NCBI GenBank assembly: GCA_015521565.1
Contig: WANX01000002.1
Coordinates: forward strand, 7,308-71,307
DNA length: 64,000 bases
From: Candidatus Hydrothermarchaeota archaeon
Lineage (GTDB): Archaea; Hydrothermarchaeota; Hydrothermarchaeia; Hydrothermarchaeales; BMS3B
Reading direction: 5' to 3'
In this document: in pieces, positions 1 to 64,000 of the stretch
How positions within the stretch are numbered: position 1 is the first letter of the stretch
How the letters are laid out: the number at the start of each line of letters is the position of its first letter
Notes under the pieces: model-generated
What the model saw: only the letters and a program-made list of their open reading frames with translations
Database searches by the model: none
What the model was told of the DNA's origin: nothing
Made by a program: the position numbers and the translations under genes

Positions 1-1
1 G

Positions 2-550
2 CTCACCCTGGGCGATGTGAACCGCTCCTGGCGCTTCTTCGCCGGCGAGACAGGAAGCAATCTTATAGACAAGTTCAGCAGAATCTTCATAGAATCTGCC
101 TACTCCGGCGGAGACACCGCCGAGATAGGCGAAACGCTGGGGAACAGCTTCGCCAGGATGATAGCCCTGCGCAAGTTCCGGCGCCAGCTGGCAAGCAGCC
201 TGAAGGGTATGCTGTACAGCGCCATGGTGGGGATTTCCATCTCCATATTTATCATAGTCGCGCTGGTGGATTACCTGAGCAGCGGGATATTCGGCGGGGG
301 GAGCATATCGCTTGATGGAATAGAGTTCATGCCGGTGAAGTTTACAGCCGTGCAGCTTGAGATGTCCAGTGTTGCTGTGCTCGTCTGGATACTCCTTCTT
401 ATGCATGCTGCAATTTCAGCGGTAATAATAAAAATTGTGGACGGCGGGCACATGTACAATTCACTGGTGCACTATGTTACAATGCTCTGGATAGGCACCG
501 GGATAACCGTGGTCGTGCCGAAGCTCTTTTCACAGGTTATCCCTGTATAG
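2..550 (+). CDS. 3' part of a membrane protein; the ORF is open to the window start, so it is 5'-truncated. The hydrophobic C-terminal half fits a polytopic membrane protein, possibly FlaJ/TadC-like.
   Basis: The ORF runs to the window edge with no stop codon. Two or three predicted TM helices (FIIVALVDYL, VAVLVWILLLMHAAISAVIIKIV, MLWIGTGITVVV). The family assignment is weak. Confidence 0.3.
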   Translation, partial: LTLGDVNRSWRFFAGETGSNLIDKFSRIFIESAYSGGDTAEIGETLGNSFARMIALRKFRRQLASSLKGMLYSAMVGISISIFIIVALVDYLSSGIFGGGSISLDGIEFMPVKFTAVQLEMSSVAVLVWILLLMHAAISAVIIKIVDGGHMYNSLVHYVTMLWIGTGITVVVPKLFSQVIPV

Positions 551-882
551 CCGTCTGGCACGAAGCCGTTCCACGGAGAAGTAGTAGGGGAGCCAGAAGG
601 TGAAGGGCAGGGAGAGAATCCAGGTCACGAAGGAAAGCACCACCGCTCTCTCGTAGGTGTGTCCCACGATGATGTAGGCCCTGCTTAGAGCCAGGTACCA
701 CAGGTAGTTGAATACAGCCAGAGCGATGGCTACAAAGATGGGAGACTTCACATCCAGCTTCATGGACACACCCCGGGTGCTTCCTTAAGATTAGTCATGT
801 AGAAAAACATATTTTCTTTCTTTCGATAGATGAAACTCAGGACGTATCAACAACTTTTCACTTTTACGGTGCGCTTCGCCAA

Positions 883-893
883 GTTTTTTAAAG
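883..893 (+). promoter_or_regulatory. TATA/BRE-like element (gttttttaaag) about 30 bp upstream of the rpa start codon
   Basis: AT-rich octamer in an otherwise GC-rich intergenic region at archaeal promoter spacing from the ATG at 920. Confidence 0.35.
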
Positions 894-919
894 GGTGCTG
901 GATATAGGTGTGATGGGGA

Positions 920-2218
920 ATGAGAATGAGCCTGGATGAACTGGTCAGCAGAATAGCATCCGAAAGCGGTGTGGGTGAAGAGGAGATTCGCAGCCGTATT
1001 GAGGAGAAGCAGAGGGAGCTGGGTGGACTGATAACACCTGAAGGCGCCGCCCACGTTGTGGCAAACGAGCTGGGAGTTAATCTACTTACTGGCATATCAC
1101 GAAGCAGGGATATAAAAATAGAGAATATAATTCCGGGTATGCAGAGCGTAGATGTTGTGGGAAGGGTGAGGCGCATTTTTACCCCCCGGGAGTTTACCCG
1201 CAATGACGGGAGTACCGGGAGGGTGTGCTCTCTAATCCTCGCCGATGACACGGGCAGCATAAGGGTTGTGTTCTGGGGCAGAGATGTGGACAGGCTTGAT
1301 AAAATCCAGGAGGGGGATATAATCAGAATACGGGATGGCTACACCCGGGAGGACCTCAACGGTGAGCCGGAACTTCATATTGGAAGCCGCACCAGGGTTA
1401 TACTCAATCCTCCCGACGTGGAGCCGGAGCAGTTCCCTGAAGCGGAGGTTCATGTAAGGAAAATAGCAGAGCTGGAAGATGGCATGTCCACTGTGGACGT
1501 TCTCTGCAAGGTGCTGCGGATTTATGAGGTACGTGAATTTACCAGGGATGACGGAAGCTCTGGAAGGGTGGTTAATCTTGTGGTGGCAGATGAAACTGGA
1601 CGTGCAAGACTTGTGCTCTGGAATGATGATGTTTCGCTGGTTGAAGATGGTAAAATAGAGGTTGGAGATGTTCTGAAGGTTGTGAAGGGGTACGTTAAGG
1701 TCAGGATGGAGGAGCCGGAGATACATGTAGGCAGATTTGGCAAGGTTGTGCTGAATCCGGAGGGTGCAGAGGCCCTTGCGGAGGTTTCTGAAGACAGAAT
1801 CATGAGGGCCGAAATGAGGGAGCTTAAGCCGGGAGACAGGGCAGAAATCCGGGGCGCAATCGTGGATGTTGCCGAGGGTGTGAAGATTTTCGAAAGGAAA
1901 GAGGGTAAGGGTGTGGTTTTCAACGTGGTGATAGACGACGGCTCTGCGAATATGCGGGCGGCTTTCTATGATAAGCTTGCTGAGGCACTTCTGAATGTAC
2001 CTCTGGAAAAAATCCTGGCCGGAGATGCGGAGGAGGAGATAGAGCGGAGAAGAGAGGAGCTCCTCGGAAGAGAGGTTGTTGTGGTCGCAAGGGTGAAGAC
2101 CAGCAATTTTACGGGAAAGGAGGAGCTGGTGGTTGAAGACCTGAATCTGAATCCGGACCCCAGGGATGAGGTCAGACTCCTGCTTGATAAGACACGATCA
2201 ATTCTTGGAGGAAGCTGA
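920..2218 (+). CDS. rpa: Replication protein A (archaeal single-stranded DNA-binding protein with multiple OB folds)
   Basis: 432 aa with repeated OB-fold-like modules ([14 protein letters not shown]...; [20 protein letters not shown]...[13 protein letters not shown]). Sits immediately upstream of radA. Typical euryarchaeal RPA architecture. Confidence 0.75.
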
Positions 2219-2219
2219 T

Positions 2220-3149
2220 ATGGAGCTTGAAGAACTTCCCGGCGTGGGCATAGCAACCGCCGAGAAGCTGCGTGAGGCGGGATTCAAGACAGTTGAGGCA
2301 ATAGCGGTGGCTCATCCAGCGGAGCTGAAGGAGGCCGCGGGTATAGGCGAGAGCGCAGCCATGAAGATAATAAATGCAGCCCGTGAGTCCCTCCAGATGG
2401 GATTCATGACAGGAGTGGAGGTGCTGGAAAAGCGCAGAACCATGCGCAAGATAACCACTGGAAGCAAGAATCTGGACGACCTCCTTGGCGGTGGTATAGA
2501 GACCCAGGCAATTACCGAATTCTTTGGAGAATTCGGGTCAGGAAAGACCCAGGTGTGCCATCAGCTGGCTGTGAATGTTCAGCTGCCTGAGGACGATGGA
2601 GGGCTCGGAAAAACTGCCTTCTATCTGGACACCGAGAATACCTTCCGTCCGGAGAGGATTATACAGATGGCCGAGGGGATTGGCAGGGAGCCCAGGGAGG
2701 TGCTCGAAAACATCATAGTCGCCAGGGCATACAACAGTGACCACCAGATGCTGCTTATCGAGAAGGCAGAGGATATAATCAGGGAGAAGAATATAGGCCT
2801 TATAGTTGTGGATTCCCTGACCTCCCACTTCAGAAGCGACTATACCGGGAGGGGAATGCTATCCGACAGGCAGCAGAAGCTCAACCGCCACATGCACACA
2901 CTTCAGAAGCTCAGTGATATCTACAATCTGGCTGTGGTGGTTACAAATCAGGTGATGATGCGTCCCGACTTCTTTTTCGGAGACCCCACCGCACCCATAG
3001 GAGGGCATGTGGTGGGACACAGTTCGACCTTCAGGATATACCTGCGCAAGTCGAAGGCTGGCAAGCGGGTGGCGCGACTGATAGACTCTCCCAACCTCCC
3101 TGAGGGGGAGGCCATATTTACAGTAACTGCCGATGGTATAAGGGATTGA
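2220..3149 (+). CDS. radA: DNA repair and recombination protein RadA (Rad51/RecA homolog)
   Basis: N-terminal HhH ([20 protein letters not shown]), Walker A (GEFGSGKTQ) and RecA-fold core ([13 protein letters not shown]). Likely true start is MELEEL at 2220, inside the longer ORF that begins at 2166. Confidence 0.9.
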
Positions 3150-3829
3150 GGATGATAAAGGCAGTGGCCATAGACATAGATGGCACCATCACCGATGAGA
3201 GGAGGAGGCTGAACCTGAAGGCTGTGGCAATCCTGCGCGAGCTTGAGAGGCGCGGTGTTATGGTGGTTCTTGCAACTGGCAACATTCTGTGTGTTGCCGA
3301 ATCTGCTCGCACCTTTATCGGCGTGTCGGGTGGCATAATTGCAGAGAATGGCGGTATCATAAAAGACCCGGAGATGGGGATAGAGCGATACCTGGGGGAC
3401 GTGGTTGAGGTGCGAAGGGCATTTAACCATCTTGCTGCAAGGTACTGTGTAACACCCGTGCCTATGTCGGAGCTCAGAAAGACGGAGGTAGCTGTTCTGC
3501 GGCGGGGTATAACTGCAGGGGAAGTGAGAGATTGCCTCAAGAATTTCAAAGTAGAGGTGGTGGACACAAAGTTTGCAATCCACATAAAATCCCCAGAGGT
3601 CAGCAAGGGCAGAGCGCTGGAGGAGTTGATGGAACTGAAAGGAGTGGATATGCACGAGGTTGCAGCAGTAGGCGACAGCGAAAATGACAGGGATATGCTT
3701 GCAAGGTCAGGGTACGGTATAGCAGTTGGGGATGACTCACTTAAAGATGTTGCAGATATTGTTACCCCTTCCAGGTATGGTGAGGGTGCGGTAGAGGCGC
3801 TGCAGCATCTTCTGGCACGGCTTCGATAA
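3146..3829 (+). CDS. HAD-superfamily hydrolase, archaeal phosphoglycolate phosphatase-like
   Basis: Motif I DIDGT ([10 protein letters not shown]) and C-terminal [10 protein letters not shown] motif. About 227 aa, the size of archaeal PGPase. Confidence 0.7.
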
Positions 3830-3896
3830 ATTTTTAAATGATAAATTATTAAGAATAGGAAAACGTGTTCAACACGTCCTCTCGGGATGGATCGCA

Positions 3897-4409
3897 ATGG
3901 AAAAGATAGAGCCCAATTACAGGGAGGTAAGCTCTGAGCTGGTGAAGGAGATAAAGCAGGAGCCCGGAGGTGAGTACATATCACGCTGTTACCAGTGCGG
4001 CACCTGTGCAGCCACCTGTGTGGTAAACCCCTTTAAAAACGACTTCAACCCCCGGAGAATAATCCGAATGGCTGTGCTGGGTGTGGAGAATGTGCTGGAG
4101 AGCATTGAACCCTGGTACTGTGCTGTTTGCTACCTCTGCACTGAACGATGCCCCAGAGATGTAAAGCCGGCTGCTGTACTCATGGCAATAAAGAATGTTG
4201 CAGCAAAGCACGGGAAAGTTCCAGCTGCCTTCAGGACGATAAATGAAAACATCGCCAGAATTGGCCGTCTTTTTGAGATAGATGACTTTACAAACTTTAT
4301 GCGGGAGGACATGGGACTTCCCCCAATAGAACCCCTTGAGGAGGAAGAGATAAGCAGACTCATCGCCGGAACAAGATTTGAAAAGCTCATGAAAGGTGAG
4401 GAGAGCTGA
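3897..4409 (+). CDS. hdrC: Heterodisulfide reductase subunit C-like (two 4Fe-4S ferredoxin motifs)
   Basis: CxxCxxCxxxCP motifs (CYQCGTCAATC and CAVCYLCTERCP). Located immediately upstream of hdrB. Confidence 0.75.
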   Translation: MEKIEPNYREVSSELVKEIKQEPGGEYISRCYQCGTCAATCVVNPFKNDFNPRRIIRMAVLGVENVLESIEPWYCAVCYLCTERCPRDVKPAAVLMAIKNVAAKHGKVPAAFRTINENIARIGRLFEIDDFTNFMREDMGLPPIEPLEEEEISRLIAGTRFEKLMKGEES

Positions 4410-4411
4410 AA

Positions 4412-5263
4412 ATGGGCGACGATTATCTCTACTTTCCGGGTTGTAACATACCCTACAGGGAGAACCAGTATGAACTTTCCGCCAGGGCAGTTGCCGAAAA
4501 GCTGGGCATAAAACTTCATGACAGACCTTTCAACTGCTGCGGGCTGAACACTGAGCCAGTAGATGAGTACGCCGCCCTGCTGTTCTCGGCCCGCAACATA
4601 GCGATAGCAGAAGAGGAGGGCATGAACCTGGTGGCCCTGTGCAATGGCTGCTACAAGACCCTCAGGGTGGCAAACAGAAAGCTGCACATGGATGAGAGAC
4701 TGCGCGCAAAAGTGAACGAGGGTCTGAGCAGAATAGGCAGAGAGGTAAAGGGTACGATTGAGGTTTACCACATGCTTGAGCTCATTTCTGACAGGATAAC
4801 AAAAGAGCACATGGTAAAAAAGGTCCAGGCCCGTATAGCGCCCTTCACCGGTTGCCATGCTGTACGTCCAAGCGAATATGTTGACTTCGGAGCTGCTGAG
4901 CGGCTGATGAAGATGATAAAGCTTGCAGGAGGCCGGGTGGTGAGGTACAGGGACATGGACAAGTGCTGCGGTGCTCCTCTTCTCGCACTGAGTGAGGAGA
5001 TGGGAATAAGTCTTGCGCGGCAGAGGATGCTGAGTATGAAGGAGCGGAAGGCCGAGCTTGCGGTCACCATGTGCCCCTTCTGTCAGGTCTCCCTGGACGG
5101 ACTGCAGGTGAAGGCCGAGCAGGAGTTCAAAGAAAGCTACGATATCCCCAGCCTCTATATTACCCAGCTTCTGGGACTTGCTATGGGTATAAAGCCTGAG
5201 AAGCTTGGAATAAACGAAAACAAGAAGGACCCCAGCGGAGTGCTCGCCCGGGTGCTCGTGTAG
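4412..5263 (+). CDS. hdrB: Heterodisulfide reductase subunit B-like (CCG-domain protein)
   Basis: Two Cys-rich CCG domains (FPGCNIP...NCCG...; FTGCHAV...KCCGAP...CPFC). Tightly linked to hdrC with a 2-bp gap. Confidence 0.8.
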   Translation: MGDDYLYFPGCNIPYRENQYELSARAVAEKLGIKLHDRPFNCCGLNTEPVDEYAALLFSARNIAIAEEEGMNLVALCNGCYKTLRVANRKLHMDERLRAKVNEGLSRIGREVKGTIEVYHMLELISDRITKEHMVKKVQARIAPFTGCHAVRPSEYVDFGAAERLMKMIKLAGGRVVRYRDMDKCCGAPLLALSEEMGISLARQRMLSMKERKAELAVTMCPFCQVSLDGLQVKAEQEFKESYDIPSLYITQLLGLAMGIKPEKLGINENKKDPSGVLARVLV

Positions 5264-5394
5264 AACCGCATGTCAGAACCCCTGTGCATGCAGAAAGCTG
5301 CCGGGTTCCATCGATAACTATAAAAGATGAGAGGGAACTAATAAGATATTATTGCTGTAAGCATCAAACCGGGGGTCGGGAAATTCCTGGAAGA

Positions 5395-6030
5395 GTGCTG
5401 ATAGTAGATGACGAGAAGGAAATTCAGAACATCCTGTGCAAGTTGCTAACAAAAGAAGGATACGAAGTGGATGTGGCAACTCTTCCGGAAGAGGCGCTGA
5501 GGAAGGTGGAAGAGGAGAACTACGATGTTGTGCTCCTTGACCTGATGCTCCCGGGGATAAAGGGTACGGACATCATACAGGAAATTCGGCGTTTCCGTCC
5601 AAACTGTGCGGTTATTATCATGACAGCCTTCGGTACGATTCCGAGCAGTGTGGAGGCCATGCGCAAGGGAGCCTTCGACTACATAGAAAAACCATTCAAG
5701 AAGGGTGAAATTCAGTATGCGGTAAAGAATGCGATGGAGCACAAGCGGCTTAGGAAAAAGTTTGGAAAGCGGGCCAACGAAATCCTCAAATCGGTATCAA
5801 ATCCCATCCGGAGGGATATTCTTGAGATACTTTTTGAAAAGGATGCCATGAAGCTGATGGAAATCGTCAAGTCGCTGGGGGTAAAGGACCACACGAAGGT
5901 GAGCTTTCACCTGAGGCGGCTCAAGGAGCATGAGCTTGTGGAGCAGAACGGAAAGAGATGGTACAGGATAACCCCCAAGGGTGTCAAGGTCCTCGAGGCG
6001 ATCTGGAACCTTGAGCAGGAATTCCTGTAG
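5395..6030 (+). CDS. Response regulator with CheY-like receiver domain and C-terminal ArsR-like winged helix
   Basis: Receiver motifs VLIVDDE, LLDLMLPG and the conserved Lys in EKPF. The C-terminus (PIRRDILEIL...SFHLRRLKEHELV) is a wHTH. The start is uncertain: a GTG at 5395 or the upstream ATG at 5284. Confidence 0.7.
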   Translation: MLIVDDEKEIQNILCKLLTKEGYEVDVATLPEEALRKVEEENYDVVLLDLMLPGIKGTDIIQEIRRFRPNCAVIIMTAFGTIPSSVEAMRKGAFDYIEKPFKKGEIQYAVKNAMEHKRLRKKFGKRANEILKSVSNPIRRDILEILFEKDAMKLMEIVKSLGVKDHTKVSFHLRRLKEHELVEQNGKRWYRITPKGVKVLEAIWNLEQEFL

Positions 6031-6086
6031 CCTCGGAAAGAGGACATATAGCCGGAGCCGTGAACTTCTTTCAGCAGGGTGGCCGG

Positions 6087-7361
6087 CTAATCATCGCCCA
6101 GATACTCCCGGGTAAGCCTCATTGCGCAGAAGCTGCCGCACATTGTGCAGGCATTGCTCTGCTTTGGCAGGCGCCGCCTCCGGTACTCCCTGGCACGCTC
6201 AGGGTCCAGGCAGAGTGCGAACTGCTTCTCCCAGTCCAGCTCCACCCTCGCACGGGACATCTCCTCATCCAGCTCTCTATCTCTCCCCCTCGCTATATCG
6301 GCGGCGTGGGCAGCGATTCTGCTCGCAACAACGCCCATGCGCACGTCCTCGACGCCTGGCAGCGCGAGATGCTCCGCAGGCGTGACATAGCACAGAAAGT
6401 CAGCGCCTGCATAGGCGGCTATTGCACCTCCTATGGCAGCGGCAATGTGGTCGTAACCCGGGGCAATGTCCGTAACCAGAGGCCCGAGCACATAGAAGGG
6501 GGCACCGTCGCAGAGGCGCTTCTCCAGCAGCACATTTGCTTCGATCTGATTTAAAGGCACATGCCCGGGACCTTCAACCATGCACTGCACGCCCGCTTCA
6601 CGGCAGCGCCTGACCAGCCTGCCCAGCACCATAAGCTCGCGGAGCTGGGCCTCGTCGCTCGCATCTGCGGTGCTACCCGGACGCAGAGCGTCGCCAAGAC
6701 TGAGGGTAACGTCATGCTCAAGGGCTATCTCCAGAAGGTAGTCAAAATTCTCGTACAGCGGATTCTCCCTCTGGTTGTGCTTCATCCATGCTGCCAGGAA
6801 GCTGCCTCCCCTGCTCACTATTCCGGTAATACGGGGACTCTTCTCAAGAGTTTCCAGGGTCTCAAGAGTAATCCCGGCGTGTACAGTCATGAAATCCACG
6901 CCCTCTTTCGCCTGAGCCTCTATAACCGAAAAGAGCACATCTTCGCTCATGTCCACAATGCTTCCACGCCTCGCTGCGAGCACTCCTGCCTCATAAATCG
7001 GCACAGTGCCCAGGGGTACCGGAATCTTCAGAATCTCCCTCCTTATCTTCTTCAGATCCCCGCCGGTGCTTAAATCCATTAGCGTATCAGCGCCATACTT
7101 CACCGCCACCCTTGCCTTCTCCAGCTCCTCCTCCACACTCACATGCTCCGGTGAGGTGCCTATATTGGCGTTTACCTTCACCCTGAGTCCCTCCCCAATG
7201 CCCACCGGCATAAGCTCCCTCCCTGCACTGTTCCTGGGTATCACAATCCTTCCCTTTGCCAGTCTGCGCAGAAGAATCTTCTCCTCTATTCCCTCAGCCC
7301 TGCTCACCTGGCGTACTTCCTCACTCAAAATGCCCCGCTGTGCCTCAAGCATTAAGGTCAT
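6087..7361 (-). CDS. thiC: Phosphomethylpyrimidine synthase ThiC
   Basis: 424 aa and collinear with ThiC throughout, including the C-terminal Cys cluster CTMCGSFCAM. Confidence 0.9.
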   Translation of the reverse strand: MTLMLEAQRGILSEEVRQVSRAEGIEEKILLRRLAKGRIVIPRNSAGRELMPVGIGEGLRVKVNANIGTSPEHVSVEEELEKARVAVKYGADTLMDLSTGGDLKKIRREILKIPVPLGTVPIYEAGVLAARRGSIVDMSEDVLFSVIEAQAKEGVDFMTVHAGITLETLETLEKSPRITGIVSRGGSFLAAWMKHNQRENPLYENFDYLLEIALEHDVTLSLGDALRPGSTADASDEAQLRELMVLGRLVRRCREAGVQCMVEGPGHVPLNQIEANVLLEKRLCDGAPFYVLGPLVTDIAPGYDHIAAAIGGAIAAYAGADFLCYVTPAEHLALPGVEDVRMGVVASRIAAHAADIARGRDRELDEEMSRARVELDWEKQFALCLDPERAREYRRRRLPKQSNACTMCGSFCAMRLTREYLGDD

Positions 7362-7403
7362 GTGTTCCTAATTCCAACCATAACTTTATAAATGGTTGTG
7401 GGA

Positions 7404-8258
7404 CTACAGCTCCTTCAGCACCCTGTAGACTACTGAGAAGTCAAGAGCATCCAGATTCTTAGGAAAAGTCAGGGCAAAGAGCTCCTTTGCAGTACTCCCC
7501 ATGAACAGCGGCCTTTTCAGGACCCTTGCCAGGTCCTGCAGATAGTGGAGGTCTTTGTAGATAAGTGCAGAGGAAAAATGTGTGGAGAAGTCTTCATTCT
7601 GCAGCTTCTCTCTTTTGGCGTTAAGGACCATTGAGTTGCCTGCACCGGAGGCGAGAATCTCCAGCACCTTCTCCCTGCTCAGCCCGGCGCACTCCCCCAG
7701 CACCACCGCCTCTGCAATGGCTGCCATAAAGGAGCCCAGAACCAGATTGTTTATCAGCTTCATCCTGGTGGCGAGGGTTGGCCTGCCCAGATAGAAGATA
7801 TGCTCTCCTATTTTATCAATATAGGGCAGCGCCATCTCATATGCCTGCCTGTCGCCACTCACAAGCACTGTTAGCCTGCCCCGGGATGCGGGCACAACGC
7901 TTCCGAGCACCGGAGCCTCAAGGTAGTGGGCTCCCTTCTCTCTGAACATACGGTGGAAGTCTGCCACCGCCTCAAAGTGGTTGGTTGTGGTGTCGATTAT
8001 AACCTTTCCTTCACACTCTCCGGAGAGGAGCCCGTCCCTGCCAGTAGCTACAGACCTGACAGCATTGCTGTCAAAGAGGCACAAGAAGACAAAGTCCACC
8101 TCAGATAAGAGCGAGGCCGGGCTGTCCGCCACCTCAACTCCAAGCTCTTCCGCCTTCTCTCTGGTCCTGTTCCATACCACAAGCTCCACGTCCTGAGAAA
8201 TTAAGCGCTTTGCCATCGCCCTGCCAAGGTTGCCCAGACCTATAAACCCTGCCTTCAT
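7404..8258 (-). CDS. NAD(P)-dependent oxidoreductase, 3-hydroxyisobutyrate/6-phosphogluconate dehydrogenase family
   Basis: N-terminal Rossmann motif GFIGLGNLG and the family's C-terminal helical domain. The start is set at MKAGFIG. Confidence 0.75.
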   Translation of the reverse strand: MKAGFIGLGNLGRAMAKRLISQDVELVVWNRTREKAEELGVEVADSPASLLSEVDFVFLCLFDSNAVRSVATGRDGLLSGECEGKVIIDTTTNHFEAVADFHRMFREKGAHYLEAPVLGSVVPASRGRLTVLVSGDRQAYEMALPYIDKIGEHIFYLGRPTLATRMKLINNLVLGSFMAAIAEAVVLGECAGLSREKVLEILASGAGNSMVLNAKREKLQNEDFSTHFSSALIYKDLHYLQDLARVLKRPLFMGSTAKELFALTFPKNLDALDFSVVYRVLKEL

Positions 8259-8346
8259 GTCTATGCCTCCCGTGTAATATATTCTATGCAATTAATAAAT
8301 AACCTCCTGGCATGGTGGCGCAGGCCGGACTGCAGGGAACCTGTCC

Positions 8347-8356
8347 AAATAACATT
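8347..8356. repeat. Left copy of a 10-bp perfect direct repeat (aaataacatt) flanking the AT-rich island
   Basis: An identical decamer recurs at 10445-10454. The two copies bracket the low-GC two-gene insertion. Confidence 0.5.
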
Positions 8357-8502
8357 TTCTCACATCAAGTGGCTGTGATATAGCCTGAAAGTATAGGCGA
8401 AGAAGCTGTTTTGTTTAAGAACCGCTTCCTACCAGAGCTTTTCGTTTTCCTTTTCAGGCTCTTTCTGAAGTTGATGTTAAAGTTATTCAGAGCAATACAG
8501 AA

Positions 8503-8513
8503 GGTTTAAATAA
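8503..8513 (+). promoter_or_regulatory. TATA-box-like element (gtttaaataa) about 30 bp upstream of the ATPase start codon
   Basis: Archaeal promoter geometry (TATA at about -27/-30) relative to the ATG at 8538. Confidence 0.4.
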
Positions 8514-8537
8514 CAATGCTTTAGAAATAAGATTTTG

Positions 8538-9932
8538 ATGATAAGAGCTGACCTTAAGAAAGTTGTTATCAAGAACTTCAAAAGTCTTCACGACTGCGAA
8601 ATCGATATTAGAAAGCTAAATGTGGTAGTCGGTGCAAACGCATCCGGAAAATCAAATTTAGTGGAAGTATTTAAACTCTTGAAAAAAATCTATGCCGAAA
8701 AGGAAATTAATCCATTTTTTGAATGGTGGGGATACAATAACGTCGTATGGCAAAGAAAAGAAGAACTGCCCATAACAATCGGACTACTTTTTGAAATAGA
8801 AGGATATGAGGTTTATTTTGAAACTACATTTACCGGTATTGGAGGAAAATTTCAAATTTTGAGAGAACTCCTAGATATTAAAGGTTATCTGAAAATATTA
8901 AAAGAAGGTGAATGGTTAACAGTCAAGCATAATCCTGATTTTATAGAAGATATCATCAAAAATTTAAAGAGATATAAAGCAGATTATGGTCTAAAGACAA
9001 AATTAAGAAAGAGAAAAATAAAATTAATGGAAGAAAGAAAGATAAAGGTAGATTTTGATATAAAACTTTTAGACATACTCAGATTACCGATTTGGGTGGG
9101 CGTTGGATATAACCTTATTGATAGGGAGACTAATAAAAAGTTTATATTCTCGTATATTTTTATCCCCACTACTACATCGATTAATTATAAAAAATTTAAA
9201 GAAGAATTTGAAAGAGTTGCAATATTATGTCCACGAATAACCATAAAAAAGCCACGTTTCCGACCAGAAAGTTCACTTTATAGAATTGCTTCGAATAAAA
9301 TATTTTCTATTTTAACAGGAATGTCAATTTTACTGCCGCTTAATGTTCGCTTAATGAAAGACCCTCAAACTCTTAGAAAAGAGGAAACACTTAAAGAAGA
9401 TGGGAGTAATATTGCCAGCGTATTCCACAGTATTTATATCAATAAAGGAAAGATTCCTGAAGAGATCTACCATCCTCTATCAATGCTCTTCCCTGATATA
9501 GAAGTACGTCCACATATCACGGACGATGGAAGAGTCATGATTAAAATATGGGAAAAAGGTTTAGAGCTTCTACCTCCAAATATTTCTGATGGATTCTATA
9601 AAGTTTTGACGATTCTTACTGCCATCTACCTTAAACCGTCTTTATTAATAATAGATGAGATAGAAAATTCTCTACATCCAGAAACATTAGAACTTATTTT
9701 AGACACTATAAGGAAAAGCGATGTCAATGCAATAATAACAACTCATTCTCCTGTTGTTGTTGATATGGTCGATCTTAGCGAGTTAATTCTTATAGAAAAA
9801 GATTCAGAAGGGTCTAAATTCAGACGTATAAAAGACCCTGATAAAATAAAGGAGTTTTTAAGAGAAAAAGGCATAACGTTTAGTGAAGGATGGTTATATG
9901 GGGATCTATTTGGGACTGAGGAAAAAGTATGA
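8538..9932 (+). CDS. AAA_21/OLD-family ABC-type ATPase, the ATPase component of a predicted defence module
   Basis: N-terminal Walker A (VVGANASGKSN) in a NFKSL...I.I..LNVVVG context typical of SMC/RecF-like ABC ATPases. C-terminal Walker B plus D-loop (LLIIDEIENSLHP) and the AAA_21 hallmark H-loop (IITTHSP). About 30% GC against ~60% in the flanks. The real ATG is at 8538; the ORF caller used the TTG at 8535. Confidence 0.8.
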   Translation: MIRADLKKVVIKNFKSLHDCEIDIRKLNVVVGANASGKSNLVEVFKLLKKIYAEKEINPFFEWWGYNNVVWQRKEELPITIGLLFEIEGYEVYFETTFTGIGGKFQILRELLDIKGYLKILKEGEWLTVKHNPDFIEDIIKNLKRYKADYGLKTKLRKRKIKLMEERKIKVDFDIKLLDILRLPIWVGVGYNLIDRETNKKFIFSYIFIPTTTSINYKKFKEEFERVAILCPRITIKKPRFRPESSLYRIASNKIFSILTGMSILLPLNVRLMKDPQTLRKEETLKEDGSNIASVFHSIYINKGKIPEEIYHPLSMLFPDIEVRPHITDDGRVMIKIWEKGLELLPPNISDGFYKVLTILTAIYLKPSLLIIDEIENSLHPETLELILDTIRKSDVNAIITTHSPVVVDMVDLSELILIEKDSEGSKFRRIKDPDKIKEFLREKGITFSEGWLYGDLFGTEEKV

Positions 9933-10417
9933 AGATAAAAATGATTGTAGAAGATCACTATGGTGGAGAATTTTTAAAGAGGGTAATTAATAGACTTAAA
10001 ATAGATGGAATGGTATCCAGAAATCTTAGTGTTCCAAAACCAAAACATTTACCTGCTTTATGTAATTCAAAACTCACCAGAATTTTGAAAAAATTTGATA
10101 ATACTTGTGATAAAATTTTAGTTTTCTTAGACTCTGATGGCCCACAAAATCTTAATGATAGATACGCAAAAACAGAATGTCATATCCCAAATAATATGTC
10201 AACTCCAGTAGAGATAGTTCTGACAGATTATGAAATTGAAGAGTGGATATGTATCAGTTTAGATTTAAGGTGGTATTTAAAACCTTCAGAAGAACTTAAA
10301 AAGAAATTTGGATATGAAAAAAGCCATCTAATTTCATATAGTGATAAATTAGACTTTGACAGGTTGCTAAAAGACTGTCGCTCCTTCAAGTCTTTCCTTT
10401 CCGCTTTAAAAACATAA
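9929..10417 (+). CDS. Small Toprim-like (DUF4276-like) protein, the predicted nuclease partner of the ATPase
   Basis: Overlaps the ATPase stop (ATGA). Has a conserved acidic strand (KMIVEDHYGGE) and a DxD motif after a hydrophobic strand (ILVFLDSDGP), the minimal Toprim signature found in OLD, GajA and AriB nucleases. Confidence 0.55.
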   Translation: MKIKMIVEDHYGGEFLKRVINRLKIDGMVSRNLSVPKPKHLPALCNSKLTRILKKFDNTCDKILVFLDSDGPQNLNDRYAKTECHIPNNMSTPVEIVLTDYEIEEWICISLDLRWYLKPSEELKKKFGYEKSHLISYSDKLDFDRLLKDCRSFKSFLSALKT

Positions 10418-10444
10418 ATGTACTGTAAATAAGTGGTTGTCGAA

Positions 10445-10454
10445 AAATAACATT
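10445..10454. repeat. Right copy of the 10-bp direct repeat (aaataacatt) flanking the AT-rich island
   Basis: Identical to 8347-8356. Confidence 0.5.
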
Positions 10455-10779
10455 CCGGCTCTAAGCTCTATTCTCAGCCTCACCTGGAAGTTACATTGAG
10501 TGACAACTCCGCATTATGCTTCATGGCAAGCAACAATCGAAGCAACAGGCGTACAAGACCACTTTATTACTGGCAGAGCTACCACTCGAACATCTCTTCC
10601 TTCTCGTGCAAAAGAAGCAGCGGTAAATATATATGAAAGCAGAGATAAGCTTAGACTGCCGACAGAGGCTGAAAAGCGGATTGTGCCTGCACCCGGCGGC
10701 ACTGCTGTTGTGGTCAGACCTGAAGCTCTGGTCAGAGGCTGGCATACGGCAGCAAATACAATTTAGAGGTGAACTTATC

Positions 10780-11487
10780 ATGGAAGCGGTGAGAACGGGC
10801 ATTCCGGGTATGGACAATCTGTTTTCAGCCGGAGGCTTTCCCAGAGGCAACAGCATCCTGCTCATAGGCGGTCCTGGAAGTGGAAAGTCCATCTTCGGTA
10901 TGCAGTACCTATACTCCGGTGCAAGGGAGTATGAAGAGCCGGGGATATACATAACCTTCGAGGAAACCCCCGAGAAGATAAAGAGGAACATGCTCGCCTT
11001 TGGCTGGGACCTGGATGAGCTTGAGAAAGAAGAAAAGCTCATAATAATGGACGCTGTGACCTACCGCATCTCCGGCGATGTGGATGAGGAAACGCTGCGC
11101 TCTGGTCTGGATGTGGACAACCTTATCGCAAATCTTGATGATGCCATCTCTGCAACAGGTGCAGAGCGCGTCGTGATAGACTCCCTCTCGGTAATGGGGC
11201 TCTATGCCCACGATGAGTTTGAGAAGCGCACAAAGCTGCTACGTCTTTCGAATCTGCTGAGCATGCGCAGAGTAACCAGCCTGGTGATAACCGAAGCAAG
11301 GAGTGCTGATATAGGGATAAAGGAGTTTCCCATCGAAACGTTCATGTTTGATGGCGTTATAACCCTTCGCCTGGATACTGAAACGCAGGAAAGGAGGATA
11401 TCAATACGCAAGATGCGTGGCACAAAACATGTCATAGGCTCCTTCAAGTTTGCAATAACCGACCGCGGAATAGAGCTTTCACCGTAG
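10780..11487 (+). CDS. KaiC/RadA-like RecA-superfamily ATPase
   Basis: Walker A LLIGGPGSGKS. Single KaiC-like domain architecture (GIPGMDNLF...YITFEE...). The start is set at MEAVRTG. Confidence 0.75.
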   Translation: MEAVRTGIPGMDNLFSAGGFPRGNSILLIGGPGSGKSIFGMQYLYSGAREYEEPGIYITFEETPEKIKRNMLAFGWDLDELEKEEKLIIMDAVTYRISGDVDEETLRSGLDVDNLIANLDDAISATGAERVVIDSLSVMGLYAHDEFEKRTKLLRLSNLLSMRRVTSLVITEARSADIGIKEFPIETFMFDGVITLRLDTETQERRISIRKMRGTKHVIGSFKFAITDRGIELSP

Positions 11488-12153
11488 GTGTCCGGAATGG
11501 ATGAGATTGTCGGGATAAGCGTGTTCGCAAGCGACCGGAAAGGTCTGCTTCGCGATGTGAGCACCGTAATAGCAGAACATGACGTAAATATAACCTACAT
11601 CCAGCAGTTCCTGCAGGATGAGGTGGTGCAGATATACTTTGAGCTTGAGGGCGTGCGTGACCTGGAGGGACTTAAAAAGGATCTGCTCGGTGTCAGCGAT
11701 GTAATTGAGGTGGAGGTGCACCGCCCCTTCCAGGATATATACGGAAAGCGGGTTATAGTCATAGGAGGTGGTGCCCAGGTGGCCCAGGTGGTGCTGGGCG
11801 CGGTGAGTGAGGCAGACAGGCACAACCTGCGTGGGGAGAGGATAAGCGTTGACACCATACCTCTGGTCGGGGAGGAGAAGATTGCCGAGGCTGTGAGGGC
11901 GGTGGGCAGACTGCACCGTGCTGCAATACTCGTGCTGGCGGGCTCCCTCATGGGCGGTAAAGTTAGCGAGGCGGTGCAGGAGCTGAAGGCAGACTACGGC
12001 ATACCCGTTATTTCACTGAACATGGCGGGCTCGGTGCCCGAGGTGGCAGACCTCGTGGTCACAGACCCTGTGCAGGCCGGTGTAATGGCGGTTATGGCCA
12101 TCGCGAGAACAGCGAGTTTCGACCTGGAGAAGGTGAAGGGGAAGAGGTTCTGA
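11488..12153 (+). CDS. ACT-domain protein, translationally coupled to the KaiC-like ATPase
   Basis: N-terminal ACT-like fold (ISVFASDRKGLLRDVSTVIAEHDVNITYIQQF) and a Gly-rich C-terminal domain. The previous gene's stop is immediately followed by this ATG. Confidence 0.5.
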   Translation: MSGMDEIVGISVFASDRKGLLRDVSTVIAEHDVNITYIQQFLQDEVVQIYFELEGVRDLEGLKKDLLGVSDVIEVEVHRPFQDIYGKRVIVIGGGAQVAQVVLGAVSEADRHNLRGERISVDTIPLVGEEKIAEAVRAVGRLHRAAILVLAGSLMGGKVSEAVQELKADYGIPVISLNMAGSVPEVADLVVTDPVQAGVMAVMAIARTASFDLEKVKGKRF

Positions 12154-12156
12154 GCG

Positions 12157-14784
12157 ATGCGGAAGATAGAGATTGCTGTTCTCTACCTGGCGCTCGCGGC
12201 GGCGCTCCTCTCCACCAGCCTGGTGGGTATTGCCACAGATTATCTGTGGTTTTCAGGCCTCGGATATGCGCAGGTGTTTGTGAAGGTGTGGAAGACCCGC
12301 CTGGGGCTTGGTATTCTGGCAGTATTCCTCTTTCTCGCCACAGCCTATGTGAACTACCATGCTGCCAGAAGGCTTGGTGCACATGTGAGGCGCTCAGTGT
12401 ATTTTGCCGCTGCTCTGCCTCTGGGTTTTCTGCTGGGAATATATGCATCCCGGGGATGGGAGCTCCTGCTGTGGTACACGAACGCTGCACCCTTTGGCGT
12501 TGCCGACCCTGTTTTTAACATGGATGTGGGATTCTACATCTTCCGTCTGCCCTTCTACGAGTTCCTCCTGGGCATGGGCTTTCTGGCACTTGTCTTCCTC
12601 GCCGTGCTCACAGCAGTGGTGTACCTGTACGGCGCAGGTGTGCTGCTCAGGGAGCGGCTCCTCGGGGAGGTTGCCTTCGAACTTCCGGCGCAGGCGAAGC
12701 TGCACGCCAGCGCAATAGCCGGTGCCTTTGCGCTCCTGTTTGCAGCCAGGTTCTACCTTTCCCGCTACCGGGTGCTCTTCACACAGAAGGACACTTTCTT
12801 CGGCGCAGGATATGCGGAGGTGAAGGTTTACCTTCCAATCCTGGAGCTTCTTGTTGTGCTCTGCACTGCCACTGCACTGCTCCTCTTCGTCTCCCGAAAG
12901 CTCGGAACAAAGCCCGCGGCTGCGGTGGCTGCGCTCACTGTGGTTGTCGCAATAGGTGGAAGCTTCATAACAGGAGCAGTGCAGCACTATCAGGTTGCAC
13001 CAGACGAGTTCAACTACGAGCGTCCTTACATACAGCACAGCATAAAGTTCACCCGTCTCGCGTACAACCTTGAAGACATAAAGGAGGTGGAGTTTCCAGC
13101 AACCCAGAATCTGAGCTTTGCAGATATACAGAACAACCCTGAAACAATAAAAAACATCCGTCTGTGGGACTACCGCCCCCTCAAACGCACACTGGAGCAG
13201 CTTCAGCTGATACGCACCTACTACGCTTTCAACGACGTGGATGTGGACCGGTATGTGCTCAACGGTGAGTACAGGCAGGTCATGCTCGCAGTGAGGGAGC
13301 TGAACACCGAGCAGCTTGCAGGCCCATCTCTGACCTGGGTGAATGAGCACCTGGTGTATACCCACGGGTACGGGATAGCCATGACCCTTGCGAGTGAGGT
13401 CTCACCAGAGGGTCTGCCGGTGTTCGTGGTTAAGGACATACCGCCGCGCTCAGAGTACATAAACATCACCCGCCCTGAGATATACTATGGGGAGCTCACC
13501 AACAGTTACGTTATAGTGAGGACGCGAATGGAGGAATTCGACTACCCACGCGGGGAGGAGAATGTCTACACCACCTACGAAGGGGACGGAGGGGTGGTCC
13601 TCGACTCGGGGATTAAACGCCTGGCCTATGCCCTGCGCTTCGGCAGCGCCAAGATATTCCTCAGCAACTCCATCACGGAGGAGAGCAGAATAATGTACTA
13701 CAGAAACATCCGCGAGCGCGTGAAGAAGCTCGCTCCCTTTCTGGCGTACGACAGCGACCCCTACCTGGTGGTTGCGGATGGCAGGCTCTACTGGATAATA
13801 GACGGCTACACAGTAAGCAGCAATTTTCCGTATTCTGAGCCCACCGGTAATATAAACTATGTGCGCAACTCCGTCAAGGCGGTGGTGGATGCCTACTCGG
13901 GAAGGGTCAGCTTTTACATCGCAGACGATGAGCCTGTGATAAGAACCTACGCCAGGGCCTTTCCGCAGCTTTTCAAACCTCTTGAGGAGATGCCCTCCGA
14001 GCTGAGAAGGCATATTAGATATCCCGCTGACTACTTCCTGATACAGGCCCGGAAGTATGCCACCTACCACATGCAGGATGCAAGAGTGTTCTACAACAGG
14101 GAGGATGTGTGGAACATACCCGAAGAGCTCTATGAGGGCAACAGGGTGAAGATGGAGCCCTACTATCTGATAACAAAACTGCCCGGGGAGGAAAAGGCGG
14201 AGTTCATTCTGATGCTGCCCTTCACACCCAGAAACAAGAACAACCTGGTGGCGTGGCTGGCGGCGCGCAGCGACGGCGACAACTACGGGGAGCGCATCGT
14301 CTACCTCTTTCCCAAGGAGAAGCTGATCTACGGCCCGATGCAGATTGAGGCCAGGATAGACCAGAATCCTGAGATCTCCCAGTATTTCACCCTCTGGGAC
14401 CAGGCAGGCACGCGCGTAATAAGGGGCAACCTGCTCATAATACCCATCCGAGATTCACTGCTCTACGTGGAGCCGGTGTTTCTCAGAGCAGAGCAGAAGG
14501 ATGCGATTCCGGAGCTGAAGCGCGTCATAGTGGCCTTTGGAGAACGCATAGCCATGGAGGAGACGCTGGACAAGGCTATTGGGAGGGTGTTCGGTGCCGC
14601 TCCGGAGATGCCGGTGGAGGCTCCGCCTGCACCAGAGAAACCCGGAAGCAGGGAGGAGGTTATAGAGCAGCTCATACAGCGCTACGCCTCTGCGAGGGAG
14701 GCGCTGCGCAACGAAGACCTGGTGGGCTTTGCCAGGGAGTTTGAGGCTATTGGAAGACTCCTGGAAGAGCTCAGGGGTGAGTGA
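12157..14784 (+). CDS. UPF0182-family large membrane protein
   Basis: 875 aa with about 7 N-terminal TM helices followed by a large soluble domain. The size and organisation are typical of UPF0182 (COG1615). Confidence 0.7.
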   Translation: MRKIEIAVLYLALAAALLSTSLVGIATDYLWFSGLGYAQVFVKVWKTRLGLGILAVFLFLATAYVNYHAARRLGAHVRRSVYFAAALPLGFLLGIYASRGWELLLWYTNAAPFGVADPVFNMDVGFYIFRLPFYEFLLGMGFLALVFLAVLTAVVYLYGAGVLLRERLLGEVAFELPAQAKLHASAIAGAFALLFAARFYLSRYRVLFTQKDTFFGAGYAEVKVYLPILELLVVLCTATALLLFVSRKLGTKPAAAVAALTVVVAIGGSFITGAVQHYQVAPDEFNYERPYIQHSIKFTRLAYNLEDIKEVEFPATQNLSFADIQNNPETIKNIRLWDYRPLKRTLEQLQLIRTYYAFNDVDVDRYVLNGEYRQVMLAVRELNTEQLAGPSLTWVNEHLVYTHGYGIAMTLASEVSPEGLPVFVVKDIPPRSEYINITRPEIYYGELTNSYVIVRTRMEEFDYPRGEENVYTTYEGDGGVVLDSGIKRLAYALRFGSAKIFLSNSITEESRIMYYRNIRERVKKLAPFLAYDSDPYLVVADGRLYWIIDGYTVSSNFPYSEPTGNINYVRNSVKAVVDAYSGRVSFYIADDEPVIRTYARAFPQLFKPLEEMPSELRRHIRYPADYFLIQARKYATYHMQDARVFYNREDVWNIPEELYEGNRVKMEPYYLITKLPGEEKAEFILMLPFTPRNKNNLVAWLAARSDGDNYGERIVYLFPKEKLIYGPMQIEARIDQNPEISQYFTLWDQAGTRVIRGNLLIIPIRDSLLYVEPVFLRAEQKDAIPELKRVIVAFGERIAMEETLDKAIGRVFGAAPEMPVEAPPAPEKPGSREEVIEQLIQRYASAREALRNEDLVGFAREFEAIGRLLEELRGE

Positions 14785-14790
14785 CCGGAA

Positions 14791-15147
14791 ATGTTAGTGC
14801 TGTTGCTTCGCATCCTGGCCTTTCTGCTCGCGGTATATCTGCTCTGGAGGCTGCTCACAGAACTTTACACCGCCATCAGAGAGAGGAGGCCCGCGAGGAT
14901 GCCAGCACGGCGGGTGGTTGAGCCCCGTGTTGAGAGTCTTACCGAGGGGGGCAAAAAGGTGCTGCGCGTGTATCTGCCCGGCGTAGCCTCCGAGAGGGAT
15001 ATATCCCTTAAGGTGCTCAGCGAGTCCATAGAAGTACGCGCCAGCTCACCCCGGGAGAGCTTCTTTAAAATAATCCCCAAGGGGGCAAAGCACAGAATCC
15101 GAACCAGGAGATTTAAACCCCCTGTGCTGGAGATAGAGATGGAATAA
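14791..15147 (+). CDS. Hypothetical membrane-anchored small protein
   Basis: N-terminal TM helix (LVLLLRILAFLLAVYLLWRLL) and a beta-rich tail of about 70 aa. Confidence 0.4.
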   Translation: MLVLLLRILAFLLAVYLLWRLLTELYTAIRERRPARMPARRVVEPRVESLTEGGKKVLRVYLPGVASERDISLKVLSESIEVRASSPRESFFKIIPKGAKHRIRTRRFKPPVLEIEME

Positions 15148-15180
15148 AAAAAGGTTGGCTGGTGCCTACCACCAGCTTAT
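15148..15180. terminator. Hairpin (gctggtg-ccta-caccagc) with a flanking A/T run, lying between convergent genes
   Basis: 7-bp perfect inverted repeat immediately after the plus-strand stop at 15147. It overlaps the stop of the minus-strand small ORF and is followed by A7 on the plus strand, which is T7 for the minus-strand transcript. Confidence 0.4.
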
Positions 15181-15336
15181 AACCCTGTCCGCCTCGAATA
15201 TCTTGTCCACAAGTGCGGAGTAGTCCTTGTTCTTGTAGAGCTCAAAAACCTCCACGTCCGCCTCCTGCTTGTGGACCTCGATTATCTCCTTAACCCTGTC
15301 ACTTGGCTCGGACCGCAGAATCTCCAGAACCTTCAT
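15166..15336 (-). CDS. Small hypothetical protein (56 aa), last gene of the DsrE-like operon and not in the six-frame track
   Basis: ATG at 15336 down to TAG at 15166. Translation: MKVLEILRSEPSDRVKEIIEVHKQEADVEVFELYKNKDYSALVDKIFEADRVISWW. Lies 12 nt downstream of the preceding gene. Confidence 0.3.
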   Translation of the reverse strand: MKVLEILRSEPSDRVKEIIEVHKQEADVEVFELYKNKDYSALVDKIFEADRVISWW

Positions 15337-15348
15337 CCAAACCACCTC

Positions 15349-15654
15349 TCAGTAGGGTATTATGATATCATACTCCAGCATCTTCTTTGCCATCTCTTCG
15401 ACACTCATCTCATCGATGTACTCGCTCTTCTCCACATTCTTCGGGTTGTTGCTCACAACCAGGCCACCGTTGTCCTTTATCCACTCCAGGTTCTCTGCCA
15501 CGTCGCCACGCTCAACGTCGTACTCCACATCGATAATCATTAAACTCGGGTCGTTGCCGCCGAGCATCGTGCCCAGGGCGGAACGGCTCGCCTCCTCCTG
15601 CACATACCCATCCTCGCTGTTGCTGATAAATACCACAGAGACCATCATCCTCAC
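15349..15654 (-). CDS. DsrE/DsrF/TusB-like small protein (sulfur-relay fold)
   Basis: 101 aa. VVFISNSEDGY start typical of the DsrE/DsrF family. Tandem with a second family member. Confidence 0.5.
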   Translation of the reverse strand: MRMMVSVVFISNSEDGYVQEEASRSALGTMLGGNDPSLMIIDVEYDVERGDVAENLEWIKDNGGLVVSNNPKNVEKSEYIDEMSVEEMAKKMLEYDIIIPY

Positions 15655-15657
15655 CTC

Positions 15658-15981
15658 CTAAAACACCACATACCTGTCAACTTCCTTCATCATGTTGGCA
15701 TTGAAGTCCTGCGTGGTTTTCTGTATTCCCTCCGGCACTTCGTACTTCTCCGCCAGGCCGAGCTCTTCAAAGCTGTGCCAGCACATGCCCACAGTTGCTC
15801 CTGCCCTGACTATCTCCTTTGCATGCTCTGTGGGTACAAGCCTAACACCCGGTCCGGTGAAGAACACCTTTACCTCGTGTCCCTTCTCTATGGCCGCCTT
15901 AACCAGGCCCTCCACATCCTCGCCGTGCTTGTCTGTGCAAACGAATACCCCAAGCTTTCCCATGGTAATCACCGATAACAA
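15658..15981 (-). CDS. DsrE/TusD-like protein
   Basis: 107 aa. MGKLGVFVCTDKHG... with a conserved Cys in the first strand, typical of DsrE/TusD. Confidence 0.55.
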   Translation of the reverse strand: MLSVITMGKLGVFVCTDKHGEDVEGLVKAAIEKGHEVKVFFTGPGVRLVPTEHAKEIVRAGATVGMCWHSFEELGLAEKYEVPEGIQKTTQDFNANMMKEVDRYVVF

Positions 15982-16168
15982 CTATGTCCCCCTTTATTTA
16001 AACTTTATTTTCATAAAAACCGAATTCAATTCCCCCGGTGCTTTCGCCTGCACAGCCATCTGAGATAATTATCGTCACCCTGGTGGATGGGCATTCAATT
16101 TCTCTGGGACAGAGCACAGAGTAAAGTATTTATATAAATTTTAATTACACATGGTGTGAGGTGGTAAC

Positions 16169-16906
16169 ATGGCTTGGCTGGCAAACTTTGTTGTAAATGT
16201 GCTACCGTATATAACCTTCATAGTTTTTGTAGTGGGGGTTATATACCGCATCGCAGTGTGGTGGAGCAGACCATCGCCTGCGCCGATACCGGTGTTCCCG
16301 GGTCAGCGAACAGTCGGCAGCGCTATATCGAGGGTGCTGGCGGACGTGATAATCTTCCGCTCCCTGTGGCAGTTCCCCGGCAACCGCATCCTCTGGCTCG
16401 GTGCGTGGGTGTTCCATGTGAGCTTCCTCCTGATACTCCTGCGCCATCTGCGCTACTTCCTGGGTGAAGAGGCTGTGCCTGGCTGGGTTGCTGCGGTGCA
16501 GAGCCTCGGTATAGCAGCGGCGCTGGTGATAAGCGTGCCCCTTCTCTACCTGCTGATACGCAGAATTGTGCACGCCGACCTGAAGTTTATTTCCACGCCG
16601 GCGGACTACTTTGTGCTTCTTCTGATTCTCAGCGTGGTGCTCTCTGGCCTGTACGCAAAATACTTCTCAACACCCTTCGTGGTTGACGTGAAGTACGTGA
16701 TGCGCAGCCTCATGGCGCTGAAACCGGTGGATTTAAGCACTGTGACGCTTAACACGGCCTTCCTGGTGCACTTCTTCCTGGTGCAGGTGCTGGTGATGTA
16801 CATACCCTTCAGCAAGGTGATGCACCTGGGCGGGATCTTCTTTTCTCCCACACGCACCCACCACTTTGGTGGTGAGGCGCACACAAAGAAGCTGGAGGAG
16901 GCCTGA
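16169..16906 (+). CDS. HdrE/DsrM/NarI-like membrane di-heme cytochrome b subunit
   Basis: Five TM helices with His pairs placed as in the NarI fold. Immediately followed by the HdrD-like gene (stop and ATG separated by 2 nt). Confidence 0.7.
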   Translation: MAWLANFVVNVLPYITFIVFVVGVIYRIAVWWSRPSPAPIPVFPGQRTVGSAISRVLADVIIFRSLWQFPGNRILWLGAWVFHVSFLLILLRHLRYFLGEEAVPGWVAAVQSLGIAAALVISVPLLYLLIRRIVHADLKFISTPADYFVLLLILSVVLSGLYAKYFSTPFVVDVKYVMRSLMALKPVDLSTVTLNTAFLVHFFLVQVLVMYIPFSKVMHLGGIFFSPTRTHHFGGEAHTKKLEEA

Positions 16907-16908
16907 AA

Positions 16909-18669
16909 ATGGGAGAGCAGCTTGAGAAAATATACGATGTGGAGCTCAGGCCCGGGGCGGGTGAGGCTTACGTCTGCAACCTCACCAAGCCGGAATTTGC
17001 AGAGGCCATGAAGACCAACATTCCAAAGGAGCCCCTCCCGGATGACCAGATGGTGGAGGTGGCTCTCAAGCGTCTGGATGAGCTCCGCAAAGAGAGAAAG
17101 AGCATCCAGCTGTATCTGGACATATGTGTGCGCTGTGGCGCCTGCATGAAGCAGTGCCATTACTTTATTGGCACCGGCGACCCGAAAAACACGCCCGTGG
17201 GCAGGGCAGAGCTTCTGCGTAAGGTTTACAGGGCGCACTTCACCATAAGCGGCAAGCTCTTCGGCAAGCTGGTGGGTGCCGAGAAGCTCACCCCGGAGAT
17301 TTTGAAGAACGAGTGGTACAAGTACTTCTACCAGTGCTCAGAGTGCAGGCGCTGCTCTGTGTTCTGCCCCTACGGCATAGACCAGGCAGAGATTACCATG
17401 GCTGGCAGGGAAGTGCTCAACAGCGTGGGCCTGGCCACGAAGTACATCACCCAGGTAATTTCGCAGGTCTACAAGCACGGCAACAACCTGGGCATACCAG
17501 AGCCGGCGTTCAAGTACAACTGCCAGTTCCTGGAGGAGGAGATAAAAGAGAGCACGGGTGTTGATGTTAAGATACCCGTGGACAAGGAGAAGGCAGAGAT
17601 ACTCTACCTGCCCCCGAGTGCAGACCTCTTCACCAACACCGACACCATGATAGGCGTCGCCAAGGTGTTCCATGCAGTAGGTGCGGACTGGACGATGAGC
17701 ACCTACGCCAGCGAGGCCGCGAACTTCGGGCTCTTCTTCAGCTACGACGACCTCAAGGCGATTAACCTGCGCGTCGTCGAGACAGCCAAGAAGCTGGGGG
17801 CCAAGCTCGTCGTGTTTGGCGAGTGCGGCCACGCGTGGCGTGCTGCCAGGCAGTTCATGGAGGCGATGAATGGACCCCTCCCGTTTAAGTTCATGAACAT
17901 CCTGGAGTACACCGCAGAACAGATACGCAAGGGCAAGCTCAAAATCGACAAATCGAGAAACGACGACGTCGTTGTAACGCTGCACGACCCCTGCAACTAC
18001 GCCAGGGCGGGGGACCTGGTGGAGGAGACTCGCTTTGTGATAAAGTCGGTGTGCAACAACTTCGTGGAGATGGACGAAAGTGTTACCAAAGTTAAAACCT
18101 TCTGCTGCGGTGGCGGCGGAGGCCTGCTCACAGAGGAGATAATGGAGCTCAGGATGAAGGGCGGCCTGCCTCGTGCAACGGCGGTTAAAGAGGTGGTTGA
18201 GGCACATGGCGTCAACTATCTTGCCGCACCCTGTGCTATAGACAAAGCCCAGCTGCCGCTGGTAATGCAGCACTACGAAATACCCGTGCAGGTTGGTGGA
18301 ATCCACGACCTGGTGAGCAAGGCACTTATTCTTGAGGGTCAGGAGGAGTTCGAGGCAAAGAAGAAGGCCGAGGAAGAGGCTGCCAGGGCCGCGGCTGCGG
18401 CTGTGCCGGCGGTCTGCGGACTCTGTGATGCGGAGTTTGCCACCATGGACGAGTGCTGTGAGCATGCGGAGAAGGACCACAAGATATCCAAAGAGCAGTG
18501 CGACATGGTATGCGAGGCCAAAGAGGGAGCAGCCGCCGAGGCTGTGCCGGCGGTCTGCGGACTCTGCGATGCGGAGTTTGCCACCATGGACGAGTGCTGC
18601 GAGCATGCGGAGAAGGACCACAAGATATCCAAAGAGCAGTGCGACATGGTGTGTGAGTCGAAAAAATGA
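16909..18669 (+). CDS. HdrD/DsrK-like iron-sulfur CCG-domain subunit carrying a tandem Cys-rich C-terminal extension
   Basis: Two ferredoxin-like clusters (CVRCGACMKQC and CSECRRCSVFCP) and two CCG domains (HDPCNYA and TFCCGGGGG). The last ~95 aa are two near-identical 47-aa Cys-rich repeats. Confidence 0.75.
   Translation: MGEQLEKIYDVELRPGAGEAYVCNLTKPEFAEAMKTNIPKEPLPDDQMVEVALKRLDELRKERKSIQLYLDICVRCGACMKQCHYFIGTGDPKNTPVGRAELLRKVYRAHFTISGKLFGKLVGAEKLTPEILKNEWYKYFYQCSECRRCSVFCPYGIDQAEITMAGREVLNSVGLATKYITQVISQVYKHGNNLGIPEPAFKYNCQFLEEEIKESTGVDVKIPVDKEKAEILYLPPSADLFTNTDTMIGVAKVFHAVGADWTMSTYASEAANFGLFFSYDDLKAINLRVVETAKKLGAKLVVFGECGHAWRAARQFMEAMNGPLPFKFMNILEYTAEQIRKGKLKIDKSRNDDVVVTLHDPCNYARAGDLVEETRFVIKSVCNNFVEMDESVTKVKTFCCGGGGGLLTEEIMELRMKGGLPRATAVKEVVEAHGVNYLAAPCAIDKAQLPLVMQHYEIPVQVGGIHDLVSKALILEGQEEFEAKKKAEEEAARAAAAAVPAVCGLCDAEFATMDECCEHAEKDHKISKEQCDMVCEAKEGAAAEAVPAVCGLCDAEFATMDECCEHAEKDHKISKEQCDMVCESKK
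18400..18666 (+). repeat. 141-bp perfect-period tandem duplication (two copies) inside the 3' end of the hdrD-like gene
   Basis: Copy 1 is 18400-18540 and copy 2 is 18541-18666. Almost all differences between them are synonymous third-position changes. Confidence 0.9.
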
Positions 18670-19022
18670 AGGAGATCTCCCAGGCAACCTGGTTCACAGA
18701 GGTAACCTGTTCGAGTACACCCGTGGCGGTCCACTTCTATGCGGAGTGGTCACCTGCGTGCAGGGAGATAGAGTGCCTCCTTGAGAAGTACGAGCAGCGC
18801 TTAGCAGGAAAGATGAAGTTCGTGAAGATAGACATCGACGCCAACGAGGCGGTGCGCATCGCCAACCGGGTGATTGTACCACCCACCCTTATAATTTACT
18901 ACAAGGGGATACCCGTAAATGGCGTACCGGGGCCGCAGCCAGAGTGGGTGTACGAGAACAGGATACTTCGTGCCATCCGGCTCTACGAAAGGAGGCTGAA
19001 AAACATCCTAAGGAGGAGGTAA
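18666..19022 (+). CDS. Thioredoxin-fold protein with a degenerate active site (WSPAC)
   Basis: 118 aa. VAVHFYAEWSPACREI mirrors the thioredoxin WCGPC region but with a single Cys. Start codon overlaps the hdrD-like stop (ATGA). Confidence 0.5.
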   Translation: MKEISQATWFTEVTCSSTPVAVHFYAEWSPACREIECLLEKYEQRLAGKMKFVKIDIDANEAVRIANRVIVPPTLIIYYKGIPVNGVPGPQPEWVYENRILRAIRLYERRLKNILRRR

Positions 19023-19025
19023 ACC

Positions 19026-19553
19026 ATGAAGAGGTTGTTGATATTCATTGCGGCGCTGAGCCTAATGGTGCTCAGCGGATGTGTGGCTCCGCCTGAGAAG
19101 CCGGTTAAGGATTCCACGCTCAAGGAGCACCCCTCGCCAAAGGTGGACATGACCTACTGGAAAGCAAACCACGGCAAAGAGATTGAGGCTGGTAAGGCGA
19201 GCGAGGAGTCGTGCATTAACTGCCACCAGCCTGAGAACTTCTGCAACAAGTGCCACGCCTATGTGGGCGTGAGGCAGATAGAGGTCGGCACACCGCCACC
19301 GCCGGCGGCTGCAGAGGCTCCGAAGGAGGAGAAACCCGCGGAGACACAGCCTGAGGCGGAGGCCAAACCGGTGCTGCACGGCGAGGGCAGATGCGACCAG
19401 TGTCATGACGCCCCCACCCTGGAGGACATGCGCACAGGCTTGCACAAGCAGGCCTTTGAGAAGTTTGAGGGGCACAAGAACTTCTGCAGCGAGTGCCACA
19501 ACGTCCAGGAGACCTGCACCAAGTGCCACGCCCTGCCGGCGATAATGCAGTAG
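19026..19553 (+). CDS. Lipoprotein pentaheme c-type cytochrome
   Basis: Signal peptide with lipobox (LMVLSGC). Five CxxCH motifs: CINCH, CNKCH, CDQCH, CSECH, CTKCH. Pro/Ala/Glu-rich linker. Confidence 0.8.
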   Translation: MKRLLIFIAALSLMVLSGCVAPPEKPVKDSTLKEHPSPKVDMTYWKANHGKEIEAGKASEESCINCHQPENFCNKCHAYVGVRQIEVGTPPPPAAAEAPKEEKPAETQPEAEAKPVLHGEGRCDQCHDAPTLEDMRTGLHKQAFEKFEGHKNFCSECHNVQETCTKCHALPAIMQ

Positions 19554-19578
19554 GTGGCACTCCCCTCTCTCCTTTTTT

Positions 19579-20676
19579 CTACACCCTCAGGTTCTCCCTG
19601 TATTCCAGCAGCTTCTCACCCATCAGCAGCGCTCCTCCTGCTGCAATGGCGAGCAGGATGAAGCCGGGGGCAATCTCACCCATATAAACCGCCTCACTGG
19701 AGGCAAGCCTCGCCATTAGTGTCACAGGCGAGAGCTCCTGGAGGGCACTTTTCATTGATACCGGGAGGAACAGGGCCAGGGAGGAGAAGATGAGCACAAC
19801 GGTGACACCCACATTGGCGTCCTTTATGCTGTCAGAGAGAGCAGAGAGAGCCACGCCAGCAGCTATGAAGAGCAGGTCCAGCAGCGCAAGGAGGAGCAGC
19901 AGAAGAGCTGTGTTGTTGATCTCTATGCCCCTGAATCTCAAAAGCGCTATCCACAGCGCAGCCTGGGCAAGGGCAACGCCGGCTATGGGAAGCGCCTTGC
20001 CCAGCACCAGCTCCCTGTAGCTCAGCGGTGCTGTGAGGAGCAGCTCATAGGTCCTCCGCTCCTTCTCACCCACTATTGCATCGGTGGTCATGTTCGCCGC
20101 AAGGAAGGTGGGCAGCAGCAGAATGAAGGGAAGCAGCAGACCGTAGAAGAGCTCAACAAACTCAGCCGGCTGTGTGGCGCTCCCGGTAACACGAAGCTTC
20201 ACCGGGCTCAGCACAGCCTCCGGTTCAATGCCGAGCTCGGAAATGCGCTTCCTCTGCAGGTATTCCTCCAGCCTCGCCACCGCCCTGGATACCATGGCAT
20301 CGGCATACCCTGAGAGCACATTGGTGTTGTCTATGTACAGGGTAAGCTCCATCTTCCCGCCGGTGCCGGGAGGCACGACCAGGAGGGCCACGAGGCGGCG
20401 CTCCCTCAGGGTTCTCCAGGGACGGGAGGCGTCTTCGACAGCAACGCTTCTGAGTCCCTGAAGCTCCAGCAGTGAAGAATCACCGGCAACCCCTATTCGA
20501 ACCTGCTGCGGGGGTATGTAGCCCTGCATAACCTCGGGGTTGGCCAGAGAGGCGTAAAGCATGGCCACAAAGCCTATGCTCACCACAATGAGCAGCTGCA
20601 CCAGAAAAGCCAGGAGATACAGCCTCTCGGCAAGCAGGTCAGCGAACTCTTTTCCTGCGAGGGTGAGGAACCTCAC
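19579..20676 (-). CDS. ABC-2 type transporter permease
   Basis: 365 aa. N-terminal TM helix, a large extracytoplasmic loop, then a 5-TM C-terminal bundle. Overlaps the upstream permease by 4 nt. Confidence 0.7.
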   Translation of the reverse strand: MRFLTLAGKEFADLLAERLYLLAFLVQLLIVVSIGFVAMLYASLANPEVMQGYIPPQQVRIGVAGDSSLLELQGLRSVAVEDASRPWRTLRERRLVALLVVPPGTGGKMELTLYIDNTNVLSGYADAMVSRAVARLEEYLQRKRISELGIEPEAVLSPVKLRVTGSATQPAEFVELFYGLLLPFILLLPTFLAANMTTDAIVGEKERRTYELLLTAPLSYRELVLGKALPIAGVALAQAALWIALLRFRGIEINNTALLLLLLALLDLLFIAAGVALSALSDSIKDANVGVTVVLIFSSLALFLPVSMKSALQELSPVTLMARLASSEAVYMGEIAPGFILLAIAAGGALLMGEKLLEYRENLRV

Positions 20677-22364
20677 AGCACCACCTCCACAACGGCCAGG
20701 TTAAACACCGCATGCAGGAGAATCGCCAGGACGATTAGCACAGTTCCGAGCTTTTTGCGGCGGTATAACCCCAGGGCAGCGATACTGCTCGCCAGTATGT
20801 GCATTACCAGCGTCGTGGTTGCCCTGGCATAGAGCAGCTTTGTGAGAGGTATGCCAAAGACCACCAGCACCGCCGCACCCACGGCGAGGGTCTCCATGAT
20901 GAAAAATCCGGTGGCAGAGGCGGCGCCAATGGCTGCGGAGGCTCTGGCTGTTAGCCAGCTGCGCTGCTTCCTGAGAGCCACCCGTAGCGGCAGCAGCTTC
21001 AGCAGCTCCTCAGTCACGGCGATGGAGAACACGGTGAGGTACACCGCTTTTGCGGAGTAGCCCAGGAGCCCGGTGTAGAGCAGTGCAAGAGCAACCTCCA
21101 CCAGCACGGCGGTCACAAAAACCAGCGGCGACATCAGGAGGGCAAGCGCCATACCTCCCGCAAAGCCTGCGCCGAGCAAAGCCTCACACGCATCAGATAA
21201 TAATCTTCCTATTCCCGGCCTCGAGCCAAAGACCACGTCATCCCTCTCCATTAGTAGGACTGCGGTGGCGATGCAGAGAAGGGTGCCGAAGCCGAGCAGG
21301 AGGAGCACCTGCAGCAGCACTTCGTGTGAGAATCCCTCTCCGGTCACGGCGCGAGAGATGAGGTTGAAGGGGATGTAGGAAAAGAAGTCCCTGGGTGAGA
21401 AGAACTCCACGCTCAGGGCGTAGATGAGCCCCACAAAGAGGGGAACATAGAGCAGCATTAGGGCGATGTTGGCCTCCTTCAGGCTCCGGGAGTACAGGGT
21501 CAGAGCCATTGCGAGGGCAATCACCAGGGCGTTTACCCCAGCGAGAAGCACCATCGCCTCCACGGGCTTCGCCACGGGTATGCCCATCACACCAATTCCG
21601 AGAAGCCAGACCGCAACCTCCGCACTGACAAATCCCCACAGCGCAAGGAACTTTCCAGATACAATACTCTTCCTCGAAAGAGGAGCACCCAGCAGGGATT
21701 CGATTGTCCTGCGCTCCCTTTCCCCGGCGATGGCGTCCAGCACAACTCCGCCAGACATGAAAACCGGGAAGAAGAGCACCAGGGGAACGAGGTAGGAGAG
21801 GAAGAAGCTGGAGAAGCGCTCACCTCCTGCGCCTTCCACCACCACCTGCCTGAGAAACTCCCTCCTCACTGAGACGGCGCTCTCTAAGTTGAGCCCCAGC
21901 TCTCTCCGCCTCTGTGCAGCAATCCTGGAGCTCGCTTCAGCAACGCTCTCCTCAACAGCATCCTGCGCAACAGAGCTCTTCACACCGCCGCCCAGGACGA
22001 GCACCACCTCAAGTTGTGTGAGAGAGCCCTCTCGATAGCTTTCAGGAATGAGCAGATATCCCGCGATTACTCCGCGCTCCAGCTCCTCCACCGGTGGCGA
22101 GGAAAAGCGGTACAGCCTCAGCCTCCGGTTTGCCTCAAGCACCTGAAGCAGCACATCACAGTCGTCGCTCTCCACCACCACACCCAGGGGGACGAAACCC
22201 TGAAGTGTGGGTGATGGCAGTGCCAGGTTGCCGCTCTCGAAGACGTTGCCGAAGGCGGGAAGCAGAAGCAAAAGCAGCAGGGTCTGCACCCCAAAGGCGA
22301 GCATGAATTTCCTGTTACCTGCGATTTCCAGAAGCTCACGTCTCGCTATTGCCAGAGAACTCAA
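20673..22364 (-). CDS. ABC-2 permease fused to a C-terminal CPBP (CAAX/Abi) intramembrane metalloprotease domain
   Basis: The permease half resembles the downstream paralog. The C-terminal ~180 aa carry the CPBP motifs EExxxR (VTEELLKLLPLR) and HxxxN (LHAVFN). Predicted start is a TTG at 22364 that overlaps the ATPase TGA stop (TTGA). Confidence 0.65.
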   Translation of the reverse strand: MSSLAIARRELLEIAGNRKFMLAFGVQTLLLLLLLPAFGNVFESGNLALPSPTLQGFVPLGVVVESDDCDVLLQVLEANRRLRLYRFSSPPVEELERGVIAGYLLIPESYREGSLTQLEVVLVLGGGVKSSVAQDAVEESVAEASSRIAAQRRRELGLNLESAVSVRREFLRQVVVEGAGGERFSSFFLSYLVPLVLFFPVFMSGGVVLDAIAGERERRTIESLLGAPLSRKSIVSGKFLALWGFVSAEVAVWLLGIGVMGIPVAKPVEAMVLLAGVNALVIALAMALTLYSRSLKEANIALMLLYVPLFVGLIYALSVEFFSPRDFFSYIPFNLISRAVTGEGFSHEVLLQVLLLLGFGTLLCIATAVLLMERDDVVFGSRPGIGRLLSDACEALLGAGFAGGMALALLMSPLVFVTAVLVEVALALLYTGLLGYSAKAVYLTVFSIAVTEELLKLLPLRVALRKQRSWLTARASAAIGAASATGFFIMETLAVGAAVLVVFGIPLTKLLYARATTTLVMHILASSIAALGLYRRKKLGTVLIVLAILLHAVFNLAVVEVVL

Positions 22365-23089
22365 CCTCGGCTCCCCCTCGTATAGTGGGCGAACACCTCT
22401 TCCAGCGTGGGCGAGTCGCGACCTGCACCCCCGAGCTCCGCCTTTAGCTCCTCCGGTCTCCCCAGGGCCACGAGTCTGCCCCGGTGCAGTATTCCCAGCC
22501 GGGTGCACAGCTGCTCCGCCTCGTCCAGGTAGTGGGTGCACAGCAGAACTGTCTTCTTTCCCCTGAGTCCTGAGACGAAGTCCCGGAGCTCCTTCGCCGT
22601 AAGCGGGTCAAGTCCCATGGTTGGCTCGTCCAGCACGAGAATCTCGGGGTCGTGCAGGAGGGCGCGGGCTATTGAGATGCGCTGCCTCATCCCCTTGGAG
22701 AAGGTGGAAATCCTCACGTCGGCCTTGTCCAGCATTCCCACCAGAGCAAGAAGCTCCTCTATCCTGCCTTCAGCATCCCGCACACCGTAAAGGGAGGCGA
22801 AGAAGCGCAGCAGCTGCCTCGGAGTCATGCGCTCATACAGGCTGGGCTCTTCGGGCAGGTAGCCTATCATTCGCTTCACGCGCACACCGTCTCTGGCGAC
22901 ATCCATGCCAGCCACGGTGACCCTGCCGGAGGTGGGCTTCAGCACTCCACAGAGCAGGCGAATCGCAGTGGTTTTGCCTGCGCCGTTGGGTCCCACCAGG
23001 GCGAAGAGTTCTCCCCTCTCTATGGTAAGCGTCAGCTCGCGCAGCGCCGTCACATTGTAAAACCTCTTTGTTACGCGCTCAAAGCGAAT
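22361..23089 (-). CDS. ABC transporter ATP-binding protein
   Basis: Walker A GPNGAGKTT, signature FSKGMRQR and Walker B ILVLDEPT. The start is set at MIRFERV. Confidence 0.85.
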   Translation of the reverse strand: MRFERVTKRFYNVTALRELTLTIERGELFALVGPNGAGKTTAIRLLCGVLKPTSGRVTVAGMDVARDGVRVKRMIGYLPEEPSLYERMTPRQLLRFFASLYGVRDAEGRIEELLALVGMLDKADVRISTFSKGMRQRISIARALLHDPEILVLDEPTMGLDPLTAKELRDFVSGLRGKKTVLLCTHYLDEAEQLCTRLGILHRGRLVALGRPEELKAELGGAGRDSPTLEEVFAHYTRGSRG

Positions 23090-23116
23090 CATTACCTCCA
23101 ATTTAAACCCTAACAA

Positions 23117-24685
23117 CTATAACCTGCCCTTTCTTCTGAGCTGCGCTTCGTATATCCTCCTGAGCGTCTGCAGGGTGTCGGCATCTTCCACACTCTTGTC
23201 CCGCCTCAGCCGCTTGACTCGCGCAAAGCGAAGTGCAAAGCCCGAGGGATACCGGGGGGAGCGCTGAACCTCGTCGAAAGCAACCTCCACCACCAGCGAT
23301 GGGGCAACTTTCACCACCTTCCCGCTCTCCGCAACCCTGTGCCTCAGAAGCTCCCGGGTTATCTCCTCCAGCATCGCGTCGCTCAAGCCCTTGAAGGTCT
23401 TTCCCACCATGAGCAGCTCCCCCTCATGGTACACTGCAAGATGAAGGTTGCTCAGCCAGCCACGCCGTCTTCCGTGTCCCCACTCCGCACCCACAACCGC
23501 CAGGTCCAAGGTGAGGGAGGGTTTGAGCTTCAGCCAGGCGCGACTCCTTTTTCCGGGCTCATATTGCGACTCCAGCCTCTTGGCAACGATGCCCTCGTGG
23601 CCCTCGCGCAGCGCCTTCTCGTAAAATCTGCGCGCCTCCTCCTGGCTTGAGGTCAATTTTCTCTCCGCCAGCATGTCCTCAGGGGCGACGCTCCGCAGCA
23701 ATTCCCACCGTTTCGCGTAGCTGGCCGTGAGCAGGTCCCTCCCCTCCAGGTGCAGCAGGTCGAAAAGACACAGCCTCAGCTCCGCTCCACCCCCCAGAGA
23801 GCGCATCACATCCTGAAAGGGCAGCGGTCTGCCACGACTGTCAAGCGCTATCAGCTCGCCCTCCACAACCAGCTGCTCCGCTTTCAGTAATGCCGCAAGC
23901 TCCACAACCTCCGGGATATTCAGCTCCCTGAGGCGGCGCGAGAACACGCGTACCTCTCCGTGAGACCTGTGGATCTGCACCCTGGCACCATCGTATTTAT
24001 ACTCCAGTGCCACCTTACCGCGCACCGCCTCTTCCAGGCCACCCGCCGGGCGGGCAAGCATGGGCTTAACCGGGGTGAAGAGCCTTATCCTGAGCTCCGG
24101 CAGGCGTCGCTGCGTGGCCAGAATGTGTGCCACCTCGCCTAATTCGCCGAGAAGCGCAGCGGCGAGTGCCACCTTTCCGGAGGCTGTGCCAAATGCTCTG
24201 GCCACTGCCTCAATCATCAAACCCTCGCTTACCCCGGTGCGCATCTCACCCAGAATGCACCTGCTCAGCCACCTCGCCTCCACTTCTGTCGCCCTTGAGA
24301 AGAGCTTCCTGAGCAGCACCTCGCGCCTCCTCCTGGAGCCGGCACCCCTGACTGCGGCCACCCTGCTGAGGGTATTCCACACCTCCGCTATGCTGAGGGG
24401 TTCATCACTCAGGGCACGCTGTAGCATGCGGGTAACCCTGCCAAGAGTGGCCCAGCCCACCTCGAGGGGTGCTGTTTCCGGATGCCGCCCCAGCAGCAGC
24501 CTAACGGCTGGCTTTACCTCCTCTGGCTCAAGGCCCATCAGGAAGGTGCTCAGAGTGCGGAGCTTCTTCTGACGGGAGCTCTGCCCCGACAGCTCCTCCG
24601 CCACCTCAGCCAGCTTTAAGAAGGGTGTTCCCATATCTGCATCACCTTTGCATATGATATCAAGTAATTTTTCCCTCGTTATCAA
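23117..24685 (-). CDS. lig: ATP-dependent DNA ligase
   Basis: Adenylation motif I KYDGARVQ, an OB domain and overall collinearity with archaeal DNA ligases. The N-terminal start is uncertain (ATG at 24685 or 24634). Confidence 0.9.
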   Translation of the reverse strand: MITREKLLDIICKGDADMGTPFLKLAEVAEELSGQSSRQKKLRTLSTFLMGLEPEEVKPAVRLLLGRHPETAPLEVGWATLGRVTRMLQRALSDEPLSIAEVWNTLSRVAAVRGAGSRRRREVLLRKLFSRATEVEARWLSRCILGEMRTGVSEGLMIEAVARAFGTASGKVALAAALLGELGEVAHILATQRRLPELRIRLFTPVKPMLARPAGGLEEAVRGKVALEYKYDGARVQIHRSHGEVRVFSRRLRELNIPEVVELAALLKAEQLVVEGELIALDSRGRPLPFQDVMRSLGGGAELRLCLFDLLHLEGRDLLTASYAKRWELLRSVAPEDMLAERKLTSSQEEARRFYEKALREGHEGIVAKRLESQYEPGKRSRAWLKLKPSLTLDLAVVGAEWGHGRRRGWLSNLHLAVYHEGELLMVGKTFKGLSDAMLEEITRELLRHRVAESGKVVKVAPSLVVEVAFDEVQRSPRYPSGFALRFARVKRLRRDKSVEDADTLQTLRRIYEAQLRRKGRL

Positions 24686-24702
24686 CGTGGCTACAGAAAA
24701 AG

Positions 24703-25503
24703 TTGAAGAGGATTTATATGAACAGAAGAATTATTTTAACAGTAGCTCTTGTCATTCTTCTTCTGCTTTCAGGATGCACCTCAGAGAAGAAGTCCTACGT
24801 CAGCACACCCGAGGGGCAGGTGCCCGAGTATATACCTGAGCCCCAGGTTTTTGAGCTGAGCATAGGGGAGCTTCTCACAAATGCGGATAAGCTCACCAAT
24901 CAGTATGTGACCACAAGGGGGAGGGTGCTGGAGACACTCTCCACCCAGAGCTACACCTACGCCAAGATAAGCGACGATACCGGTGAGGTGTGGGTTGCCG
25001 GGCCGAAAACAGAGCTTAAAGTGGGAGATGAAGTGGAGGTGCGCTCCGCACTTCTGCTGCAGGGCTTCCGGGCAACTGCACTGAACCGCACCCTGGATGT
25101 GATTCTCATGGTGCAGAGCTTCTCCTCCGGGGAACCCTACTCCTTCCACGGCGCAACACGCTCTCCTGACACTGGCAACATCTCAGTTGAGAAGCTTCCT
25201 GACGGCTATACCATAGCCGAGATTATGGAGAGAAGCGACGAGCTCGCCGGCAAAGAGGTAAGGCTCCGGGGAGTGGTGGTGAAGGTGCTACCCGATATTC
25301 TAAACAAAACCTGGATACACCTCCAGGACGGCACCGTAACAGGCTCGGGGGAGAAGGAGCTGGTGGTTACCTACTCCGGAGACGAGCTCTTTGAGCCCGG
25401 CGAGCTGGTGGTGGTGAGCGGCGTTCTCAGCACTGAAGTTGACATAGGCTCCGGCTACTTCTTTAAGGTGCTGATAGACGATGCCAGGATAGAGAGGGAG
25501 TAG
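24703..25503 (+). CDS. Hypothetical lipoprotein with two internal beta-rich repeats
   Basis: Signal peptide plus lipobox (LLLSGCTS). Two similar modules (GEVWVAGPKTELKVGDEVEV and KELVVTYSGDELFEPGELVVV). Confidence 0.45.
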   Translation: MKRIYMNRRIILTVALVILLLLSGCTSEKKSYVSTPEGQVPEYIPEPQVFELSIGELLTNADKLTNQYVTTRGRVLETLSTQSYTYAKISDDTGEVWVAGPKTELKVGDEVEVRSALLLQGFRATALNRTLDVILMVQSFSSGEPYSFHGATRSPDTGNISVEKLPDGYTIAEIMERSDELAGKEVRLRGVVVKVLPDILNKTWIHLQDGTVTGSGEKELVVTYSGDELFEPGELVVVSGVLSTEVDIGSGYFFKVLIDDARIERE

Positions 25504-25607
25504 TCCTCTTTTTACTTTTCCCGCACCACCACAAGCTGTATATGCTCCACAGGAAAAGGGAGTGGCAGGATGAGCAAGCTTTAAAGGAGTGAGGGAGAGG
25601 TAAGGCT

Positions 25608-26777
25608 ATGCTCTTTGCCCATATCGCCGACACCCACCTGGGCTACAGGCAGTACAATCTGGACGAGAGGGAGGAGGACTTCTATGCGGTCTTTGACGAG
25701 GCGGTGGACAGGATAATCCATGCGGGGTGCGACTTCGTAGTGCACAGCGGAGACCTCTTTGACGACCCGAGACCTCACGTTAAGGCGCTTGTAAGAGTGC
25801 GTGAGGCCCTGGAGAGGCTGAGCGACGCCGGGATAAAGTTCTACTGCATTGCAGGCAACCATGACCTGCTGATGCGCCGGGGGGCGGTGCCTCCACAGAA
25901 GCTGTACCGTGAAGTGGAGTTTCTGACTCCGGCCAGGCCTGTGCGCAGACATGGGGATGTGCTTATCGCGGGGCTGCCCTACTTCTCGAAAATCCACCGC
26001 AGGGTGCTGGTGGAGAAGCTGGCTGAGCTTGGCAGGATGGCAGAGAAGCGCAGCACCTGCGTGCTCCTGCTTCACCAGGGCATACGCAAGTACTTTCCGC
26101 TGGAGTATGAGGTGGACCTTGCAGACCTGCCGAGGAGCTTCCACTACTATGCCATGGGGCATATCCACAGCAGAATCCTGGATGAGTTCGGCAAGGGTGT
26201 GCTCGCCTATCCCGGTTCGACGGAGGTGTGGAGGGTTGATGAGATAGCCGAATACGAGAGGAGCGGGAAGGGCTTCTTCATGGTGGATACGGAAGAGATT
26301 TCACCGGAGAGGCTGGAGTGGATAAGACTTGAGAGGGTGCGGCCATTCAGGAGGGTGAGCTTTGAGAGTGCAGATGAGGTGCAGATTGTTGCCAGAACTC
26401 TGGACGGGCGCAGACCGGTGCTGAAGGTGGAGGTGCGTTCCACCCAGGAGGAGTTCCGGAGGATTTACAGGGAGGTTGTCGAGCAGCTCGCAGCGAAGGC
26501 GCTGTACATAGACGTAAAGAGGCTTGAGGTGGGAGAGGATGCGGGGAGGAAGGGCAGCGGGGAGAGGATAAGTGTTGAGCAGCTCATCAGGGAGAGCATG
26601 AAGGACCACTCCAGCGGAGAGCAGGAGCTGGCGGTGGAGCTGTTCCGGCGGCTCGCCGCTGGCGATGTGGAGGCAGCACTTGCAGCAGCCAGGGAGTTTC
26701 TGGAGCGGGAGGGAGACGCAGAGTGGACCAGAGACTCCCCCGGGGGTGAACAGCTCCGTCTGGAGGGCTTCAGATGA
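25608..26777 (+). CDS. mre11: DNA double-strand break repair nuclease Mre11
   Basis: Calcineurin-like phosphoesterase motifs: DTHLG, GDLFD, GNHD, GHIH. Confidence 0.9.
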   Translation: MLFAHIADTHLGYRQYNLDEREEDFYAVFDEAVDRIIHAGCDFVVHSGDLFDDPRPHVKALVRVREALERLSDAGIKFYCIAGNHDLLMRRGAVPPQKLYREVEFLTPARPVRRHGDVLIAGLPYFSKIHRRVLVEKLAELGRMAEKRSTCVLLLHQGIRKYFPLEYEVDLADLPRSFHYYAMGHIHSRILDEFGKGVLAYPGSTEVWRVDEIAEYERSGKGFFMVDTEEISPERLEWIRLERVRPFRRVSFESADEVQIVARTLDGRRPVLKVEVRSTQEEFRRIYREVVEQLAAKALYIDVKRLEVGEDAGRKGSGERISVEQLIRESMKDHSSGEQELAVELFRRLAAGDVEAALAAAREFLEREGDAEWTRDSPGGEQLRLEGFR

Positions 26778-29140
26778 TTGTGGAGGAGCTTTCCCTGTGG
26801 GACTTCAGGTCGCATGCCAAAACCAGGATAAAGCTTACCCAGGGAGTTACGGTTATAGTGGGGGAGAACGGCTCCGGCAAGAGCACCCTGCTGGAGGCGG
26901 TGAATTTCGCCCTGTTCAAGAACTCCCGCAGGGGGTACCCCCTGGATGCCTTGATACGCAGAGGCGCGGCGCTGGCGAAGGTCAGTCTGGTTTTTCATGT
27001 GGGTGGGCGCAGGTACAGGGTTGAGAGGAAGCGAACCCCTGGAAGAGCCGCCGGAAGCGCCCTATATGAGCTCAGGGACGGCCGGGAGGTGCCCATCGCA
27101 AGGGGTGAAGCACGGGTAACCCGCGAGGTTGAGCGCATCCTTGGAATAAATTCAGAGGTGTTCACCAGCGCCATATACATCCGCCAGGGGGAGATAGACG
27201 CGCTGCTCTCCTTTGAGCCGGCAGAGAAGAAGAGGTTGATAGGCAAGCTTCTGGGCACAGAGGACCTGGAGAGGGCGCACACGGGAATGCGTGAGGTGGT
27301 CAGGGAGTTCAGAATTCGCCTGGAGGCGCTTTCGGGGGTGGAGGAGGAGCTGAAGAACGTCGCAGAGGATGTTGCCAGAAGGCGGGATGAGGTGAAGAAT
27401 CTTAGGCGCTCTCTGGAGCATGCAAGAGATGCGAGAGATAAGGTGACGGCTTCCCTGAAGGAGCTGGAGGAGAGGATTGAGCTGGTGGAGAGGGGTCTCA
27501 AACTTGAGCAGCACAGGCGGATGCTGCAGACGGAGCGAAGCCATCTGCAGGATAAGCTGGACAGGATAAACCGCTACTCGGCAAGGCTGCAGACACTGAA
27601 GGAGGGGGGTGAAAGGTACCAGCAGCTGGAAAGCAGACTTCAGGAGCTCAGGGAGAAGGAGAACAGGCTCTCCGCCGTGCAGGCACTTATCAGGACCAGG
27701 AAAGGGGAGCAGAAAGAACTCAGGACGAAGCTGGAGGAGGCGAAGAGGCATGTAGAGGAGCTCCTGGGGGCGGCGGCCAGGGCCATGGGACATGCGGACA
27801 GGGGGACACAGGATAATAATCTTCAGATGATGCTGCGGCTCAGAATTGGGGAACTCGAGGAGACGAGGGACTGCATAAGGCAGAAGATTGAGGAAACAAC
27901 CAGAGAGGCGGCGAAGCTCAGAGGCACCGCCCGGGAGATGGAGCGCGCCCTGCACGAGCTGCTTTCAGCGCGCGGCTCGTGCCCTGTGTGCATGAGCCCG
28001 CTGAGCCAGGAGAGGAAGCAGGAGCTGAGCACAGAGTACAGGCGGAGGATGCAGGAACTGCTGCACAGAGCGGAGCTTCTGGAGAGGGAGGCAGAGGAGG
28101 GTAAAGCCGAGCTGGGCTATCTGGAGAGGAGGCTGGCGGAGGTGAACAGAATCGCCGGGGAGCTATCCATGCTTGGTACCAGGCAGGAGGAGTGCAGGAG
28201 CCTGGAGAGGAAGCTAAAGAAGCTGGAGGAGGAGCTTGCGAAGCTGGAGGAGGAACACCGCCATCTGGTACCCGCGGCAGAGGAAATGGCAAGGGTCGAG
28301 GAGGAGCGCCGCCTTCTTGCCGGGGTGTACAGGGAGTACATAGAGGCAATGGGCTATCTGAGGAGACACGGTGGCGAGGCGGAGGCGCTGAAGCTCAGGC
28401 TAAGTGAGATAGAGGGGGAGCTGGAGGAGATTGCCGCCTCGCTGAAGGAACTGAAAGGTAAGCTGGGGTGCGATGTTTCGGAGGAGCTCCGCAGGGAGCT
28501 GCACAGCAGAAGGGAGGAGCTTACGGCAAGGCTGACGCAGCTTGAGAAGAGCATAAGCGCCGGTGAGGAGGCGGTAAGGCGTGTTGAGGCGGAGATCGCG
28601 GAGCTTGGGAAAAGGCAGGCCTCCCTGCAGAAAAAGCTGGAGGAGAGGGAGAGGCTTCAGGGGTTCGTCTCTCTGCTGGAGAAAATCCGCAAACTCTTTC
28701 ACCGGGACAGCCTGCAGAGGGAGCTGCGGATGCGCGCTCTGCCCCTGATAGAGCTCTACACCAGGGAGATATTCGAGGAGTTCAACCTGCCCTACAGCGA
28801 GCTTTCTATAAGCGAGGACTTCAGCATAACCCTATACGGACCCCTGGGAGAGGAGAGCGCCGAGATGCTGAGCGGCGGGGAGCGAATCGCCCTTGCGCTG
28901 GCACTCAGGCTGGGCATTGCCAGAGCGCTCTCGGGCTCCGCGCTGGAGATGATAATGCTCGACGAGCCCACGATTCACCTCGATGCCCAGCGCAGGCAGG
29001 ACCTGGTGGAGATTATAAAGCGGCTCACCTCAATACCCCAAACAATAGTGGTGACCCACGACAAGGAGTTCGAGCAGGCTGCGGACAGACTCCTGCTTGT
29101 GGAGAAGAGGGCAGGTGTCTCGAGAGTGGTTGAAAGTTAA
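26774..29140 (+). CDS. rad50: DNA double-strand break repair ATPase Rad50
   Basis: Walker A GENGSGKST, long coiled coil, CPVC zinc hook, signature LSGGE, Walker B MIMLDEPTIHLD. The start overlaps the mre11 stop. Confidence 0.9.
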   Translation: MIVEELSLWDFRSHAKTRIKLTQGVTVIVGENGSGKSTLLEAVNFALFKNSRRGYPLDALIRRGAALAKVSLVFHVGGRRYRVERKRTPGRAAGSALYELRDGREVPIARGEARVTREVERILGINSEVFTSAIYIRQGEIDALLSFEPAEKKRLIGKLLGTEDLERAHTGMREVVREFRIRLEALSGVEEELKNVAEDVARRRDEVKNLRRSLEHARDARDKVTASLKELEERIELVERGLKLEQHRRMLQTERSHLQDKLDRINRYSARLQTLKEGGERYQQLESRLQELREKENRLSAVQALIRTRKGEQKELRTKLEEAKRHVEELLGAAARAMGHADRGTQDNNLQMMLRLRIGELEETRDCIRQKIEETTREAAKLRGTAREMERALHELLSARGSCPVCMSPLSQERKQELSTEYRRRMQELLHRAELLEREAEEGKAELGYLERRLAEVNRIAGELSMLGTRQEECRSLERKLKKLEEELAKLEEEHRHLVPAAEEMARVEEERRLLAGVYREYIEAMGYLRRHGGEAEALKLRLSEIEGELEEIAASLKELKGKLGCDVSEELRRELHSRREELTARLTQLEKSISAGEEAVRRVEAEIAELGKRQASLQKKLEERERLQGFVSLLEKIRKLFHRDSLQRELRMRALPLIELYTREIFEEFNLPYSELSISEDFSITLYGPLGEESAEMLSGGERIALALALRLGIARALSGSALEMIMLDEPTIHLDAQRRQDLVEIIKRLTSIPQTIVVTHDKEFEQAADRLLLVEKRAGVSRVVES

Positions 29141-29175
29141 AAAATCCGGCGGGTCTCCTGAGGTTTCAGGCTGGC

Positions 29176-30246
29176 TCAAACCCTGTGCAGCACCATATCC
29201 ACAAGCCCCACCGCACCCGTCATCATCACATCCCCAGCGGGGGAGGCAAACTCCACCCTGAGCGAGGAGTCGCGGAGCATCTCTCTGTTCGGGCCGGTGA
29301 CCATTATCCTCCTCACCCGCTCCATACCAAAGCCCTCGCGTATTGCGCACCCGTGCCCAGAGTCGCTGTAAACCTCCTCGTTGGTAAGCTTACCTTCTGC
29401 GAAGCGCACCACGAGGCGCTCCAGCTTCTGCCTGTTGAGCAGCGCCGTGTGGTGCTCCATGAAGCCCGCGATGCGGTTGTCCTCGTCCACCAGGGCAACG
29501 AGGGTGTGGCCGTTGCCCACGTCTATGGATATGGCGGGGCGCTCCTCGACGCCGTGGAGAGCGCCCACCACGGCGGCGATTTTGGAGTCGGCAATGAAGG
29601 GCTTTGCGCGGGTTTCCCTCTCTATCTGCCGCCTGACGGCGCACATCCGGGTGTAGTAGGCGGGTGGCGACTCGTAGCCCAGGTCGAGCATGTGCCTGCG
29701 CTGTCTCACAAATTCTGCGATCTTCTCAAACCTGAAGATGCGGTCAGACTTGCCCTCAGGCGCCCTGCCGTGGTCCTGCACCGCCACAGCAAAGTAGTGG
29801 AAGCTGAAGGGCTCCCCAACCTGCTCGAGTACTCTTCGAAAGAGCTCAAAGTCTATGTCTCCGGTGCGAAGCCTGACGACGCCGTTGAGCCCATCCGCCT
29901 CTTTCTCGTCGATGACTTCGACCCCCATCTCCCTGACCTGCTCCAGGTCGTCGCGCACACTCATGGCAGCGCGCGGCGTCATGAACACGCGGTAGCCCCT
30001 GCGCAGATGCTCGCCTATTGCGAAGGCGAGGGGTCCGCCGCCCATGGTTTCCCCCGTCAGGAGAAGGTCGCCTTCGGCGCCTGCAACCCGCGCTGCGAGT
30101 ATCCGCGTTGGAGATGGCAGCACCAGCTTGGGGTTGTTCTCCAGGTTGCGGGAGGAGTCGAACACCAGCACGTCCTGCGTGCCCATACCCACGTCCATGG
30201 CGAAGATGCGGAGCCCCCGCTTTTGTGCACCTCCGGAGGAAAGCAT
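29176..30246 (-). CDS. ASKHA-fold (actin/Hsp70/sugar-kinase-like) ATPase, DUF1786/COG2441-like
   Basis: N-terminal phosphate-1 motif (FAMDVGMGTQDVLVFD) and a second Gly-rich motif (SIDVGNGHTLVALV). Confidence 0.45.
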   Translation of the reverse strand: MLSSGGAQKRGLRIFAMDVGMGTQDVLVFDSSRNLENNPKLVLPSPTRILAARVAGAEGDLLLTGETMGGGPLAFAIGEHLRRGYRVFMTPRAAMSVRDDLEQVREMGVEVIDEKEADGLNGVVRLRTGDIDFELFRRVLEQVGEPFSFHYFAVAVQDHGRAPEGKSDRIFRFEKIAEFVRQRRHMLDLGYESPPAYYTRMCAVRRQIERETRAKPFIADSKIAAVVGALHGVEERPAISIDVGNGHTLVALVDEDNRIAGFMEHHTALLNRQKLERLVVRFAEGKLTNEEVYSDSGHGCAIREGFGMERVRRIMVTGPNREMLRDSSLRVEFASPAGDVMMTGAVGLVDMVLHRV

Positions 30247-30288
30247 AGATTAATATTGCACCTTCCCGTAGTAAACATTACTGAGACC

Positions 30289-32208
30289 ATGCTGGCGAGA
30301 GTGCTATTGGCCCCGGTGGCAAAGGCTCTGGTGTTCCTGCTGGAGAGGAACGGCGCGGAGAGAAGTTTGGCCGTGCTCGCCTTTTCCACAGCCACAACGC
30401 TGCTCGCATGCGTGCTGCTCTACTTCACCCTTGTCCTGAATCCCTACTCATCATGGCTGAAGCTTGCCCTTATTGCGCTGCTGCTGCTGAGCGCCCTCTC
30501 AGGGGAGGTGCTGCACCGCATGAGCCAGGCTTCTGAGGTGAAGCGCACCCTCGACTCACTCCTGGACTTTGCGGTTTACTTCACAGCGCTGTACTTTCTG
30601 CCTGCGGCGATGTACCTTCCACAGTTTGTGCCCTGGATTACCAGGCGGGAGTACCTCCTCCTCTTTCTGCTCCTCGCTGCTGGTGCAGTGATGCACAGAA
30701 TGCTCGGAGGTTTTGCACAATGGCTCAGTGCAAGGTCTGAGAGGCTGTTGCTGTATTCTCTTATCCTGGTCGCAGGATTTTATACCAATTTTGAGACCGC
30801 CGTGCTGACTGGTGTGGTCGCCATCTCGCTGCTGATGTACCTCAGCCTTCTCGGGGGGAGATTGAGAAAGCCAGGGATTTCAGCTCATCTGCTCCGACCT
30901 GTGCGAGGGCTGCCCCTTCTTCTGCTGAGGGTTGCGGCGGGCTTCGCTTTACTGCTGCGCAGGGGTGCCGGAGTTGCGGCGGGTGCTGCCGGGCTTCTGA
31001 AAAGACGACGGCATCAGGAGCCAGAGCTTTCTCCGGAGGAGCCGGAGGAGCCATACCGCGGCCACAGGTTTACTGTGATGGTAACCGATGAGATGGAGAA
31101 CCCGGTGGAGGGTGCAAGGGTGGTTCTCCACAACATGGATACAGGCTTGGAGGAGGTACGCATCAGCGACAGCGGCGGCAGGTGCAGATTTGAAGGACTC
31201 ATCCCGGGTGAGTATATGATTGTGATAGACGGTGAAGGGATCGCCCCGGAGAAGCACAGACGCTACATCAGCATGGACCAGGGGGAGGTCTTTGCTGTGA
31301 GGCTCAGGAGCAGCGATCTGAGTGTGGTGGTGAGCCGGCGGGAGCTTGGAACACCCGTCAGAGATGCCCTCGTAAAGCTCAGTGGTAAGAATTTTCACAG
31401 AGAAGCCAGGACCAACAACCTTGGTGTGGCGTACTTCGACTCTCTGGAGATGGGGGAGTACCTGCTCGAGGTTGAGGCTGAAGGATACAGAAGCTACTCC
31501 AGACCTGTGAGCCTCTTCTCGGAGAATGTGGTTGCGGTGCCTCTTGAGCCGTTGGAGGAGCGGGCTGTGGATGAAAGGGCTGAGAAACCGCGGAGGGAGA
31601 AGGAAACGCAGGAGGAGGCGCCGGAAAGACGCGGACTGGAGGAGCGAGAGCCTGTAATGGAGAAGCTTGGACCTGAAGAAGAAGAGGTGATTTTTGGCGA
31701 GTCTGCACTTATTGAGTACTCCTCTGATACAAAGCTGGAGGATGTGGTGGCAGGCATAGTGAGTGAACACGTGGCCAACGGCAGGGATGTGTTTCTGGTG
31801 AGCATGCAGCCGCGTACCTCCAAGTACAGGAGAATGTTCTCGGAGCTGATGCAGGAGGGCAGGGTGAGGGTAATAAACCTGGCTACCAGGGGGAAGCCTC
31901 CGGAAAGCGACTCCGGCATAGAGGAGGTTCCCATCTCCAACCTGGAGTACTTCAGCGCAGTGTTTGAGGAAATGCCGGCGGGTGCGCTGCTGGTCTTTGA
32001 GCCGCTTTCGAGCGTGATACTAACCATAGGCGCAGAGCATGCATACCGCTTCGTTTCCCGCACAGTGGAGCACCTGAGCAACGAGGGGCTGTTCCTCATC
32101 TGCTTTATCAACAGGGAAATGCACAGTGCGAGAGAGCTCTCCAGCTTCAGGGAGCTCTTTATGAACGTGGCTGAAATCAGAGATGGAAAGATAAGGAGGA
32201 CCAGATAG
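30289..32208 (+). CDS. Multi-domain membrane protein: about 6 TM helices, two Ig-like (CarboxypepD_reg-like) domains and a C-terminal KaiC-like DUF835-type domain
   Basis: Lies inside a spurious 1007-aa ORF. The real start is ATG 30289 (MLARVLLAPV). Repeats ARVVLHNMDTG...GEYMIVID and ALVKLSGKN...GEYLLEVEAEGY. The tail (VFLVSMQPRTSKYRRMF...LICFINRE) has no Walker A. Confidence 0.55.
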   Translation: MLARVLLAPVAKALVFLLERNGAERSLAVLAFSTATTLLACVLLYFTLVLNPYSSWLKLALIALLLLSALSGEVLHRMSQASEVKRTLDSLLDFAVYFTALYFLPAAMYLPQFVPWITRREYLLLFLLLAAGAVMHRMLGGFAQWLSARSERLLLYSLILVAGFYTNFETAVLTGVVAISLLMYLSLLGGRLRKPGISAHLLRPVRGLPLLLLRVAAGFALLLRRGAGVAAGAAGLLKRRRHQEPELSPEEPEEPYRGHRFTVMVTDEMENPVEGARVVLHNMDTGLEEVRISDSGGRCRFEGLIPGEYMIVIDGEGIAPEKHRRYISMDQGEVFAVRLRSSDLSVVVSRRELGTPVRDALVKLSGKNFHREARTNNLGVAYFDSLEMGEYLLEVEAEGYRSYSRPVSLFSENVVAVPLEPLEERAVDERAEKPRREKETQEEAPERRGLEEREPVMEKLGPEEEEVIFGESALIEYSSDTKLEDVVAGIVSEHVANGRDVFLVSMQPRTSKYRRMFSELMQEGRVRVINLATRGKPPESDSGIEEVPISNLEYFSAVFEEMPAGALLVFEPLSSVILTIGAEHAYRFVSRTVEHLSNEGLFLICFINREMHSARELSSFRELFMNVAEIRDGKIRRTR

Positions 32209-32552
32209 ATATGCAGAATGGACGCGCTTAATGTTTCTTGAAGATAAGCCATCCTTCTACGCTTACTGCCAAACTCTGCATCACCCGCCAGCAGCTTTAG
32301 TAAAGCTCATGACCGCAAAGCAGGCAATATCCCAAGAACAGTAAAGCCTATCCGCATCGTCAGATTTTGCAGAGTGGACATGGAGAGTAGAAGCAGAGCT
32401 GAAAGTTATAAAGGATTATCTGATGGAGCTGTACAGGCTGTAAGACTCCAATAAAACGAAGCTGAAACCAGGGACTATCAAAACCCGGCCTCAATACCCC
32501 AAAACAGCACGCCCACAACCTGTAAGGCAATTTTTATATTCTGCTAAAGCAT

Positions 32553-32996
32553 ATGACATCAGTACATAAAGGAGGTCCATGGATGCGGGAGAGGAGAGAG
32601 ACAGCAGCGCTTACGGCTGTTATGGTGGCGGTTTACGTTGGGCTGGCCTACGCAATATCCCATACCTCCGGGAGCAGCATTGCCCAGGCTGTTGCGGTTC
32701 TGCTTCTCCTCCTCCCGGTACCGGGGGTGGTGGCCTTCATCCACGGCTTGAGGAGCGGGAGCAGCTCCATCTCATTTCTGGTTGGCTTTATCCCGGTCTT
32801 TGTATTCTTTATGACGGGGGCGCTCTTCGGCGCCTTTGAGGGCGTTCCGGTGGTGTCCGGTCTGTTTCTGGGTGCGTGCTCGGGGATTGTGGGCTACAGC
32901 GGAGCCATAAAAAAGAGGGGGGAGAGGGACTGGGTGGTCTTTATGCTAATCGGCATTCTGCTCTGGATATTTGTGATGCTGGGCAGCATGCTGTGA
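32553..32996 (+). CDS. Small integral membrane protein (4 TM)
   Basis: Strongly hydrophobic 147-aa ORF. Confidence 0.4.
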   Translation: MTSVHKGGPWMRERRETAALTAVMVAVYVGLAYAISHTSGSSIAQAVAVLLLLLPVPGVVAFIHGLRSGSSSISFLVGFIPVFVFFMTGALFGAFEGVPVVSGLFLGACSGIVGYSGAIKKRGERDWVVFMLIGILLWIFVMLGSML

Positions 32997-33037
32997 TAAA
33001 ATTCCCGACTCCAGCGCAAGATTTTAATCCGAAGACG

Positions 33038-34279
33038 CTATATGCACAGCACCAGAGGCTTGGCGAGGTGGCGCATGGCTATGGGAGGCACAGAGTAGAG
33101 CTTCTCCTGAATGTTCCGCTCCAGCTCCTCCACAACCTTTTCTTTAGCCACTGTCCTGCACCGTTTGCAGCGGTAGCCCCTGCCTTTGCCGGCGCTCTCC
33201 ATGCGCCTTCCGCAGCGCGTGCAGCGCGGATTTGCGAGCCTCTCTCTCTTGAGCCTGAGCACCTCAAGCTTTTCCAGGTTAATCGTCCTGCTCTCGTCCA
33301 CGCCCCCGTATACCCTCACCCTGTCTCCCGGAATTAATGCGCGCACCACATTGCGAAAGCCCTTAGTCGGCTCGTAGGCGGCGCAGGTAATCTGCTCCCC
33401 GTGCTCATCGCAGAGCTCGAAGAACACGTGCCCCCCCTGAATAACCCTTGGCGCAGAGGCCACCTCTCCCGCGAGGATGACGGAGGAGAAGGGTCTCACC
33501 TCGGCGATGCGGGAGACCTCCTGGAGGTGCGCATCGGTGCCCTGGTTGGTTTTGTACACCATGCTCAGGGCAATATCCTCCCCCGGGAGCACCAGCTCCG
33601 CCGCCTCCTGCACCACCTGCGCGCTTGTGCCCCGGATGCCGAAGAGCACCGGGCAGGGGGTGTGCGGAGCGATAAGCACGCGGCGCTCGGCGTAGTCGTA
33701 GTTGTTGAAGGTCAGCGGAAAGGTAAGCGCGTCCATGGCGAGCACAGAAGCGGTGTCGAGGTTACGAGGTGTGCCCCAGCGCTCCCTTGCGCGGTAGGCG
33801 ATGTACTCGTAGGTGGCTCTGCTCAGCTCTGCTCCGATGGCTGCAAGCGCGCCCACGATGCCCCTGCCCAGCTTGTACTTCACGTACTCGGCTCCTCTCT
33901 CCCTGAGGAGGCTCTCGGCTTGGTCAATCCCAACAACCTCATGAAGCGCTCGCCGGTAGAAGCGGGAGAAGTCCTCAGGGGGCTCGCCCTCGTAGAAGAC
34001 GACGCCGGGGTTTGTGTTATTATCGTCGAAGCAGGCGAGCTCCTCCACCACCCGCCTTGTGATGCGCTTCGCCTCCGCAACCTTCTTTGTTCTGAGCGCG
34101 AGCGCAACCGCGGCGTTTCCCCTGGTTTTGTATTTAATGTTGGGGTTGAGGCGCACCAGCTTTGCCTCTTCCACCTCGCCTACCTTCGCAAGCTTTCTGC
34201 TGAGCACCGCACCCACGTAGGTGGTGCACATTCCATGCTTAGCCGAATCCGTGTCGTCAATGCCGATGTGGAGGAGCAT
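33038..34279 (-). CDS. tiaS: tRNA(Ile2) 2-agmatinylcytidine synthetase TiaS
   Basis: N-terminal GIDDTDS kinase-like motif, an internal OB domain, and C-terminal Zn ribbon CTRCGRRM...CKRC. About 410 aa, matching TiaS. Confidence 0.8.
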   Translation of the reverse strand: MLLHIGIDDTDSAKHGMCTTYVGAVLSRKLAKVGEVEEAKLVRLNPNIKYKTRGNAAVALALRTKKVAEAKRITRRVVEELACFDDNNTNPGVVFYEGEPPEDFSRFYRRALHEVVGIDQAESLLRERGAEYVKYKLGRGIVGALAAIGAELSRATYEYIAYRARERWGTPRNLDTASVLAMDALTFPLTFNNYDYAERRVLIAPHTPCPVLFGIRGTSAQVVQEAAELVLPGEDIALSMVYKTNQGTDAHLQEVSRIAEVRPFSSVILAGEVASAPRVIQGGHVFFELCDEHGEQITCAAYEPTKGFRNVVRALIPGDRVRVYGGVDESRTINLEKLEVLRLKRERLANPRCTRCGRRMESAGKGRGYRCKRCRTVAKEKVVEELERNIQEKLYSVPPIAMRHLAKPLVLCI

Positions 34280-34341
34280 GTCCTATTCCCGCGAGGATAA
34301 CGGGGTAAGCGATTTATAGGAGGAGGGGCAAAGGAGATGCG

Positions 34342-35286
34342 GTGGAAATGCGAGAAAGGCTCAATCTGTTCCTCAGGGTTACCGAAGTTTTTGAGAATCA
34401 CGGCTACAGGCTTTCCGAGGCGTGTGTGCTTAGCAACTCCTGCTTCGACTTCTTCGCCCGCAGGGGAGAGCGTCTGCTTCTTGTGAAGGTGCTGGGAAAC
34501 ATAGACAGCCTGACCGAGACGCAGGCGGGCGAGATATCGCGGGTCGCCGCCACTCTGGAAGCTGCGCCCGTGGTGGTGGGCAGACGCAGGGGCGTGGAGG
34601 AGCTCCAGCATGGTGTGGTCTACCTCAGGCACGGCATAGCCTGCGTAAGCGAGCTCACGCTTGAGCAGGCGCTTGCCGGCGAGCACCCAGCGCTGCTGTG
34701 CTACCGTGGTGGCTACTACGCAAGCGTAGATGGCGAGCAGCTTCGCAGGCTGAGGCAGGCCCACGGGCTGAGCAGACCCGCGCTTGCAAAGCTGGTGGGA
34801 GTCTCCGCCAAGGCGATTTACAAGTACGAGGAAGGCGAGGCCGGCGCAACCTTTGAAACTGCGCTCAAGCTGGAGCGCGTTCTCGGCGAACCCCTGGTAA
34901 AGCCGGTGGATATCTTCCGCGTGCCGGGCGCAGGGCAAAGCCCCGCTCCGCCTGCGAGGCTGAAGAGGCTGTGCAGGCTGGGGTTTGAGGTGCTTCCCGT
35001 GAGGAAGGCGCCCTTCTCGGCGCTTACCAGGGGAGAGGGCAGGGTGCTCCTCACAAAGCTTGCAAAATGCCGCACCCGCGATGTGGAGGAGCGTGCGAGG
35101 CTGCTGAGGAGCATCTCCGCTACTGTGGAGAAGCGCGCCTTTATCCTGCTCGGCTCCGGCAGGGCGAGGAACATCTCCGGCATAGCGGCGGTTAGCCTGC
35201 GCGAGGTGGAGGAGATAGCCCGCGCGAGGGAGCTGCTGGAGCTTATAGAGGCAAGGGCTACGCCAGGCCAAGATGCCGGCGGATGA
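34342..35286 (+). CDS. Archaeal putative transcriptional regulator with a central XRE-type HTH (COG1395-like)
   Basis: HTH segment LRQAHGLSRPALAKLVGVSAKAIYKYEEGE flanked by archaea-specific N- and C-terminal domains. Confidence 0.65.
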   Translation: MEMRERLNLFLRVTEVFENHGYRLSEACVLSNSCFDFFARRGERLLLVKVLGNIDSLTETQAGEISRVAATLEAAPVVVGRRRGVEELQHGVVYLRHGIACVSELTLEQALAGEHPALLCYRGGYYASVDGEQLRRLRQAHGLSRPALAKLVGVSAKAIYKYEEGEAGATFETALKLERVLGEPLVKPVDIFRVPGAGQSPAPPARLKRLCRLGFEVLPVRKAPFSALTRGEGRVLLTKLAKCRTRDVEERARLLRSISATVEKRAFILLGSGRARNISGIAAVSLREVEEIARARELLELIEARATPGQDAGG

Positions 35287-36283
35287 GCCTCTTGTCCTCT
35301 TCGCTCGGGAGGAAGGGGAAGTTCCTGAGCACCTCACCCGGGCGCTCGTTGCCGTAGGGGCGGTTGCACGCCACCTCGCCGTCTCTGCCCCTGCAGCCGG
35401 AGGTCATGAAGGCCTTCCCCTCTTCTATCACCTCCTCCAGCACCTGCCTGCTCACCCCGAAGTCCACAACCTCGCCGCGCGTGGAGAAGCGCATGTCCTC
35501 GTAGCGCGCCAGGTTGCGGTGGATCAGGTACCGCGCGAGCTGAACCCTGCGGTACTGCTCTATGCCCGGCCTTTCATGCTCCTGCATCACAGAACCCGGC
35601 TCGGGGTAGAAGGCGAATAGGTGAGCCTCCGCGCCCGCGTCGTAGGCGCGCTGCACAGCGGCGAGCATCTCCCGCTCGCTCTCGCCCAGGCCGACGATAA
35701 GGTGGACGCTGACGTTGTACCTTCCAAAGCTCTCCACCGCCCAGTCGATTACGCGCCAGTAGTGCTCCCAGCGGTGGGGGCCCTGCATGCCGCGCCCTCG
35801 GAGGGCATCGAAGAGCTCAGGGGTAGCGCAGTCCACGGCGATGCCGCACATCTCAGCGCCCGCGCGTTTGAGCTCAGCAAGCATCTCCTTGTTCTTCATG
35901 AGCGTGGGTGAGATTAACGTTGAGATAGCCAGAGGCGTCTCCTCGCGGAAGCGCCTAACCAGGGTGAGCGTATCCTGATAGGCGCGGGGGTGCGTGACCA
36001 TTGAGATGCACACCCTCTCCAGGTGCTTGCCGTAGGTGTTCGCCCTGGCGATAACCTCGTCCGTCGCGAAGGTGGGCCAGTCCACGCGTATGAAGGTCCT
36101 GCCGCTCAGGGGCACGCGCTTCCTGCTCAGCCCGCAGTAGGCGCAGCTCGCCCTGCAGCCCTCGCTGTAGGTGAGCAGCAGGTTTAGAGCCTTGAGCCTT
36201 GCCCCGCGGTAGAACCTGCCCGGGAATAGCTTCAGCGTAATAGCAGCCGCCGTGGAGGTCTGCACATACTCCGGGCTCTCCAC
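35258..36283 (-). CDS. Radical SAM protein, candidate lipoyl synthase component (LipS1/LipS2- or RadSAM-type)
   Basis: CxxxCxxC cluster CRASCAYC. Last gene of the radical-SAM / LplA / GcvH-like operon. Confidence 0.7.
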   Translation of the reverse strand: MESPEYVQTSTAAAITLKLFPGRFYRGARLKALNLLLTYSEGCRASCAYCGLSRKRVPLSGRTFIRVDWPTFATDEVIARANTYGKHLERVCISMVTHPRAYQDTLTLVRRFREETPLAISTLISPTLMKNKEMLAELKRAGAEMCGIAVDCATPELFDALRGRGMQGPHRWEHYWRVIDWAVESFGRYNVSVHLIVGLGESEREMLAAVQRAYDAGAEAHLFAFYPEPGSVMQEHERPGIEQYRRVQLARYLIHRNLARYEDMRFSTRGEVVDFGVSRQVLEEVIEEGKAFMTSGCRGRDGEVACNRPYGNERPGEVLRNFPFLPSEEDKRLIRRHLGLA

Positions 36284-36735
36284 TACTCTTCCTCCAGCCT
36301 TGCTATCTCCTGCTCAATCCACGCCTTAATCTCCTCGCTCTCGCTCAGAAGCTCCTCGTGGCTGAGCTCCGCCTCGCTGCTTGGCTTCACCCTCACTATC
36401 CAGGCCTCGTAGGGTGACTGGTTCACCAGCCTGGGGTTCTCCATCACCTCGCGGTTAACCTCAACCACCCTCCCCGCCACGGGTGAGTAGAGCTTGCTCA
36501 CAAACTTCGCGGACTCAATGTTTGCGAAGGCCTCGCCCCTCTCGAGCCTCTCGGCGGTGACGGAGAGGTAGTTCAGGTATCCTGCGCTCTCGGCGAGGAA
36601 GGCGTCTATGCCGAGAAGCAGGGTGTCGCCCTCGCGCTTTACCCAGATGTGGGCATTCCTCCCTCTATAGTAAAGCCTGTCCAGGGGAAACTCGTACTCG
36701 CCAACCTTCAAAACCTGCTCTGCCTTGAGCTCCAT
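36283..36735 (-). CDS. Glycine-cleavage H-protein-like lipoyl-carrier protein (GcvH/LbpA-like)
   Basis: 150 aa with H-protein topology and a candidate lipoyl-lysine in IESAKFVSKLYSPVAGRV. Confidence 0.7.
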   Translation of the reverse strand: MELKAEQVLKVGEYEFPLDRLYYRGRNAHIWVKREGDTLLLGIDAFLAESAGYLNYLSVTAERLERGEAFANIESAKFVSKLYSPVAGRVVEVNREVMENPRLVNQSPYEAWIVRVKPSSEAELSHEELLSESEEIKAWIEQEIARLEEE

Positions 36736-37734
36736 TCAGCTACCTCCTGCAATGCTGCGGGCCGCCTCCTCAATGCGGGGGCTATACTCTAAGCTCTCGG
36801 CAAGGATATTTAAGATTTTCTCGTAGCTCGCCTCCCTGCCGAGAAGGCGCTCCTCGAGCTTCCTCACCCTCCTTTTACCTCTCCAGGCTCTTACCCATCT
36901 CAGCCTGCCCTCACTGCGCTCAGCGATTATCTCCACCTCACCAGCCCTTGCGAAGGCCAGGTAGCACCCCTCGGCGATTTTCAGCTCCCGCGCTCGCCTG
37001 CCGGGCATGAAGAGCCACTCTCTGGAGAGGTACTTCCCCTCCAGGCGGTGCATCTCCCGTGCTATCTCTGGGGTCAGCCTCGCCTCCTCGAGTTCCCCGA
37101 AGAGCTCCTCGAAGTTCCCTATCAGTGCGCGCTTAACCTCCTGCGGGGAGAAGTCGCCCAGCTGCTCCCTCAGCGTGGTCAGCCTCTCCCTCATCAGCCT
37201 CTCCGCCCTCGCCCGCATCACCTCACTTGGCAGGCGGAGCACCCTGCTCATGAGCGCGCGGTCAAAATCGAAGAGGATGCTGCCGCTCAGCACCTTGCAC
37301 TCGCCTATTAAGCCTGCACCGTTGCCCGAGATCTTCCTCCCGTCCACCACAAGGTCGTTCGCGGGTTTGTAGCGCGCCTCCAGGCCAAGCTCGCGGTAGG
37401 TTGCGATAACCGGCGAGAGAAACTTCCTGTAGAAGGTTTCATTTCTTACAGGCGTGTGCTCAGCATCGCGGCGGACAATCACGTGGTAGAAGAGCTGCTC
37501 CCTGTCCAGCAGAACTATGCCCCCGCCTATCTCCCGCCTGAAGTAGGGTATGCCCCGCCTCCTCATGAACCCCAGGTCGAGCTCCCCGGGGGAGTTGAAT
37601 AATCCCAGGCAGGCGTAGCACTCGCGGGTGCGCTGCACCACCACCGCCTCAACCCCGAGCCTCGCAAGCGCGTGGTAGATGAGCTGCGTTTCCTTCCAGG
37701 ACATAAAGCCCAAGTCGAAGAGTTTCACCGACAT
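36736..37734 (-). CDS. Lipoate--protein ligase family protein (LplA-like)
   Basis: BPL/LplA catalytic-domain architecture. Conserved Lys-containing GRKISGNGAG region, analogous to the LplA GRKISGSA motif. Confidence 0.7.
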   Translation of the reverse strand: MSVKLFDLGFMSWKETQLIYHALARLGVEAVVVQRTRECYACLGLFNSPGELDLGFMRRRGIPYFRREIGGGIVLLDREQLFYHVIVRRDAEHTPVRNETFYRKFLSPVIATYRELGLEARYKPANDLVVDGRKISGNGAGLIGECKVLSGSILFDFDRALMSRVLRLPSEVMRARAERLMRERLTTLREQLGDFSPQEVKRALIGNFEELFGELEEARLTPEIAREMHRLEGKYLSREWLFMPGRRARELKIAEGCYLAFARAGEVEIIAERSEGRLRWVRAWRGKRRVRKLEERLLGREASYEKILNILAESLEYSPRIEEAARSIAGGS

Positions 37735-37737
37735 GGC

Positions 37738-38697
37738 TCACACCAGTGTGCAGCAGAGCTCAGAGAACCTCAGCTCAAGTCCGCGCTTCTCCGCATATTC
37801 AAGCGCCTCCTCGGTGGGATAGGCGATGGTGTTTACCCCGGCGTCTATGGCGAGGGCCTCAATCTCCGCCTTGCTCCCCGCCGGCTTGGCGCAGCCCAGG
37901 TTCAGCTTTGCAGAGGGGTTCAAAATCCTGGCAACCGCCACAAGCCTTGCAACCTCCTCCGCAGGCGGTGGCTCAACGCCTTCGAAGGGCGTGCCGTAGA
38001 GCGGGGAGAGCACCACCACCACAATCACCTCGGGCTCAGCTCTTGTAATTATGCGTAGCGCCTCGTACTCGCCGCGAAACTCGCCGCGGTATAAGCCGGC
38101 GACGATGTGCGGGGCTATGCTCAAGCCTGCACGCCTTAAATTCTCAAGCGCCCTCGCGTAGTCAGCTGGCGCCCTGTCCAGGTGGTACACCTCCCTTATA
38201 GTCGCCTCGTCGCCTATCACGTCCAGGAGCACCTGCTCCACGCCAGCCCGCCTGAGCGCGAGCGCATCCTCTTCGCTCACAAGGCCTGAGTGCACTATAA
38301 CCCTGAGCCCCATCTCCCTGAGCTTCCGCATCGCTGGCAAAAAGTCGCGCAGGGGCACGCGTCCATCTCTGGTTGCGCCCCCGCTTATGAGCACTCCCCT
38401 TGCACCCCGCTCCGCAAGCCTTCTGCCCAGAGCTACCAGCTCCTCCCCGCTCGCCACGTGGTGCATGCTCTCCAGAAGCTTTCCCCTGCAGTGCTCGCAG
38501 CGAAGCTCGCAGGCTTTGCCTGTGACGCTGACGTTCACAAAGCTTCCGGGAGAGTTTCTGAAGTTCGCCACCTCATAGCGCTTGGCGCTGGGTGCGCTCA
38601 CATAGAGCACGTCCTCAAAGTTCTTCTTCCTGAGCTCCCACGCTGTGCGCAGAAGCTCCTCCAGCGGCTTATCCCTGAGCTTCTCAATCGCACGCAT
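37738..38697 (-). CDS. Radical SAM protein, second candidate lipoyl synthase component
   Basis: CxxxCxxC cluster CELRCEHC. First gene of the operon. Confidence 0.7.
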   Translation of the reverse strand: MRAIEKLRDKPLEELLRTAWELRKKNFEDVLYVSAPSAKRYEVANFRNSPGSFVNVSVTGKACELRCEHCRGKLLESMHHVASGEELVALGRRLAERGARGVLISGGATRDGRVPLRDFLPAMRKLREMGLRVIVHSGLVSEEDALALRRAGVEQVLLDVIGDEATIREVYHLDRAPADYARALENLRRAGLSIAPHIVAGLYRGEFRGEYEALRIITRAEPEVIVVVVLSPLYGTPFEGVEPPPAEEVARLVAVARILNPSAKLNLGCAKPAGSKAEIEALAIDAGVNTIAYPTEEALEYAEKRGLELRFSELCCTLV

Positions 38698-38729
38698 CGC
38701 CAGAAGCTACGCTGCGGGGGGATAAATAA

Positions 38730-39446
38730 TTAACGCAGCAGAAAGAGCGCCGCACCCGCGCCCGAGAGTCCGCCCGCAAAGCTTGAGAGGAGATTCACGC
38801 CGGCGTTGCTCAGCATTCCGCGCCGCTCCAGAGTGGCGCCCAGCAGACTGTCGAAGTTGAATCCTATTATGCCGCCCACCAGCGCCGAAATAAGGCATGC
38901 CTCAAGCGGGGCAATACCCAGGACGAAGGCGAGCAGGCCTATCAGCAACGCCCCTCCGAATCCGGCGAGTTCGCCAAGCGGGGTGATGCCGCCGTTGGTG
39001 CCGTGGGGAACCTTTTCCAGGGTTGTAATAAGCACAGGCCTGCGCCTGCTGAGAACGCCAAGCTCAGAAGAAAGCGTGTCCGCGGTAACAGTGGCAACAC
39101 TTGCTATGTAGCCCGCTGCAAAAAAAGGTGAGCTGTCCCCAGCGTAGTACAGTCCGGCGAACACCGCCGGGAGTGCTCCATTGGCAAGTACATTTATAAC
39201 CCTTCTCCGGCCACCATCGGGCTCAGATACATTGAGCTTCCTCTTGTACGCATACCTGTAGCGAGTTGCCGCAAAGCCGAGAAGGAGAAAGCTGAGCAGA
39301 AGCAAAAGCCAGGCAAAGCCTGCTGAAAAATATACAAACGCCCCCATGAGCACCGCCAGTGCTGTTCCTCTGGCATCCAGAACCCCCTTCCAGTATATGA
39401 TAGCTCCTGCAACAAGGCACACCAGCAGGGGGAGATACATATCCAT
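38730..39446 (-). CDS. DUF92/TIGR00297-family integral membrane protein
   Basis: Polytopic membrane protein with a Gly-rich C-terminal half typical of DUF92. Confidence 0.6.
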   Translation of the reverse strand: MDMYLPLLVCLVAGAIIYWKGVLDARGTALAVLMGAFVYFSAGFAWLLLLLSFLLLGFAATRYRYAYKRKLNVSEPDGGRRRVINVLANGALPAVFAGLYYAGDSSPFFAAGYIASVATVTADTLSSELGVLSRRRPVLITTLEKVPHGTNGGITPLGELAGFGGALLIGLLAFVLGIAPLEACLISALVGGIIGFNFDSLLGATLERRGMLSNAGVNLLSSFAGGLSGAGAALFLLR

Positions 39447-39470
39447 AAACCTCCGCGGAGGAGGTTTCCT

Positions 39471-40100
39471 CTACGCCTCTCCTTCTGCAGCAGCGACGAC
39501 TGCCTGGGGCGCTTCCTCCGGGTACCTGAGCACCTTTATCTTCCTTACCTCCACCCGCTTCAGGGGATATATCCTGCTCGCTTCTCTGTACATGCTGGCA
39601 GAGATTTTGCCCGCCACAACTTCCTGCACAAAGGCATCGAGGTCCCTGCTCTCAGCAGCCTCCCGAATCATGTCCACGAGAATCCTGCGTATCGCCCGCT
39701 CCTGCGAAGTCTGGGCCCTCCCGAAGGCCAGGGCTATGACGCGTATCCTGAGCCTGTGCCCGTCCTTCGTTGTAACGTCCACTATCCCCTCAACACGGGT
39801 GCTCTTCCTCCTTATCTGGCTGCGCATGTACTCACGGGAAAGGCTCTGCCCCTTGAAGCGGGTGTAGGCGTTGCTCCCGCGCACATCCACTATCTGAAAC
39901 CTGAGCTTTATATGCTGCTTTGTGAAGTCCCCGCTTATTTCCTTCATGGTGGTCTCAATAACGCGCCCGATAAGCTGCTCAGGGCTGCTCGCTATGGTTT
40001 CGCCCACCTTCACCTCACCGAACATCTTCGGAGCAAGGATGTCGTACCACCTCTTGGTCTTCCAGGTGTCTATCCTGCGCCTCTTAATAGCCCTTGCCAA
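39471..40100 (-). CDS. rps3ae: 30S ribosomal protein S3Ae (S1e)
   Basis: Collinear with archaeal S3Ae (MARAIKRRRIDTWKTKRWYDILAP...). Confidence 0.9.
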   Translation of the reverse strand: MARAIKRRRIDTWKTKRWYDILAPKMFGEVKVGETIASSPEQLIGRVIETTMKEISGDFTKQHIKLRFQIVDVRGSNAYTRFKGQSLSREYMRSQIRRKSTRVEGIVDVTTKDGHRLRIRVIALAFGRAQTSQERAIRRILVDMIREAAESRDLDAFVQEVVAGKISASMYREASRIYPLKRVEVRKIKVLRYPEEAPQAVVAAAEGEA

Positions 40101-40285
40101 TAATATTCCTCCGTCAGGGTGATCCTGTAAAAATCTCCTATGCTCCTTACTGCGCTACCATTAAAAAAGTTTTTGGAGAGGTGGAAGGGCTGTGCCGGGA
40201 GCTTGAAGAAAATTTCAACAAAAAGTATTTAAAGTATTTGATGGCAATAAAATAAATAAAGGGAAAGGAAAAGAGGATTCCTTGT

Positions 40286-40861
40286 GTGCATGTGGGGATT
40301 GGGATGGTAAGTTCCTCTGATTTTGAAACTGGCAAAGCTCAGGCATGTGAGGCTGATAGAAGTAAGAACTGGCGCCTCTTCTGGATAGCGGTGGCCGTGG
40401 TGGTTGGACTTATACTTCTGCTCCCTGTGAAGCTCATAACCACCGGGCACGGACTGCTGGAACCCTGGTTTATCGGATATCTCGCCTTTGCGGTGGCCGC
40501 CTTCTCCTTCATAGCGGTTCAGCTCATCAAAAAGCGGTGCGGCCCTGTGCCCACCATGAAGGAGGTGCTCTCAGGTAGAAGGGAGGTGTACACCCGCCGC
40601 AGAGAGGATGAGGTGGAGCTTCCCGAGGAGGATGTAGAGCTTCTCAACAGCATAAGGGAGCTCATGGAGTGGTTTGAAGAGGGGAAAATGACAGGTGGAA
40701 GGTACAGAAACTACCGGGAGAGGCTTGCGGAGATGGAGCGCTGGCTGAGAACCGGGATAAAAAAAGATATTGAAATTAGAAACCTAAGAAAAGAGCTCAA
40801 AAAACTCAGAGAAGAGGTAGAACTGCTGAAAGCGTCTCAGGATGGCAGAGAAAGAGAATAG
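40286..40861 (+). CDS. Membrane-anchored coiled-coil protein, first gene of the signalling operon
   Basis: Two TM helices followed by a charged coiled-coil tail. Overlaps the next gene by 20 nt. Confidence 0.4.
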   Translation: MHVGIGMVSSSDFETGKAQACEADRSKNWRLFWIAVAVVVGLILLLPVKLITTGHGLLEPWFIGYLAFAVAAFSFIAVQLIKKRCGPVPTMKEVLSGRREVYTRRREDEVELPEEDVELLNSIRELMEWFEEGKMTGGRYRNYRERLAEMERWLRTGIKKDIEIRNLRKELKKLREEVELLKASQDGRERE

Positions 40862-41756
40862 CACAGTCGAGCGGGGGGAGTTTGCAGGAATTGAGATAAC
40901 CGATAAAGATATGGAGAATGTGAGGAAATTGAGAGAAATCGTCCTGGCAGAGCTGAGGAATTCCGGGGATGTATCAGAGCATCCGGATTTCGGAAATCTT
41001 GCGGAGAAGATGGAAGAGCTGCTGAGGGTGAGAAGCAGGGCTGTTACGACTGAAACGACCTTTCTGCTCCCCGCAGACTTCGCAAGGCTTGTGGAACTTA
41101 TTTTTTATGCTGTGAGGCGCAGAAGTGGACAGGAGATTCTGATGTATCTCATGAGTTTTATTAAGCTGGTAATCTTCAGCCAGGCACAGTCTCTCGAAAG
41201 CCGCAGGGGCCGGGAAGAGGAGAGCGGGACGCTCTTCAGAAGAATCTTCGAAGCGGCAGCGGACACCATATTCCTTCTTGCACCCGATGGCTCCATACTC
41301 CATGCCAACCCTGCGGCACAGAGAGCTCTGGGCGTGAGCTCAGGTGAGCTGGCGGGGAGAAAGTGCTACAGCGCAATCCACGGACGCAGCGGGTGGTGTG
41401 ACCCTGGCGAGTGTACCATTGAGAAGGTGCTGCGGGGCGAGGTGGTTACCGGAGCGATTCACAGACACAGAAGCGGTGATGACGGCTGGATGGAGGTGGA
41501 GGTCTCCGCCTCCGGCATTGCCGATGAAGAGGGTAGAATAATTGCGGTGGTTGAGGTCGCCAGGGATGTGAGTATCTGGCAGAGCAGGGTACGGGAGCTT
41601 GAAAAGAGGCTGGAAGAGCTGGAGAGGTGGAGAAAGGTTACTGTTGATAGAGAGCTGCGAATGGCGGAGCTTAAAGAGGAGAACCGGAGACTGAGGAAGG
41701 AGATTGAAAGACTGAGGAGGATGTGCACACAGGATGAAGAAAGCCCCGAAGGATGA
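40842..41756 (+). CDS. PAS-domain sensor protein with C-terminal coiled coil
   Basis: PAS core FRRIFEAAADTIFLLAPDGSILHANPAAQRALG. Has a CxxxxxC pair (CYSAIHGRSGWC). Confidence 0.65.
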   Translation: MAEKENSTVERGEFAGIEITDKDMENVRKLREIVLAELRNSGDVSEHPDFGNLAEKMEELLRVRSRAVTTETTFLLPADFARLVELIFYAVRRRSGQEILMYLMSFIKLVIFSQAQSLESRRGREEESGTLFRRIFEAAADTIFLLAPDGSILHANPAAQRALGVSSGELAGRKCYSAIHGRSGWCDPGECTIEKVLRGEVVTGAIHRHRSGDDGWMEVEVSASGIADEEGRIIAVVEVARDVSIWQSRVRELEKRLEELERWRKVTVDRELRMAELKEENRRLRKEIERLRRMCTQDEESPEG

Positions 41757-43845
41757 GGTGGAAAGGCTTAGAAGGATGTACGGGACCCTCGTAGAGGTAA
41801 ACCGGGCGGCTGTACGTGCCGGGAGTGTGGATGAGCTGCTGGAGAGGGTGTGCAGAATTGCGGTGCAGAGGGCAGGACTTGAGTTTGCGTGGGCCGGCAG
41901 GGTAATGGGAAGGCGCGTGAAGCCCCTGTTCTTCCACGGGGGGTCCCCGGCCCATATCCGTGCGGGCATCCCTGCGGCTATTGCAGCTGTGCAGAAGGGA
42001 AAGGCGGTTGTGGAGCCTCAGGAGGAGGACTCCAGGCTCCGCTGCGCTGCAGTTCCGGTGTACATAACTGAAGATACCGCCGTGGCATTTGCATTCTGCT
42101 CTTCAGAACCCGAATTCTTCTCCGGTTCAGGACGGGAGTTCTTTGAGCAGCTGGCCGGAGATGTATCCTCCGGAGTGGAGCATCTGCGGATGCGGAATGA
42201 AATTGAATACAGATTGCAGAGGCTCAAAAGGTTTGGAGATGCGCTGAGAGAGTTTAATGAAGAGGCCGGCGCGACCGGAGAGAGGCTTCAGAGGATTGTC
42301 AGGCGAACTGCTGCCTGCCTGGGAGTGGACAGGGCAGGGGTGTGGGTCTTCAGTGAAGATGGGTCAAAGCTCGTGTGCCGGGTTATGTATCTGAGGGAAG
42401 ACGACAGGTTTGCTGAGAGCCATGTGCTTGAGTGTGACAGCTTTCCTGAGTACTTCAAGGCGCTTGGGGAGGGAAAAACAGTAGCCTCTGAGGACGCAGC
42501 CGGTGACCCTGAGGTGAAGAAGCTGGCCGGAAGATATCCAGCCGAAGCCGGTGCCAAGGCCCTGATTAACGTGCCTGTAAGAGCAGGCGGCAGAGTTCTC
42601 GGCGTGCTGTGCTGCGAGCATGGAAAGGCGCGTAAGTGGCTGCCGGAGGAGCGGGAGTTCATCGCATCCGTGGCAGGAGTTGTGTCGCACGTCCTGCGGG
42701 GCCACGAGACACGTAAAAGACTGCGGGAGCTCTCTCTATTTCCGGAAAAGAATCCAAATCCTGTTTTTATGGTCGGCAGAAACGGAGAGATTCTCTACAG
42801 AAATCCAGCGGTGCTGAAATACGTGCCCGCACCCGGGGAGGTCTCAAAGCTCCTGCCAGAAAACATCACCCGGCTGGCAATGAGAGCCTGCGATACAGGA
42901 AGGGTTCTGAAGGCGGAGCACAGCTTCCGCGGCAGGTATTTTGAATACACCATCTCTCCGGTCTCTGAGGATGCTGCCAATGTGTACGGCAGGGAGATAA
43001 CCGACGTTAAGAGGGCGCAGGAGGAGCTCGGCAGATACGCCGGAGAGCTGGAGAAGAGTCAGCGTGCCCTGCTCAACATTCTCGAGGATGAGCAGGAGGC
43101 TGTTAAAAAGCTGGAGGAGGCGTACAGAGAACTAAAGACCCTTGACCAGCTTAAAAGCGACATAATCGCAAACGTCAGTCACGAGCTCCGCACACCCATG
43201 ACGATAGCAAAGGGATTTGCGGAGCTGGCGCTGGACGAAAGAGATGAGGAAGAGCGCAGAAGGAACATACTCAGGGTTATCAGGGCGCTGGAGAATCAGA
43301 ACGTAATAATTGGCAACCTCATCACAGTGGCAGAGGCCTCAAGGGAGAAGCTGAAGCTCCAGGTGTCCTCCTTCCCCGTAAGAGAGCTCATCAAAGCAGC
43401 CCTCGACAGGAAAAGGGATGAGATAAAAAGCAGAGGACTCATGCTTGAGGTGGAGATTGAGGATTGTGAAGTGGCGGGCGACCTCAGGAGGCTCACCAGC
43501 GTGCTTTCCAACATCCTGGACAACGCAATAAAGTTCAACCGTCCGGGAGGAGAGATAAGGGTAGAGGTGCGCAGGGGCAGGGGAAATGTGCTTATAACGG
43601 TGAGTGATACAGGTATAGGAATCCCGGGTGATGTCATGCCAAAAATCTTCGACCCCCTGTATCAGGCGGACGCCACGGCGCGGCGGAGATATGGAGGAAC
43701 CGGAATGGGACTGGCGGTTGCCAGAATAGTGGTGGAGGCACACGGAGGAGAAATATACGCAAGCAGCAGCCCGGGTAAGGGGTCCCGGTTTACTGTGGTG
43801 CTTCCTTCGGGAGGATTTAAGGATGAAAAAGGTGCTGGTGGTTGA
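41734..43845 (+). CDS. Sensor histidine kinase (GAF, PAS, HisKA, HATPase_c)
   Basis: H-box SHELRTPMT. N, G1 and G2 boxes (LDNAIKFN, DTGIGIP, GGTGMGLAV). Confidence 0.85.
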   Translation: MKKAPKDEVERLRRMYGTLVEVNRAAVRAGSVDELLERVCRIAVQRAGLEFAWAGRVMGRRVKPLFFHGGSPAHIRAGIPAAIAAVQKGKAVVEPQEEDSRLRCAAVPVYITEDTAVAFAFCSSEPEFFSGSGREFFEQLAGDVSSGVEHLRMRNEIEYRLQRLKRFGDALREFNEEAGATGERLQRIVRRTAACLGVDRAGVWVFSEDGSKLVCRVMYLREDDRFAESHVLECDSFPEYFKALGEGKTVASEDAAGDPEVKKLAGRYPAEAGAKALINVPVRAGGRVLGVLCCEHGKARKWLPEEREFIASVAGVVSHVLRGHETRKRLRELSLFPEKNPNPVFMVGRNGEILYRNPAVLKYVPAPGEVSKLLPENITRLAMRACDTGRVLKAEHSFRGRYFEYTISPVSEDAANVYGREITDVKRAQEELGRYAGELEKSQRALLNILEDEQEAVKKLEEAYRELKTLDQLKSDIIANVSHELRTPMTIAKGFAELALDERDEEERRRNILRVIRALENQNVIIGNLITVAEASREKLKLQVSSFPVRELIKAALDRKRDEIKSRGLMLEVEIEDCEVAGDLRRLTSVLSNILDNAIKFNRPGGEIRVEVRRGRGNVLITVSDTGIGIPGDVMPKIFDPLYQADATARRRYGGTGMGLAVARIVVEAHGGEIYASSSPGKGSRFTVVLPSGGFKDEKGAGG

Positions 43846-44197
43846 CGACGAGAGGGACATGCTGCGGCTGGTAAAGCGGCTGCTGGAAGATGAGTTTGTG
43901 GTTCTCACTGCCGAGAGCGCAGGTGACGCGCTGGAGCTGGTGAAGAAAGAGATGCCCGATGTGGTGCTCCTTGATATAATGATGCCTGATATGGACGGCT
44001 GGGACTTTCTGGAGAAGTTCCAGAAGCTCAGAGGCGCACAGAAGGTGCCCGTGATTATCTTCAGCATACGCAGCGAGGCGAGTGAGGTGCTCTCGGGGCT
44101 GGCGGTTGAAGGTGTGGCGGACTATATTACAAAGCCTTTTGACCCGAATGAACTCAGGGAGCGGGTGAGGCGGGTGGTGCTGCATGGGAGAGAATAG
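43823..44197 (+). CDS. Single-domain CheY-like response regulator
   Basis: VLVVDDE, LLDIMMPDMDG and conserved Lys (TKPF). Confidence 0.85.
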   Translation: MKKVLVVDDERDMLRLVKRLLEDEFVVLTAESAGDALELVKKEMPDVVLLDIMMPDMDGWDFLEKFQKLRGAQKVPVIIFSIRSEASEVLSGLAVEGVADYITKPFDPNELRERVRRVVLHGRE

Positions 44198-45665
44198 CGC
44201 ACGGGTTGTAAACCTGGGCGACAGGTACTTCTACAGAATAGAGCTGCCGACTCTCACGCCCAGAGAGATGAAGTTTCTTAAGAAGGTGAAGGATGCGGCT
44301 ATCAGGGAGGCGAAGGTTGAGCTGCGCGGGCTTACGAAAGAGCAGATGAAGCAGCACATGCTCTTTGCCGTGCTGGAGATAATGGAACGCCTGAGGGAGG
44401 ACCTGGAGATACCGCCGGAGAAGAAGCAGAAGCTGGCGGAGCTTATTGTGAATGACATGGTGGGCTACGGACTGCTTGAGCCTCTTCTGGAGGATGACGA
44501 TATAGAGGAGATAATGGTTATAGGACCCAAACGACCCGTCTATGTTTTTCACAGGAAGTATGGTATGCTTGAGACCAATGTGGTGTTTCAGAACCCGGAG
44601 GAGATAGTGAACATAATTCAGCGCATCGCCAGCAGTGTGGGAAGGCGAATAGATGCCTCCTCACCGCTGCTGGACGCCCGCCTTCCCGACGGCTCCCGTG
44701 TTAACGCCACGCTGAGTCCACCCGCCCTGGACGGCCCGACACTGACAATAAGGAAGTTCAAAAAGGACCCCCTCACAGTAGTGGACCTCATAAAGTTCAA
44801 CACCCTCAGCAGTGAGGTGGCTGCCTTTCTGTGGCTTATGGTCGATGGCTTCGGTGTGGCACCCAGGAACATACTGATTGCAGGAGGAACCGGAAGTGGA
44901 AAGACCACGACGCTAAACGCCCTTGCAATATTCATCCGGGAGAGGGAGCGCGTTATCACCATCGAGGACACCGCAGAACTGCAGCTGCCCATAAAACACC
45001 TGGTCAGGTTTGAAGTACGTCCACCCAGCATAGAGGGCAGGGGGGAGATAGACATGAATACACTGCTCAAGAACACACTGCGTATGCGCCCCGACAGGAT
45101 AATTATAGGCGAGGTGCGCGGCGAGGAGGCGAAGACCCTGTTTACCGCAATGAACACGGGGCACAGCGGTACCATGGCCACGCTGCACGCCAACTCCGCC
45201 AGGGAATGCATCACACGACTTACCAACGAGCCCATGAACGTTCCGCTTATAATGATCCCCGCTCTTGACCTGATTGTGATGCAGGCCAGGTTTACGCGGG
45301 ATTCCAGGGGCTCCGTTAGACGGATTACGGAGGTAACTGAGGTGGACGGTCTTCGTGAGGGTACAATCGCCCTGAGCAGGCTTTACGAGTACGACCCCGT
45401 GGAGGATGCAATTAAAAGCACTGGCACTCCCAGTGAGCTGAAACAGGTGCTGGCAAAGCAGATGGGTATTACTGTTGACGAGGTGAACGATGAGCTTGAG
45501 CGGAGGAAGCTGGTGCTGGACTATCTGGTGGCGAACAACATCAGGGAGAACTATGAGGTGCGCAGGTGGGTTGAGAGCTTCTACACCCGGCCGGAGCTGA
45601 CCCTTCAAAAGATTGAGAACTCCCTGAGGGCCGCTGTTCAGGAGCCCCCACCGGGAGAGCAATAA
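44184..45665 (+). CDS. Type II/IV secretion-system family ATPase (FlaI/VirB11/TadA-like)
   Basis: Walker A GGTGSGKTT, Asp box, Walker B RIIIGEVRG, His box TMATLHAN. N-terminal domain is FlaI/GspE-like. Confidence 0.8.
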   Translation: MGENSARVVNLGDRYFYRIELPTLTPREMKFLKKVKDAAIREAKVELRGLTKEQMKQHMLFAVLEIMERLREDLEIPPEKKQKLAELIVNDMVGYGLLEPLLEDDDIEEIMVIGPKRPVYVFHRKYGMLETNVVFQNPEEIVNIIQRIASSVGRRIDASSPLLDARLPDGSRVNATLSPPALDGPTLTIRKFKKDPLTVVDLIKFNTLSSEVAAFLWLMVDGFGVAPRNILIAGGTGSGKTTTLNALAIFIRERERVITIEDTAELQLPIKHLVRFEVRPPSIEGRGEIDMNTLLKNTLRMRPDRIIIGEVRGEEAKTLFTAMNTGHSGTMATLHANSARECITRLTNEPMNVPLIMIPALDLIVMQARFTRDSRGSVRRITEVTEVDGLREGTIALSRLYEYDPVEDAIKSTGTPSELKQVLAKQMGITVDEVNDELERRKLVLDYLVANNIRENYEVRRWVESFYTRPELTLQKIENSLRAAVQEPPPGEQ

Positions 45666-45713
45666 GAAGTTTTATATTGTGAGAGTGCAAGAAGTAAATT
45701 TTGAGGACTTGAG

Positions 45714-46277
45714 ATGAGGCTGGTAAAAGCGGTTGGGGTTCTCAATCTGATTCTCGGCGTCTTAGCGCTTCTGGCTCCGATCAAGTTCTACTCCTTTGCC
45801 ATGCGATTGTTTACTCCCGATGTTTCCCCGCCCTTCAGCGTCGAGGCGATACGCAGCACCTCACTGATGCTGCTCATACCCAGCGTTGTGCTCATCGCCA
45901 ACGGCGTTGCTCTGCTCTATCTGGGCCGCATCCTGGAGACTGGTGGTCAGCCGCCGGAGGCGAAGGAGTACCTGAGGCGCCTGAGGAGGGAGGAAGGGCT
46001 GGAGAGAGAGGAGTTTGAACTCGAGGCGGTGGAGGAGCTGGAAGAGACGCCCGGCTATGCGCTCTCACAAGAGGAGTTCACAAGGGTGAGGCATGAGATG
46101 ATAGGCAAGGAGGTGTACGACAGGAAGGGCAACTACTACGGCAGGGTGGAGAGCGTCACCCTTGGCGAGGAGGGCGAGGTTAGAGAATTCCTGGTGAGGC
46201 GGGGGAACAGGCGCAGGGTCTTCAGCGCCCGGGATATAGAGAGCAACGACGGCGTGGTTCTGGTGAGAGGCGCATAG
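45714..46277 (+). CDS. Membrane-anchored PRC-barrel domain protein
   Basis: Two TM helices and a C-terminal PRC-barrel-like segment (GKEVYDRKGNYYGRVESV...VFSARDIESNDGVVLV). Confidence 0.45.
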   Translation: MRLVKAVGVLNLILGVLALLAPIKFYSFAMRLFTPDVSPPFSVEAIRSTSLMLLIPSVVLIANGVALLYLGRILETGGQPPEAKEYLRRLRREEGLEREEFELEAVEELEETPGYALSQEEFTRVRHEMIGKEVYDRKGNYYGRVESVTLGEEGEVREFLVRRGNRRRVFSARDIESNDGVVLVRGA

Positions 46278-46319
46278 TTTTTATACTTCTTTTGCATTAC
46301 ACTGTGCAGAGGTTCCAGC

Positions 46320-46550
46320 ATGGAGGAGAAGCTTAAACGCCAGGCGGAACGCGTACTTAGGGAGCTCTCAGAGGCGCTGGGAGAGATAGACCTGGAGGAG
46401 ACCTACTACGTGGTGGATGAGATAAACATAACCCGCGACGACAGCAAACCCGAGGTAAAAAGGGGCTTCAGGAAGGCTGTGCTCGGGATAGCGCCAAAGA
46501 GGGATGAGGAGGGCTACTACATCGCAGAGACAGGAGGCTGGGTAGCGTAG
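46320..46550 (+). CDS. gatC: Small protein, possible GatC subunit of the Glu/Asp-tRNA amidotransferase
   Basis: 76 aa. Stop immediately followed by the gatA ATG. The assignment rests on position alone. Confidence 0.4.
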   Translation: MEEKLKRQAERVLRELSEALGEIDLEETYYVVDEINITRDDSKPEVKRGFRKAVLGIAPKRDEEGYYIAETGGWVA

Positions 46551-47900
46551 ATGAGCATGGAAGAGCTGCGCACCGGTGCTGTGAGCACTCAGGAGAATGT
46601 GGCGCGCTACCTGGAGGCGATAGAGGAGCGCGACAGCGAGGTAAACGCCTTCATAGAGCTCAATCCCCGCGCAGAGGAGGAAGCCCGCCGGGTGGATGAA
46701 AAGCTCAGACGGGGAGAAGCGGGGAAGCTCGCAGGTTTGGTGATAGCGGTAAAGTCCAACATAAATGTGCGCGGACTCAGGGCCACCTGCGCCTCAAAGA
46801 CGCTTGAGAACTACGTCTCGCCCTACGATGCCACTGTAATAGAGCGCATCCGCCGCGAGGATGGCGTGATTATAGGTATGACCAACATGGACGAGTTCGC
46901 CTGCGGAAGCAGCGGCGAGACCAGCTACTTCGGGGCAACGCAGAACCCCTCTGCCAGAGGCAGGATACCCGGGGGCTCCTCTTCCGGGAGCGCCGCCGCG
47001 GTTGCCGCGAAGTTTGCTGACCTCGCCCTGGGCAGCGACACCGGCGGGAGCATACGCAACCCGGCCTCGCACTGCGGTGTGGTGGGCGTGAAGCCCACCT
47101 ACGGGCTTGTGCCGAGGCATGGCTTAATAGACCTTGCCATGAGCCTGGACCAGATAGGACCTCTTGCGAGGGATGTGCGCTCCGCCGCACTGCTGCTTGA
47201 GGTCATCGCCGGGCACAGCGATAGAGAGGCGACTACGATAAGAGCAAGGGGTGAAAGCTACTCTTCGCAGCTCAGCGCAGACCTCTCGGGTATGAAAATA
47301 GGCTTTGCCAGGGAGTTTGAGGAGTACACCGCGGGCGAGATTATCCGGGAAGTGAAGCATGCCCTGTCAAAGCTTGAGGCCCAGGGTGCGAGTGTGGTTG
47401 AGGTGGAGCTCCCCAGCCTGGAAAAGGCGCTGCCCACCTACTACCTCACCGTCTTTGTTGAGTTCTTCTCTGCCACGAGGCGCTACGACGGTCGCCGCTA
47501 CGGATACCGCATCGAGGAGGTGTGCGGCGAGGAGGTGCTGCGCAGGATAATGCTGGGGCGCTACATAAGCAGAAAGGAGTACTCGGGCAGGTACTACCGC
47601 CGCGCGCTGCAGTTCCGCTCCTTAATCAAGAGGGAGATGCTTGAAGTTTTGCGCAGCGTTGACCTCATCGCGGGCCCGACGACGCCCAAGCTGCCCCACC
47701 GCCTTGGCGAGAGTTTAACACCTCTGGAGATGTACGCCTACGACCTGCTCACTGTGCCCGCGAACCTGGCGGGCATACCCGCTGGTGTGATTAAGGCAGG
47801 CGAGGTCAGGGGCATACCCGTTGGACTGCAGCTCCAGGCAGGGCCCCTGGAGGAGCAGAAGATACTCAACGCCATGTATGCGCTCGAGGGAGGAGAATGA
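46551..47900 (+). CDS. gatA: Glutamyl-tRNA(Gln)/Aspartyl-tRNA(Asn) amidotransferase subunit A
   Basis: Amidase signature GGSSSGSAAAVAA. Ser-cisSer-Lys triad context. Confidence 0.9.
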   Translation: MSMEELRTGAVSTQENVARYLEAIEERDSEVNAFIELNPRAEEEARRVDEKLRRGEAGKLAGLVIAVKSNINVRGLRATCASKTLENYVSPYDATVIERIRREDGVIIGMTNMDEFACGSSGETSYFGATQNPSARGRIPGGSSSGSAAAVAAKFADLALGSDTGGSIRNPASHCGVVGVKPTYGLVPRHGLIDLAMSLDQIGPLARDVRSAALLLEVIAGHSDREATTIRARGESYSSQLSADLSGMKIGFAREFEEYTAGEIIREVKHALSKLEAQGASVVEVELPSLEKALPTYYLTVFVEFFSATRRYDGRRYGYRIEEVCGEEVLRRIMLGRYISRKEYSGRYYRRALQFRSLIKREMLEVLRSVDLIAGPTTPKLPHRLGESLTPLEMYAYDLLTVPANLAGIPAGVIKAGEVRGIPVGLQLQAGPLEEQKILNAMYALEGGE

Positions 47901-49267
47901 GGGTAACCATAGGCTTCGAGATCCACGAGCAGCTGGCAACGCGCACAAAGCTCTTCTGCAAAACTCCCACCGACTACCGGGAGGCAGAGCCGAATGCCAA
48001 CGTGTGCGAGGTCTGCCTGGGATTGCCCGGAGCAAAGCCCATGCCTGTGAACAGGGAAGCCCTCGAGGGCGCCCTCGCCATAGCGCTGATGCTCAACTGC
48101 AGGATTGTGAGGGAGCCCATATACATCCTGAGGAAGCACTACGACTATCCCGACCTGCCCTCGGGCTACCAGCGCACCTCCATGCCCATAGGCAAGGACG
48201 GCGAGCTGGCAGGCGTGCGGATATGGGAGGTTCACCTGGAGGAGGACCCGGGAAAGTACGACCCCTCCACAGGAAGGGTGGACTTCAACCGCTCCGGCGT
48301 GCCTCTTGTGGAGATAGTCACCGCACCAGATATGCACTCGCCGGAGGAGGCAAGGGAGTTTCTGAAGGAGCTGGTAAAGGTGCTGCGCTACACCCGGCGG
48401 GTGCGCGAAGAGGGCGGAACCATGCGCGTGGACACAAATGTGAGCATCGAGGGCGGGGCGAGGGTTGAGATTAAGAACATAAACAGCATCCGGGGCGCCT
48501 ACCGCGCGCTTAAGTTTGAAATAACCAGGCAGAAGAATTTGATGAGAAGGGGGAGGGTGGTGAAGCGGGAGACCCGCGCCTATCTTGAGGCACAGATGAT
48601 TACCCGCGCCATGCGCACAAAGGAGGAGGCCGAAGACTACCGCTATATTCCCGACCCCGACATACCGCCCCTGCTCATAACCCAGGAGATGATAGACAGG
48701 GTCAGGGAAACACTTCCAGAGGCGCCCCACATCAAGGAGAGGCGCTTCATCCAGCAGTACGGTATTAAAGCTGACGATGCGAAGATCATAGCGAGTGAGC
48801 TTGAGCTGGCTGACGCCTTTGAGGAGGTGGCAAAGGTAATCCCGGCGCAGTTTGCGGCAAGCTGGATCCGTGACGAGGTGAAGCGCGTCCTGGAGTACAA
48901 TGGCATAACCTTCAGACAGAGCGGAATCACGCCCGCCCAGCTCATAGAGCTACTCCAGATGGTGCTCAGCGACGAGATTACGCTCAAGACAGCGAAGAAG
49001 GTGATGGAGCTACTGCCTGAGAGGCGCACCTCGCCCAGGAAGATAATAGAGGAGCTTGGATTGAAGAAGCTGCGCGACGAGGAGGCTGTGGCAAAGGCCT
49101 GTGAGGAGGCTATTGAGGAGAATCCCAAGGCGGTTGAGGACTACCTCTCTGGCAAGAAGGAGGCCCTGAACTTTCTGGTGGGGCAGGTTATGCGCAAGAC
49201 ACGCGGCAGGGCAGACCCCGCAAAAGTTCTGGAGATGCTGCGCGGGAGAATAGGGGACGGTGAGTAG
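47897..49267 (+). CDS. gatB: Glutamyl-tRNA(Gln)/Aspartyl-tRNA(Asn) amidotransferase subunit B
   Basis: N-terminus MRVTIGFEIHEQL typical of GatB. C-terminal GatB/YqeY domain. Confidence 0.9.
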   Translation: MRVTIGFEIHEQLATRTKLFCKTPTDYREAEPNANVCEVCLGLPGAKPMPVNREALEGALAIALMLNCRIVREPIYILRKHYDYPDLPSGYQRTSMPIGKDGELAGVRIWEVHLEEDPGKYDPSTGRVDFNRSGVPLVEIVTAPDMHSPEEAREFLKELVKVLRYTRRVREEGGTMRVDTNVSIEGGARVEIKNINSIRGAYRALKFEITRQKNLMRRGRVVKRETRAYLEAQMITRAMRTKEEAEDYRYIPDPDIPPLLITQEMIDRVRETLPEAPHIKERRFIQQYGIKADDAKIIASELELADAFEEVAKVIPAQFAASWIRDEVKRVLEYNGITFRQSGITPAQLIELLQMVLSDEITLKTAKKVMELLPERRTSPRKIIEELGLKKLRDEEAVAKACEEAIEENPKAVEDYLSGKKEALNFLVGQVMRKTRGRADPAKVLEMLRGRIGDGE

Positions 49268-49311
49268 CAGCCTTTTTTAGTTGCGGCAGAAATAAAAGAA
49301 GGGGAAGGAGG

Positions 49312-52300
49312 CTATTGCTCCGGCCTCCTTCCCAGTAGCAGCAGCGGCAGCACCGCTATGAGTGCCACAAAGGTTGGACCGCAGATACCCTTTTTCTCAG
49401 CGGGCTCAGAGGGCTGTGGTTCTTCCGGAGCTGGCTCCGGCTTCTTTTCGGGCTCTGGCACCTTCTTTACAGGTGGAGAGGTCTCCGGCTGTTCCTGCGG
49501 GGAAACCGGTGCGGGAGGTTTCTCCTCAGGCGCCGGGGCAGCTGATGGCGGAGGGCTCGCCACCTCCTCCACCTGGGCGAATATATCCCTGAAACCCGAG
49601 TTCTCCCTGCCGGTGATGGCAAACCAGCTGAAGCCCGGTGTTTCCGCGGTGTAGTAGAAGGTTCCGTTCTCCACCTTTTCAGGTCTGGTGGTCAGCTTCT
49701 CCCATTTCTTGTTTTCATTCAGGCGGTACATTGCCACCGTTGACGGGTCGATGTCGTTGTCCCTGAGCCAGGCCTCCTTCACCAGGAAGGTTATACTGGC
49801 TTTCTTTACATAGGTGCCGGGCTTGCTGTACTTTATCAGTAAGTAACTGTAGAGTCTGCCTGGTGCGGGATCGAAAATCACCCAGTCCGGCTTCTTTGAG
49901 TAGGTGCTGACTCTGACCTTTGCATAGTGCTGGTCCCGGGCGGCGAAGACTTCTATACTGGAGATGTGGGGCACATACTTCCGGTTGAAAACTGCCACAT
50001 AGCTTTCGCCTGCCTTTATTCTGGGAATCTCCACGGTATTCTTCGGCGCACCGCCGCCACCGCCGCCTGCTGAAGGTGGCGGGCTGGCTGTGGTAAAGCT
50101 GAATTCAGCGCTCTGGTTGGAGTGGCCAGCTCTGTCGGTGCTGTTTACCACAAAGTAGTACCTGGTTCCAGAGCTGAGCCCCGTCAGTTTGAGGGTGTGG
50201 GCTGTTTTTGGAGTGGTGTTGCCGACGCTCCAGGAGTACTTCCCGGAGGAGGTGCCGTAGAGCACAAGGCTGCCAGCAGGTTCGTCTGTCTGCCAGCTGA
50301 CTACGGCACTGCTCTGAGTAACAGAGGACACCTTGACGCCGGTTATCACCGGCGGGGATATGTCAACACCCATGGGGGCAAAAACGCTGAAGCGGGTGAG
50401 GTTGGAGTGCACATACCTGCCGGCAGTGTTAACCGCGTTTGTACCCGGGACTGGCTCCCAGCCGGTGCCGTTGTACCGCCATATGCGCAGGGTGCTCTCA
50501 TTTACACCGGCACTGCTGATGTCCGAGGGGGTGTAGCTGAAGTTGATGTACACCCAGGCGCTGCTGGTGTTGGTGATGTTCAGATACTTGCCCAGGCTCC
50601 TGTAGCCCGCAGGCTCCAGGGCCGGCGATGAGGTGGCGTTTATAATTATATCCCCGGTGAAGCTGAGGTTGAGCTTCACCCCTCCAATTGATGTCTCTGC
50701 CACGCGTGTATTCGGGGCGAAGGATGCCCTGAAGTCAATGCTGTTCTGAATCAGTGCAACCCGGTTCAGCACATTGCTGTCGGAGCTGTCTATCAGGACC
50801 CCGCTGCCGGAGTGTTTTACTGTGACGTTCTGCAGCGTATTGCTCTTGCTACTGGAACTGATTCTGATACCACCGCCCGGGTTTGCCTCGATGGTGGACC
50901 TGACAAGCCTGTTGTTGCTGGAGGAGAGGAAGTATGCTCCGATGTAGCTCGAGCTTATTCTGCTGTCTGAGATGTTGTTGCCGCCGGAGTAGTTGAGGTA
51001 GATGCCCATCTTGGAGTTGCTGCTGGCGGTGACGTTGATTATGATGTTGTTCTCTGACCTGTGCAGCAGGACTCCGTAGTCCCCGTTGGAGCCGGCGTGG
51101 TTGTCCTCAATTGTGGAAAAGTTGGAATTTTCCAGATGTATTCCGCTCCTGTTGTTGGCGGTGGCGTTGTTACCCTTTACGGAGTTCAGCAGGGAGCTGT
51201 AGATGTAGACCCCGCTGTAGTTGTTCCCTGCGATGCGGTTGGTGTAAATCTGGTTCTGATTGGAGGCGTCCAGCACAATACCATGCCTGTAGCTCCCCGA
51301 AACTGTGTTCCCGGAAAGGGTGACGTTGGTGGAGCGCACAATCTCCACACCGTACTTTCTGCTGGAGCTTATTGTGTTTCCGCTGATAAGATTGTCTCTG
51401 GACCTGTCCATGAGGATACCCCACAAATTGCCGCTCAGGGTGTTGTGGCTGATGTTGGTGAGGTTGGACGACTGCAGGTATATGCCCTGGTTTAAGCTGG
51501 TGCTTATAACATTCCCGGAAAGCAGGTTGCTGTTCGATGACTCCAGAATTACGCCATAGGTGTTGGAGGTAAGGTTGTTGCCGCTGAGGGTGTTGCTCAC
51601 ACTGCTCATGTTCAGATGAACACCCGCCAGGGTGTTGTTTACCAGAGTGTTGTAGCGTATCTGGTTGCCTCTGGAGGTCTCAAGCAGAATGCCGGAGACG
51701 TTTATAGTGTCCTTTATGATGTTGTCATCCACTGTTGTGTCGTTCACATTCTGGAGATAGACGCCTGTTGAGTTGCTCCCGGTTATGGTATTGTTCAGAA
51801 CTGAGCTCAGGTTGGAGTTGACAGACCATATACCGAATTCGTTCTCTGAAAGGGTGTTGTTGAAAATCCTGGCGTAGCTGCTGGCGTCGATGACAATGCC
51901 GTCGTAGCTTCTGTTGACCGTGTTGTTCTCTATGCTGGTGCTGTTGGACCTGAGTGAAATTATGGCGTATCGGGAGGCGAGGGTTATCTGATTCCCGGCA
52001 ACCTCCACGCTGTTCGACCTCTCGACAAATATGCCATCTGTGCCTGAGCTTATCCGGTTCATAAGCGCCTGCGTCGAGCTGGAGCGCAGGAGGTAGATGC
52101 CGATGTTTGCGGAGTTTATTATTGTGTTGCCCTTTACAACACTGCCTATGGCATCGGTGAGGTCAATGCCATCGTCCAGATTATCCCTGAGGGTGTTGTA
52201 CCTAACCACATTGTTGAGACCGCCTATGGCTATGCCGTCCTGTGAATTGCCAGATGCAAAGTTGTTCTCCACGGTGTTGGCATCAGAGCTCACCAGGAAG

Positions 52301-53655
52301 ATTCCTGTGCCGGTGTTCTGGCTGGCATTATTGCCTCTGATTGAGTTGACCTTTGAGTTCTGAATGTATATCCCTGTTGTACTGGAAACGATGGTGGTGT
52401 TCTCTACCAGACTGCTGTTTACCTGGTTGAAACGAATTCCGGAGTTCCCCCAGTCAGTAAGTCTGAGATTTATCACCTTCACATTCACCAGCGTCGTGGT
52501 GGCGTTGTTCACATAGACTCCGGAGGTCCCCAGGGTGTCCACACCGTCTATTACCATGCCCGCGCCGTCAAAGACCACATTGCTCGAGGTTATGTTTATG
52601 CACGCCGTGGTGGTGCTGTTTATTATGCTGGTGTTCAGCACATAATAGCCGGGAGAGCTCAGTGCAGCGCAGGTGCTTATGTTGTTTACAGGTGGAGGTG
52701 TGGACAGGGGCAGGTAGTCGATGTTGGTGGAGTTGATTGTGTAGGTGGAGTCACAGATTCCGTCGTGGTCTGCATCGGTGCAGCTGTCACTGTGGCCGGT
52801 GCCGCTGGGAGAGCCCCAGTAGTTGCCACCGATGAAAGGCCCCCCAACTATGTTACCGCCTGCCCTCAGGCTTGTGTTCCACTTATTTGTGGACACAGTC
52901 TGATAGAAGTGGATGTTGGCGGTGTTGTTGAATTTGTTGTTGTAAATCAGGTTGTCAGCGGGAGCTAAAACGAAGTATATCCCATAACTGCCGCTGTTTT
53001 CTATGACATTACCTGAGATTATGTTACCGCTGGCCGTGGAACGGTATATATAAATTCCGTTTATTTTTGAATTGAGAATCCGGTTGTTTATTATCGTATT
53101 ATTTCTACCGGAAATATAAATTCCATGGTTGTTGCCCTCTATGAGGTTGTCGCTCAGATTGTTTCTGCTTCCGGTGATAATACCGTAACTGTTGAAAGAG
53201 GCGTTGCTGCCGGTAATTGTGTTGTCCTGACCATCAACCTGAATCCCCGAATAGATGTTGGAGCTTGCCGTTACCCCGGCAACCGCTCCTTTTCCGGCTG
53301 TGAAGTAAATTCCTCCGTACCAGTCGGTGAGGGTGACGTTCTTAACTGTAATGTTGGTGAAGGCGACTCCTGAAATCACGGGCACATAGATGCCGTAGGT
53401 GTAGGAGCTGTTGTCCACACCGTCTATTACCCTGCCCGCGCCGTCGAAGACCACATTGCTCGAGCTTATGTTTATGCACACCTTGGCGGTGCTGTTTATT
53501 ATGCTGGTGTTCAGCACATAATAGCCGGGAGAGCTTATAACTGTGCATGAGTTCACAGCAGTTGCGGCATGCACCGCCGGCAGCAGAGTTAACACAAGCA
53601 TAAGCCCCAGAACCCGCAATAAAGACCCACTCCTTGTGATGGATGCCATCGCCAT
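49312..53655 (-). CDS. Giant secreted parallel-beta-helix surface glycoprotein (1447 aa) with Fn3 domain, Pro/Thr-rich stalk and PGF-CTERM-like anchor
   Basis: Signal peptide. Dozens of about 22-aa right-handed beta-helix (NosD/pectate-lyase-like) repeats with N-x-S/T sequons. Fn3 domain (VVSWQTDEPAGS...YYFVVNSTD). PEPAPEEP stalk. C-terminus GPTFVALIAVLPLLLLGRRPEQ. Confidence 0.8.
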   Translation of the reverse strand: MAMASITRSGSLLRVLGLMLVLTLLPAVHAATAVNSCTVISSPGYYVLNTSIINSTAKVCINISSSNVVFDGAGRVIDGVDNSSYTYGIYVPVISGVAFTNITVKNVTLTDWYGGIYFTAGKGAVAGVTASSNIYSGIQVDGQDNTITGSNASFNSYGIITGSRNNLSDNLIEGNNHGIYISGRNNTIINNRILNSKINGIYIYRSTASGNIISGNVIENSGSYGIYFVLAPADNLIYNNKFNNTANIHFYQTVSTNKWNTSLRAGGNIVGGPFIGGNYWGSPSGTGHSDSCTDADHDGICDSTYTINSTNIDYLPLSTPPPVNNISTCAALSSPGYYVLNTSIINSTTTACINITSSNVVFDGAGMVIDGVDTLGTSGVYVNNATTTLVNVKVINLRLTDWGNSGIRFNQVNSSLVENTTIVSSTTGIYIQNSKVNSIRGNNASQNTGTGIFLVSSDANTVENNFASGNSQDGIAIGGLNNVVRYNTLRDNLDDGIDLTDAIGSVVKGNTIINSANIGIYLLRSSSTQALMNRISSGTDGIFVERSNSVEVAGNQITLASRYAIISLRSNSTSIENNTVNRSYDGIVIDASSYARIFNNTLSENEFGIWSVNSNLSSVLNNTITGSNSTGVYLQNVNDTTVDDNIIKDTINVSGILLETSRGNQIRYNTLVNNTLAGVHLNMSSVSNTLSGNNLTSNTYGVILESSNSNLLSGNVISTSLNQGIYLQSSNLTNISHNTLSGNLWGILMDRSRDNLISGNTISSSRKYGVEIVRSTNVTLSGNTVSGSYRHGIVLDASNQNQIYTNRIAGNNYSGVYIYSSLLNSVKGNNATANNRSGIHLENSNFSTIEDNHAGSNGDYGVLLHRSENNIIINVTASSNSKMGIYLNYSGGNNISDSRISSSYIGAYFLSSSNNRLVRSTIEANPGGGIRISSSSKSNTLQNVTVKHSGSGVLIDSSDSNVLNRVALIQNSIDFRASFAPNTRVAETSIGGVKLNLSFTGDIIINATSSPALEPAGYRSLGKYLNITNTSSAWVYINFSYTPSDISSAGVNESTLRIWRYNGTGWEPVPGTNAVNTAGRYVHSNLTRFSVFAPMGVDISPPVITGVKVSSVTQSSAVVSWQTDEPAGSLVLYGTSSGKYSWSVGNTTPKTAHTLKLTGLSSGTRYYFVVNSTDRAGHSNQSAEFSFTTASPPPSAGGGGGGAPKNTVEIPRIKAGESYVAVFNRKYVPHISSIEVFAARDQHYAKVRVSTYSKKPDWVIFDPAPGRLYSYLLIKYSKPGTYVKKASITFLVKEAWLRDNDIDPSTVAMYRLNENKKWEKLTTRPEKVENGTFYYTAETPGFSWFAITGRENSGFRDIFAQVEEVASPPPSAAPAPEEKPPAPVSPQEQPETSPPVKKVPEPEKKPEPAPEEPQPSEPAEKKGICGPTFVALIAVLPLLLLGRRPEQ

Positions 53656-53851
53656 TTCAAATACACCTCATGAGCTGATGCGGAATAAATTGATAAAATA
53701 AGCACAGATTTTTTATATTTTACGTTTAATATGTTTTAAAATGCGTTACTTTGTAATACAACCAAAAATAAGATGATATGTATCATAAGAATGTTCCATG
53801 ACTCGAAACTTTGTTTCACATTCCGAAAGCCGCCTCAGTGTCCCGGACACC

Positions 53852-54676
53852 TCAGAATTCAAGGAATGTGCCCCTGTCCCAGAAGTAGTTTATTATCTCC
53901 CCAACCCACTCCACAAACTCCGGCTCGCCGGACATGAAACCGCTGTCCAGGTTGGAGCCGCCACCTCTGTAGGGGAAGTTTATTCCGGCTATCCTGCTGT
54001 CCACAACGATTGCATGCATAAGAACTTCGGGATGCTCTTTCATCCGGAAGTTTTCCCTGAAGCTCCTGAGCCGGGCACCGCTCAGCCCATGGCTGCTCAC
54101 AAACTGCGCGGCGTACTTCTGCCTCACCTCCGCATATCCCGTGCTGCATATGCCGCGATATTGCACCCCCTGAAGCACCTTGTTGCCAACCAGCTCGAAA
54201 AACTGATACGACGGTCTGTCGGCAAGCATGTCAATGCTTTCCTCCGCCTGCTGGATGCGCATCAGAAGCTCTGTTATCAGTGAGAAGGGGTCTTTAATAA
54301 ACCTGGCACTGTTCAGCAGTTTCAGACCGTGGATGAATCTTTTCGGAAGGTAGGAGATGCTCACCCTGTTCAGCGGCTCAACCCTGGTGTTTATTGCGCT
54401 GATGTTCTGAGCTATGTCCTGAAAGCTTCTGGATATGTAGAAGCCCAGATTTGTGAGCCGGTATCTGCCCGCCTTTTCGTCCACCAGCCCTATCTTTTTA
54501 AGAGAATCCAGATAGCGCTTCACAGTGGCAAAGGACTTCTCGGCTCCCGCCTTTATGAGAGCCCGGCGCACATCTGCAACGCTGACGGGAACCTCGTTCA
54601 TAAGGCCAAGCACAGCCAGCCTGTTGTCCAGTGCACACTCGGAAAGAATTTGCTGTAGAGAAATACCATTTTTCAT
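53852..54676 (-). CDS. Archaeal winged-helix transcriptional regulator (FilR1/DUF1724-like)
   Basis: N-terminal wHTH (LAVLGLMNEVPVSVADVRRALIKAG...VKRYLDSLKKIGLV) and a C-terminal alpha/beta domain. Divergent from the surface-protein gene. Confidence 0.55.
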   Translation of the reverse strand: MKNGISLQQILSECALDNRLAVLGLMNEVPVSVADVRRALIKAGAEKSFATVKRYLDSLKKIGLVDEKAGRYRLTNLGFYISRSFQDIAQNISAINTRVEPLNRVSISYLPKRFIHGLKLLNSARFIKDPFSLITELLMRIQQAEESIDMLADRPSYQFFELVGNKVLQGVQYRGICSTGYAEVRQKYAAQFVSSHGLSGARLRSFRENFRMKEHPEVLMHAIVVDSRIAGINFPYRGGGSNLDSGFMSGEPEFVEWVGEIINYFWDRGTFLEF

Positions 54677-54993
54677 GTCATTCTCTCCGCTCTGCAACGG
54701 CATCCACCTTTTAAAGGAAATTCCGGACAGACTTACTCACAGTTTTATGCAATGCTTTCTTGTTGCGGTGCGGATTCGTCCATCACGACATGCTGCTGCT
54801 AATTCAGAATTAAGAAAAAAGATAACCTGAATAAAGATATTAAATTATAAAATTTTGTGATATTTGTCCCCTGTTTTGTAAAAAAAATTTATATGATTGT
54901 GCGCAGTTCGCGGGCGCGCAGGTACTGTGCAGGCCCAAAATTTTTTAAGATATATCCGTGTAATAATAGTTAAAAGGGGGAAGAGAGATAAAA

Positions 54994-55452
54994 GTGCTGA
55001 TGTGCACAGACGGTTCCAGATTTGCAGAAGAAGCAATAGAGCAGGCGGGGTACCTGCTCCGCCATACCTCCCCCGAGGTCACAATCCTCAGGGTAATTCC
55101 CAACTTTGAGGAGGAGTACGCAGAGTACAATGAGTACTTCGAAGTGTTCAGGGACGACATCCACAGGCTGAGAAAGCTTGGCATGCCCAAGGCTGTGAAG
55201 AGGTCCCTGGAGGAGGGTGTGAAGATTCTCAGGAAGTATGGAATAGAAGCGAAAACCAAAGTGCGTCGTGGGCGTGCCGCAGATGAGATACTGAAGGAGA
55301 TAGAGGAGGGAGGTTACAACCTCGTGGTCCTGGCCTCCTACGGCAGGGGTATAAGCAAGTTTATGCTGGGCAGCGTTTCCAGGGAGGTTGTGCACCGCTC
55401 CGAGATACCTGTGCTTGTGATGAAGACAGGAGAGGACAGGGGGATGTTCTGA
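54994..55452 (+). CDS. Universal stress protein (UspA family)
   Basis: C-terminal ATP-binding motif GSVSREVVHRSEIPVLVM. Confidence 0.8.
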   Translation: MLMCTDGSRFAEEAIEQAGYLLRHTSPEVTILRVIPNFEEEYAEYNEYFEVFRDDIHRLRKLGMPKAVKRSLEEGVKILRKYGIEAKTKVRRGRAADEILKEIEEGGYNLVVLASYGRGISKFMLGSVSREVVHRSEIPVLVMKTGEDRGMF

Positions 55453-55453
55453 G

Positions 55454-55852
55454 TTGGCAGCGGGGGAACTTTCAGAGCTGAAGGCAGGAGACATAATGCT
55501 TCCTGCGGATAAGGTGATAACAATTTCACCGGACGAAAAAGTGGCGCTGGCCGACTTAATAATGACGCGCTCCAGTGTGGGGAGCCTGCCCGTGGTGGAG
55601 GGTGACAGAATCCTGGGTATAGTAACCCAGCGCGACATAATGCTGGCAAAGACCTTCCAGGTTGGCTCCCTCCCTGTGCGCGACCTGATGACAAAGCGGC
55701 TGATTGTGGTGGACAGGGATACTCCACTAAAGGAGGTGCTCGGGCTTATGATAAAAAACAGGATAGAGCGCCTCCCAGTGGTGGAAAACGGAAAATTTCT
55801 CGGGCTTATTGTGCACGGGAGGATACTGAAGGAACTCTACCGGCGCCTCTAA
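55454..55852 (+). CDS. CBS-domain pair protein
   Basis: Two CBS motifs in 132 aa. Confidence 0.75.
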   Translation: MAAGELSELKAGDIMLPADKVITISPDEKVALADLIMTRSSVGSLPVVEGDRILGIVTQRDIMLAKTFQVGSLPVRDLMTKRLIVVDRDTPLKEVLGLMIKNRIERLPVVENGKFLGLIVHGRILKELYRRL

Positions 55853-56124
55853 GGCGACGCAGCCCTGGCTGAGTACACGATGTTCCTGAGAATAACTATG
55901 TCCCCCACCGACTTCACAGCCCTGTAGGGCACATTCACGCCCCTGGACTTCTCCGTTCCCAGCCGCTTCCAGAAGCTTTCCTCCACATTCCCCACGAGTA
56001 TTCCGGTCACCTTTCCTGTCTCCGGGTCAATCACCACATCATCCACACTGCCAACGTGAGCACCATCCTCTGTGAAAACCTCCTTGCCGGTAATTTCGCT
56101 CAGCCTTGAGACCAATGAGACCAC
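55849..56124 (-). CDS. Small PRC-barrel domain protein
   Basis: 91 aa. ITGKEVFTEDGAHVGSVDDVVIDPETGKV is a typical archaeal PRC-barrel. Confidence 0.6.
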   Translation of the reverse strand: MVSLVSRLSEITGKEVFTEDGAHVGSVDDVVIDPETGKVTGILVGNVEESFWKRLGTEKSRGVNVPYRAVKSVGDIVILRNIVYSARAASP

Positions 56125-56183
56125 CTCGAGTTTAATTTCTGGCGATGCATATATAAAGCTAATGATTGTTTAATTAATAAAAA

Positions 56184-57281
56184 GTGGCTGGTGAAATCCC
56201 CATGAAGGACAATTACAGGATAAGCAGCATTTTCGGCATCCCCCTGGAGCTCCATGTATCCTTTCTACTGCTCCTGCTCTTTTTTCTTGTATACAGTCTT
56301 ATTACACTTAATCCCGGGCCTTTTATATACATAGTCATGCTCTTTGCCACTGTTACGCTGCATGAGCTGAGCCACTCCCTGGTGGCAATGCGTTATGGAG
56401 TAAAGATATCAAAGATAACCCTGCTGCCCTTCGGCGGTATTGCTGCAATGGAGGAGATTCCCAGAAATCCGCGGAAGGAGCTGGCAATAGCAATTGCAGG
56501 CCCCGGATTCAATTTCGCTGTGGCAGCTGTTACGCTGCTGTTGCTTGCAGCCATCGGAGAGGCCGGGAGAATATTCCCCTTCTTTGATATGAGAATCGCA
56601 GAACCGGTGGACCTGCTTTCTCTGTTCTTTAAAATCAACCTGCTTCTGGGAGCATTCAACCTCTTCATTCCGGCTCTCCCCATGGACGGAGGCCGTGTGC
56701 TGCGCTCTCTTCTGGCCTTCAGACTGGGCTTTTCGGCTGCCACAGAAATAGCCACCGGCATAGCCAGAATGATAGCCATATTCATGGCCCTGCTTGGGGC
56801 CTTTATGCCAAATCTATGGCTGATTTTTATTGCCTTCTTCGTCTACATCGGCGCAACTCAGGAGGGTGAGGTCTCAAAAGTCCACCTCATGCTTTCAGGA
56901 CTCAAGGTGAGGGACCTCATGAGCGCCGATGTTGTGGCGGTTGATGAAGACATAACTCTGGAAGAGTTTGCAGAGATTATGTTCTCTAAGAAGCACATGG
57001 GATATCCCGTGGTGAGGGATGGCAGACTCGTGGGAATAATAACCTTCAGCGACCTGTCAAGGGTTCCCAGGGAGAAGTGGCCCTCAACACGTGTGGGTGA
57101 GGTTATGACAAAGAGGTTGCTTACCATAAGCCCCGAAGAGGAGGCCTCGGAGGCATTTATGAGAATGGCGCGTGCTGGAGTTGGCAGGCTCCTGGTTGTG
57201 GATGAGGGGAGGCTTATTGGGATTATATCCAAGACCGACCTGCTCCGCACCCTCGAGCTGATGAGGCTTATGAGGGATTGA
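56184..57281 (+). CDS. Site-2 protease family (M50) zinc metalloprotease with tandem CBS domains
   Basis: HExxH motif (LHELSHSLV) in a TM helix, a second-half LDG motif (ALPMDGGRV) and two C-terminal CBS domains. Confidence 0.8.
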   Translation: MAGEIPMKDNYRISSIFGIPLELHVSFLLLLLFFLVYSLITLNPGPFIYIVMLFATVTLHELSHSLVAMRYGVKISKITLLPFGGIAAMEEIPRNPRKELAIAIAGPGFNFAVAAVTLLLLAAIGEAGRIFPFFDMRIAEPVDLLSLFFKINLLLGAFNLFIPALPMDGGRVLRSLLAFRLGFSAATEIATGIARMIAIFMALLGAFMPNLWLIFIAFFVYIGATQEGEVSKVHLMLSGLKVRDLMSADVVAVDEDITLEEFAEIMFSKKHMGYPVVRDGRLVGIITFSDLSRVPREKWPSTRVGEVMTKRLLTISPEEEASEAFMRMARAGVGRLLVVDEGRLIGIISKTDLLRTLELMRLMRD

Positions 57282-58723
57282 AGATGCTCACCGCAGAGGA
57301 GTTAAGAGTACTGGACATCAACAGCACCTGGCACGGCGTGGGTGTGGAGGAGCTGATGGAGAACGCCGGCAAAGCGGTGGCGGATGTGCTGTGTGAGAGG
57401 ATACCCGTGGACGGCAAACGTGTGCTGGTGCTCTGCGGCCCTGGCAACAACGGAGGTGATGGTCTTGTGGCGGCGCGCTATCTGGCAGAGAGTGGGGCTG
57501 AGGTGAGCGTGCTCCTGGTGGACGAACCGAAGAGCAGCGCTGCAAAGCTGAACTTGAAGAGACTGCGAAGGAAGGGTGTTAAGGTAAGGCGCAGAACCGG
57601 TAGCCTGAATGCAGAGATAATTGTGGATGCACTTCTCGGCACCGGGATCAGGGGCGAGGTGAGAGAGCCATACAGGAGCCTTATAGAGAAGGTGAACAGG
57701 AGCAGCGCCTTCAAGGTGAGCGTGGATGTACCCTCAGGGCTGAGCGACGCTGGCACTGGCTACTGCGTCGATGCAGACCTGGTGGTGAGCCTTCATGCAC
57801 CCAAGCCGGGACTTGAGCGGTTCTCCACGATTGTTGTTGATATAGGCATTCCGGAGAAGGCCTCACTGTACGTTGGTCCGGGAGATGTGGTGGTGCGCCT
57901 GCCACACAGGCACAGAGAGGCGCATAAAGGAGATTTCGGAAGGGTGCTTGTGGTAGGAGGTAGCGAGAGCTATCACGGTGCCCCTGTGCTCAGCGCTCTG
58001 GCGGCACTGCGCTCCGGTGCAGACCTGGTATATCTTCTGGTTCCTGAGGCGAACTTTGATGTTACCCGCGCCTTCTCACCGGAGCTCATAGTGAGGAAGT
58101 ATCCCGGAGGGCACCTTTCCCCGGAGGCGCTGCCAGAAGCCCGGGAACTCCTGGAGAAGACCGACTGCATGCTCATCGGTCCGGGGCTCGGGCTTGAGGA
58201 AGATACTGTGCTCGCCGTGGCGGAACTTCTCCGGTGTTCCCCTGTACCCTGCGTAGTGGATGCCGATGCGCTCAAGGCACTCTGCGGAAAGCTCCCGGTG
58301 GGCGGGGTGGAGCTGGTGCTTACCCCGCATGCAGGCGAATTTCAGCTGCTTACCGGCGAGAGCCCGGGCAGGACGCTGGAGGACAGGGCGGAGGCTGCGA
58401 AGCGGTGGAGCCATCATCTGAAGGGTGTGCTGCTGCTCAAGGGAAGCGTGGACATCATAGCATCGCCGGAGGGTGAGGCAAGGTTCAACGAGACTGGCAA
58501 TCCGGGCATGACAGCAGGAGGCACCGGTGATGTGCTCGCCGGTGTGGTAGCAGGATTTGTAGCCCAGGGGGTCGCACCCTTCCACGCGGCCTGCTGCGCC
58601 GCCTTTGTTAATGGATATGCGGGAGATATGCTTCTGGAAGAAAAGGGCTACTTCTTCACTGCTCTCGAACTGGCGGAAACAATTCCTCTCGCAATTAAGG
58701 ATATTTTTGAGAGATTCGGATAA
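57278..58723 (+). CDS. nnr: Bifunctional NAD(P)H-hydrate repair enzyme Nnr (epimerase plus ADP-dependent dehydratase)
   Basis: YjeF-N domain (LVLCGPGNNGGDG) fused to a carbohydrate-kinase-like YjeF-C domain (GTGDVLAG). Confidence 0.85.
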   Translation: MKMLTAEELRVLDINSTWHGVGVEELMENAGKAVADVLCERIPVDGKRVLVLCGPGNNGGDGLVAARYLAESGAEVSVLLVDEPKSSAAKLNLKRLRRKGVKVRRRTGSLNAEIIVDALLGTGIRGEVREPYRSLIEKVNRSSAFKVSVDVPSGLSDAGTGYCVDADLVVSLHAPKPGLERFSTIVVDIGIPEKASLYVGPGDVVVRLPHRHREAHKGDFGRVLVVGGSESYHGAPVLSALAALRSGADLVYLLVPEANFDVTRAFSPELIVRKYPGGHLSPEALPEARELLEKTDCMLIGPGLGLEEDTVLAVAELLRCSPVPCVVDADALKALCGKLPVGGVELVLTPHAGEFQLLTGESPGRTLEDRAEAAKRWSHHLKGVLLLKGSVDIIASPEGEARFNETGNPGMTAGGTGDVLAGVVAGFVAQGVAPFHAACCAAFVNGYAGDMLLEEKGYFFTALELAETIPLAIKDIFERFG

Positions 58724-58876
58724 GCCAGGAGATTACCACGTTTGGTTTGCGCTCCCTATCACCGTCCAGTGGCGAAGCTCAAGGAACCTTGCGTTGCAGC
58801 TCAAGCAAATTTTAGGAAATGCTTAAATATCGCATTATTATTAAATCTGAGCAAAAAACATGTGAGGTTTAAGCTT

Positions 58877-59935
58877 ATGGGCAGGCTTGAAGAGGTAATA
58901 AAGAAGATAGAGCCCCTCGACGTTGAAGCGATGAAGCTTGCAGGGGAGAGGCAGGACAGCCTCACAAAGCCACAGGGGAGCCTTGGAATGCTTGAGGAGC
59001 TGAGCATAAAGTTGGCGGGCATACAGCGCACCCCCAGACCAAAGATTGAGAAGAAGGTGATATTTACCCTGGCTGGAGACCACGGCGTGGTTGAAGAGGG
59101 CGTAAGCGCCTATCCGCAGGAGGTTACGCCTCAGATGGTGTACAACTTCCTGCACGGAGGCGCTGCGATAAATGTGCTCGCCCGCCATGCAGGGGCACGC
59201 GTGGTGGTGGTTGACATGGGCGTCGCCGCCGACATAGAGGCGGAGGGGTGTGTTAACAAAAAGGTCGGCTACGGTACGCGCAACATCGCACGCGAGCCTG
59301 CGATGACGCGGGAGCAGGCTGTCGAAGCTATAGAGGCAGGGATAGAGGTGTTTGAGGAGGAGTTCAGGCGGCGTGGGGTGGACCTCGCAGGTGTTGGAGA
59401 CATGGGTATAGGAAACACAACACCCAGCGCTGCGATATGCGCTGCGATTACCGGGAAGGCGCCCGAGGAGGTCACCGGAAGGGGCACGGGAATAGGCGAA
59501 GAGGCGTGGCGCAGGAAGGTGGCCGTGGTGAAGCGTGCCCTGAGGGTGAACCGCCCCAACGCGAGCGATGCGATAGACGTGCTTGCGAAGGTGGGTGGCT
59601 TTGAAATCGCCGGTATAGCGGGCGTTATCCTGGCCTCTGCGGCGCACCGCGTGGCGGTGCTGATAGACGGCTTCATCGCCACCGCTGGCGCGCTTATAGC
59701 GGGAGAGCTGGCGCCTCTCGCAAGAGATTACATGCTCGCAAGCCACCTCTCGCAGGAGGCAGGGCACAGAGCCATGCTGGAGCACCTCTCGCTCAGACCG
59801 CTGCTGAACCTCAACCTCCGCCTGGGCGAGGGCACGGGCGCAGCGCTCGCAATGCACATTGTCGAGGCAAGTGTCAGGATTATCAACGAGATGGCAACCT
59901 TTGCGGAAGCGGGGGTGAGCGAGAGGGTGGAGTAG
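58877..59935 (+). CDS. cobT: Nicotinate-nucleotide--dimethylbenzimidazole phosphoribosyltransferase CobT
   Basis: Collinear with CobT (LTKPQGSLGMLEEL..., GIGNTT). The start is set at MGRLEEV inside the longer ORF. Confidence 0.85.
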   Translation: MGRLEEVIKKIEPLDVEAMKLAGERQDSLTKPQGSLGMLEELSIKLAGIQRTPRPKIEKKVIFTLAGDHGVVEEGVSAYPQEVTPQMVYNFLHGGAAINVLARHAGARVVVVDMGVAADIEAEGCVNKKVGYGTRNIAREPAMTREQAVEAIEAGIEVFEEEFRRRGVDLAGVGDMGIGNTTPSAAICAAITGKAPEEVTGRGTGIGEEAWRRKVAVVKRALRVNRPNASDAIDVLAKVGGFEIAGIAGVILASAAHRVAVLIDGFIATAGALIAGELAPLARDYMLASHLSQEAGHRAMLEHLSLRPLLNLNLRLGEGTGAALAMHIVEASVRIINEMATFAEAGVSERVE

Positions 59936-60180
59936 CTTTATATACCCGTCTGATTTAACTTAATCAGGATGAAGGACAGGCTACGCACAGCGATGCACGC
60001 GCTTGCGCTGCTTGCCGTTATCGGCGGCATATACCGCGCTGCTGGAGAGGTGGACGACGCCTTTGCGGCTCTCTACATGATTCAGTACCTGCTGTGGGCT
60101 ATTCTGTTCGAGGTTGTGGCACTGAACCTCAAGGATGACCGCAAGTTTTGATGCTCCTGTTAAGATTTTCCAAGCACTGG

Positions 60181-61299
60181 ATGCGACTGCTCAGCAAGCT
60201 CGCCGATAGCGGAGTTTCCACCATTGCGGAGAGGGTGCTCGCGGGAGAGGAGCTCTCAAAGCGCGAGGCGTGTGCGCTTATGGAGGAGGGAGACCTCTAC
60301 CTGCTCGGCTTCCTCGCCGACGAGCTGCGCCGCCGTCAGGTGGGCGACCTCGTGAGCTTCGTGGTCAACCGCCAGATAAACTACACCAATGCCTGCGTTG
60401 CGGGGTGCAAATTCTGTGCCTTCTACCGCCCGCCGAGAAGCGGAGAGGCCTACACCTTAAGCGTGGAGGAGGTGGTGGAGAAGGCTTCGCAGGCGGCGCG
60501 TGAGGGTGCTACCGAACTGCACATCGTGGGCGCCCACAACCCCGAGCTGCCCTTCGAGTACTACGAGAGCATGCTGCGCGAGCTCAGAAGGCGCTTTCCA
60601 GAACTCCACCTCAAGGCGTTCACCGCCACGGAGATAGCCTTCTTCTCCAGGAATTTCGGGATGAGCATACGCGAGGTGCTGCTTCGCCTTAAGGAGGCGG
60701 GCTTGAGGAGCATGCCAGGCGGCGGGGCGGAGATACTGGACGAGGAGCTCAGAAGGCAGCTGTGCCCGGGCAAAGCTTCTGCGAGGGAGTGGCTGCGTGT
60801 GATGCGCACCGCCCACGAGCTCGGGATAAAAAGCAACGCAACCATGCTCTTCGGTCACGTGGAAAGCCTGCGCCACCGCGTGGAGCACATGCTAAAGCTG
60901 AGGGAGCTCCAGAAGGAGACGCGCGGCTTTATGTCATTCATCCCTCTGGTCTATCATCCCGAGCACACACCGCTTAAGCGCTCTATGCCGGAGCTGATGC
61001 GCACTTCCGCAGTGGATGTGCTGCGCACTATCGCTGTTGCCAGAATTCTGCTGGGCGAGAGCTTCCGCAACATCCGCGCCTACTGGGTGATGCTGGGCAA
61101 GAAGCTCGCCCAGGTGGCGCTGCACTACGGCGCCAACGACCTGGATGGCACCGTGGTTGAAGAGCGCGTGGCCCATGCGGCCGGGGCAGAGACGGAGCAG
61201 TTTGCAACAAGGGAGGAGCTTGTAGCGCTGATACGCGAAGCCGGGCGAGTGCCTGTGCAGCGCTCCACTGACTACAGGATAATCCAGAGGTGGGATTAG
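60181..61299 (+). CDS. Radical SAM enzyme of the MqnC/MqnE (CofH-like) family, futalosine menaquinone pathway
   Basis: NYTNACVAGCKFCAF radical-SAM cluster in the family-typical context. The start is uncertain (60148 or 60181). Confidence 0.75.
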   Translation: MRLLSKLADSGVSTIAERVLAGEELSKREACALMEEGDLYLLGFLADELRRRQVGDLVSFVVNRQINYTNACVAGCKFCAFYRPPRSGEAYTLSVEEVVEKASQAAREGATELHIVGAHNPELPFEYYESMLRELRRRFPELHLKAFTATEIAFFSRNFGMSIREVLLRLKEAGLRSMPGGGAEILDEELRRQLCPGKASAREWLRVMRTAHELGIKSNATMLFGHVESLRHRVEHMLKLRELQKETRGFMSFIPLVYHPEHTPLKRSMPELMRTSAVDVLRTIAVARILLGESFRNIRAYWVMLGKKLAQVALHYGANDLDGTVVEERVAHAAGAETEQFATREELVALIREAGRVPVQRSTDYRIIQRWD

Positions 61300-62129
61300 T
61301 GCGCCTCGGAGAGACGCATTTTAAAAACACCGACTTCATATATCACGCAATTCGCAGCGGTGCAGTCGAATGTTCCGGGATAGAACTTGTGAAGGCCCAT
61401 CCTCCAGAGCTTGCCAGACTTCTGCTCAGCGGCAAAATAGACGCCGCACCTACGTCGTCAATAATGTATGCGCTCCATCCGGAAGAGCTTGCCATTCTGG
61501 AAGGGCTCTCAATAAGCGCCCCCGCCGGTACGGGTAGCATACTGGTGTTTTCACGGTGTGCCTCCTGCCTGAAGGAGCTGCGGGGAAAAAGAATCGCCAC
61601 CACAAGTACCAGCGCAAGCTCGGTGGCACTTCTCAGGATACTCCTCAGGGAAAAGGGGATAGACGCAAAGCTGGTTGTTAACCATCCCCCCAGGCTTGGA
61701 GAGATGCTCCGTATCGCCGATGCTGCCCTTCTCATTGGGGACCACGCCCTTGTGGCGGGATACCTTCATCCAGAGCTTGTGGTAGCCGACCTGGGAGAGG
61801 AGTGGCGCTCACTGACCGGGCTGCCCATGGTTTATGCACTCTGGCTTGTTACTGATGAGTTCGCCCGGCGCACGGAGATGGTGGAGGAGCTTAAGAGTGT
61901 GCTGGTGCAGGCGAGGCGCTATGCGTATGAGCACCACCACGAGCTCGCCCGGGTGTTTGCGGAGCAGCTGGGCATTCCCGCGCGGGTGATGCGGGAGCAT
62001 CTGCGCTGCCTTGATTACAACCTGAGCAGCAGGAATCTGCGGGGGCTTAAAAGATTCTTTGAACTCGCATCCAGGCACGGGATAATTCCCTCCGTACCCG
62101 AGCTCAGATTCGCCGGAGGAGAGGGATGA
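61290..62129 (+). CDS. mqnA: MqnA-like chorismate dehydratase (futalosine pathway)
   Basis: Periplasmic-binding-protein-like fold with a family-like N-terminus (VRLGETHFKNTDFIYHAI). Lies between two mqnC/E paralogs. Confidence 0.65.
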   Translation: MGLVRLGETHFKNTDFIYHAIRSGAVECSGIELVKAHPPELARLLLSGKIDAAPTSSIMYALHPEELAILEGLSISAPAGTGSILVFSRCASCLKELRGKRIATTSTSASSVALLRILLREKGIDAKLVVNHPPRLGEMLRIADAALLIGDHALVAGYLHPELVVADLGEEWRSLTGLPMVYALWLVTDEFARRTEMVEELKSVLVQARRYAYEHHHELARVFAEQLGIPARVMREHLRCLDYNLSSRNLRGLKRFFELASRHGIIPSVPELRFAGGEG

Positions 62130-63226
62130 TGTTTCAGGTCGACGGTGAGGTTGTCGCAGCACTTGAGAAGGCGCTCGCGGGGGAGGAGCTCAGCCTCAGG
62201 GAGGTCGTCCTTCTCCTGAAATCGAGAGATGTGAAGCTCCTTGCTGTAGCGGCGAACGAGCTGCGCCGCCGCCAGGTGGGCGACCTGGTAACCTTTGTAA
62301 TCGACACCAGCATAAACTACACCAATGCCTGCGTTGCGGGGTGCAAATTCTGCGCCTTCTACCGCCCGCCGGGAAGCGGAGAGGCCTACACCCTGAGCGT
62401 GGAGGAGATTCTGGAAAGGGTTGCCCGGGCGGTCAGGCTGGGGGCAACGCAGGTGCTGCTCCAGGGAGGCCTCAATCCAGAGCTGGACATCGAGTACTAC
62501 GAGGAGGTTCTAAGAAGTGTAAGGGAGCGCTTCCCGCAGGTGCAGAGACACTTTTTCTCCCCAAGCGAGGTGGTGCACATATCCAGACTGGAGAAGATGA
62601 GCATACGCGAGGTGCTGCTCCGGCTTAAGGAGGCGGGCCTGCAGAGCATGCCCGGCGGCGGGGCGGAGATACTGAGCGACCACCTGAGGAGAGAGCTCAG
62701 CCCCGGAAAGGTCTCCGCAGAGGAGTGGCTGCGCGTGATGCGCACCGCCCACGAGCTCGGTATACCGACGACGGCGACGATGGTTTTCGGTATGGGAGAG
62801 GGCAGCAGGGAGAGGGCAGAGCACCTGCTCCGGCTGAGGGAGCTGCAGAAAGCCACACGGGGTTTTACAGCCTTCATACCCTGGAGCTTCAAGCCGGGTA
62901 AGACGGTGCTCGGGAGGAGAAAGCAGGTCCACGAGGCGGGGGGCGTGGATTACCTCACTGTGGTGGCTGTATCCAGGCTGGTGCTGGGCGATAGCTTTAG
63001 AAACATTCAGGCATCGTGGCTGACCCAGGGTGTTCAAATGGCCCAGCTTGCGCTGTGCTGCGGAGCCAACGACTTCGGAGGGACGATGATAGAGGAGCAT
63101 GTGGTTAAAGCGACGGGCTACGAGACGCGCTACCTCCCGCCGGAGAGAATAGTTGCGCTGGTTAAACAGCTCTCCCGTCCGGTGGCGCAGAGGGATACGC
63201 TCTACAAAATTATCAGGAGATTCTGA
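62126..63226 (+). CDS. Second radical SAM enzyme of the MqnC/MqnE family
   Basis: The same NYTNACVAGCKFCAF motif. Paralogous to 60181-61299. Confidence 0.75.
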   Translation: MMFQVDGEVVAALEKALAGEELSLREVVLLLKSRDVKLLAVAANELRRRQVGDLVTFVIDTSINYTNACVAGCKFCAFYRPPGSGEAYTLSVEEILERVARAVRLGATQVLLQGGLNPELDIEYYEEVLRSVRERFPQVQRHFFSPSEVVHISRLEKMSIREVLLRLKEAGLQSMPGGGAEILSDHLRRELSPGKVSAEEWLRVMRTAHELGIPTTATMVFGMGEGSRERAEHLLRLRELQKATRGFTAFIPWSFKPGKTVLGRRKQVHEAGGVDYLTVVAVSRLVLGDSFRNIQASWLTQGVQMAQLALCCGANDFGGTMIEEHVVKATGYETRYLPPERIVALVKQLSRPVAQRDTLYKIIRRF

Positions 63227-63249
63227 GGCTATCTTTAAGGAGGGAAGAG

Positions 63250-63324
63250 GGCCACGGCCGAGATTTGAACTCGGGCTAAGGGATCCACAGTCCCTTGTGC
63301 TGACCAGGCTACACTACCGTGGCC
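63250..63324 (-). tRNA. tRNA-His (anticodon GUG) with genomically encoded G-1; no encoded CCA
   Basis: Hand-folded cloverleaf. An 8-bp acceptor stem (GGCCACGG/CCGTGGCC) that includes the G-1:C73 pair. D-stem GTGT/GCAC. Anticodon stem AGGGA/TCCCT with loop CTGTGGA. T-arm CCGAG-TTCAAAT-CTCGG. Confidence 0.8.
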
Positions 63325-63397
63325 ACGGGATTTTCAGGATAGACACTGCGGATAACAATGGGAAGCATATTTAAATGAAAGGGGAAAACTTAATACG

Positions 63398-64000
63398 ATG
63401 CTCCTTATAGCATTTGAAGGGATAGACGGGTCAGGCAAGGGCACCCAGTCCAGGCTGCTTGCCAGATGGCTCAGAGACAGAGGCCATGAGGTGTTCCTCA
63501 CCCGTGAGCCCACCGATGGACCAATAGGAAAGCTGCTGCGGGAGGCGCTGCGCACCTCGTGTTTCCACCCCCGCACAGAGGCGCTGCTCTTTGCCGCAGA
63601 CAGGAGTGAACACCTGCGGGAGATTATGAGACACCTGCATAAAGGGAGGGTGGTGATAACCGAGAGGTACCTGTACTCCTCACTGGCGTATCAAAGCGCC
63701 TCGGGGCTTGAGCTGGAGTGGTTGAGGGCCATAAACTCCTTTGCTCCGGAGGCCGACCTTGTGCTCTATCTGGACGTGGAGCCAGAGGTTGCGCTGCGAA
63801 GGATACTATCCCCGGGCACCCTCCGCGCTGTAAGCGGTAAAAAGGAGCATTTCGAACGGAGGGAGTTTCTGGAGAAGGTAAGGAGGATATATCTGGAGCT
63901 GGCTGAAGATTCAGAAAATTTTGTCGTGATTCCAGCAGACGCCAGCATAGGCGAGGTTCAGGCAGCTGTCAGGCGCCGGGTTGGCAGACATCTGGCAGCT
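63398..64000 (+). CDS. tmk: Thymidylate kinase, 3'-truncated by the window end
   Basis: P-loop FEGIDGSGKGTQ, DRY-like motif and lid region. The ORF runs off the window. Confidence 0.85.
   Translation, partial: MLLIAFEGIDGSGKGTQSRLLARWLRDRGHEVFLTREPTDGPIGKLLREALRTSCFHPRTEALLFAADRSEHLREIMRHLHKGRVVITERYLYSSLAYQSASGLELEWLRAINSFAPEADLVLYLDVEPEVALRRILSPGTLRAVSGKKEHFERREFLEKVRRIYLELAEDSENFVVIPADASIGEVQAAVRRRVGRHLAA

Follow-up and report, generated by a model that had tools for sequence, protein, structure and literature searches.

Probable DsrMK complex with two lineage-specific accessory proteins and an adjoining sulfur-relay trio in Candidatus Pyrohabitans (Hydrothermarchaeota)

Gene organization of the locus

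The window, i.e. the whole 64-kb stretch of DNA that was analysed, belongs to Ca. Pyrohabitans (Hydrothermarchaeota), and the nearest loci were found in Ca. Pyrohabitans and other Hydrothermarchaeota MAGs. Four open reading frames lie in a row on the plus strand: dsrM (16169-16906; 245 aa), dsrK (16909-18669; 586 aa), a gene for a thioredoxin-like protein (18666-19022; 118 aa) and a gene for a c-type cytochrome (19026-19553; 175 aa). Between dsrM and dsrK lie 2 nt, dsrK and the thioredoxin-like gene overlap in ATGA, and 3 nt separate the latter from the cytochrome gene. These coordinates and junctions agree with a sequence-only reading of the same DNA, which had described four tightly coupled genes. 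Two features had been passed over by that reading: the divergent genes at 15166-15981 and a 135-nt tandem duplication in dsrK.

DsrM and DsrK

The first gene encodes a NarI-type di-haem cytochrome b. The protein matches Pfam Nitrate_red_gam (E 2e-14), and its best NCBIfam match is DsrM (144.7 bits, under the cutoff of 300), followed by TmcC (38 bits; cutoff 240). It has five hydrophobic, presumably transmembrane, helices, with His83/His93 (H-x9-H) and His201/His219 (H-x17-H) at the spacing of the NarI haem ligands. In comparison with L014, a locus with a complete dsrMKJOP operon, the window DsrM lacks the 8-residue insertion of the MKJOP-type DsrM, yet it shares with the occluded DsrM-2 of L014 an Arg before the distal His ligand. 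The signs for an open or an occluded quinol site are therefore mixed, and the quinol-donor step is uncertain.

The second gene encodes the catalytic CCG iron-sulfur subunit DsrK. The NCBIfam DsrK model scored 539 bits (cutoff 400), against 200 bits for TmcB (cutoff 735) and 181 bits for HmcF. Models of succinate and glycerol-3-phosphate dehydrogenase reached an E of about 1e-3 at best or were not listed, so that, by score, the subunit does not group with the CCG proteins of these dehydrogenases. Two ferredoxin-type CxxCxxCxxxC motifs start at residues 73 and 143, GECGH at 304 provides Cys306 and His308, and a single CCG motif spans residues 362-445 and ends in C-A-I-D445 (CxxD). The counterparts of the GECGH and CxxD residues in A. 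fulgidus DsrK are C329, H331 and D500 (Barbosa 2024; Yin 2026 preprint). Thus, by its motifs, the protein shows the full signature of the catalytic subunit of a DsrC-trisulfide reductase, with two [4Fe-4S] motifs, an Asp-ended CCG motif and GECGH. Because the DsrK model is above its cutoff, GECGH is present and the single CCG motif ends in CxxD, the sequence identifies the CCG subunit as DsrK and not HdrD. Identity to bacterial DsrK is 55-58%, and in a rough NJ tree the DsrKs of the recurring loci described below form one clade, all with CxxD.

The 135-nt direct repeat inside dsrK (18388-18522 and 18529-18663; 93% identity between copies) encodes two tandem C2H2 zinc-finger-like modules of about 47 aa at the C-terminus (18388-18663). 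Their spacing is C-x2-C-x3-F-x5-C-x2-H-x4-H, of which C, C, F, H and H are invariant in nine copies. The AF2 model gives each module a beta-beta-alpha fold with pLDDT > 90. Nearly all Foldseek matches were C2H2 fingers (top match 2LVH, TMt 0.80), none of them significant, and Pfam zf-C2H2_2 stayed below threshold (E 0.0027). Similar modules occur on DsrP elsewhere. We regard the tails as likely metal-stabilised interaction modules.

Thioredoxin-like protein and cytochrome c

The third gene encodes a cytoplasmic protein with a thioredoxin fold (Pfam Thioredoxin, 55.7 bits; cutoff 23.5) and the degenerate active site WSPAC, as had been noticed before. Six of the ten orthologues have WSPxC and four have WSPxS, whereas ordinary thioredoxins in the same alignment have WCGPC. 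The protein has neither a signal peptide nor a transmembrane segment. Judged by its active-site residues, it cannot act as a dithiol oxidoreductase. Its family is very small, with scores falling sharply after about ten clusters, and every orthologue whose genomic context was read adjoins dsrMK. The coupling and synteny of the gene suggest an association with DsrMK, and together with its anatomy they indicate that the protein most probably has a structural or docking role as a subunit facing the cytoplasm.

Proteins with a thioredoxin fold and an SxxC motif that lack oxidoreductase activity, of which we take E. coli YbbN/CnoX to be an example, likewise have the nucleophilic first Cys replaced by Ser. 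In contrast to YbbN/CnoX, the window protein has no TPR domain, and some of its orthologues have lost both Cys. A chaperone-like role, by analogy, would be speculation.

The fourth gene encodes a pentahaem cytochrome c with a lipobox (L-S-G-C19; G18 and C19 invariant) and CxxCH motifs starting at residues 63, 73, 123, 154 and 164, so that the lipoprotein with five haem motifs proposed earlier is indeed present. Of the stop-to-stop segments with 60 aa or more in all six frames of the window, only three contained CxxCH: this open reading frame five times and each of the other two once. Exactly five spare His (35, 49, 118, 140 and 150) are kept across the homologues, and no Cys is left over that could serve a His/Cys haem. 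Two modules can be told apart, one di-haem (about residues 20-85) and one tri-haem (about 113-175), with a Pro/Ala/Glu linker between them. In L018, L024 and L025 the di-haem module occurs by itself, sister species having this form only, and the tri-haem module stands alone in the paralogue P0130 of the same MAG, with no thioredoxin-like neighbour. The NCBIfam DsrJ model matched weakly (E 3.4e-4; 20.9 bits, cutoff 100), and the cytochrome can be aligned with DsrJ from the L014 operon. A weak, non-significant profile match to tri-haem c7 was the sole signal in the direction of c3. The AF2 model of the cytochrome had a pLDDT of 55, too low to be informative.

Read from these alignments, the cytochrome joins a di-haem module related to DsrJ to a second, tri-haem one in a single fused protein. 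Anatomy and synteny suggest that the latter is an addition, present as a fusion in only some of the species. As for the thioredoxin-like protein, synteny and translational coupling point to an association of the cytochrome with DsrMK. It departs from DsrJ in having five haems instead of three and a lipobox instead of a transmembrane anchor. The 2+3 haem modular origin, like the loss of both active-site Cys in some thioredoxin-like orthologues, had not been remarked on in the sequence-only reading.

DsrEFH-like genes and recurrence of the module

Upstream of dsrM, three small genes on the minus strand resemble the type II-like trios of L018 and L024, which adjoin YeeE/YedE. The DsrE-like sulfur carrier (15658-15981; 107 aa from a TTG start, called as 101 aa from an internal start in sister contigs) matches Pfam DsrE (E 1.4e-6; 28.9 bits, cutoff 22.7), shares 40-48% identity with the first gene of these trios, and has a Cys67 (TTG numbering) that is invariant in alignment A5. 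The DsrF-like member (15349-15648; 99 aa) has no Pfam match and is 46-48% identical to their middle gene. The DsrH-like member (15166-15336; 56 aa) has no Pfam or NCBIfam match and is 58-60% identical to their third gene. Neither yeeE/yedE nor tusA was found near the trio in the window. The intergenic region between the divergent genes (15982-16168; 187 bp) contains two A/T-rich boxes, which are candidate archaeal TATA/BRE elements of a putative promoter, and ahead of the dsrM ATG there is a GGTG/GAGGTGG stretch. At the site of this region, the JdFR-16 and JdFR-17 relatives have an extra dsrH-dsrE-dsrF set.

The combination of dsrM-dsrK with the thioredoxin-like protein and a lipobox cytochrome was present in all seven independent locus types examined (the window; L009/L012; L018; L022; L023; L024; L025/L010/L011). 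The two accessory genes are always neighbours, in either order. DsrEFH-like genes (type II-like, canonical-like or both) lie beside the module in most loci; L010, L011, L023 and L025 have none adjoining it. DsrC is close by in L018, L024 and L026, a YeeE/YedE transporter is part of the L018 and L024 clusters, and L018 also has TusA genes. Furthermore, a related 4-haem cytochrome follows dsrC-dsrMK, with tusA-dsrEFH and without dsrOP, in an unrelated low-GC contig.

Metabolic context

Futalosine-pathway menaquinone genes are present in the window (60148-63226), and menaquinone is therefore the likely lipid partner rather than methanophenazine. The earlier proposal of a quinone- or methanophenazine-linked module is thus supported for the quinone and fails for methanophenazine, the lineage being a carrier of dsrAB and dsrC and not methanogenic. 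No dsrAB, dsrC or ccm genes were found in the 64-kb window, so that the assignment to the pathway draws on sister MAGs and published work. Two such MAGs, JdFR-16 and JdFR-17, contain dsrA/B, dsrC and ccm genes, with CcmC, CcmE and CcdA/DsbD listed for both in Table S11 of Carr et al. 2019; cytochrome c maturation genes are thus on record for these sister MAGs. The only dsrK listed for JdFR-16 is the one beside narI and dsrFEH (Carr et al. 2019). The sequence-only reading had called c-type cytochromes uncommon in archaea outside a few groups. They are not unusual in this phylum: Hydrothermarchaeota have numerous c-type cytochromes, with up to 67 haem motifs (Carr 2019; Kato 2019).

The soluble HdrCB pair that had been noted alongside the module does exist (3897-4409 and 4412-5263, followed by a response-regulator gene), with scores below the HdrC and HdrB cutoffs. 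However, it lies 11 kb from the operon, no link was found, and it was not seen to co-occur with the module in the other loci.

Comparison with known systems

The closest characterised system is DsrMK/DsrMKJOP of A. fulgidus, a menadiol:DsrC-trisulfide oxidoreductase (Barbosa et al. 2024 PNAS; Yin et al. 2026 bioRxiv, cryo-EM). In both, the partner of a di-haem DsrM is a DsrK with two [4Fe-4S] motifs, one Asp-ended CCG motif and the GECGH Cys/His, both have an outer-face c-type cytochrome in the operon, and menaquinone is the likely quinone. In contrast, the window lacks DsrO and DsrP, its DsrM is short (245 aa) and without the insertion seen in L014, its lipoprotein cytochrome has 2+3 haems, each of them with a spare His and none a His/Cys candidate, and it adds the thioredoxin-like gene and the C2H2-like DsrK tails.

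The DsrMKJ complex of cable bacteria (Plum-Jensen et al. 2026; Yin et al. 2026) also combines DsrMK with a periplasmic cytochrome in the absence of DsrOP, is tied to DsrEFH type II and needs an unnamed outer-face electron partner. Its DsrM, compared with the window by description only, resembles the reductive DsrM-2 type. The window differs in its archaeal host, in a cytochrome that is only distantly DsrJ-like, and in its thioredoxin-like partner, which is not reported for cable bacteria. Archaeal dsrEFH type II co-localises with dsrMK (Plum-Jensen 2026). The window trio shares with type II the three small syntenic genes and the conserved Cys of the DsrE-like member, and is orthologous to the L018 and L024 trios, but is divergent in orientation and has an H-like member of only 56 aa.

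Discussion

We consider it fairly probable that the locus encodes a DsrMK complex with two lineage-specific accessory proteins, next to a sulfur-relay trio. If the complex works like its characterised A. fulgidus homologue, electrons would pass from the membrane over the two DsrM haems to the non-cubane cluster of DsrK, which would reduce the DsrC trisulfide and free sulfide. Menaquinol is the likely donor, because its synthesis genes are in the window. Anatomy and synteny suggest that the lipid-anchored cytochrome c resides on the outward side of the membrane. In A. fulgidus DsrMKJOP, DsrJ touches the outer face of DsrM and hands electrons to it, and the DsrJ-related di-haem module may dock on DsrM in the same way. 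Since DsrO and DsrP are absent at this locus, the cytochrome would supply a second, quinone-independent port to other outer-face redox proteins. These steps agree with the general idea, put forward from the sequence, of a module that links thiol/(tri)sulfide chemistry to quinone and has a multihaem port on the extracytoplasmic side. Gene proximity suggests that the DsrEFH-like proteins may hand sulfur to DsrC at DsrMK, and the module may therefore run in either direction.

A mainly oxidative module, in sulfur oxidation or disproportionation, is possible but somewhat unlikely. Sulfane sulfur would then pass from the DsrEFH-like proteins to DsrC, DsrK would take two electrons in forming the DsrC trisulfide, and DsrM would deliver them to menaquinone or, via the cytochrome, to acceptors on the outer face, for example nitrate reductase or multihaem cytochromes outside the cell. 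The DsrEFH-type genes flanking most versions of the module fit this direction, as does YeeE/YedE in L018 and L024, with TusA in L018, an arrangement put forward by Plum-Jensen 2026 as marking a capacity for sulfur oxidation beside reductive DsrAB. Moreover, sulfide-oxidising cable bacteria use DsrMKJ without DsrOP. However, archaeal Dsr pathways are so far held to be solely reductive (Diao 2023), the literature places the DsrAB of Hydrothermarchaeota among reductive or early-branching types, and four loci have the module without DsrEFH-like neighbours.

Rather doubtful is a quinone-independent conduit analogous to Tmc/Hmc of Desulfovibrio, in which electrons would enter only via the outer cytochrome c and pass over the two b haems to the CCG subunit, with the thioredoxin-like protein as an analogue of TmcD. 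The four-part layout does resemble TmcABCD, with an outer multihaem cytochrome c, a NarI-like cytochrome b, a cytoplasmic single-CCG protein with T/GECGH, as also in HmcABCDEF, and a small fourth cytoplasmic subunit. This architecture has been described as a shared one (Barbosa 2024), TmcC and TmcB are the second-best NCBIfam matches, and the Arg before the distal His would suit an occluded quinol site. Against this stand Tmc and Hmc scores far under their cutoffs and well under those of the matching Dsr models, a DsrM without the TMH3 loop insertion that goes with quinol-site occlusion in MKJOP-type DsrM, and the menaquinone genes. The window cytochrome, furthermore, is not of c3 type by sequence, and the fourth protein has a thioredoxin fold, whereas TmcD is Trp-rich.

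There is only a small chance that the thioredoxin-like protein and the cytochrome are co-transcribed passengers, the former aiding cytochrome c maturation, for example, and the latter serving another pathway. The thioredoxin-fold proteins CcmG and ResA act in cytochrome c maturation, and the constant adjacency of the two genes would be in line with such a role. But the protein lacks export or membrane signals, and without CxxC, and in four orthologues without Cys at either position, it could not reduce apocytochrome. The consistent adjacency to dsrMK, the very small family and the tri-haem paralogue without such a neighbour also speak against this explanation. Finally, a methanophenazine-linked HdrED-type CoM-S-S-CoB heterodisulfide reductase, suggested by the homology of DsrMK and HdrED and by the HdrCB-like pair, has in effect been refuted by motifs and HMM scores (one CCG motif instead of two, DsrK signatures, DsrK model above cutoff), with menaquinone and not phenazine genes in the window and a host phylum of dsrAB-carrying carboxydotrophs, not methanogens; of the earlier label 'HdrED/DsrMK-like', only the DsrMK half stands.

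Our favoured reading, a DsrMK complex with accessory proteins, thus concerns a known membrane enzyme that finishes sulfite respiration, here in an uncultured hydrothermal archaeon. DsrMK and c-type cytochromes have been reported for Hydrothermarchaeota before (for the cytochromes, Carr 2019 and Kato 2019). No description of the accessory parts was found in the literature searched. The Cys-depleted thioredoxin-like protein, the outward-facing two-module lipid-anchored cytochrome c and the zinc-finger-like DsrK tails are apparently undescribed additions to this enzyme.

Layout of the operon

Four genes on the plus strand make up the operon. They are dsrM (16169-16906), with a match to Pfam Nitrate_red_gam; dsrK (16909-18669), with two CxxCxxCxxxC motifs, a GECGH motif and one CCG motif; a thioredoxin-like gene (18666-19022), with a thioredoxin fold and WSPAC at its active site; and a lipobox cytochrome c gene (19026-19553). 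We re-read coordinates and junctions from the sequence, and the four ORFs and their tight coupling were as described in the sequence-only reading: the junctions are, in order, a 2-nt gap, an ATGA overlap and a 3-nt gap. The pentahaem lipobox cytochrome was recovered as well, with five CxxCH motifs and an L-S-G-C lipobox read in the fourth product.

Besides the cytochrome ORF, no stop-to-stop segment of at least 60 amino acids, in any of the six frames of the whole window, contained more than one CxxCH motif. The cytochrome is thus the single multi-CxxCH segment in the window, and the observation is real rather than a product of chance. The gene after the cytochrome is a convergent ABC-2 permease. 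A scan for sigma-70 promoters and intrinsic terminators found nothing above shuffled expectation; its bacterial-type model is inapplicable to an archaeon. No dsrAB, dsrC or ccm gene was found within the 64-kb window, nor did the window contain DsrO or DsrP.

Identity of the membrane module

DsrK scored 539.1 bits on the NCBIfam model NF045796 for DsrK (cutoff 400). On the models of paralogous families it reached 199.9 bits for TmcB (cutoff 735) and 180.9 bits for HmcF. Its two ferredoxin-type [4Fe-4S] motifs are CVRCGACMKQC at residue 73 and CSECRRCSVFC at residue 143. A single CCG motif spans residues 362-445 and ends in CAID, and no second CCG motif is present in the protein. The GECGH motif lies at residues 304-308 (Cys306, His308), and where the CCG motif would have its last cysteine there is Asp445. 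In the Archaeoglobus fulgidus DsrK, the key residues are C329 and H331 of GECGH, which are non-ligating, and the Asp ligand D500 (Barbosa 2024; Yin 2026 preprint). The sequence-only reading had called the module HdrED/DsrMK-like. The DsrMK part of this claim was borne out by the HMM score, GECGH and Asp445, whereas the HdrED part was lost with the single CCG motif where two would be needed.

Identity to bacterial DsrK proteins was 55-58%. Identical DsrK sequences occur on several MAG and metagenome contigs, and the nearest named relatives, at 88-97% identity, are those of Ca. Pyrohabitans (the sister MAGs JdFR-16 and JdFR-17) and of other Ca. Hydrothermarchaeota MAGs. The comparison of the CCG subunit, proposed earlier as a check, favours DsrK/HmeD over the HdrD, TmcB and succinate or glycerol-3-phosphate dehydrogenase types on HMM scores and residue signatures. 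The placement of DsrK is based on HMM scores and on a rough neighbour-joining tree of context-labelled DsrKs. In this tree, all DsrKs that have the thioredoxin-like protein and the cytochrome as partners group in a single clade, and each carries CxxD.

DsrM has five hydrophobic segments and two histidine pairs, H83/H93 (H-x9-H) and H201/H219 (H-x17-H), with the haem-ligand spacing of NarI. Its best family was the NCBIfam DsrM model, at 144.7 bits and under the cutoff of 300. The DsrM of L014, the dsrMKJOP operon of another Hydrothermarchaeota MAG, likewise fell under this cutoff (274). Sequence searches of the PDB gave no match for DsrK at E <=1e-3 and none for DsrM at E <=1. The core of the operon is DsrMK, and this basic identification is ordinary.

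Two related complexes were weighed as identities for the module. A TmcABCD complex finds no support in the family models, with both scores under cutoff (TmcB 199.9 against 735 bits, and TmcC 38.2 against 240 bits for the window DsrM). Heterodisulfide reductase HdrED was dismissed on the one CCG motif, the menaquinone genes in the window and the non-methanogenic host phylum.

Quinone and quinol site

Futalosine-pathway menaquinone genes occupy 60148-63226, where two CofH/MqnC-type radical SAM enzymes flank a VitK2_biosynth (MqnA/D-type) protein. Because these genes lie in the window, menaquinone rather than methanophenazine is the expected quinone, and the methanophenazine link offered earlier as an alternative was dropped.

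Two types of DsrM have been described: DsrM-1 is NarI-like, and in DsrM-2 two conserved arginines and a helix-breaking loop insertion at TMH3 occlude the quinol site (Yin et al. 2026). The window DsrM is without the 8-residue insertion that the L014 DsrM carries in the TMH2-3 region. An arginine before the distal histidine (R92-H93) is common to both, and the dsrAB-linked DsrM of the comparison locus L020 has G-H at this place. We read this as a mixed DsrM-1/DsrM-2 signature, the signature itself being approximated from the described features.

A thioredoxin-like protein with a degenerate active site

The thioredoxin fold with WSPAC, also part of the sequence-only reading, was verified: the motif was read, and the protein scored 55.7 bits on Pfam PF00085 (cutoff 23.5), with a conserved cis-Pro loop (PPT). 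On the thioredoxin model TIGR01068 it scored 55.3 bits, under the cutoff of 96.8. In place of WCGPC, orthologues have WSPxC (six) or WSPxS (four) at the active site, and no cysteine is universally conserved among them. Neither a signal peptide nor a TM segment was found in the protein. With these features it can act neither as a dithiol oxidoreductase nor as a CcmG-type maturation factor; the CcmG-like role was rejected on the missing CxxC, signal peptide and TM segment.

The family is small, with about 10 clusters at 90% identity, after which scores drop sharply to ordinary WCGPC thioredoxins. Every orthologue whose context was read adjoins dsrM-dsrK and a small lipobox cytochrome, with the thioredoxin-like gene either before or after the cytochrome gene. 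The most economical reading is that the thioredoxin-like protein would be a structural or docking part.

A modular lipoprotein cytochrome

The cytochrome was compared with DsrJ and with cytochromes at the loci of relatives (handles L001-L026). DsrJ has three haems, one of them with His/Cys ligation, an N-terminal TM anchor, and is encoded together with dsrO and dsrP. In contrast, the window cytochrome has five CxxCH motifs and a lipobox, is encoded without either of these genes, and contains no cysteine outside its CxxCH motifs except that of the lipobox. Among its homologues exactly five further histidines are conserved, so that each of the five haems could have two histidine ligands. On the DsrJ model NF038038 it scored 20.9 bits (E 3.4e-4, cutoff 100), covering residues 45-83 only. 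NCBIfam recognises DsrK, DsrO, DsrM, DsrP and DsrJ in the L014 operon. The di-haem module of the window cytochrome aligns with the N-terminal part of this L014 cytochrome, a DsrJ that scores E 3e-10.

Two architectures were found beside dsrMK. A di-haem-only lipoprotein of 94-105 amino acids occurs at L018, L024, L025, L010 and L011, and in the window, L022, L023 and the JdFR MAGs the di-haem module is fused to a tri-haem module through a Pro/Ala/Glu linker. Each MAG of this species-level collection has one locus, from which it follows that the two-haem and five-haem versions are orthologues in different species and not paralogues. The tri-haem module is not confined to these fusions: larger surface proteins contain it as a domain, and the same MAG has it as the free tri-haem lipoprotein P0130 (contig JBPNPY010000008.1, L021 8001-8390), which is 95% identical to the window module. 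P0130 adjoins a radical-SAM/ThiS gene pair, with a resolvase nearby. A second, identical copy of the tri-haem module was seen at L006 9071-9322, where the contig ends just downstream of the operon, possibly as a repeat-induced assembly effect.

Searched in full by HMM, a set of 1.84 billion representative proteins yielded only 66 clusters at E <=1e-3, with the five-haem architecture in one. On an unrelated low-GC contig carrying tusA and dsrEFH and devoid of dsrOP, the gene after dsrC-dsrM-dsrK encodes a protein with four haems, built from two di-haem modules. Given this case in a second lineage, the cytochrome family looks like a recurrent partner of DsrMK. The AF2 model of the cytochrome, built on a 16-sequence alignment, reached pLDDT 55 and pTM 0.28. 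A profile search of the PDB gave a tri-haem c7 at E ~0.5, a non-significant match that serves as a lead only.

Whether a cytochrome c maturation system exists had been set as a check on the cytochrome. For the genus it does, with CcmC, CcmE and CcdA/DsbD listed in JdFR-16/17 (Carr 2019 Table S11).

C2H2-like modules on DsrK and DsrP

DsrK ends in a tail of two copies of a 47-aa module (residues ~497-586; window 18388-18663), each copy reading CGLCDAEFATMDECCEHAEKDH. The 135-nt repeats that encode the tail are 93% identical; Tandem Repeats Finder did not report this 141-nt two-copy repeat, and a separate repeat search did. Residues in the module are spaced C-x2-C-x3-F-x5-C-x2-H-x4-H, after which comes C-x3-C. 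Nine copies from DsrK and DsrP keep the C, C, F, H and H without exception, and the module fits the C2H2 pattern C-x2-4-C-x12-H-x3-5-H with its conserved aromatic residue.

Pfam zf-C2H2_2 matched the tail with 18.4 bits, under its cutoff of 26.9, and the best matches of the tail profile in the PDB were C2H2 fingers, all at E >=0.05. In the AF2 model each module reached a pLDDT >90 and folded as strand-strand-helix with a further strand. Foldseek returned almost exclusively C2H2 fingers, and no match reached E 1e-3; at the top stood AFV1p06, an archaeal-virus protein (2LVH; target TM 0.80, rmsd 1.1 A). Hence, the tail modules are likely to adopt a predicted C2H2-like metal-binding fold. Our guess is that they may serve protein docking.

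Close relatives carry one or two copies of the module; L018 and L024 carry none. It was also found on the dsrAB-linked DsrK of L020 (9480-9731), and in L014 (12300-12618) the MKJOP-type DsrK has one copy and the C-terminus of the membrane subunit DsrP has two. Fourteen of the best 120 DsrK clusters, in three clades, have the module. The end of a contig binned as 'Deferribacteres bacterium' (L015 1-90) is 87% identical to the DsrK module, which may reflect mis-binning or a separate carrier.

DsrEFH-like genes and sulfur-relay surroundings

Three small genes on the minus strand lie divergently upstream of dsrM, from which they are separated by a 187-bp A/T-rich intergenic region. The first (15658-15981) is DsrE-like, with 28.9 bits on Pfam DsrE (cutoff 22.7), and its cysteine is invariant in A5, the alignment with this member. 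The second (15349-15648) and third (15166-15336) are orthologous to members of the trios at L018 and L024, and all three genes are 40-60% identical to those trios. At L018 and L024 the trio lies between a split YeeE/YedE transporter and dsrMK, and dsrC lies beside the orthologous modules; L018 has TusA genes as well. The profile of the DsrE-like protein found the DsrE structure 2HY5 only at a non-significant E of 0.45, a lead only.

DsrEFH type II has been delimited by more than 80 bits on three HMMs and a predicted heterotrimer like PDB 2HY5, and archaeal type II genes appear with dsrMK (Plum-Jensen et al. 2026). The gene order at L018 and L024 is the "YTD" or DsrEFH type II arrangement of these authors. 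A type II set also comprises three small genes in synteny, whose DsrE-like subunit keeps a sulfur-transfer cysteine, and the window trio shows this pattern. Orthology to the YeeE/YedE-adjacent trios lends indirect support to a putative DsrEFH type II-like identity for the window trio.

An extra, canonical-looking dsrH-dsrE-dsrF set lies between the trio and dsrM in JdFR-16, JdFR-17 and L008; the stretch compared with the window was L009 5907-7260. In the window and in L007 this place holds no more than a gap of ~185 bp (window 15982-16168), which we read as loss of the set in the window, and L022 has the canonical-looking set only. Since the set differs among near relatives, two kinds of DsrEFH have been gained or lost between close relatives. 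In earlier gene tables dsrK, narI, dsrF, dsrE and dsrH are consecutive, and this dsrK is the only one listed for JdFR-16; dsrA and dsrB are listed in JdFR-17, and dsrA and dsrC in JdFR-16 (Carr 2019 Table S9).

Other features of the window

Parts of the window around 36736-37734 and 56184-57281 were annotated by Pfam scans. An HdrC-like and HdrB-like pair without HdrA (3897-5263) scored under cutoff on both models (HdrC 111 of 160 bits, HdrB 202 of 345 bits), and the second-best match of the HdrB-like protein was an SdhE-type menaquinol:fumarate reductase anchor (133 bits). A response regulator follows the pair. A link between this pair and the operon was rejected.

A 2,280-bp low-GC (~36%) insertion at 8337-10616 is absent from L001, L005 and L017, which are otherwise 99-100% identical. 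The AAA_21/AbiEii-like ATPase (8535-9932) and the 162-aa protein (9929-10417) that it encodes match the A subunit (E 4e-36) and B subunit (E 3e-5) of the PADLOC candidate defence system HEC-01. On the minus strand, a radical SAM protein, a GcvH-like protein, an LplA/B-type lipoate ligase and a further radical SAM protein (35258-38697) look like a LipS1/LipS2-type lipoate assembly cluster. Also on the minus strand, a probable surface protein of 1,447 aa (49312-53655) carries eight NosD/beta-helix stretches along with fibronectin-type and purple-acid-phosphatase N-terminal domains.

Discussion

Several elements of this picture are known already: DsrMK in Hydrothermarchaeota, the adjacency of dsrEFH as seen in gene numbering, c-type cytochromes with ccm genes, and archaeal dsrEFH type II with dsrMK. 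The phylum has been described as carboxydotrophs with dsrAB, dsrC, 'dsrMK' and menaquinone genes, and with many c-type and multihaem cytochromes (Carr et al. 2019; Kato et al. 2019). In an incomplete search of the literature we found no report of a degenerate thioredoxin-like partner of DsrMK, of a modular lipoprotein cytochrome partner of DsrMK, or of DsrK and DsrP with zinc-finger-like tails. In the searched portion of the Carr 2019 tables, neighbouring IMG gene ids did not lead to the thioredoxin-like and cytochrome genes, and Hocking 2015 mentions a thioredoxin unconnected to dsrMK.

For DsrMKJOP it has been argued that quinol is oxidised at DsrP and that electrons reach DsrM via DsrO and DsrJ; in DsrMK-only complexes, quinol is oxidised by DsrM itself (Yin et al. 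2026). By analogy with the A. fulgidus enzyme, the two DsrM haems of the window module would carry electrons to DsrK, whose non-cubane cluster would reduce DsrC trisulfide. In our working model, the outer-face cytochrome would add an extra electron port to other outer-face carriers. Operation of the module in the oxidative direction is a serious possibility, as the main rival of this model or as its complement, and the DsrEFH-type neighbours speak for it.

We entertain a broader evolutionary reading, though we think it rather unlikely to hold: the operon may represent an unrecognised 'DsrMK-plus-cytochrome' grade, in which a lipid-anchored di-haem cytochrome, likely an ancestor or sibling of DsrJ, sits on a still NarI-like DsrM without DsrOP. 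The unexplained DsrMKJ of cable bacteria parallels the combination of DsrMK with a DsrJ-related cytochrome in the window.

Dissimilatory sulfite/sulfate respiration ends with DsrMK(JOP), its energy-coupling step, and how DsrJOP joined an ancestral DsrMK and what DsrJ does are current questions of the field (Neukirchen 2023; Barbosa 2024; Yin 2026). Hydrothermarchaeota lie near the base of Dsr trees, and DsrMK with a DsrJ-related cytochrome but no DsrOP is a definite candidate for such a halfway form. To a complex that has been studied in depth, the thioredoxin-like protein and the C2H2-like tails add new parts that can be put to the test, and the DsrEFH-type genes paired with it touch on the question of whether the Dsr pathways of archaea work in the reductive direction only. 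If the proposed grade were true, DsrC-trisulfide chemistry would have a direct connection to multihaem electron transfer on the outer face or outside the cell, and reversible running with a DsrEFH relay would be possible. On the cytoplasmic side, the redox-dead thioredoxin fold and the C2H2 fingers would then be new parts for the docking of DsrC or the sulfur relay, and the module would preserve, in a living lineage, an intermediate on the way from DsrMK to DsrMKJOP.

What the first reader, a model, noticed from the sequence alone, without database searches (positions are those of the whole stretch)
18400..18666. Near-perfect 141-bp tandem duplication adds two Cys-rich 47-aa modules to the HdrD/DsrK-like subunit
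The C-terminus of the CCG-domain subunit ends in two head-to-tail copies of AVPAVCGLCDAEFATMDECCEHAEKDHKISKEQCDMVCE (six Cys per copy). The copies differ at only a handful of positions, almost all synonymous (tgt/tgc, gta/gtg, gag/gag), plus one Ala-to-Ser change. That pattern suggests a recent duplication that is kept under purifying selection, or concerted evolution. It is not a degenerating slip. Canonical HdrD/DsrK end after the second CCG domain. A duplicated CxxC...CC...C...C tail could bind an extra metal or cluster, or serve as a thiol/disulfide relay toward the adjacent thioredoxin-like protein.
Basis: seen in the sequence. Interest (0 to 1): 0.6.

Follow-up and report, generated by a model that had tools for sequence, protein, structure and literature searches.

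The report
Zinc-finger repeats on sulfite-respiration enzyme DsrK
The tandem repeat is real: it puts two zinc-finger-like beads on a flexible tail of DsrK, the catalytic subunit of the archaeal sulfite-respiration membrane complex, and the two copies are kept alike by gene conversion, but what the beads bind is still inferred.

Summary
The 586-aa ORF at 16909-18669 is DsrK. It ends in two 39-codon modules (18400-18516 and 18541-18657) that differ at 4 nucleotides, all synonymous.

Each module fits the classical C2H2 zinc-finger pattern (C-x2-C-x3-F-x5-C-x2-H-x4-H). It is modelled with confidence as a beta-beta-alpha finger plus an extra helix and strand. Its best structural match is the archaeal-virus finger AFV1p06.

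The module is not private to this genome. In Hydrothermarchaeota-type contigs it sits at the C-terminus of DsrK (0-3 copies) or of the membrane subunit DsrP (1-2 copies), sometimes both in one operon. No other host protein was found.

Copies within a genome are far more alike than orthologues between genomes. A strain 98.9% identical to the window shows three substitutions present in both copies at once. That is concerted evolution with purifying selection, not an assembly artefact.

Function is inferred. The most likely role is a tethered, acidic docking domain on the cytoplasmic face of the Dsr complex. A thiol or sulfur relay, or a second metal site, is not excluded. The neighbouring thioredoxin-like gene is not specific to the tail.

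The parts
16909..18669 (+). dsrK ORF, 586 aa plus stop: catalytic body, spacer and two zinc-finger-like modules
   Evidence: ORF list. NCBIfam DsrK equivalog 539 bits, above the 400 cutoff, covering aa 41-489. Pfam Fer4_8/Fer4_17 at aa 70-158. Motifs ECGH at aa 305, HDPC at 359, FCCGGGGG at 398, PCAID at 441. AF2 model mean pLDDT 87, with best PDB fold matches EtfD, LutA and HdrB.
18340..18399 (+). Glu/Lys/Ala-rich spacer (aa 478-497, QEEFEAKKKAEEEAARAAAA) between the DsrK body and module 1
   Evidence: Predicted as a single long helix, H478-497, in the whole-protein AF2 model. It lies at or beyond the end of the NCBIfam DsrK profile. Other lineages have Pro/Glu/Ala-rich linkers of similar length here.
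18400..18516 (+). Module 1 (aa 498-536): C2H2-type zinc-finger-fold domain. Proposed Zn ligands C503, C506, H519, H524. Extra Cys at C516, C517, C531, C535.
18517..18540 (+). Inter-module linker AKEGAAAE (aa 537-544)
   Evidence: Low model confidence here (pLDDT below 50 at aa 541-543). A homologous junction, 'KEGA...', is present in all close two-copy orthologues.
18541..18657 (+). Module 2 (aa 545-583): second copy. Proposed Zn ligands C550, C553, H566, H571. Extra Cys at C563, C564, C578, C582.
   Evidence: Peptide identical to module 1, with 4 synonymous nucleotide differences. Same predicted fold in the whole-protein model.
16169..16906 (+). dsrM (245 aa), the haem-b membrane partner of DsrK
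   Evidence: Pfam Nitrate_red_gam at 2e-14. NCBIfam DsrM is the best hit at 145 bits, below the equivalog cutoff of 300. Conserved upstream of dsrK in L001-L006 and L020.
18666..19022 (+). Thioredoxin-fold protein (118 aa) with a WSPAC (S-x-x-C) site. It overlaps the dsrK stop codon by 4 nt.
   Evidence: Pfam Thioredoxin at 5e-15. Translation. Conserved after dsrK in tailed orthologues and in the tail-less one, L015/L016.
19026..19553 (+). Lipoprotein c-type cytochrome (175 aa, five CxxCH motifs), weakly DsrJ-like
   Evidence: Translation. Weak NCBIfam DsrJ hit at 3e-4. Its N-terminal half is homologous to the 102-aa two-haem lipoprotein next to the tail-less DsrK.
15349..15981 (-). Two small DsrE/DsrF-like sulfur-relay genes (15658-15981 and 15349-15654), divergent from dsrM
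   Evidence: Pfam DsrE at 1.4e-6 for 15658-15981. The translations resemble the small ORFs upstream of dsrM in L015. The + strand ORFs listed for this stretch are shadows of these genes.

Best explanation
The repeat encodes two copies of a roughly 39-residue C2H2-type zinc-finger-fold domain: beta-hairpin, helix, second short helix and third strand. The proposed Zn ligands are C503/C506/H519/H524 in copy 1 and C550/C553/H566/H571 in copy 2.

The two domains hang like beads behind a 20-residue helical spacer at the C-terminus of DsrK. DsrK is the cytoplasmic catalytic subunit of the DsrMK(JOP) complex, which reduces the DsrC-bound trisulfide.

The domain is a lineage-specific accessory of this complex in Hydrothermarchaeota-type archaea. 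It is attached to DsrK (0-3 copies) or to the cytoplasmic C-terminus of the membrane subunit DsrP (1-2 copies), and to nothing else found.

The array arose by tandem duplication. It is kept homogeneous by gene conversion, both between tandem copies and between the dsrK and dsrP tails. It gains and loses copies by unequal exchange. Both copies are under strong purifying selection.

Inferred mechanism: the acidic finger (net charge about -7) has a nearly invariant exposed helix, D-E-C-C-E-H-A-E-K-E-H. I propose it is a tethered docking or capture domain that holds a soluble partner next to the DsrK active site. Candidate partners are DsrC or a sulfur-relay protein such as the DsrE-like or TusA proteins encoded nearby. 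Copy number would tune avidity.

Shown: the repeat, its fold class, its distribution, and its concerted evolution and selection. Inferred: Zn binding, cytoplasmic docking and the partner.
For: Identity of the host:
- DsrK equivalog above cutoff, with the profile ending at aa 489.

Fold of the module:
- The motif C-x2-C-x3-F-x5-C-x2-H-x4-H can be read directly from the sequence.
- A profile of 17 modules hits classical fingers in PDB: ZBTB20 at 1.9e-5, Zif268 at 8.8e-5, ADR1 at 1e-3. It also hits eukaryotic poly-zinc-finger proteins and small prokaryotic two-finger proteins among 1.84 billion representatives.
- AF2 gives pLDDT 91 with strands at 4-6 and around 11-12, helix 16-27, helix 31-36 and strand 38-40.

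Tether:
- Helix 478-497, and a low-confidence linker between the beads.

Distribution:
- Every module-bearing ORF with a readable N-terminus is DsrK or NrfD-family DsrP.
- Both subunits carry it in L008, L013, L026, L035 and L036.
- DsrP has 10 predicted TM helices. Its most positively charged loop is on the same side as both termini, so its C-terminus is cytoplasmic. This fits the NrfD review (PMC8076601).

Concerted evolution:
- Synonymous difference (pS) between copies within a genome is 0.19 (window), 0.09 (L003) and 0.05 (L005). Between genomes, the DsrK body gives pS 0.40-0.67, although all share the same duplication junction.
- For 22 of 42 copies the nearest DNA neighbour is a paralogue in the same locus.
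- Window against L017 (98.9% identical over 8.1 kb): at 18429, 18465 and 18489 both copies carry T,T,C in one strain and C,C,A in the other. Expected parallel sites are 0.004, giving P of about 1e-8.
- In L013 the last 180 nt of dsrP and dsrK are identical.
- Three-copy proteins carry lineage-specific residues in every copy.

Selection:
- 4 synonymous and 0 non-synonymous differences in the window.
- Pooled over five genomes, 21 synonymous and 6 non-synonymous.

Docking role:
- Net charge -7.1 and pI 4.4 argue against nucleic-acid binding.
- Exposed helix residues D17, E18, E21, E24 and K25 are near-invariant across hosts that are only about 50% identical or unrelated.
- Tolerance of 0-3 copies and of two attachment points fits a proximity or avidity function.
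- DsrC binds DsrK mainly through electrostatic and hydrophobic contacts (preprint 10.64898/2026.08.25.746951).
Against: - No metal content, binding partner or expression data exist for this domain.
- Pfam's own C2H2 models score below their gathering thresholds (E 0.005-0.06).
- The canonical core Leu is replaced by an invariant Cys (C516).
- Three more Cys are conserved or co-vary and have no role in a plain structural finger: C535 is invariant, and C517/C531 are always present or absent together. This is what a redox or second-metal function would predict.
- The tools returned no model coordinates, so I could not measure whether these Cys cluster.
- Docking to DsrC is a guess. The DsrC sequences from related loci have pI 5.9-8.5, which is not strikingly basic. 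No dsrC was found in this window.
- The gene-conversion signal comes from short-read metagenome assemblies. Read mis-assignment between near-identical copies could in principle exaggerate homogeneity.
Confidence: 0.55

Rival explanations
1. Redox-active thiol or sulfur-relay domain. The non-ligand Cys (C516/C535 and the pair C517/C531) would cycle between thiol, disulfide and persulfide or trisulfide states. They would pass sulfur or reducing equivalents to or from the DsrK active site, as a built-in DsrC-like arm, possibly on a Zn-finger scaffold.
For: - C516 and C535 are invariant in all true family members.
- C517 and C531 co-vary perfectly: both Cys in 49 peptides, both non-Cys in 19, and in those 19 a new Cys appears at position 37 next to C38. 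Paired gain and loss is the usual signature of a disulfide or a functional Cys pair.
- The last Cys lies 1-5 residues from the C-terminus in terminal modules, reminiscent of the DsrC arm.
- DsrK chemistry involves a protein trisulfide and a persulfidated relay Cys (preprint).
- The locus encodes DsrE-like proteins, and in the orthologue TusA and DsrE2.
Against: - Copy number 0-3 and attachment to either DsrK or DsrP are unusual for an obligatory catalytic relay.
- The closest orthologue clade works with no tail at all (P0007-P0009).
- Internal modules of an array are not at a free C-terminus.
- C516 occupies the buried core position of classical fingers (the Leu at helix position +4). It may simply pack against C535.
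- The adjacent thioredoxin-like protein is not tail-specific and lacks CxxC.
Confidence: 0.2
2. Extra redox metal centre. The four Cys not used by the C2H2 site (C516, C517, C531, C535), or all six Cys, bind a second metal or a small Fe-S or rubredoxin-like centre. This would extend the electron path of DsrK.
For: - There are six Cys and two His in 33 residues.
- A 'CC' doublet also ligates the non-cubane cluster of CCG domains (general knowledge of the HdrB/DsrK family; preprint).
- Invariant D35 and E24 could supply additional ligands.
Against: - One whole lineage keeps only three of these Cys (C19, C37, C38 in module numbering).
- The domain sits on a flexible tether tens of angstroms long. 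It is optional (0-3 copies) and can sit on DsrP. None of this suits a fixed electron wire.
- The fold and profile matches are to structural Zn fingers, not to ferredoxins or rubredoxins. Rubredoxin matches in Foldseek have probability of about 0.06 or less.
Confidence: 0.1
3. Functionless recent slippage, or an assembly or fusion artefact. The second copy would be a neutral accident, or the tail an unrelated ORF joined by error.
For: - Tandem duplicates of 141 nt can arise by replication slippage.
- All data come from short-read metagenome assemblies.
- L002 (96% identical) has one copy where its nearest relatives have two.
Against: - An artefactual duplicate would be identical, not 4 synonymous changes apart.
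- The longest identical run between the copies in the window is about 50 nt, shorter than the usual final k-mers.
- Two-copy forms with the same junction occur in independent MAGs and metagenomes: L001, L003, L004/L018, L005/L019, L017.
- Differences between copies within a genome, pooled over five genomes, are 21 synonymous and 6 non-synonymous.
- The tail is in frame in every contig, and no stand-alone gene version was found. The short hits are contig-end fragments of dsrP or dsrK.
Confidence: 0.03
4. Nucleic-acid-binding regulatory finger. The fingers would bind DNA or RNA, for example for autoregulation or mRNA tethering at the membrane, as AFV1p06 and eukaryotic C2H2 fingers do.
For: The fold class and its nearest structural neighbour, AFV1p06, bind DNA (PMC3541406).
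Against: - The module has net charge about -7 and the whole tail about -15.
- The 'recognition' positions of the helix are Asp and Glu.
- The domain is covalently tied to membrane-complex subunits.
Confidence: 0.03

Closest known systems
AFV1p06 (PDB 2LVH) and related crenarchaeal-virus C2H2-like fingers
   Different: Sequence identity is only 17-18%. AFV1p06 lacks the second His (a Glu is the ligand), is a free 59-aa DNA-binding protein, and has no extra Cys. The Dsr module has both His and 3-4 extra conserved Cys, is strongly acidic, and is fused to respiratory-complex subunits in tandem arrays.
Classical C2H2 (TFIIIA/Zif268/ADR1-type) zinc fingers
   Same: The ligand spacing is C-x2-C-x12-H-x4-H, with the conserved Phe four residues after the second Cys. 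The H-x4-H variant is as in ADR1. There are profile-level hits and tandem beads on linkers.
   Different: The core Leu is replaced by an invariant Cys. There is no TGEKP-type linker. The helix is acidic rather than basic. The Pfam models are not reached at their thresholds. The context is prokaryotic, non-nuclear and membrane-enzyme.
Canonical DsrK (e.g. Archaeoglobus fulgidus DsrMKJOP, cryo-EM preprint 10.64898/2026.08.25.746951) and HdrD/HdrB
   Same: The body has two ferredoxin-type clusters and a CCG domain with ECGH, HDPC, CCG and CAI(D/C) motifs. It is an equivalog-level match and is adjacent to dsrM. The fold resembles HdrB, EtfD and LutA.
   Different: The canonical proteins end after the CCG domain (the profile is 453 positions). 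The preprint text does not contain the word zinc and does not describe a C-terminal finger. Here 97 extra residues follow.
Small prokaryotic two-finger C2H2 proteins (61-73 aa; e.g. P0180, P0203, P0225)
   Same: They are prokaryotic C-x2-C-x12-H-x3-5-H fingers with the conserved Phe, in tandem pairs. The module profile retrieves them at E of about 1e-5 to 1e-6.
   Different: They lack the second helix, the third strand and the extra Cys. They match only module positions 2 to about 30 and are free-standing.
DsrC C-terminal arm (functional analogy only)
   Same: It has two conserved Cys near a C-terminus that interact with DsrK chemistry.
   Different: There is no sequence or fold similarity. 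DsrC has C-x10-C on a flexible arm of a roughly 110-aa globular protein. The module's Cys sit inside a compact finger.

Membership tests
DsrK (DsrMKJOP subunit K) | Scores above the curated equivalog cutoff of NCBIfam NF045796 | tested here: met
   539.1 bits against a cutoff of 400, aa 41-489 on profile positions 21-451 of 453.
DsrK (DsrMKJOP subunit K) | Two ferredoxin-type [4Fe-4S] motifs, one CCG-type non-cubane cluster motif, and the conserved non-ligating Cys with nearby His | tested here: met
   CVRCGAC at aa 73 and CSECRRCSVFCP at aa 143. ECGH at 305-308, HDPC at 359, FCCGGGGG at 398, PCAID at 441. C306 is invariant and H308 is at least 90% conserved in a 42-sequence alignment. Equating these with A. 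fulgidus C329/H331/D500 is by motif only.
DsrK (DsrMKJOP subunit K) | Encoded next to dsrM (NarI-like dihaem membrane subunit) | tested here: met
   dsrM lies at 16169-16906, immediately upstream. The order is conserved in orthologous loci.
DsrK (DsrMKJOP subunit K) | Reduces DsrC-trisulfide | not testable with these tools
   This needs a biochemical assay. No dsrC, dsrAB or dsrOP was found within this 64-kb window, although related contigs carry dsrC.
Classical C2H2 zinc finger (beta-beta-alpha) | Ligand spacing C-x2-4-C-x12-H-x3-5-H | tested here: met
   C503-x2-C506-x12-H519-x4-H524, and the same in copy 2. All four residues are invariant in every true family member.
Classical C2H2 zinc finger (beta-beta-alpha) | Conserved hydrophobic core: an aromatic residue four positions after the second Cys, and a Leu three positions before the first His | tested here: inconclusive
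   The Phe (F510) is invariant. The Leu position is an invariant Cys (C516) instead.
Classical C2H2 zinc finger (beta-beta-alpha) | Beta-hairpin plus alpha-helix fold | tested here: met
   This rests on a predicted structure only. pLDDT is 91, with a hairpin at 4-12 and a helix at 16-27. The top PDB matches are all C2H2 fingers.
Classical C2H2 zinc finger (beta-beta-alpha) | Reaches the gathering threshold of a Pfam zf-C2H2 model | tested here: not met
   zf-C2H2_4 scores 14.5-16.3 bits and zf-C2H2_2 scores 17.6 bits, against cutoffs of about 27. A family-specific profile does hit solved C2H2 fingers at 2e-5 to 1e-3.
Classical C2H2 zinc finger (beta-beta-alpha) | Binds one Zn(II) per domain | not testable with these tools
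   Needs ICP-MS or spectroscopy on expressed protein.
CCG domain (PF02754) as the origin of the tail | C-x31-39-CCG-x35-36-C-x2-C pattern or a Pfam CCG hit in the tail | tested here: not met
   No CCG hit in the tail at E up to 10. The spacing C-x2-C-x9-CC-x13-C-x3-C does not fit.
Tandem array under concerted evolution | Paralogous copies within a genome are more alike than orthologous copies between genomes, although the duplication is shared | tested here: met
   pS within a genome is 0.05-0.19, against 0.40-0.67 for the gene body between genomes. The junction is shared. Three substitutions are present in both copies between the window and L017.

The most novel reading that the evidence does not exclude
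The module may be more than a passive docking finger. It could be a new tethered sulfur-carrier or redox domain: a zinc-finger scaffold whose extra, co-varying cysteine pairs (C516/C535 and C517/C531) carry persulfide or trisulfide sulfur, or bind a second metal. Hydrothermarchaeota would then have a built-in, copy-number-tunable substrate or relay arm on the Dsr complex, on DsrK or DsrP, that partly replaces or assists free DsrC.
Probability: 0.2. Interest if true: 0.75.

Novelty: new variant of a known kind. Interest (0 to 1): 0.55.

Why it matters
DsrMK(JOP) is the terminal, energy-conserving step of dissimilatory sulfite and sulfate reduction, and its first structures are only now appearing. 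An accessory domain has been recruited repeatedly to two different subunits of this complex. It is conserved in its exposed residues and kept in 1-3 homogenised copies. That points to an unrecognised interaction at the cytoplasmic face of the complex in a deep-branching archaeal lineage, either capture of a partner or substrate or an extra thiol or metal site.

It is also a clean natural example of a prokaryotic C2H2-type finger used outside nucleic-acid binding. Gene conversion acts here on a very short (about 120-nt) coding repeat, and even between two genes of one operon. The hypothesis is directly testable with a 109-residue recombinant tail.

Tried and rejected
- Tandem Repeats Finder at minimum score 30 did not report the repeat. 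The repeat finder and a codon table did.
- A word-indexed protein search with the 51-aa module found nothing. With the 114-aa tail it found only four contig-end fragments. The exhaustive profile search and a metagenome DNA-pattern scan were needed to find the family.
- Short 'free-standing' hits (P0121, P0123, P0125, P0126) turned out to be C-terminal fragments of DsrP or DsrK cut by contig ends or by gene calling. There is no good evidence for a stand-alone gene. P0143 (37 aa) remains unresolved.
- The 102-aa ORF after the tail-less DsrK was tested as a possible split-off module. It is a two-haem lipoprotein cytochrome.
- phmmer of the whole DsrK against PDB sequences gave no hit at 1e-3. Fold search was needed.
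- The afdb50 fold library was unavailable.
- Rfam found no RNA family in the oddly well-conserved stretch 15270-16060. The conservation is explained by DsrE/F-like genes on the minus strand.
- Literature searches for DsrK or DsrMKJOP with 'zinc' or 'zinc finger' returned nothing relevant.
- I could not obtain model coordinates, so Cys-Cys and Cys-Zn geometry in the AF2 model was not measured.
- The DsrC charge comparison (pI 5.9-8.5) did not discriminate between hypotheses.
Full report
**1. The observation**

The ORF at 16909-18669 (+) encodes 586 residues. Its last 89 residues contain two head-to-tail copies of AVPAVCGLCDAEFATMDECCEHAEKDHKISKEQCDMVCE, with a period of 141 nt.
- The repeat finder reports 135 nt at 93% identity, spacing 141. 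Tandem Repeats Finder missed it because there are fewer than two full units.
- Codon by codon, the 39-codon cores (18400-18516 and 18541-18657) differ at four positions. All four are synonymous third-base transitions, and three of them are in Cys codons.
- The first amino-acid difference is A537/S584.
- With 21.3 synonymous and 95.7 non-synonymous sites, four of four synonymous has a chance of about 0.001.

The description is accurate. What it omits is that each copy also has two His.

**2. The host protein and its locus**

The protein is DsrK. NCBIfam equivalog NF045796 gives 539 bits against a cutoff of 400, and the 453-position profile ends at residue 489. The ferredoxin motifs, ECGH, HDPC, FCCGGGGG and PCAID are present. 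The AF2 model (pLDDT 87) resembles EtfD, LutA and HdrB.

The neighbouring genes are:
- dsrM immediately upstream.
- A thioredoxin-fold protein with WSPAC, and a five-haem lipoprotein cytochrome, downstream.
- Two DsrE/F-like genes divergent on the minus strand.

No dsrC, dsrP or dsrAB lies in the window.

Orthologous contigs are labelled Candidatus Hydrothermarchaeota or Pyrohabitans. One metagenome contig, L017, is 98.9% identical over 8.1 kb. Hydrothermarchaeota are known carriers of archaeal-type Dsr systems (PMC10504309).

**3. What the module is**

The sequence reads C-x2-C-x3-F-x5-C-x2-H-x4-H. This is the classical C2H2 spacing, with the conserved Phe.
- Pfam C2H2 models give only sub-threshold hits.
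- A profile of 17 modules hits solved C2H2 fingers: ZBTB20 at 1.9e-5, Zif268 at 8.8e-5, ADR1 at 1e-3.
- Among 1.84 billion representative proteins the same profile hits eukaryotic poly-finger proteins and small prokaryotic two-finger proteins.
- AF2 models the module at pLDDT 91 as a beta-hairpin, helix 16-27, helix 31-36 and strand 38-40.
- In the whole-protein model the modules follow a 20-residue helix (478-497) and are separated by a low-confidence linker. They are beads on a tether.

**4. Conservation inside the module**

Across the family, C6, C9, F13, C19, H22, H27 and C38 (module numbering) are invariant. In the window these are C503, C506, F510, C516, H519, H524 and C535. L8, A11, D17, E18, A23, E24, K25, I29, K31 and D35 are nearly invariant.

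C20 and C34 (C517 and C531) co-vary perfectly. Both are Cys in 49 distinct peptides. Both are replaced, mostly by Ala, in 19, and there a Cys appears at position 37.

So beyond the four C2H2 ligands there are two invariant Cys and one co-varying Cys pair whose role is open. The module has net charge about -7 and pI 4.4.

**5. Distribution**

- Among close orthologues the copy number is 2 (L001, L003, L004/L018, L005/L019, L017, P0002, P0005), 1 (L002, L006/L021/L022, P0003, P0004, P0006/L020) or 0 (P0007-P0009).
- Two further DsrK lineages, about 50-57% identical, carry 1, 2 or 3 copies. P0271 and P0287 have three.
- The exhaustive profile search and a metagenome scan also found the module at the C-terminus of NrfD-family proteins that sit in dsrOP or dsrJOP contexts, that is DsrP, in 1 or 2 copies.
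- In L008, L013, L026, L035 and L036 both dsrP and dsrK of one operon carry it.
- Every module-bearing ORF whose N-terminus is readable is DsrK or DsrP. The apparent small free proteins are contig-end fragments.
- DsrP has ten predicted TM helices, with the most basic loop on the side of both termini, so its tail is cytoplasmic like DsrK. This agrees with the topology described for 10-helix NrfD proteins (PMC8076601).

An accessory domain that can be attached to either of two subunits of the same complex is acting on the complex as a whole, from the cytoplasmic side.

**6. How the repeat evolves**

- The close two-copy orthologues share the same junction (…CE-x-KEGA…A-[AV]P-x-VC…). This indicates one ancestral duplication.
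- Yet synonymous differences between the two copies within a genome are 0.19 (window), 0.09 (L003) and 0.05 (L005). For the DsrK body between the same genomes they are 0.40-0.67.
- Substitutions specific to a lineage appear in all copies of that lineage.
- For 22 of 42 copies the nearest DNA relative is a paralogue in the same locus.
- The sharpest evidence is the window against L017. At 18429, 18465 and 18489 both copies read T,T,C in the window and C,C,A in L017. The 3' end of the unit (18510 onward) keeps copy-specific bases shared by both strains. Parallel independent hits are expected at 0.004 sites, giving P of about 1e-8.
- In L013 the last 180 nt of dsrP and dsrK are identical. The related contig L012 breaks exactly at the end of that repeat, as expected for a true repeat.
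- Single-copy genomes nest among two-copy ones, so copies are also lost.
- Pooled over five genomes, the differences between the two copies within a genome are 21 synonymous and 6 non-synonymous.

This is concerted evolution by gene conversion, with copy-number turnover and purifying selection on every copy.

It is not an assembly artefact. The copies differ, identical runs are shorter than typical final k-mers, and independent assemblies agree. The caveat is that all data are short-read metagenome assemblies.

**7. Mechanism**

The fold class, tethering, host restriction, conservation pattern, charge and evolutionary mode are shown. Zn binding, and what the finger binds, are inferred.

I favour a tethered docking or capture domain, for these reasons:
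- The solvent-facing 'recognition' helix (DECCEHAEKEH) is almost invariant across hosts that are otherwise about 50% identical or unrelated.
- The domain is acidic, which argues against nucleic acids.
- It works from two attachment points.
- It tolerates 0-3 copies, which suits avidity rather than fixed stoichiometric chemistry.

DsrC binds DsrK through electrostatic and hydrophobic contacts (preprint 10.64898/2026.08.25.746951). DsrE-like, TusA and DsrC genes lie in or near these loci, so candidate partners exist.

The main rival is a redox or sulfur-relay function of the extra Cys, and the co-varying pair C517/C531 speaks for it. A second metal site comes next. I could not measure Cys geometry because model coordinates are not returned.

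That gene accompanies the tail-less orthologue too, and has S-x-x-C rather than C-x-x-C.

**8. Comparison with what is known, and novelty**

Canonical DsrK, including the A. fulgidus enzyme whose cryo-EM study never uses the word zinc and describes no C-terminal finger, ends after the CCG domain. Pfam and NCBIfam have no model for the tail. Text searches for DsrK or DsrMKJOP with zinc fingers found nothing relevant.

The domain is a new variant of a known fold, the C2H2 finger of the AFV1p06-like extended type. It sits in a new architectural context, as C-terminal arrays on DsrK and DsrP. I rate it as a new variant of a known kind, with interest 0.55.

Noticed in passing
window 15271-16063 (+ strand ORFs) versus 15349-15654 and 15658-15981 (- strand): The three + strand ORFs listed here are shadows. 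The real genes are two small DsrE/DsrF-like sulfur-relay genes on the minus strand, divergent from dsrM. The tail-less orthologue (L015) has similar small genes on the same strand as dsrMK, plus three TusA genes and DsrE2.
   Followed up: partly
window 18666-19022: The thioredoxin-fold protein beside dsrK has the active site WSPAC (S-x-x-C), so the first Cys of CxxC is missing. The orthologue next to the tail-less DsrK has WSPSC, so the monothiol site is conserved. Its start overlaps the dsrK stop codon by 4 nt.
   Followed up: partly
window 19026-19553: The lipoprotein cytochrome c has five CxxCH motifs. It looks like an internally extended version of the 102-aa, two-haem lipoprotein found next to the tail-less DsrK. 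The motif pair C-x2-CH-x5-C-x2-CH occurs at both ends, separated by a Pro/Ala/Glu-rich linker. L004 and L005 match only its first 69 or so residues.
   Followed up: partly
L013 711-2078 (dsrP) and 3020-4810 (dsrK); L012 contig end: The last 180 nt of dsrP and dsrK in one operon, covering linker, module and stop, are 100% identical, with an abrupt boundary. A related contig, L012, ends exactly after the repeat.
   Followed up: yes
P0271, P0287: Within single 90%-identity clusters, DsrK proteins occur with 1, 2 and 3 modules (531, 574-576 and 620 aa). All three copies of P0271 share the lineage-specific residue 'FSSF'.
   Followed up: partly
window aa 441-445 of DsrK (PCAID) versus P0010-type DsrK (PCAIC): The last position of the CCG-domain C-x-x-[C/D] motif is Asp in the window's lineage and Cys in the two other module-bearing DsrK lineages and in most bacterial homologues in the alignment. 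This is probably the Asp500 / 'supernumerary Cys' position discussed for A. fulgidus DsrK.
   Followed up: no
window 3897-4409 and 4412-5263: A separate HdrC-like (Fer4 dicluster) and HdrB-like (two CCG domains) gene pair lies 12 kb upstream of dsrMK, followed by a response-regulator/HTH gene.
   Followed up: no
L009 1-90 (contig JAADFS010000314.1, binned as Deferribacteres): A module 87% identical to the window's sits at the very end of a 3.6-kb contig assigned to a bacterial bin. No thioredoxin-like, cytochrome or dsrM homologue follows it. It may be mis-binned or a different context.
   Followed up: partly
P0143 (37 aa): The sequence MPQCIVCGEEFEEMDECCKHAEKEHKIVRAACDECCE could be a genuine stand-alone module or a fragment. 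Its context was not retrieved.
   Followed up: no

Follow-up and report, generated by a model that had tools for sequence, protein, structure and literature searches.

A four-gene operon in Candidatus Pyrohabitans very probably encodes a LipS1/LipS2-type lipoyl-cofactor assembly line with its own acceptor

Four adjacent genes in the uncultivated hydrothermal archaeon Candidatus Pyrohabitans (Hydrothermarchaeota) bear the generic names "radical SAM protein", "lipoate--protein ligase family protein" and "glycine cleavage system protein H". Do they form one pathway for the assembly of lipoate, and which process would use the product? The genes lie co-directionally on the minus strand at positions 35258-38697 of the 64-kb stretch of DNA analyzed here (the window). 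Pfam and NCBIfam assign them, in gene order, to Radical_SAM/LipS1, LplA-B_cat, GCV_H and Radical_SAM/LipS2. The original prediction described four tightly packed genes, and the ORFs indeed follow one another closely: 3 nt separate the first two, the second and third abut with 0 nt between them, and the last two overlap by 1 nt (+3, 0, -1 nt). The predicted radical SAM motifs, CELRCEHC and CRASCAYC, are located in ORFs of 319 and 341 aa, respectively. From these sequences, the operon very probably encodes a self-contained lipoyl-cofactor assembly line of the sLpl(AB)-LipS1/LipS2 type that brings its own acceptor.

The pathway as such is already published (Neti 2022, PMC9585515; Tanabe 2023, PMC10332631). 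A survey found LipS1/S2 with a ligase in 8/16 Hydrothermarchaeota genomes (Tanabe 2023, PMC10332631), and clustering with a ligase and an H protein was noted in an earlier neighborhood analysis (Neti 2022, PMC9585515). The operon is thus an instance of a system catalogued for the phylum and not a new kind of system.

A TATA-like box, TTATTTAT, occurs at 38722..38729 on the minus strand, 24 nt upstream of the LipS1 ATG and within the 32-nt spacer between a DUF92 gene and LipS1. When upstream regions were compared across related loci, an A/T-rich box, (A/T)TATTTA(A/T), was found at the same position in L006, L010-L014 and L016, with the variant ATATTTTTAT in L014. The flanking bases diverge among loci although the box itself is retained; L015 has no clear match at the corresponding position. 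The box may be an archaeal promoter that drives a leaderless four-gene transcript.

The first gene encodes LipS1 (37738..38697, minus strand, 319 aa), which passes the NCBIfam equivalog cutoff of NF053742 (241.9 bits vs 230). It is the reciprocal best BLASTP match of Thermococcus kodakarensis LipS1 (TK2109), with 35% identity and E=7e-42. Its CX3CX2C radical SAM triad (C63/C67/C70) aligns one-to-one with that of the T. kodakarensis protein, and C269, C315, C316 and H197 correspond to the auxiliary-cluster ligands C230, C276, C277 and H159.

The last gene encodes LipS2 (35258..36283, minus strand, 341 aa), the reciprocal best match of T. kodakarensis LipS2 (TK2248; 31-33% identity, E=1e-50). 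Against T. kodakarensis LipS1 it gives only E=0.26, and neither cross-pair with the opposite Thermococcus protein is significant in BLASTP. The cysteines C43/C47/C50, C92, C297 and C306 align with C39/C43/C46, C85, C276 and C279 of the Thermococcus protein, and all six are invariant across 119 homologs. A 6-residue insertion separates C297 from C306, giving CX8C where T. kodakarensis has CX2C. LipS2 shares one operon with LipS1 and a lipoate-protein ligase here, and its pairing with them holds in most of 80 related loci. These matches bear out the proposal that the two radical SAM proteins are LipS1 and LipS2 as in Thermococcus.

Could both instead be enzymes of the BioB/HydE family unrelated to lipoate? 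Many homologs carry the JGI label "biotin synthase", the closest solved structures are BioB, PylB and HydE, and Pfam reports a weak BATS-domain match in LipS1. The BioB model, with a cutoff of 225, gives LipS1 only 58 bits and LipS2 a score below reporting, and a BioB identity was rejected on these scores. Rather than grouping with BioB or HydE/HydG, LipS1 reaches 241.9 bits on its own model, and LipS2 229.1 bits on NF053743 against 62 for the next-best model; the LipA model gives LipS2 17 bits. Both proteins match the characterized LipS1 and LipS2 reciprocally with all ligands kept, and in the genomes their genes consistently accompany those for a lipoate ligase and a lipoyl carrier. The T. 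kodakarensis LipS proteins were likewise once mis-annotated as biotin synthases (PMC9585515). A role unrelated to lipoate is therefore extremely improbable. The AF2 model of LipS2 (pLDDT 90.6) retrieves generic radical SAM barrels alone in Foldseek (BioB, PylB, HydE and LipA, TM about 0.5), and a PDB sequence search with LipS2 returned no match at E<=0.01, so there is no solved LipS structure for comparison.

The LipS2 score lies below the NF053743 cutoff of 270, which the T. kodakarensis control clears with 385.6 bits. All nine CX8C proteins that were sampled score 218-236, including ones that adjoin a threshold-passing LipS1 in Lpl-LipT-LipS2-LipS1 clusters. The shortfall thus stems from the clade and from where the model cutoff is set and not from this single gene, and it accounts for the NCBI name "radical SAM protein". 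The CX8C clade has 534 species-genome matches, and the 80 loci examined include members from Hydrothermarchaeota, Thermoplasmatota, Chloroflexota, Thermodesulfobacteriota, Bacillota and other groups. As a whole it appears to fall below the NCBIfam LipS2 cutoff.

The second gene encodes a probably fused Lpl(AB)-type lipoate/octanoate-protein ligase of a short form (36736..37734, minus strand, 332 aa) that matches PF21948 (LplA-B_cat, 1e-32). Residues 47-310 align with the two-domain ligase 1vqz, in which DGKKFCGN takes the place of DGRKISGN. Of the ligases from LipS clusters, all 26 short and 53 long ones compared retain R66, R67, G70-72, D127, K134 and G137; the catalytic lysine, which we take to be equivalent to E. 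coli K133, goes with an RRxxGGG loop. Pfam did not detect the C-terminal, LplB-type accessory domain PF10437; the 1vqz alignment reaches residue 310. The protein scores under all NCBIfam equivalog cutoffs (TIGR00545, 105.1 vs 280; NF053750, 68.5 vs 480; NF053751, 61.4 vs 550). Judged from its sequence, it is a divergent ligase subfamily.

The third gene encodes an H-protein-like carrier of 150 aa (36283..36735, minus strand) with a GCV_H domain (PF01597, 4e-28). Its best PDB match is Thermus thermophilus GcvH (2e-21), with the lysine region conserved. The expected lipoyl-lysine is in place: K77 of the ESAK motif aligns with the ESVK lysine of the solved H-proteins 1onl, 3klr and 1dxm, and it is present in all H proteins embedded in this way, in the motif ESAKFVS(K/R). 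The carrier falls below both GcvH cutoffs (TIGR00527, 90.8 vs 117; PRK01202, 81.6 vs 115.85), whereas H paralogs co-resident in related loci reach 115-145 bits on the GcvH model. The embedded proteins form an exclusive clade in 98/100 bootstraps of a neighbor-joining tree, in whose computation a small number of highly distant pairs raised a numerical warning. LbpA proteins are defined by two strictly conserved cysteines near the N- and C-terminus, some archaeal LbpAs excepted (PMC6067878). The Pyrohabitans carrier has no cysteine at all, 24/30 clade members have none, and the LbpA pair is found in 0/30. The embedded carrier thus belongs to a distinct clade, a modest addition to the published pathway.

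The order LipS1-Lpl-H-LipS2 recurs in 9 divergent Hydrothermarchaeota loci (L006, L007, L010-L016), with proteins down to about 56-70% identity, so the arrangement is not due to chance. The sub-module Lpl-H-LipS2, with the short ligase, is found again in about 20 Thermoplasmatota loci, and an H gene directly followed by LipS2 is kept in 30 loci of two archaeal phyla. Conservation of this module in Hydrothermarchaeota and Thermoplasmatota is a further modest addition from the present analysis. The original prediction also saw no canonical LipA or LipB here. An ORF motif scan of the 64-kb window found no LipA-type ORF (CX4CX5C plus RSSY), and the window contains no second LplA/LipB-family protein or H-like paralog.

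These comparisons show directly which genes are present and what they are orthologous to, that all their catalytic and ligand residues are conserved, and that synteny is maintained. The course of the reaction can be modeled on experiments in T. kodakarensis and bacteria (PMC9585515, PMC10332631). The ligase would activate free octanoate (or scavenged lipoate) with ATP and attach it to K77 of the carrier. LipS2 would then insert a sulfur at C8, using a SAM-derived 5'-deoxyadenosyl radical and a sacrificial auxiliary [4Fe-4S] cluster held by C92, C297 and C306. LipS1, with an auxiliary cluster at C269, C315, C316 and probably H197, would act on the 8-mercapto-octanoyl-lysine and insert the second sulfur at C6 to yield the lipoyl-carrier. 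The reductant is presumably ferredoxin; the operon encodes no LipT. The order of sulfur insertion, octanoate as the substrate and the co-encoded H-like protein as the primary acceptor are all inferred by analogy. Three points count against the assembly-line reading: NCBIfam equivalog cutoffs are missed by LipS2 (a shortfall common to its CX8C clade), by the ligase and by the H-like protein; Pfam does not find the ligase accessory domain PF10437; and the source of octanoate in ACP-less archaea is a question raised in the literature (PMC10332631).

What the lipoylated carrier serves is less apparent from the genomic context. A scan of window ORFs turned up neither GcvT nor GcvP, and the window has no E2 and no complete sHdr. 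A lone HdrC-HdrB pair lies at 3897-5263; as a remnant of sHdr it was rejected, since it is a single pair 31 kb from the operon with no HdrA among the scanned ORFs. The likeness to sHdr-associated LbpA sets that had been proposed thus stands for the assembly enzymes and does not extend to the carrier, which lacks the two LbpA cysteines, or to the window, which lacks sHdr.

The carrier might be a dedicated scaffold or relay from which lipoate is passed to other lipoyl domains, a tentative reading for which GcvH as obligate intermediate in Bacillus subtilis (LipM-LipA-LipL) provides a precedent (PMC10332631). Where Thermoplasmatota loci also encode H paralogs closer to GcvH, the embedded H clade is separate from them, the Thermoplasmatota module is flanked by a second ligase-family protein (Lpl-H-LipS2-Lpl, the latter long and with DUF116), and SZUA-158 (Hydrothermarchaeota, locus L015) has a long ligase 3.5 kb downstream. 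To credit the long ligase with a transfer activity is pure speculation, however, and a long ligase, an amidotransferase and a second lipoyl-domain protein are all absent from the 64-kb window. Published annotation tables cover only JdFR-18, SZUA-158, SZUA-236 and HyVt-292 and list E1 and E2 solely in JdFR-18, a LipA-type genome, and not in SZUA-158, which bears the same operon (Zhou 2020). This absence of E1/E2 argues suggestively against a relay, in a genome different from that of the window. For Pyrohabitans, the text and supplement of Carr 2019 contain nothing relevant on GcvPT or E2. The carrier may, on the other hand, be a divergent GcvH, the partner of GcvP and GcvT in either glycine cleavage or the reductive glycine pathway; in T. 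kodakarensis, it is glycine cleavage that uses lipoate. We regard this as possible though doubtful: the strong GCV_H match, the resemblance to T. thermophilus GcvH and the NCBI annotation as GcvH point to it, and the sub-cutoff scores, set against 115-145 bits for paralogs in related loci, speak against it, as do the lack of gcvT and gcvP among the scanned window ORFs and the finding of GcvH in 0/16 Hydrothermarchaeota (PMC10332631).

It is rather unlikely that the carrier is an LbpA-like end user in sulfur or redox metabolism, with a disulfide reductase complex of the Hdr-like kind as its partner. The window does carry an HdrC-HdrB pair; it is single and distant, with no HdrA among the scanned ORFs, and HdrBC-like pairs are common in archaea. 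In favor of this role, HdrC-HdrB-(FrhB)-HdrC-HdrB-HdrA clusters adjoin two of the embedded-H Thermoplasmatota loci (L003, L018), CCG genes also occur at L021 and L050, and TusA and a cysteine desulfurase are encoded near L004 and L008. In one survey, 31% of Hydrothermarchaeota scored for "LbpA" and not one for GcvH; the same survey found sHdr in 0/16 genomes of the phylum (PMC10332631), and the LbpA cysteine pair is missing throughout the embedded-H clade. We speculate, with considerable reserve, that the cysteine-free embedded H protein (ESAKFVS) is a third functional class of H protein, neither GcvH nor LbpA, that in anaerobic archaea co-evolves with LipS2 and a short ligase of its own. It could be an obligate scaffold or donor on which lipoate is assembled; alternatively, no other protein of the cell would be lipoylated, and the carrier would cooperate with a disulfide oxidoreductase of the Hdr type or of another kind. 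If true, this would bear on the purpose of lipoate in LipS1/S2 archaea that lack a 2-oxoacid dehydrogenase E2, a question raised by Neti 2022.

The assembly-line reading turns generically named genes into a coherent and testable cofactor-assembly pathway in an uncultivated deep-subsurface archaeal phylum. It also reveals a systematic annotation gap, as the CX8C LipS2 clade seemingly lies under the NCBIfam LipS2 cutoff (nine members tested). The compact four-gene set with its own acceptor would be a handy heterologous system in which LipS1 and LipS2 act on a native protein substrate. More widely, the locus raises the role of lipoate in strict anaerobes with no reported GcvH-threshold protein or sHdr, and with E1/E2 absent in the one same-operon genome that has a published annotation.

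With canonical LipA and LipB (or LplA) the operon would share the end product, lipoyl-lysine, and radical SAM chemistry with a sacrificial auxiliary cluster. Canonical LipA is a single enzyme that inserts both sulfurs, C6 first, and has an auxiliary site of CX4CX5C plus RSSY, unlike any ORF in the window. The typical archaeal lipS2-lplA-lplB-lipS1 cluster (Tanabe 2023) has in common the "sandwich" of a ligase between radical SAM genes; here, in contrast, the ligase gene is single and probably fused, with an H-like gene between it and lipS2. The bacterial sLpl(AB)-LipS1/LipS2(-LipT) pathway of sHdr sulfur oxidizers (Cao 2018, PMC6067878; Tanabe 2023, PMC10332631) shares LipS1, LipS2, a nearby GcvH-like acceptor and probably the fused form of Lpl(AB), and the window LipS2 has 54-58% identity with its counterparts in bacterial Lpl-LipT-LipS2-LipS1 clusters. 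It differs in that window and operon lack LipT and sHdr, neither of the two LbpA cysteines is present in the carrier, and the ligase is of the short 330-aa type, whereas sampled bacterial clusters have one of roughly 520 aa. T. kodakarensis LipS1 (TK2109) and LipS2 (TK2248), which work with Lpl-N/Lpl-C (PMC9585515), form orthologous pairs with the window proteins and share with them the radical SAM triads and every ligand of the auxiliary [4Fe-4S] clusters. By analogy, the octanoyl-lysine of an H-type protein would be the substrate in both. The LipS2 proteins differ in the CX8C and CX2C spacing and in their NCBIfam scores (229 and 386 bits). In T. kodakarensis >130 genes separate the two LipS genes and the ligase consists of two proteins, LplA and LplB, whereas the Pyrohabitans window has all components in one operon, with the ligase probably fused and the carrier embedded.

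The lipoate operon consists of four minus-strand genes encoding LipS1 (37738-38697, 319 aa), a ligase (36736-37734, 332 aa), an H-like carrier (36283-36735, 150 aa) and LipS2 (35258-36283, 341 aa). The original prediction had placed all four ORFs exactly. Going from LipS1 to LipS2, the first two genes are 3 nt apart, the second and third abut (0 nt), and the last two overlap by 1 nt. By exact sequence match, the contig is assigned to Candidatus Pyrohabitans sp. (phylum Hydrothermarchaeota). The NCBI product names are limited to "radical SAM protein", "lipoate--protein ligase family protein" and "glycine cleavage system protein H". A co-directional DUF92 membrane protein (38730-39446, minus strand) is encoded 32 nt upstream of LipS1 and is itself preceded by a co-directional gene for ribosomal protein S3Ae (39471-40100, minus strand). 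This pair directly 5' of LipS1 (38730-40100) is also kept in related loci of other Hydrothermarchaeota (L006, L010-L013, L016). Nothing evident links DUF92, an integral membrane protein, to lipoate, and its adjacency to LipS1 may be mere synteny. At its 3' end, LipS2 overlaps a convergent HTH_3 gene (34342-35286) by 29 nt.

In the window, a TATA-like box, (A/T)TATTTA(A/T), is located ~24-26 nt 5' of the LipS1 start codon (ATG), and of eight Hydrothermarchaeota relatives compared, seven have it too. The variant in L014 is ATATTTTTAT, and L015 is the relative in which no clear match was found upstream of LipS1. Conservation of this putative promoter suggests an independent leaderless four-gene transcript.

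The radical SAM protein with the CELRCEHC motif (C63/C67/C70) passes the NCBIfam LipS1 equivalog cutoff (241.9 versus 230 bits) and scores 58 for BioB. The second, bearing CRASCAYC (C43/C47/C50), has LipS2 as its best NCBIfam match (229 bits; next family 62) but misses the cutoff of 270. Both proteins were aligned with the two-protein lipoyl synthase of Thermococcus kodakarensis (Tk), using the reference sequences in the Neti et al. 2022 supplement. LipS1 shares 35% identity with TkLipS1 (E=7e-42) and LipS2 shares 31-33% with TkLipS2 (E=1e-50), and neither cross-pair (LipS1 with TkLipS2, LipS2 with TkLipS1) gave a significant match. The cluster ligands of the Tk proteins were defined via mutagenesis (Neti et al. 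2022, PMC9585515), and all of them are present: C269, C315, C316 and H197 of LipS1 correspond to Tk C230, C276, C277 and H159, and C92, C297 and C306 of LipS2 to Tk C85, C276 and C279. The sole difference in the LipS2 ligand region is a 6-residue insertion that creates a CX8C spacing instead of the CX2C of TkLipS2. In LipS2, exactly six cysteines, the C43/C47/C50 triad together with C92, C297 and C306, are invariant in 119 homologs with at least 54% identity.

The sub-threshold LipS2 score is a trait of the CX8C clade, since TkLipS2 scores 386 bits on the same model (NF053743, cutoff 270) and every sampled CX8C member (the window and loci L006, L018, L030, L035, L044 and L073) scores 218-236. 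These low-scoring proteins include neighbours of threshold-passing LipS1 in bacterial Lpl-LipT-LipS2-LipS1 clusters. Falling below the cutoff, the tested members therefore carry only the PGAP label 'radical SAM protein'; JGI labels many CX8C proteins 'biotin synthase'. LipS2 was modelled confidently by AlphaFold (pLDDT 90.6), and the only PDB neighbours of the model are generic radical SAM enzymes (BioB, PylB, HydE, LipA; TM about 0.5). Sequence and structure comparison with LipS2 found no solved LipS structure in the PDB.

The ligase has an LplA/B catalytic domain (1e-32), and residues 47-310 align with the fused two-domain ligase 1vqz. Its residues R66, R67, G70-72, D127, K134 and G137 do not vary across 26 short and 53 long ligases of LipS clusters. 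It misses every NCBIfam ligase cutoff and is thus a member of a divergent subfamily. A long ligase of ~520 aa, which combines LplA/B catalytic, Lip_prot_lig_C and C-terminal DUF116 domains, the last of unknown function, is found in LipS clusters outside Hydrothermarchaeota (L018:11110-12651; L019-L089).

The carrier belongs to the GCV_H family (4e-28), and its predicted lipoyl-lysine, K77 in ESAK, aligns to the ESVK of solved H-proteins. Together with the LipS1 and LipS2 assignments of the radical SAM proteins, this supports the original reading of the operon as a LipS1/LipS2-type lipoate system. The carrier is below the GcvH threshold (90.8 versus 117 bits). The H copy next to and 5' of LipS2 scores 75-91 bits in every related locus, and second H paralogs in these loci score 115-145. 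The embedded H proteins form an exclusive clade (98/100 NJ bootstraps) with the motif ESAKFVS(K/R), compared with SGKWxG in the paralogs and ESVK(A/T)(A/T)S in three solved GcvH.

When one genome per species was scanned with a LipS2 alignment, 534 relatives were identified, and the best 80 loci were analysed with the window proteins as queries. Among these best 80 of 534, Hydrothermarchaeota show an architecture identical to the window, [S3Ae-DUF92]-LipS1-Lpl(330 aa)-H-LipS2, which is retained down to ~56-70% protein identity. Thermoplasmatota carry Lpl(330)-H-LipS2-Lpl(long, about 520 aa, DUF116 domain), often with a second, more GcvH-like H gene; the long and short ligases are on opposite sides of H-LipS2. 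Bacteria (Chloroflexota, Thermodesulfobacteriota, Bacillota) and some Thermoproteota have Lpl(long)-LipT-LipS2-LipS1 or LipS2-LipS1-Lpl(long), and neither order includes an embedded H. The trio of short ligase, embedded H and LipS2 recurs in the first two architectures, which makes it a conserved module. In locus L001:621-6955 (archaeal GCA_054014855.1), the module is split by ~6 kb of genes between ligase and H-LipS2, which encode an N6/N4 DNA methylase, a NucS-like nuclease and three ATPase_2/DUF234 paralogs and resemble a mobile or defence insertion. Just 3' of H-Lpl-H-LipS2 clusters on two metagenomic archaeal contigs (L004:12612-14358, L008:8787-10518) are genes for a TusA-like sulfur carrier, a cysteine desulfurase (Aminotran_5) and a small ferredoxin. 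Their products might deliver sulfur or Fe-S clusters to the auxiliary clusters that the LipS enzymes sacrifice, or take part in a sulfur relay.

The comparisons show the identity and orthology of the operon proteins, their residue conservation and their synteny. For reaction order, substrate and acceptor, we infer a scheme from experimentally characterized systems (PMC9585515, PMC10332631). The ligase would adenylate octanoate or lipoate and then load K77 of the carrier; LipS2 would insert sulfur at C8, before LipS1 does so at C6, each using up an auxiliary [4Fe-4S] cluster. No LipT is encoded in the operon, so the reductant is presumably ferredoxin.

The lipoyl-carrier could act as a divergent GcvH, as an LbpA-like partner of an Hdr-type complex, or as a relay or scaffold. 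We retain all three roles based on the window scan and on published surveys. As originally predicted, no canonical LipA is evident: the window has no LipA-motif ORF. It has no paralog of the ligase or H protein, and GcvT, GcvP and E2 were not found among the window ORFs scanned. Among 16 Hydrothermarchaeota genomes, S4 Table of Tanabe et al. (PMC10332631) records LipS1/S2 and Lpl in 8, sHdr and GcvH in 0, "LbpA" in 31% and "E2" in 81%. The Zhou 2020 tables list E1 and E2 only in JdFR-18, a LipA-type genome, and not for SZUA-158 (L015), which carries a window-type operon.

Regarding a role with an Hdr-type complex, LbpA is distinguished by two conserved cysteines near the termini (Cao et al. 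2018, PMC6067878). As judged by sequence, the carrier lacks this hallmark: it has no cysteine, like 24 of 30 clade members, and the pair is absent from all 30. The window encodes one HdrC-HdrB pair (3897-5263), 31 kb from the operon, and the window ORFs scanned yielded no HdrA. The pair, on the plus strand, is made up of an HdrC-like 2x[4Fe-4S] protein (3897-4409) and, at 4412-5263, an HdrB-like CCG protein; after it, at 5284-6030 on the same strand, comes the gene for a winged-helix response regulator. The CCG protein scores 150-170 bits against HdrB-like genes flanking Thermoplasmatota Lpl-H-LipS2 modules. HdrB-like (CCG) genes occur within a few kb of such modules in L003, L018, L021 and L050. 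Full HdrC/HdrB sets adjoin Lpl-H-LipS2 in L003 (1-6725; HdrC-HdrB-FrhB-like-HdrC-HdrB-HdrA, with an HdrA of 1104 aa, and a second H paralog) and L018 (11110-17330; HdrC-HdrB-HdrC-HdrB). These sets look like an unusually composed sHdr-like complex with a link to lipoate-carrier genes; sHdr has been reported in <1% of Thermoplasmatota genomes.

Other regions of the window are also of note. At 16169-19553 on the plus strand, the gene for a NarI/DsrM-like membrane subunit (16169-16906) precedes that for a 586-aa Fe-S protein (16909-18669), which carries a dicluster domain at its N-terminus and has no Pfam CCG match. Next come a thioredoxin gene (18666-19022) and one for a protein of 175 aa without a Pfam match (19026-19553). 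The set resembles a DsrMK/HmeCD-like membrane redox module joined by a thioredoxin. An MqnA-type (VitK2_biosynth) gene between two CofH/MqnC-type radical SAM genes (60148-63226, plus strand) indicates probable menaquinone synthesis via the futalosine route. A sharp GC trough at 8001-10500 (0.36 versus about 0.55 in the flanks) contains an AAA_21/AAA_15 (AbiEii/OLD-like) ATPase (8535-9932) and an overlapping 162-aa ORF (9929-10417), which look like a horizontally acquired two-gene island, possibly with a defence role. A very large ORF (49312-53655, minus strand, 1447 aa) has a signal-like hydrophobic segment at its N-terminus.

The system itself is not new. The LipS1/LipS2 pathway was established biochemically in T. 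kodakarensis, and genome-neighbourhood networks cluster it with ligase, H protein and HdrA/B (Neti et al. 2022, PMC9585515). It was established through genetics and heterologous modification in bacterial sulfur oxidizers and has been mapped across GTDB, including Hydrothermarchaeota (Tanabe et al., PMC10332631). To this our analysis makes modest additions: a distinct embedded-H clade fixed in a module with a short fused ligase, a CX8C LipS2 clade shut out by the NCBIfam cutoff, and a conserved putative promoter upstream of LipS1.
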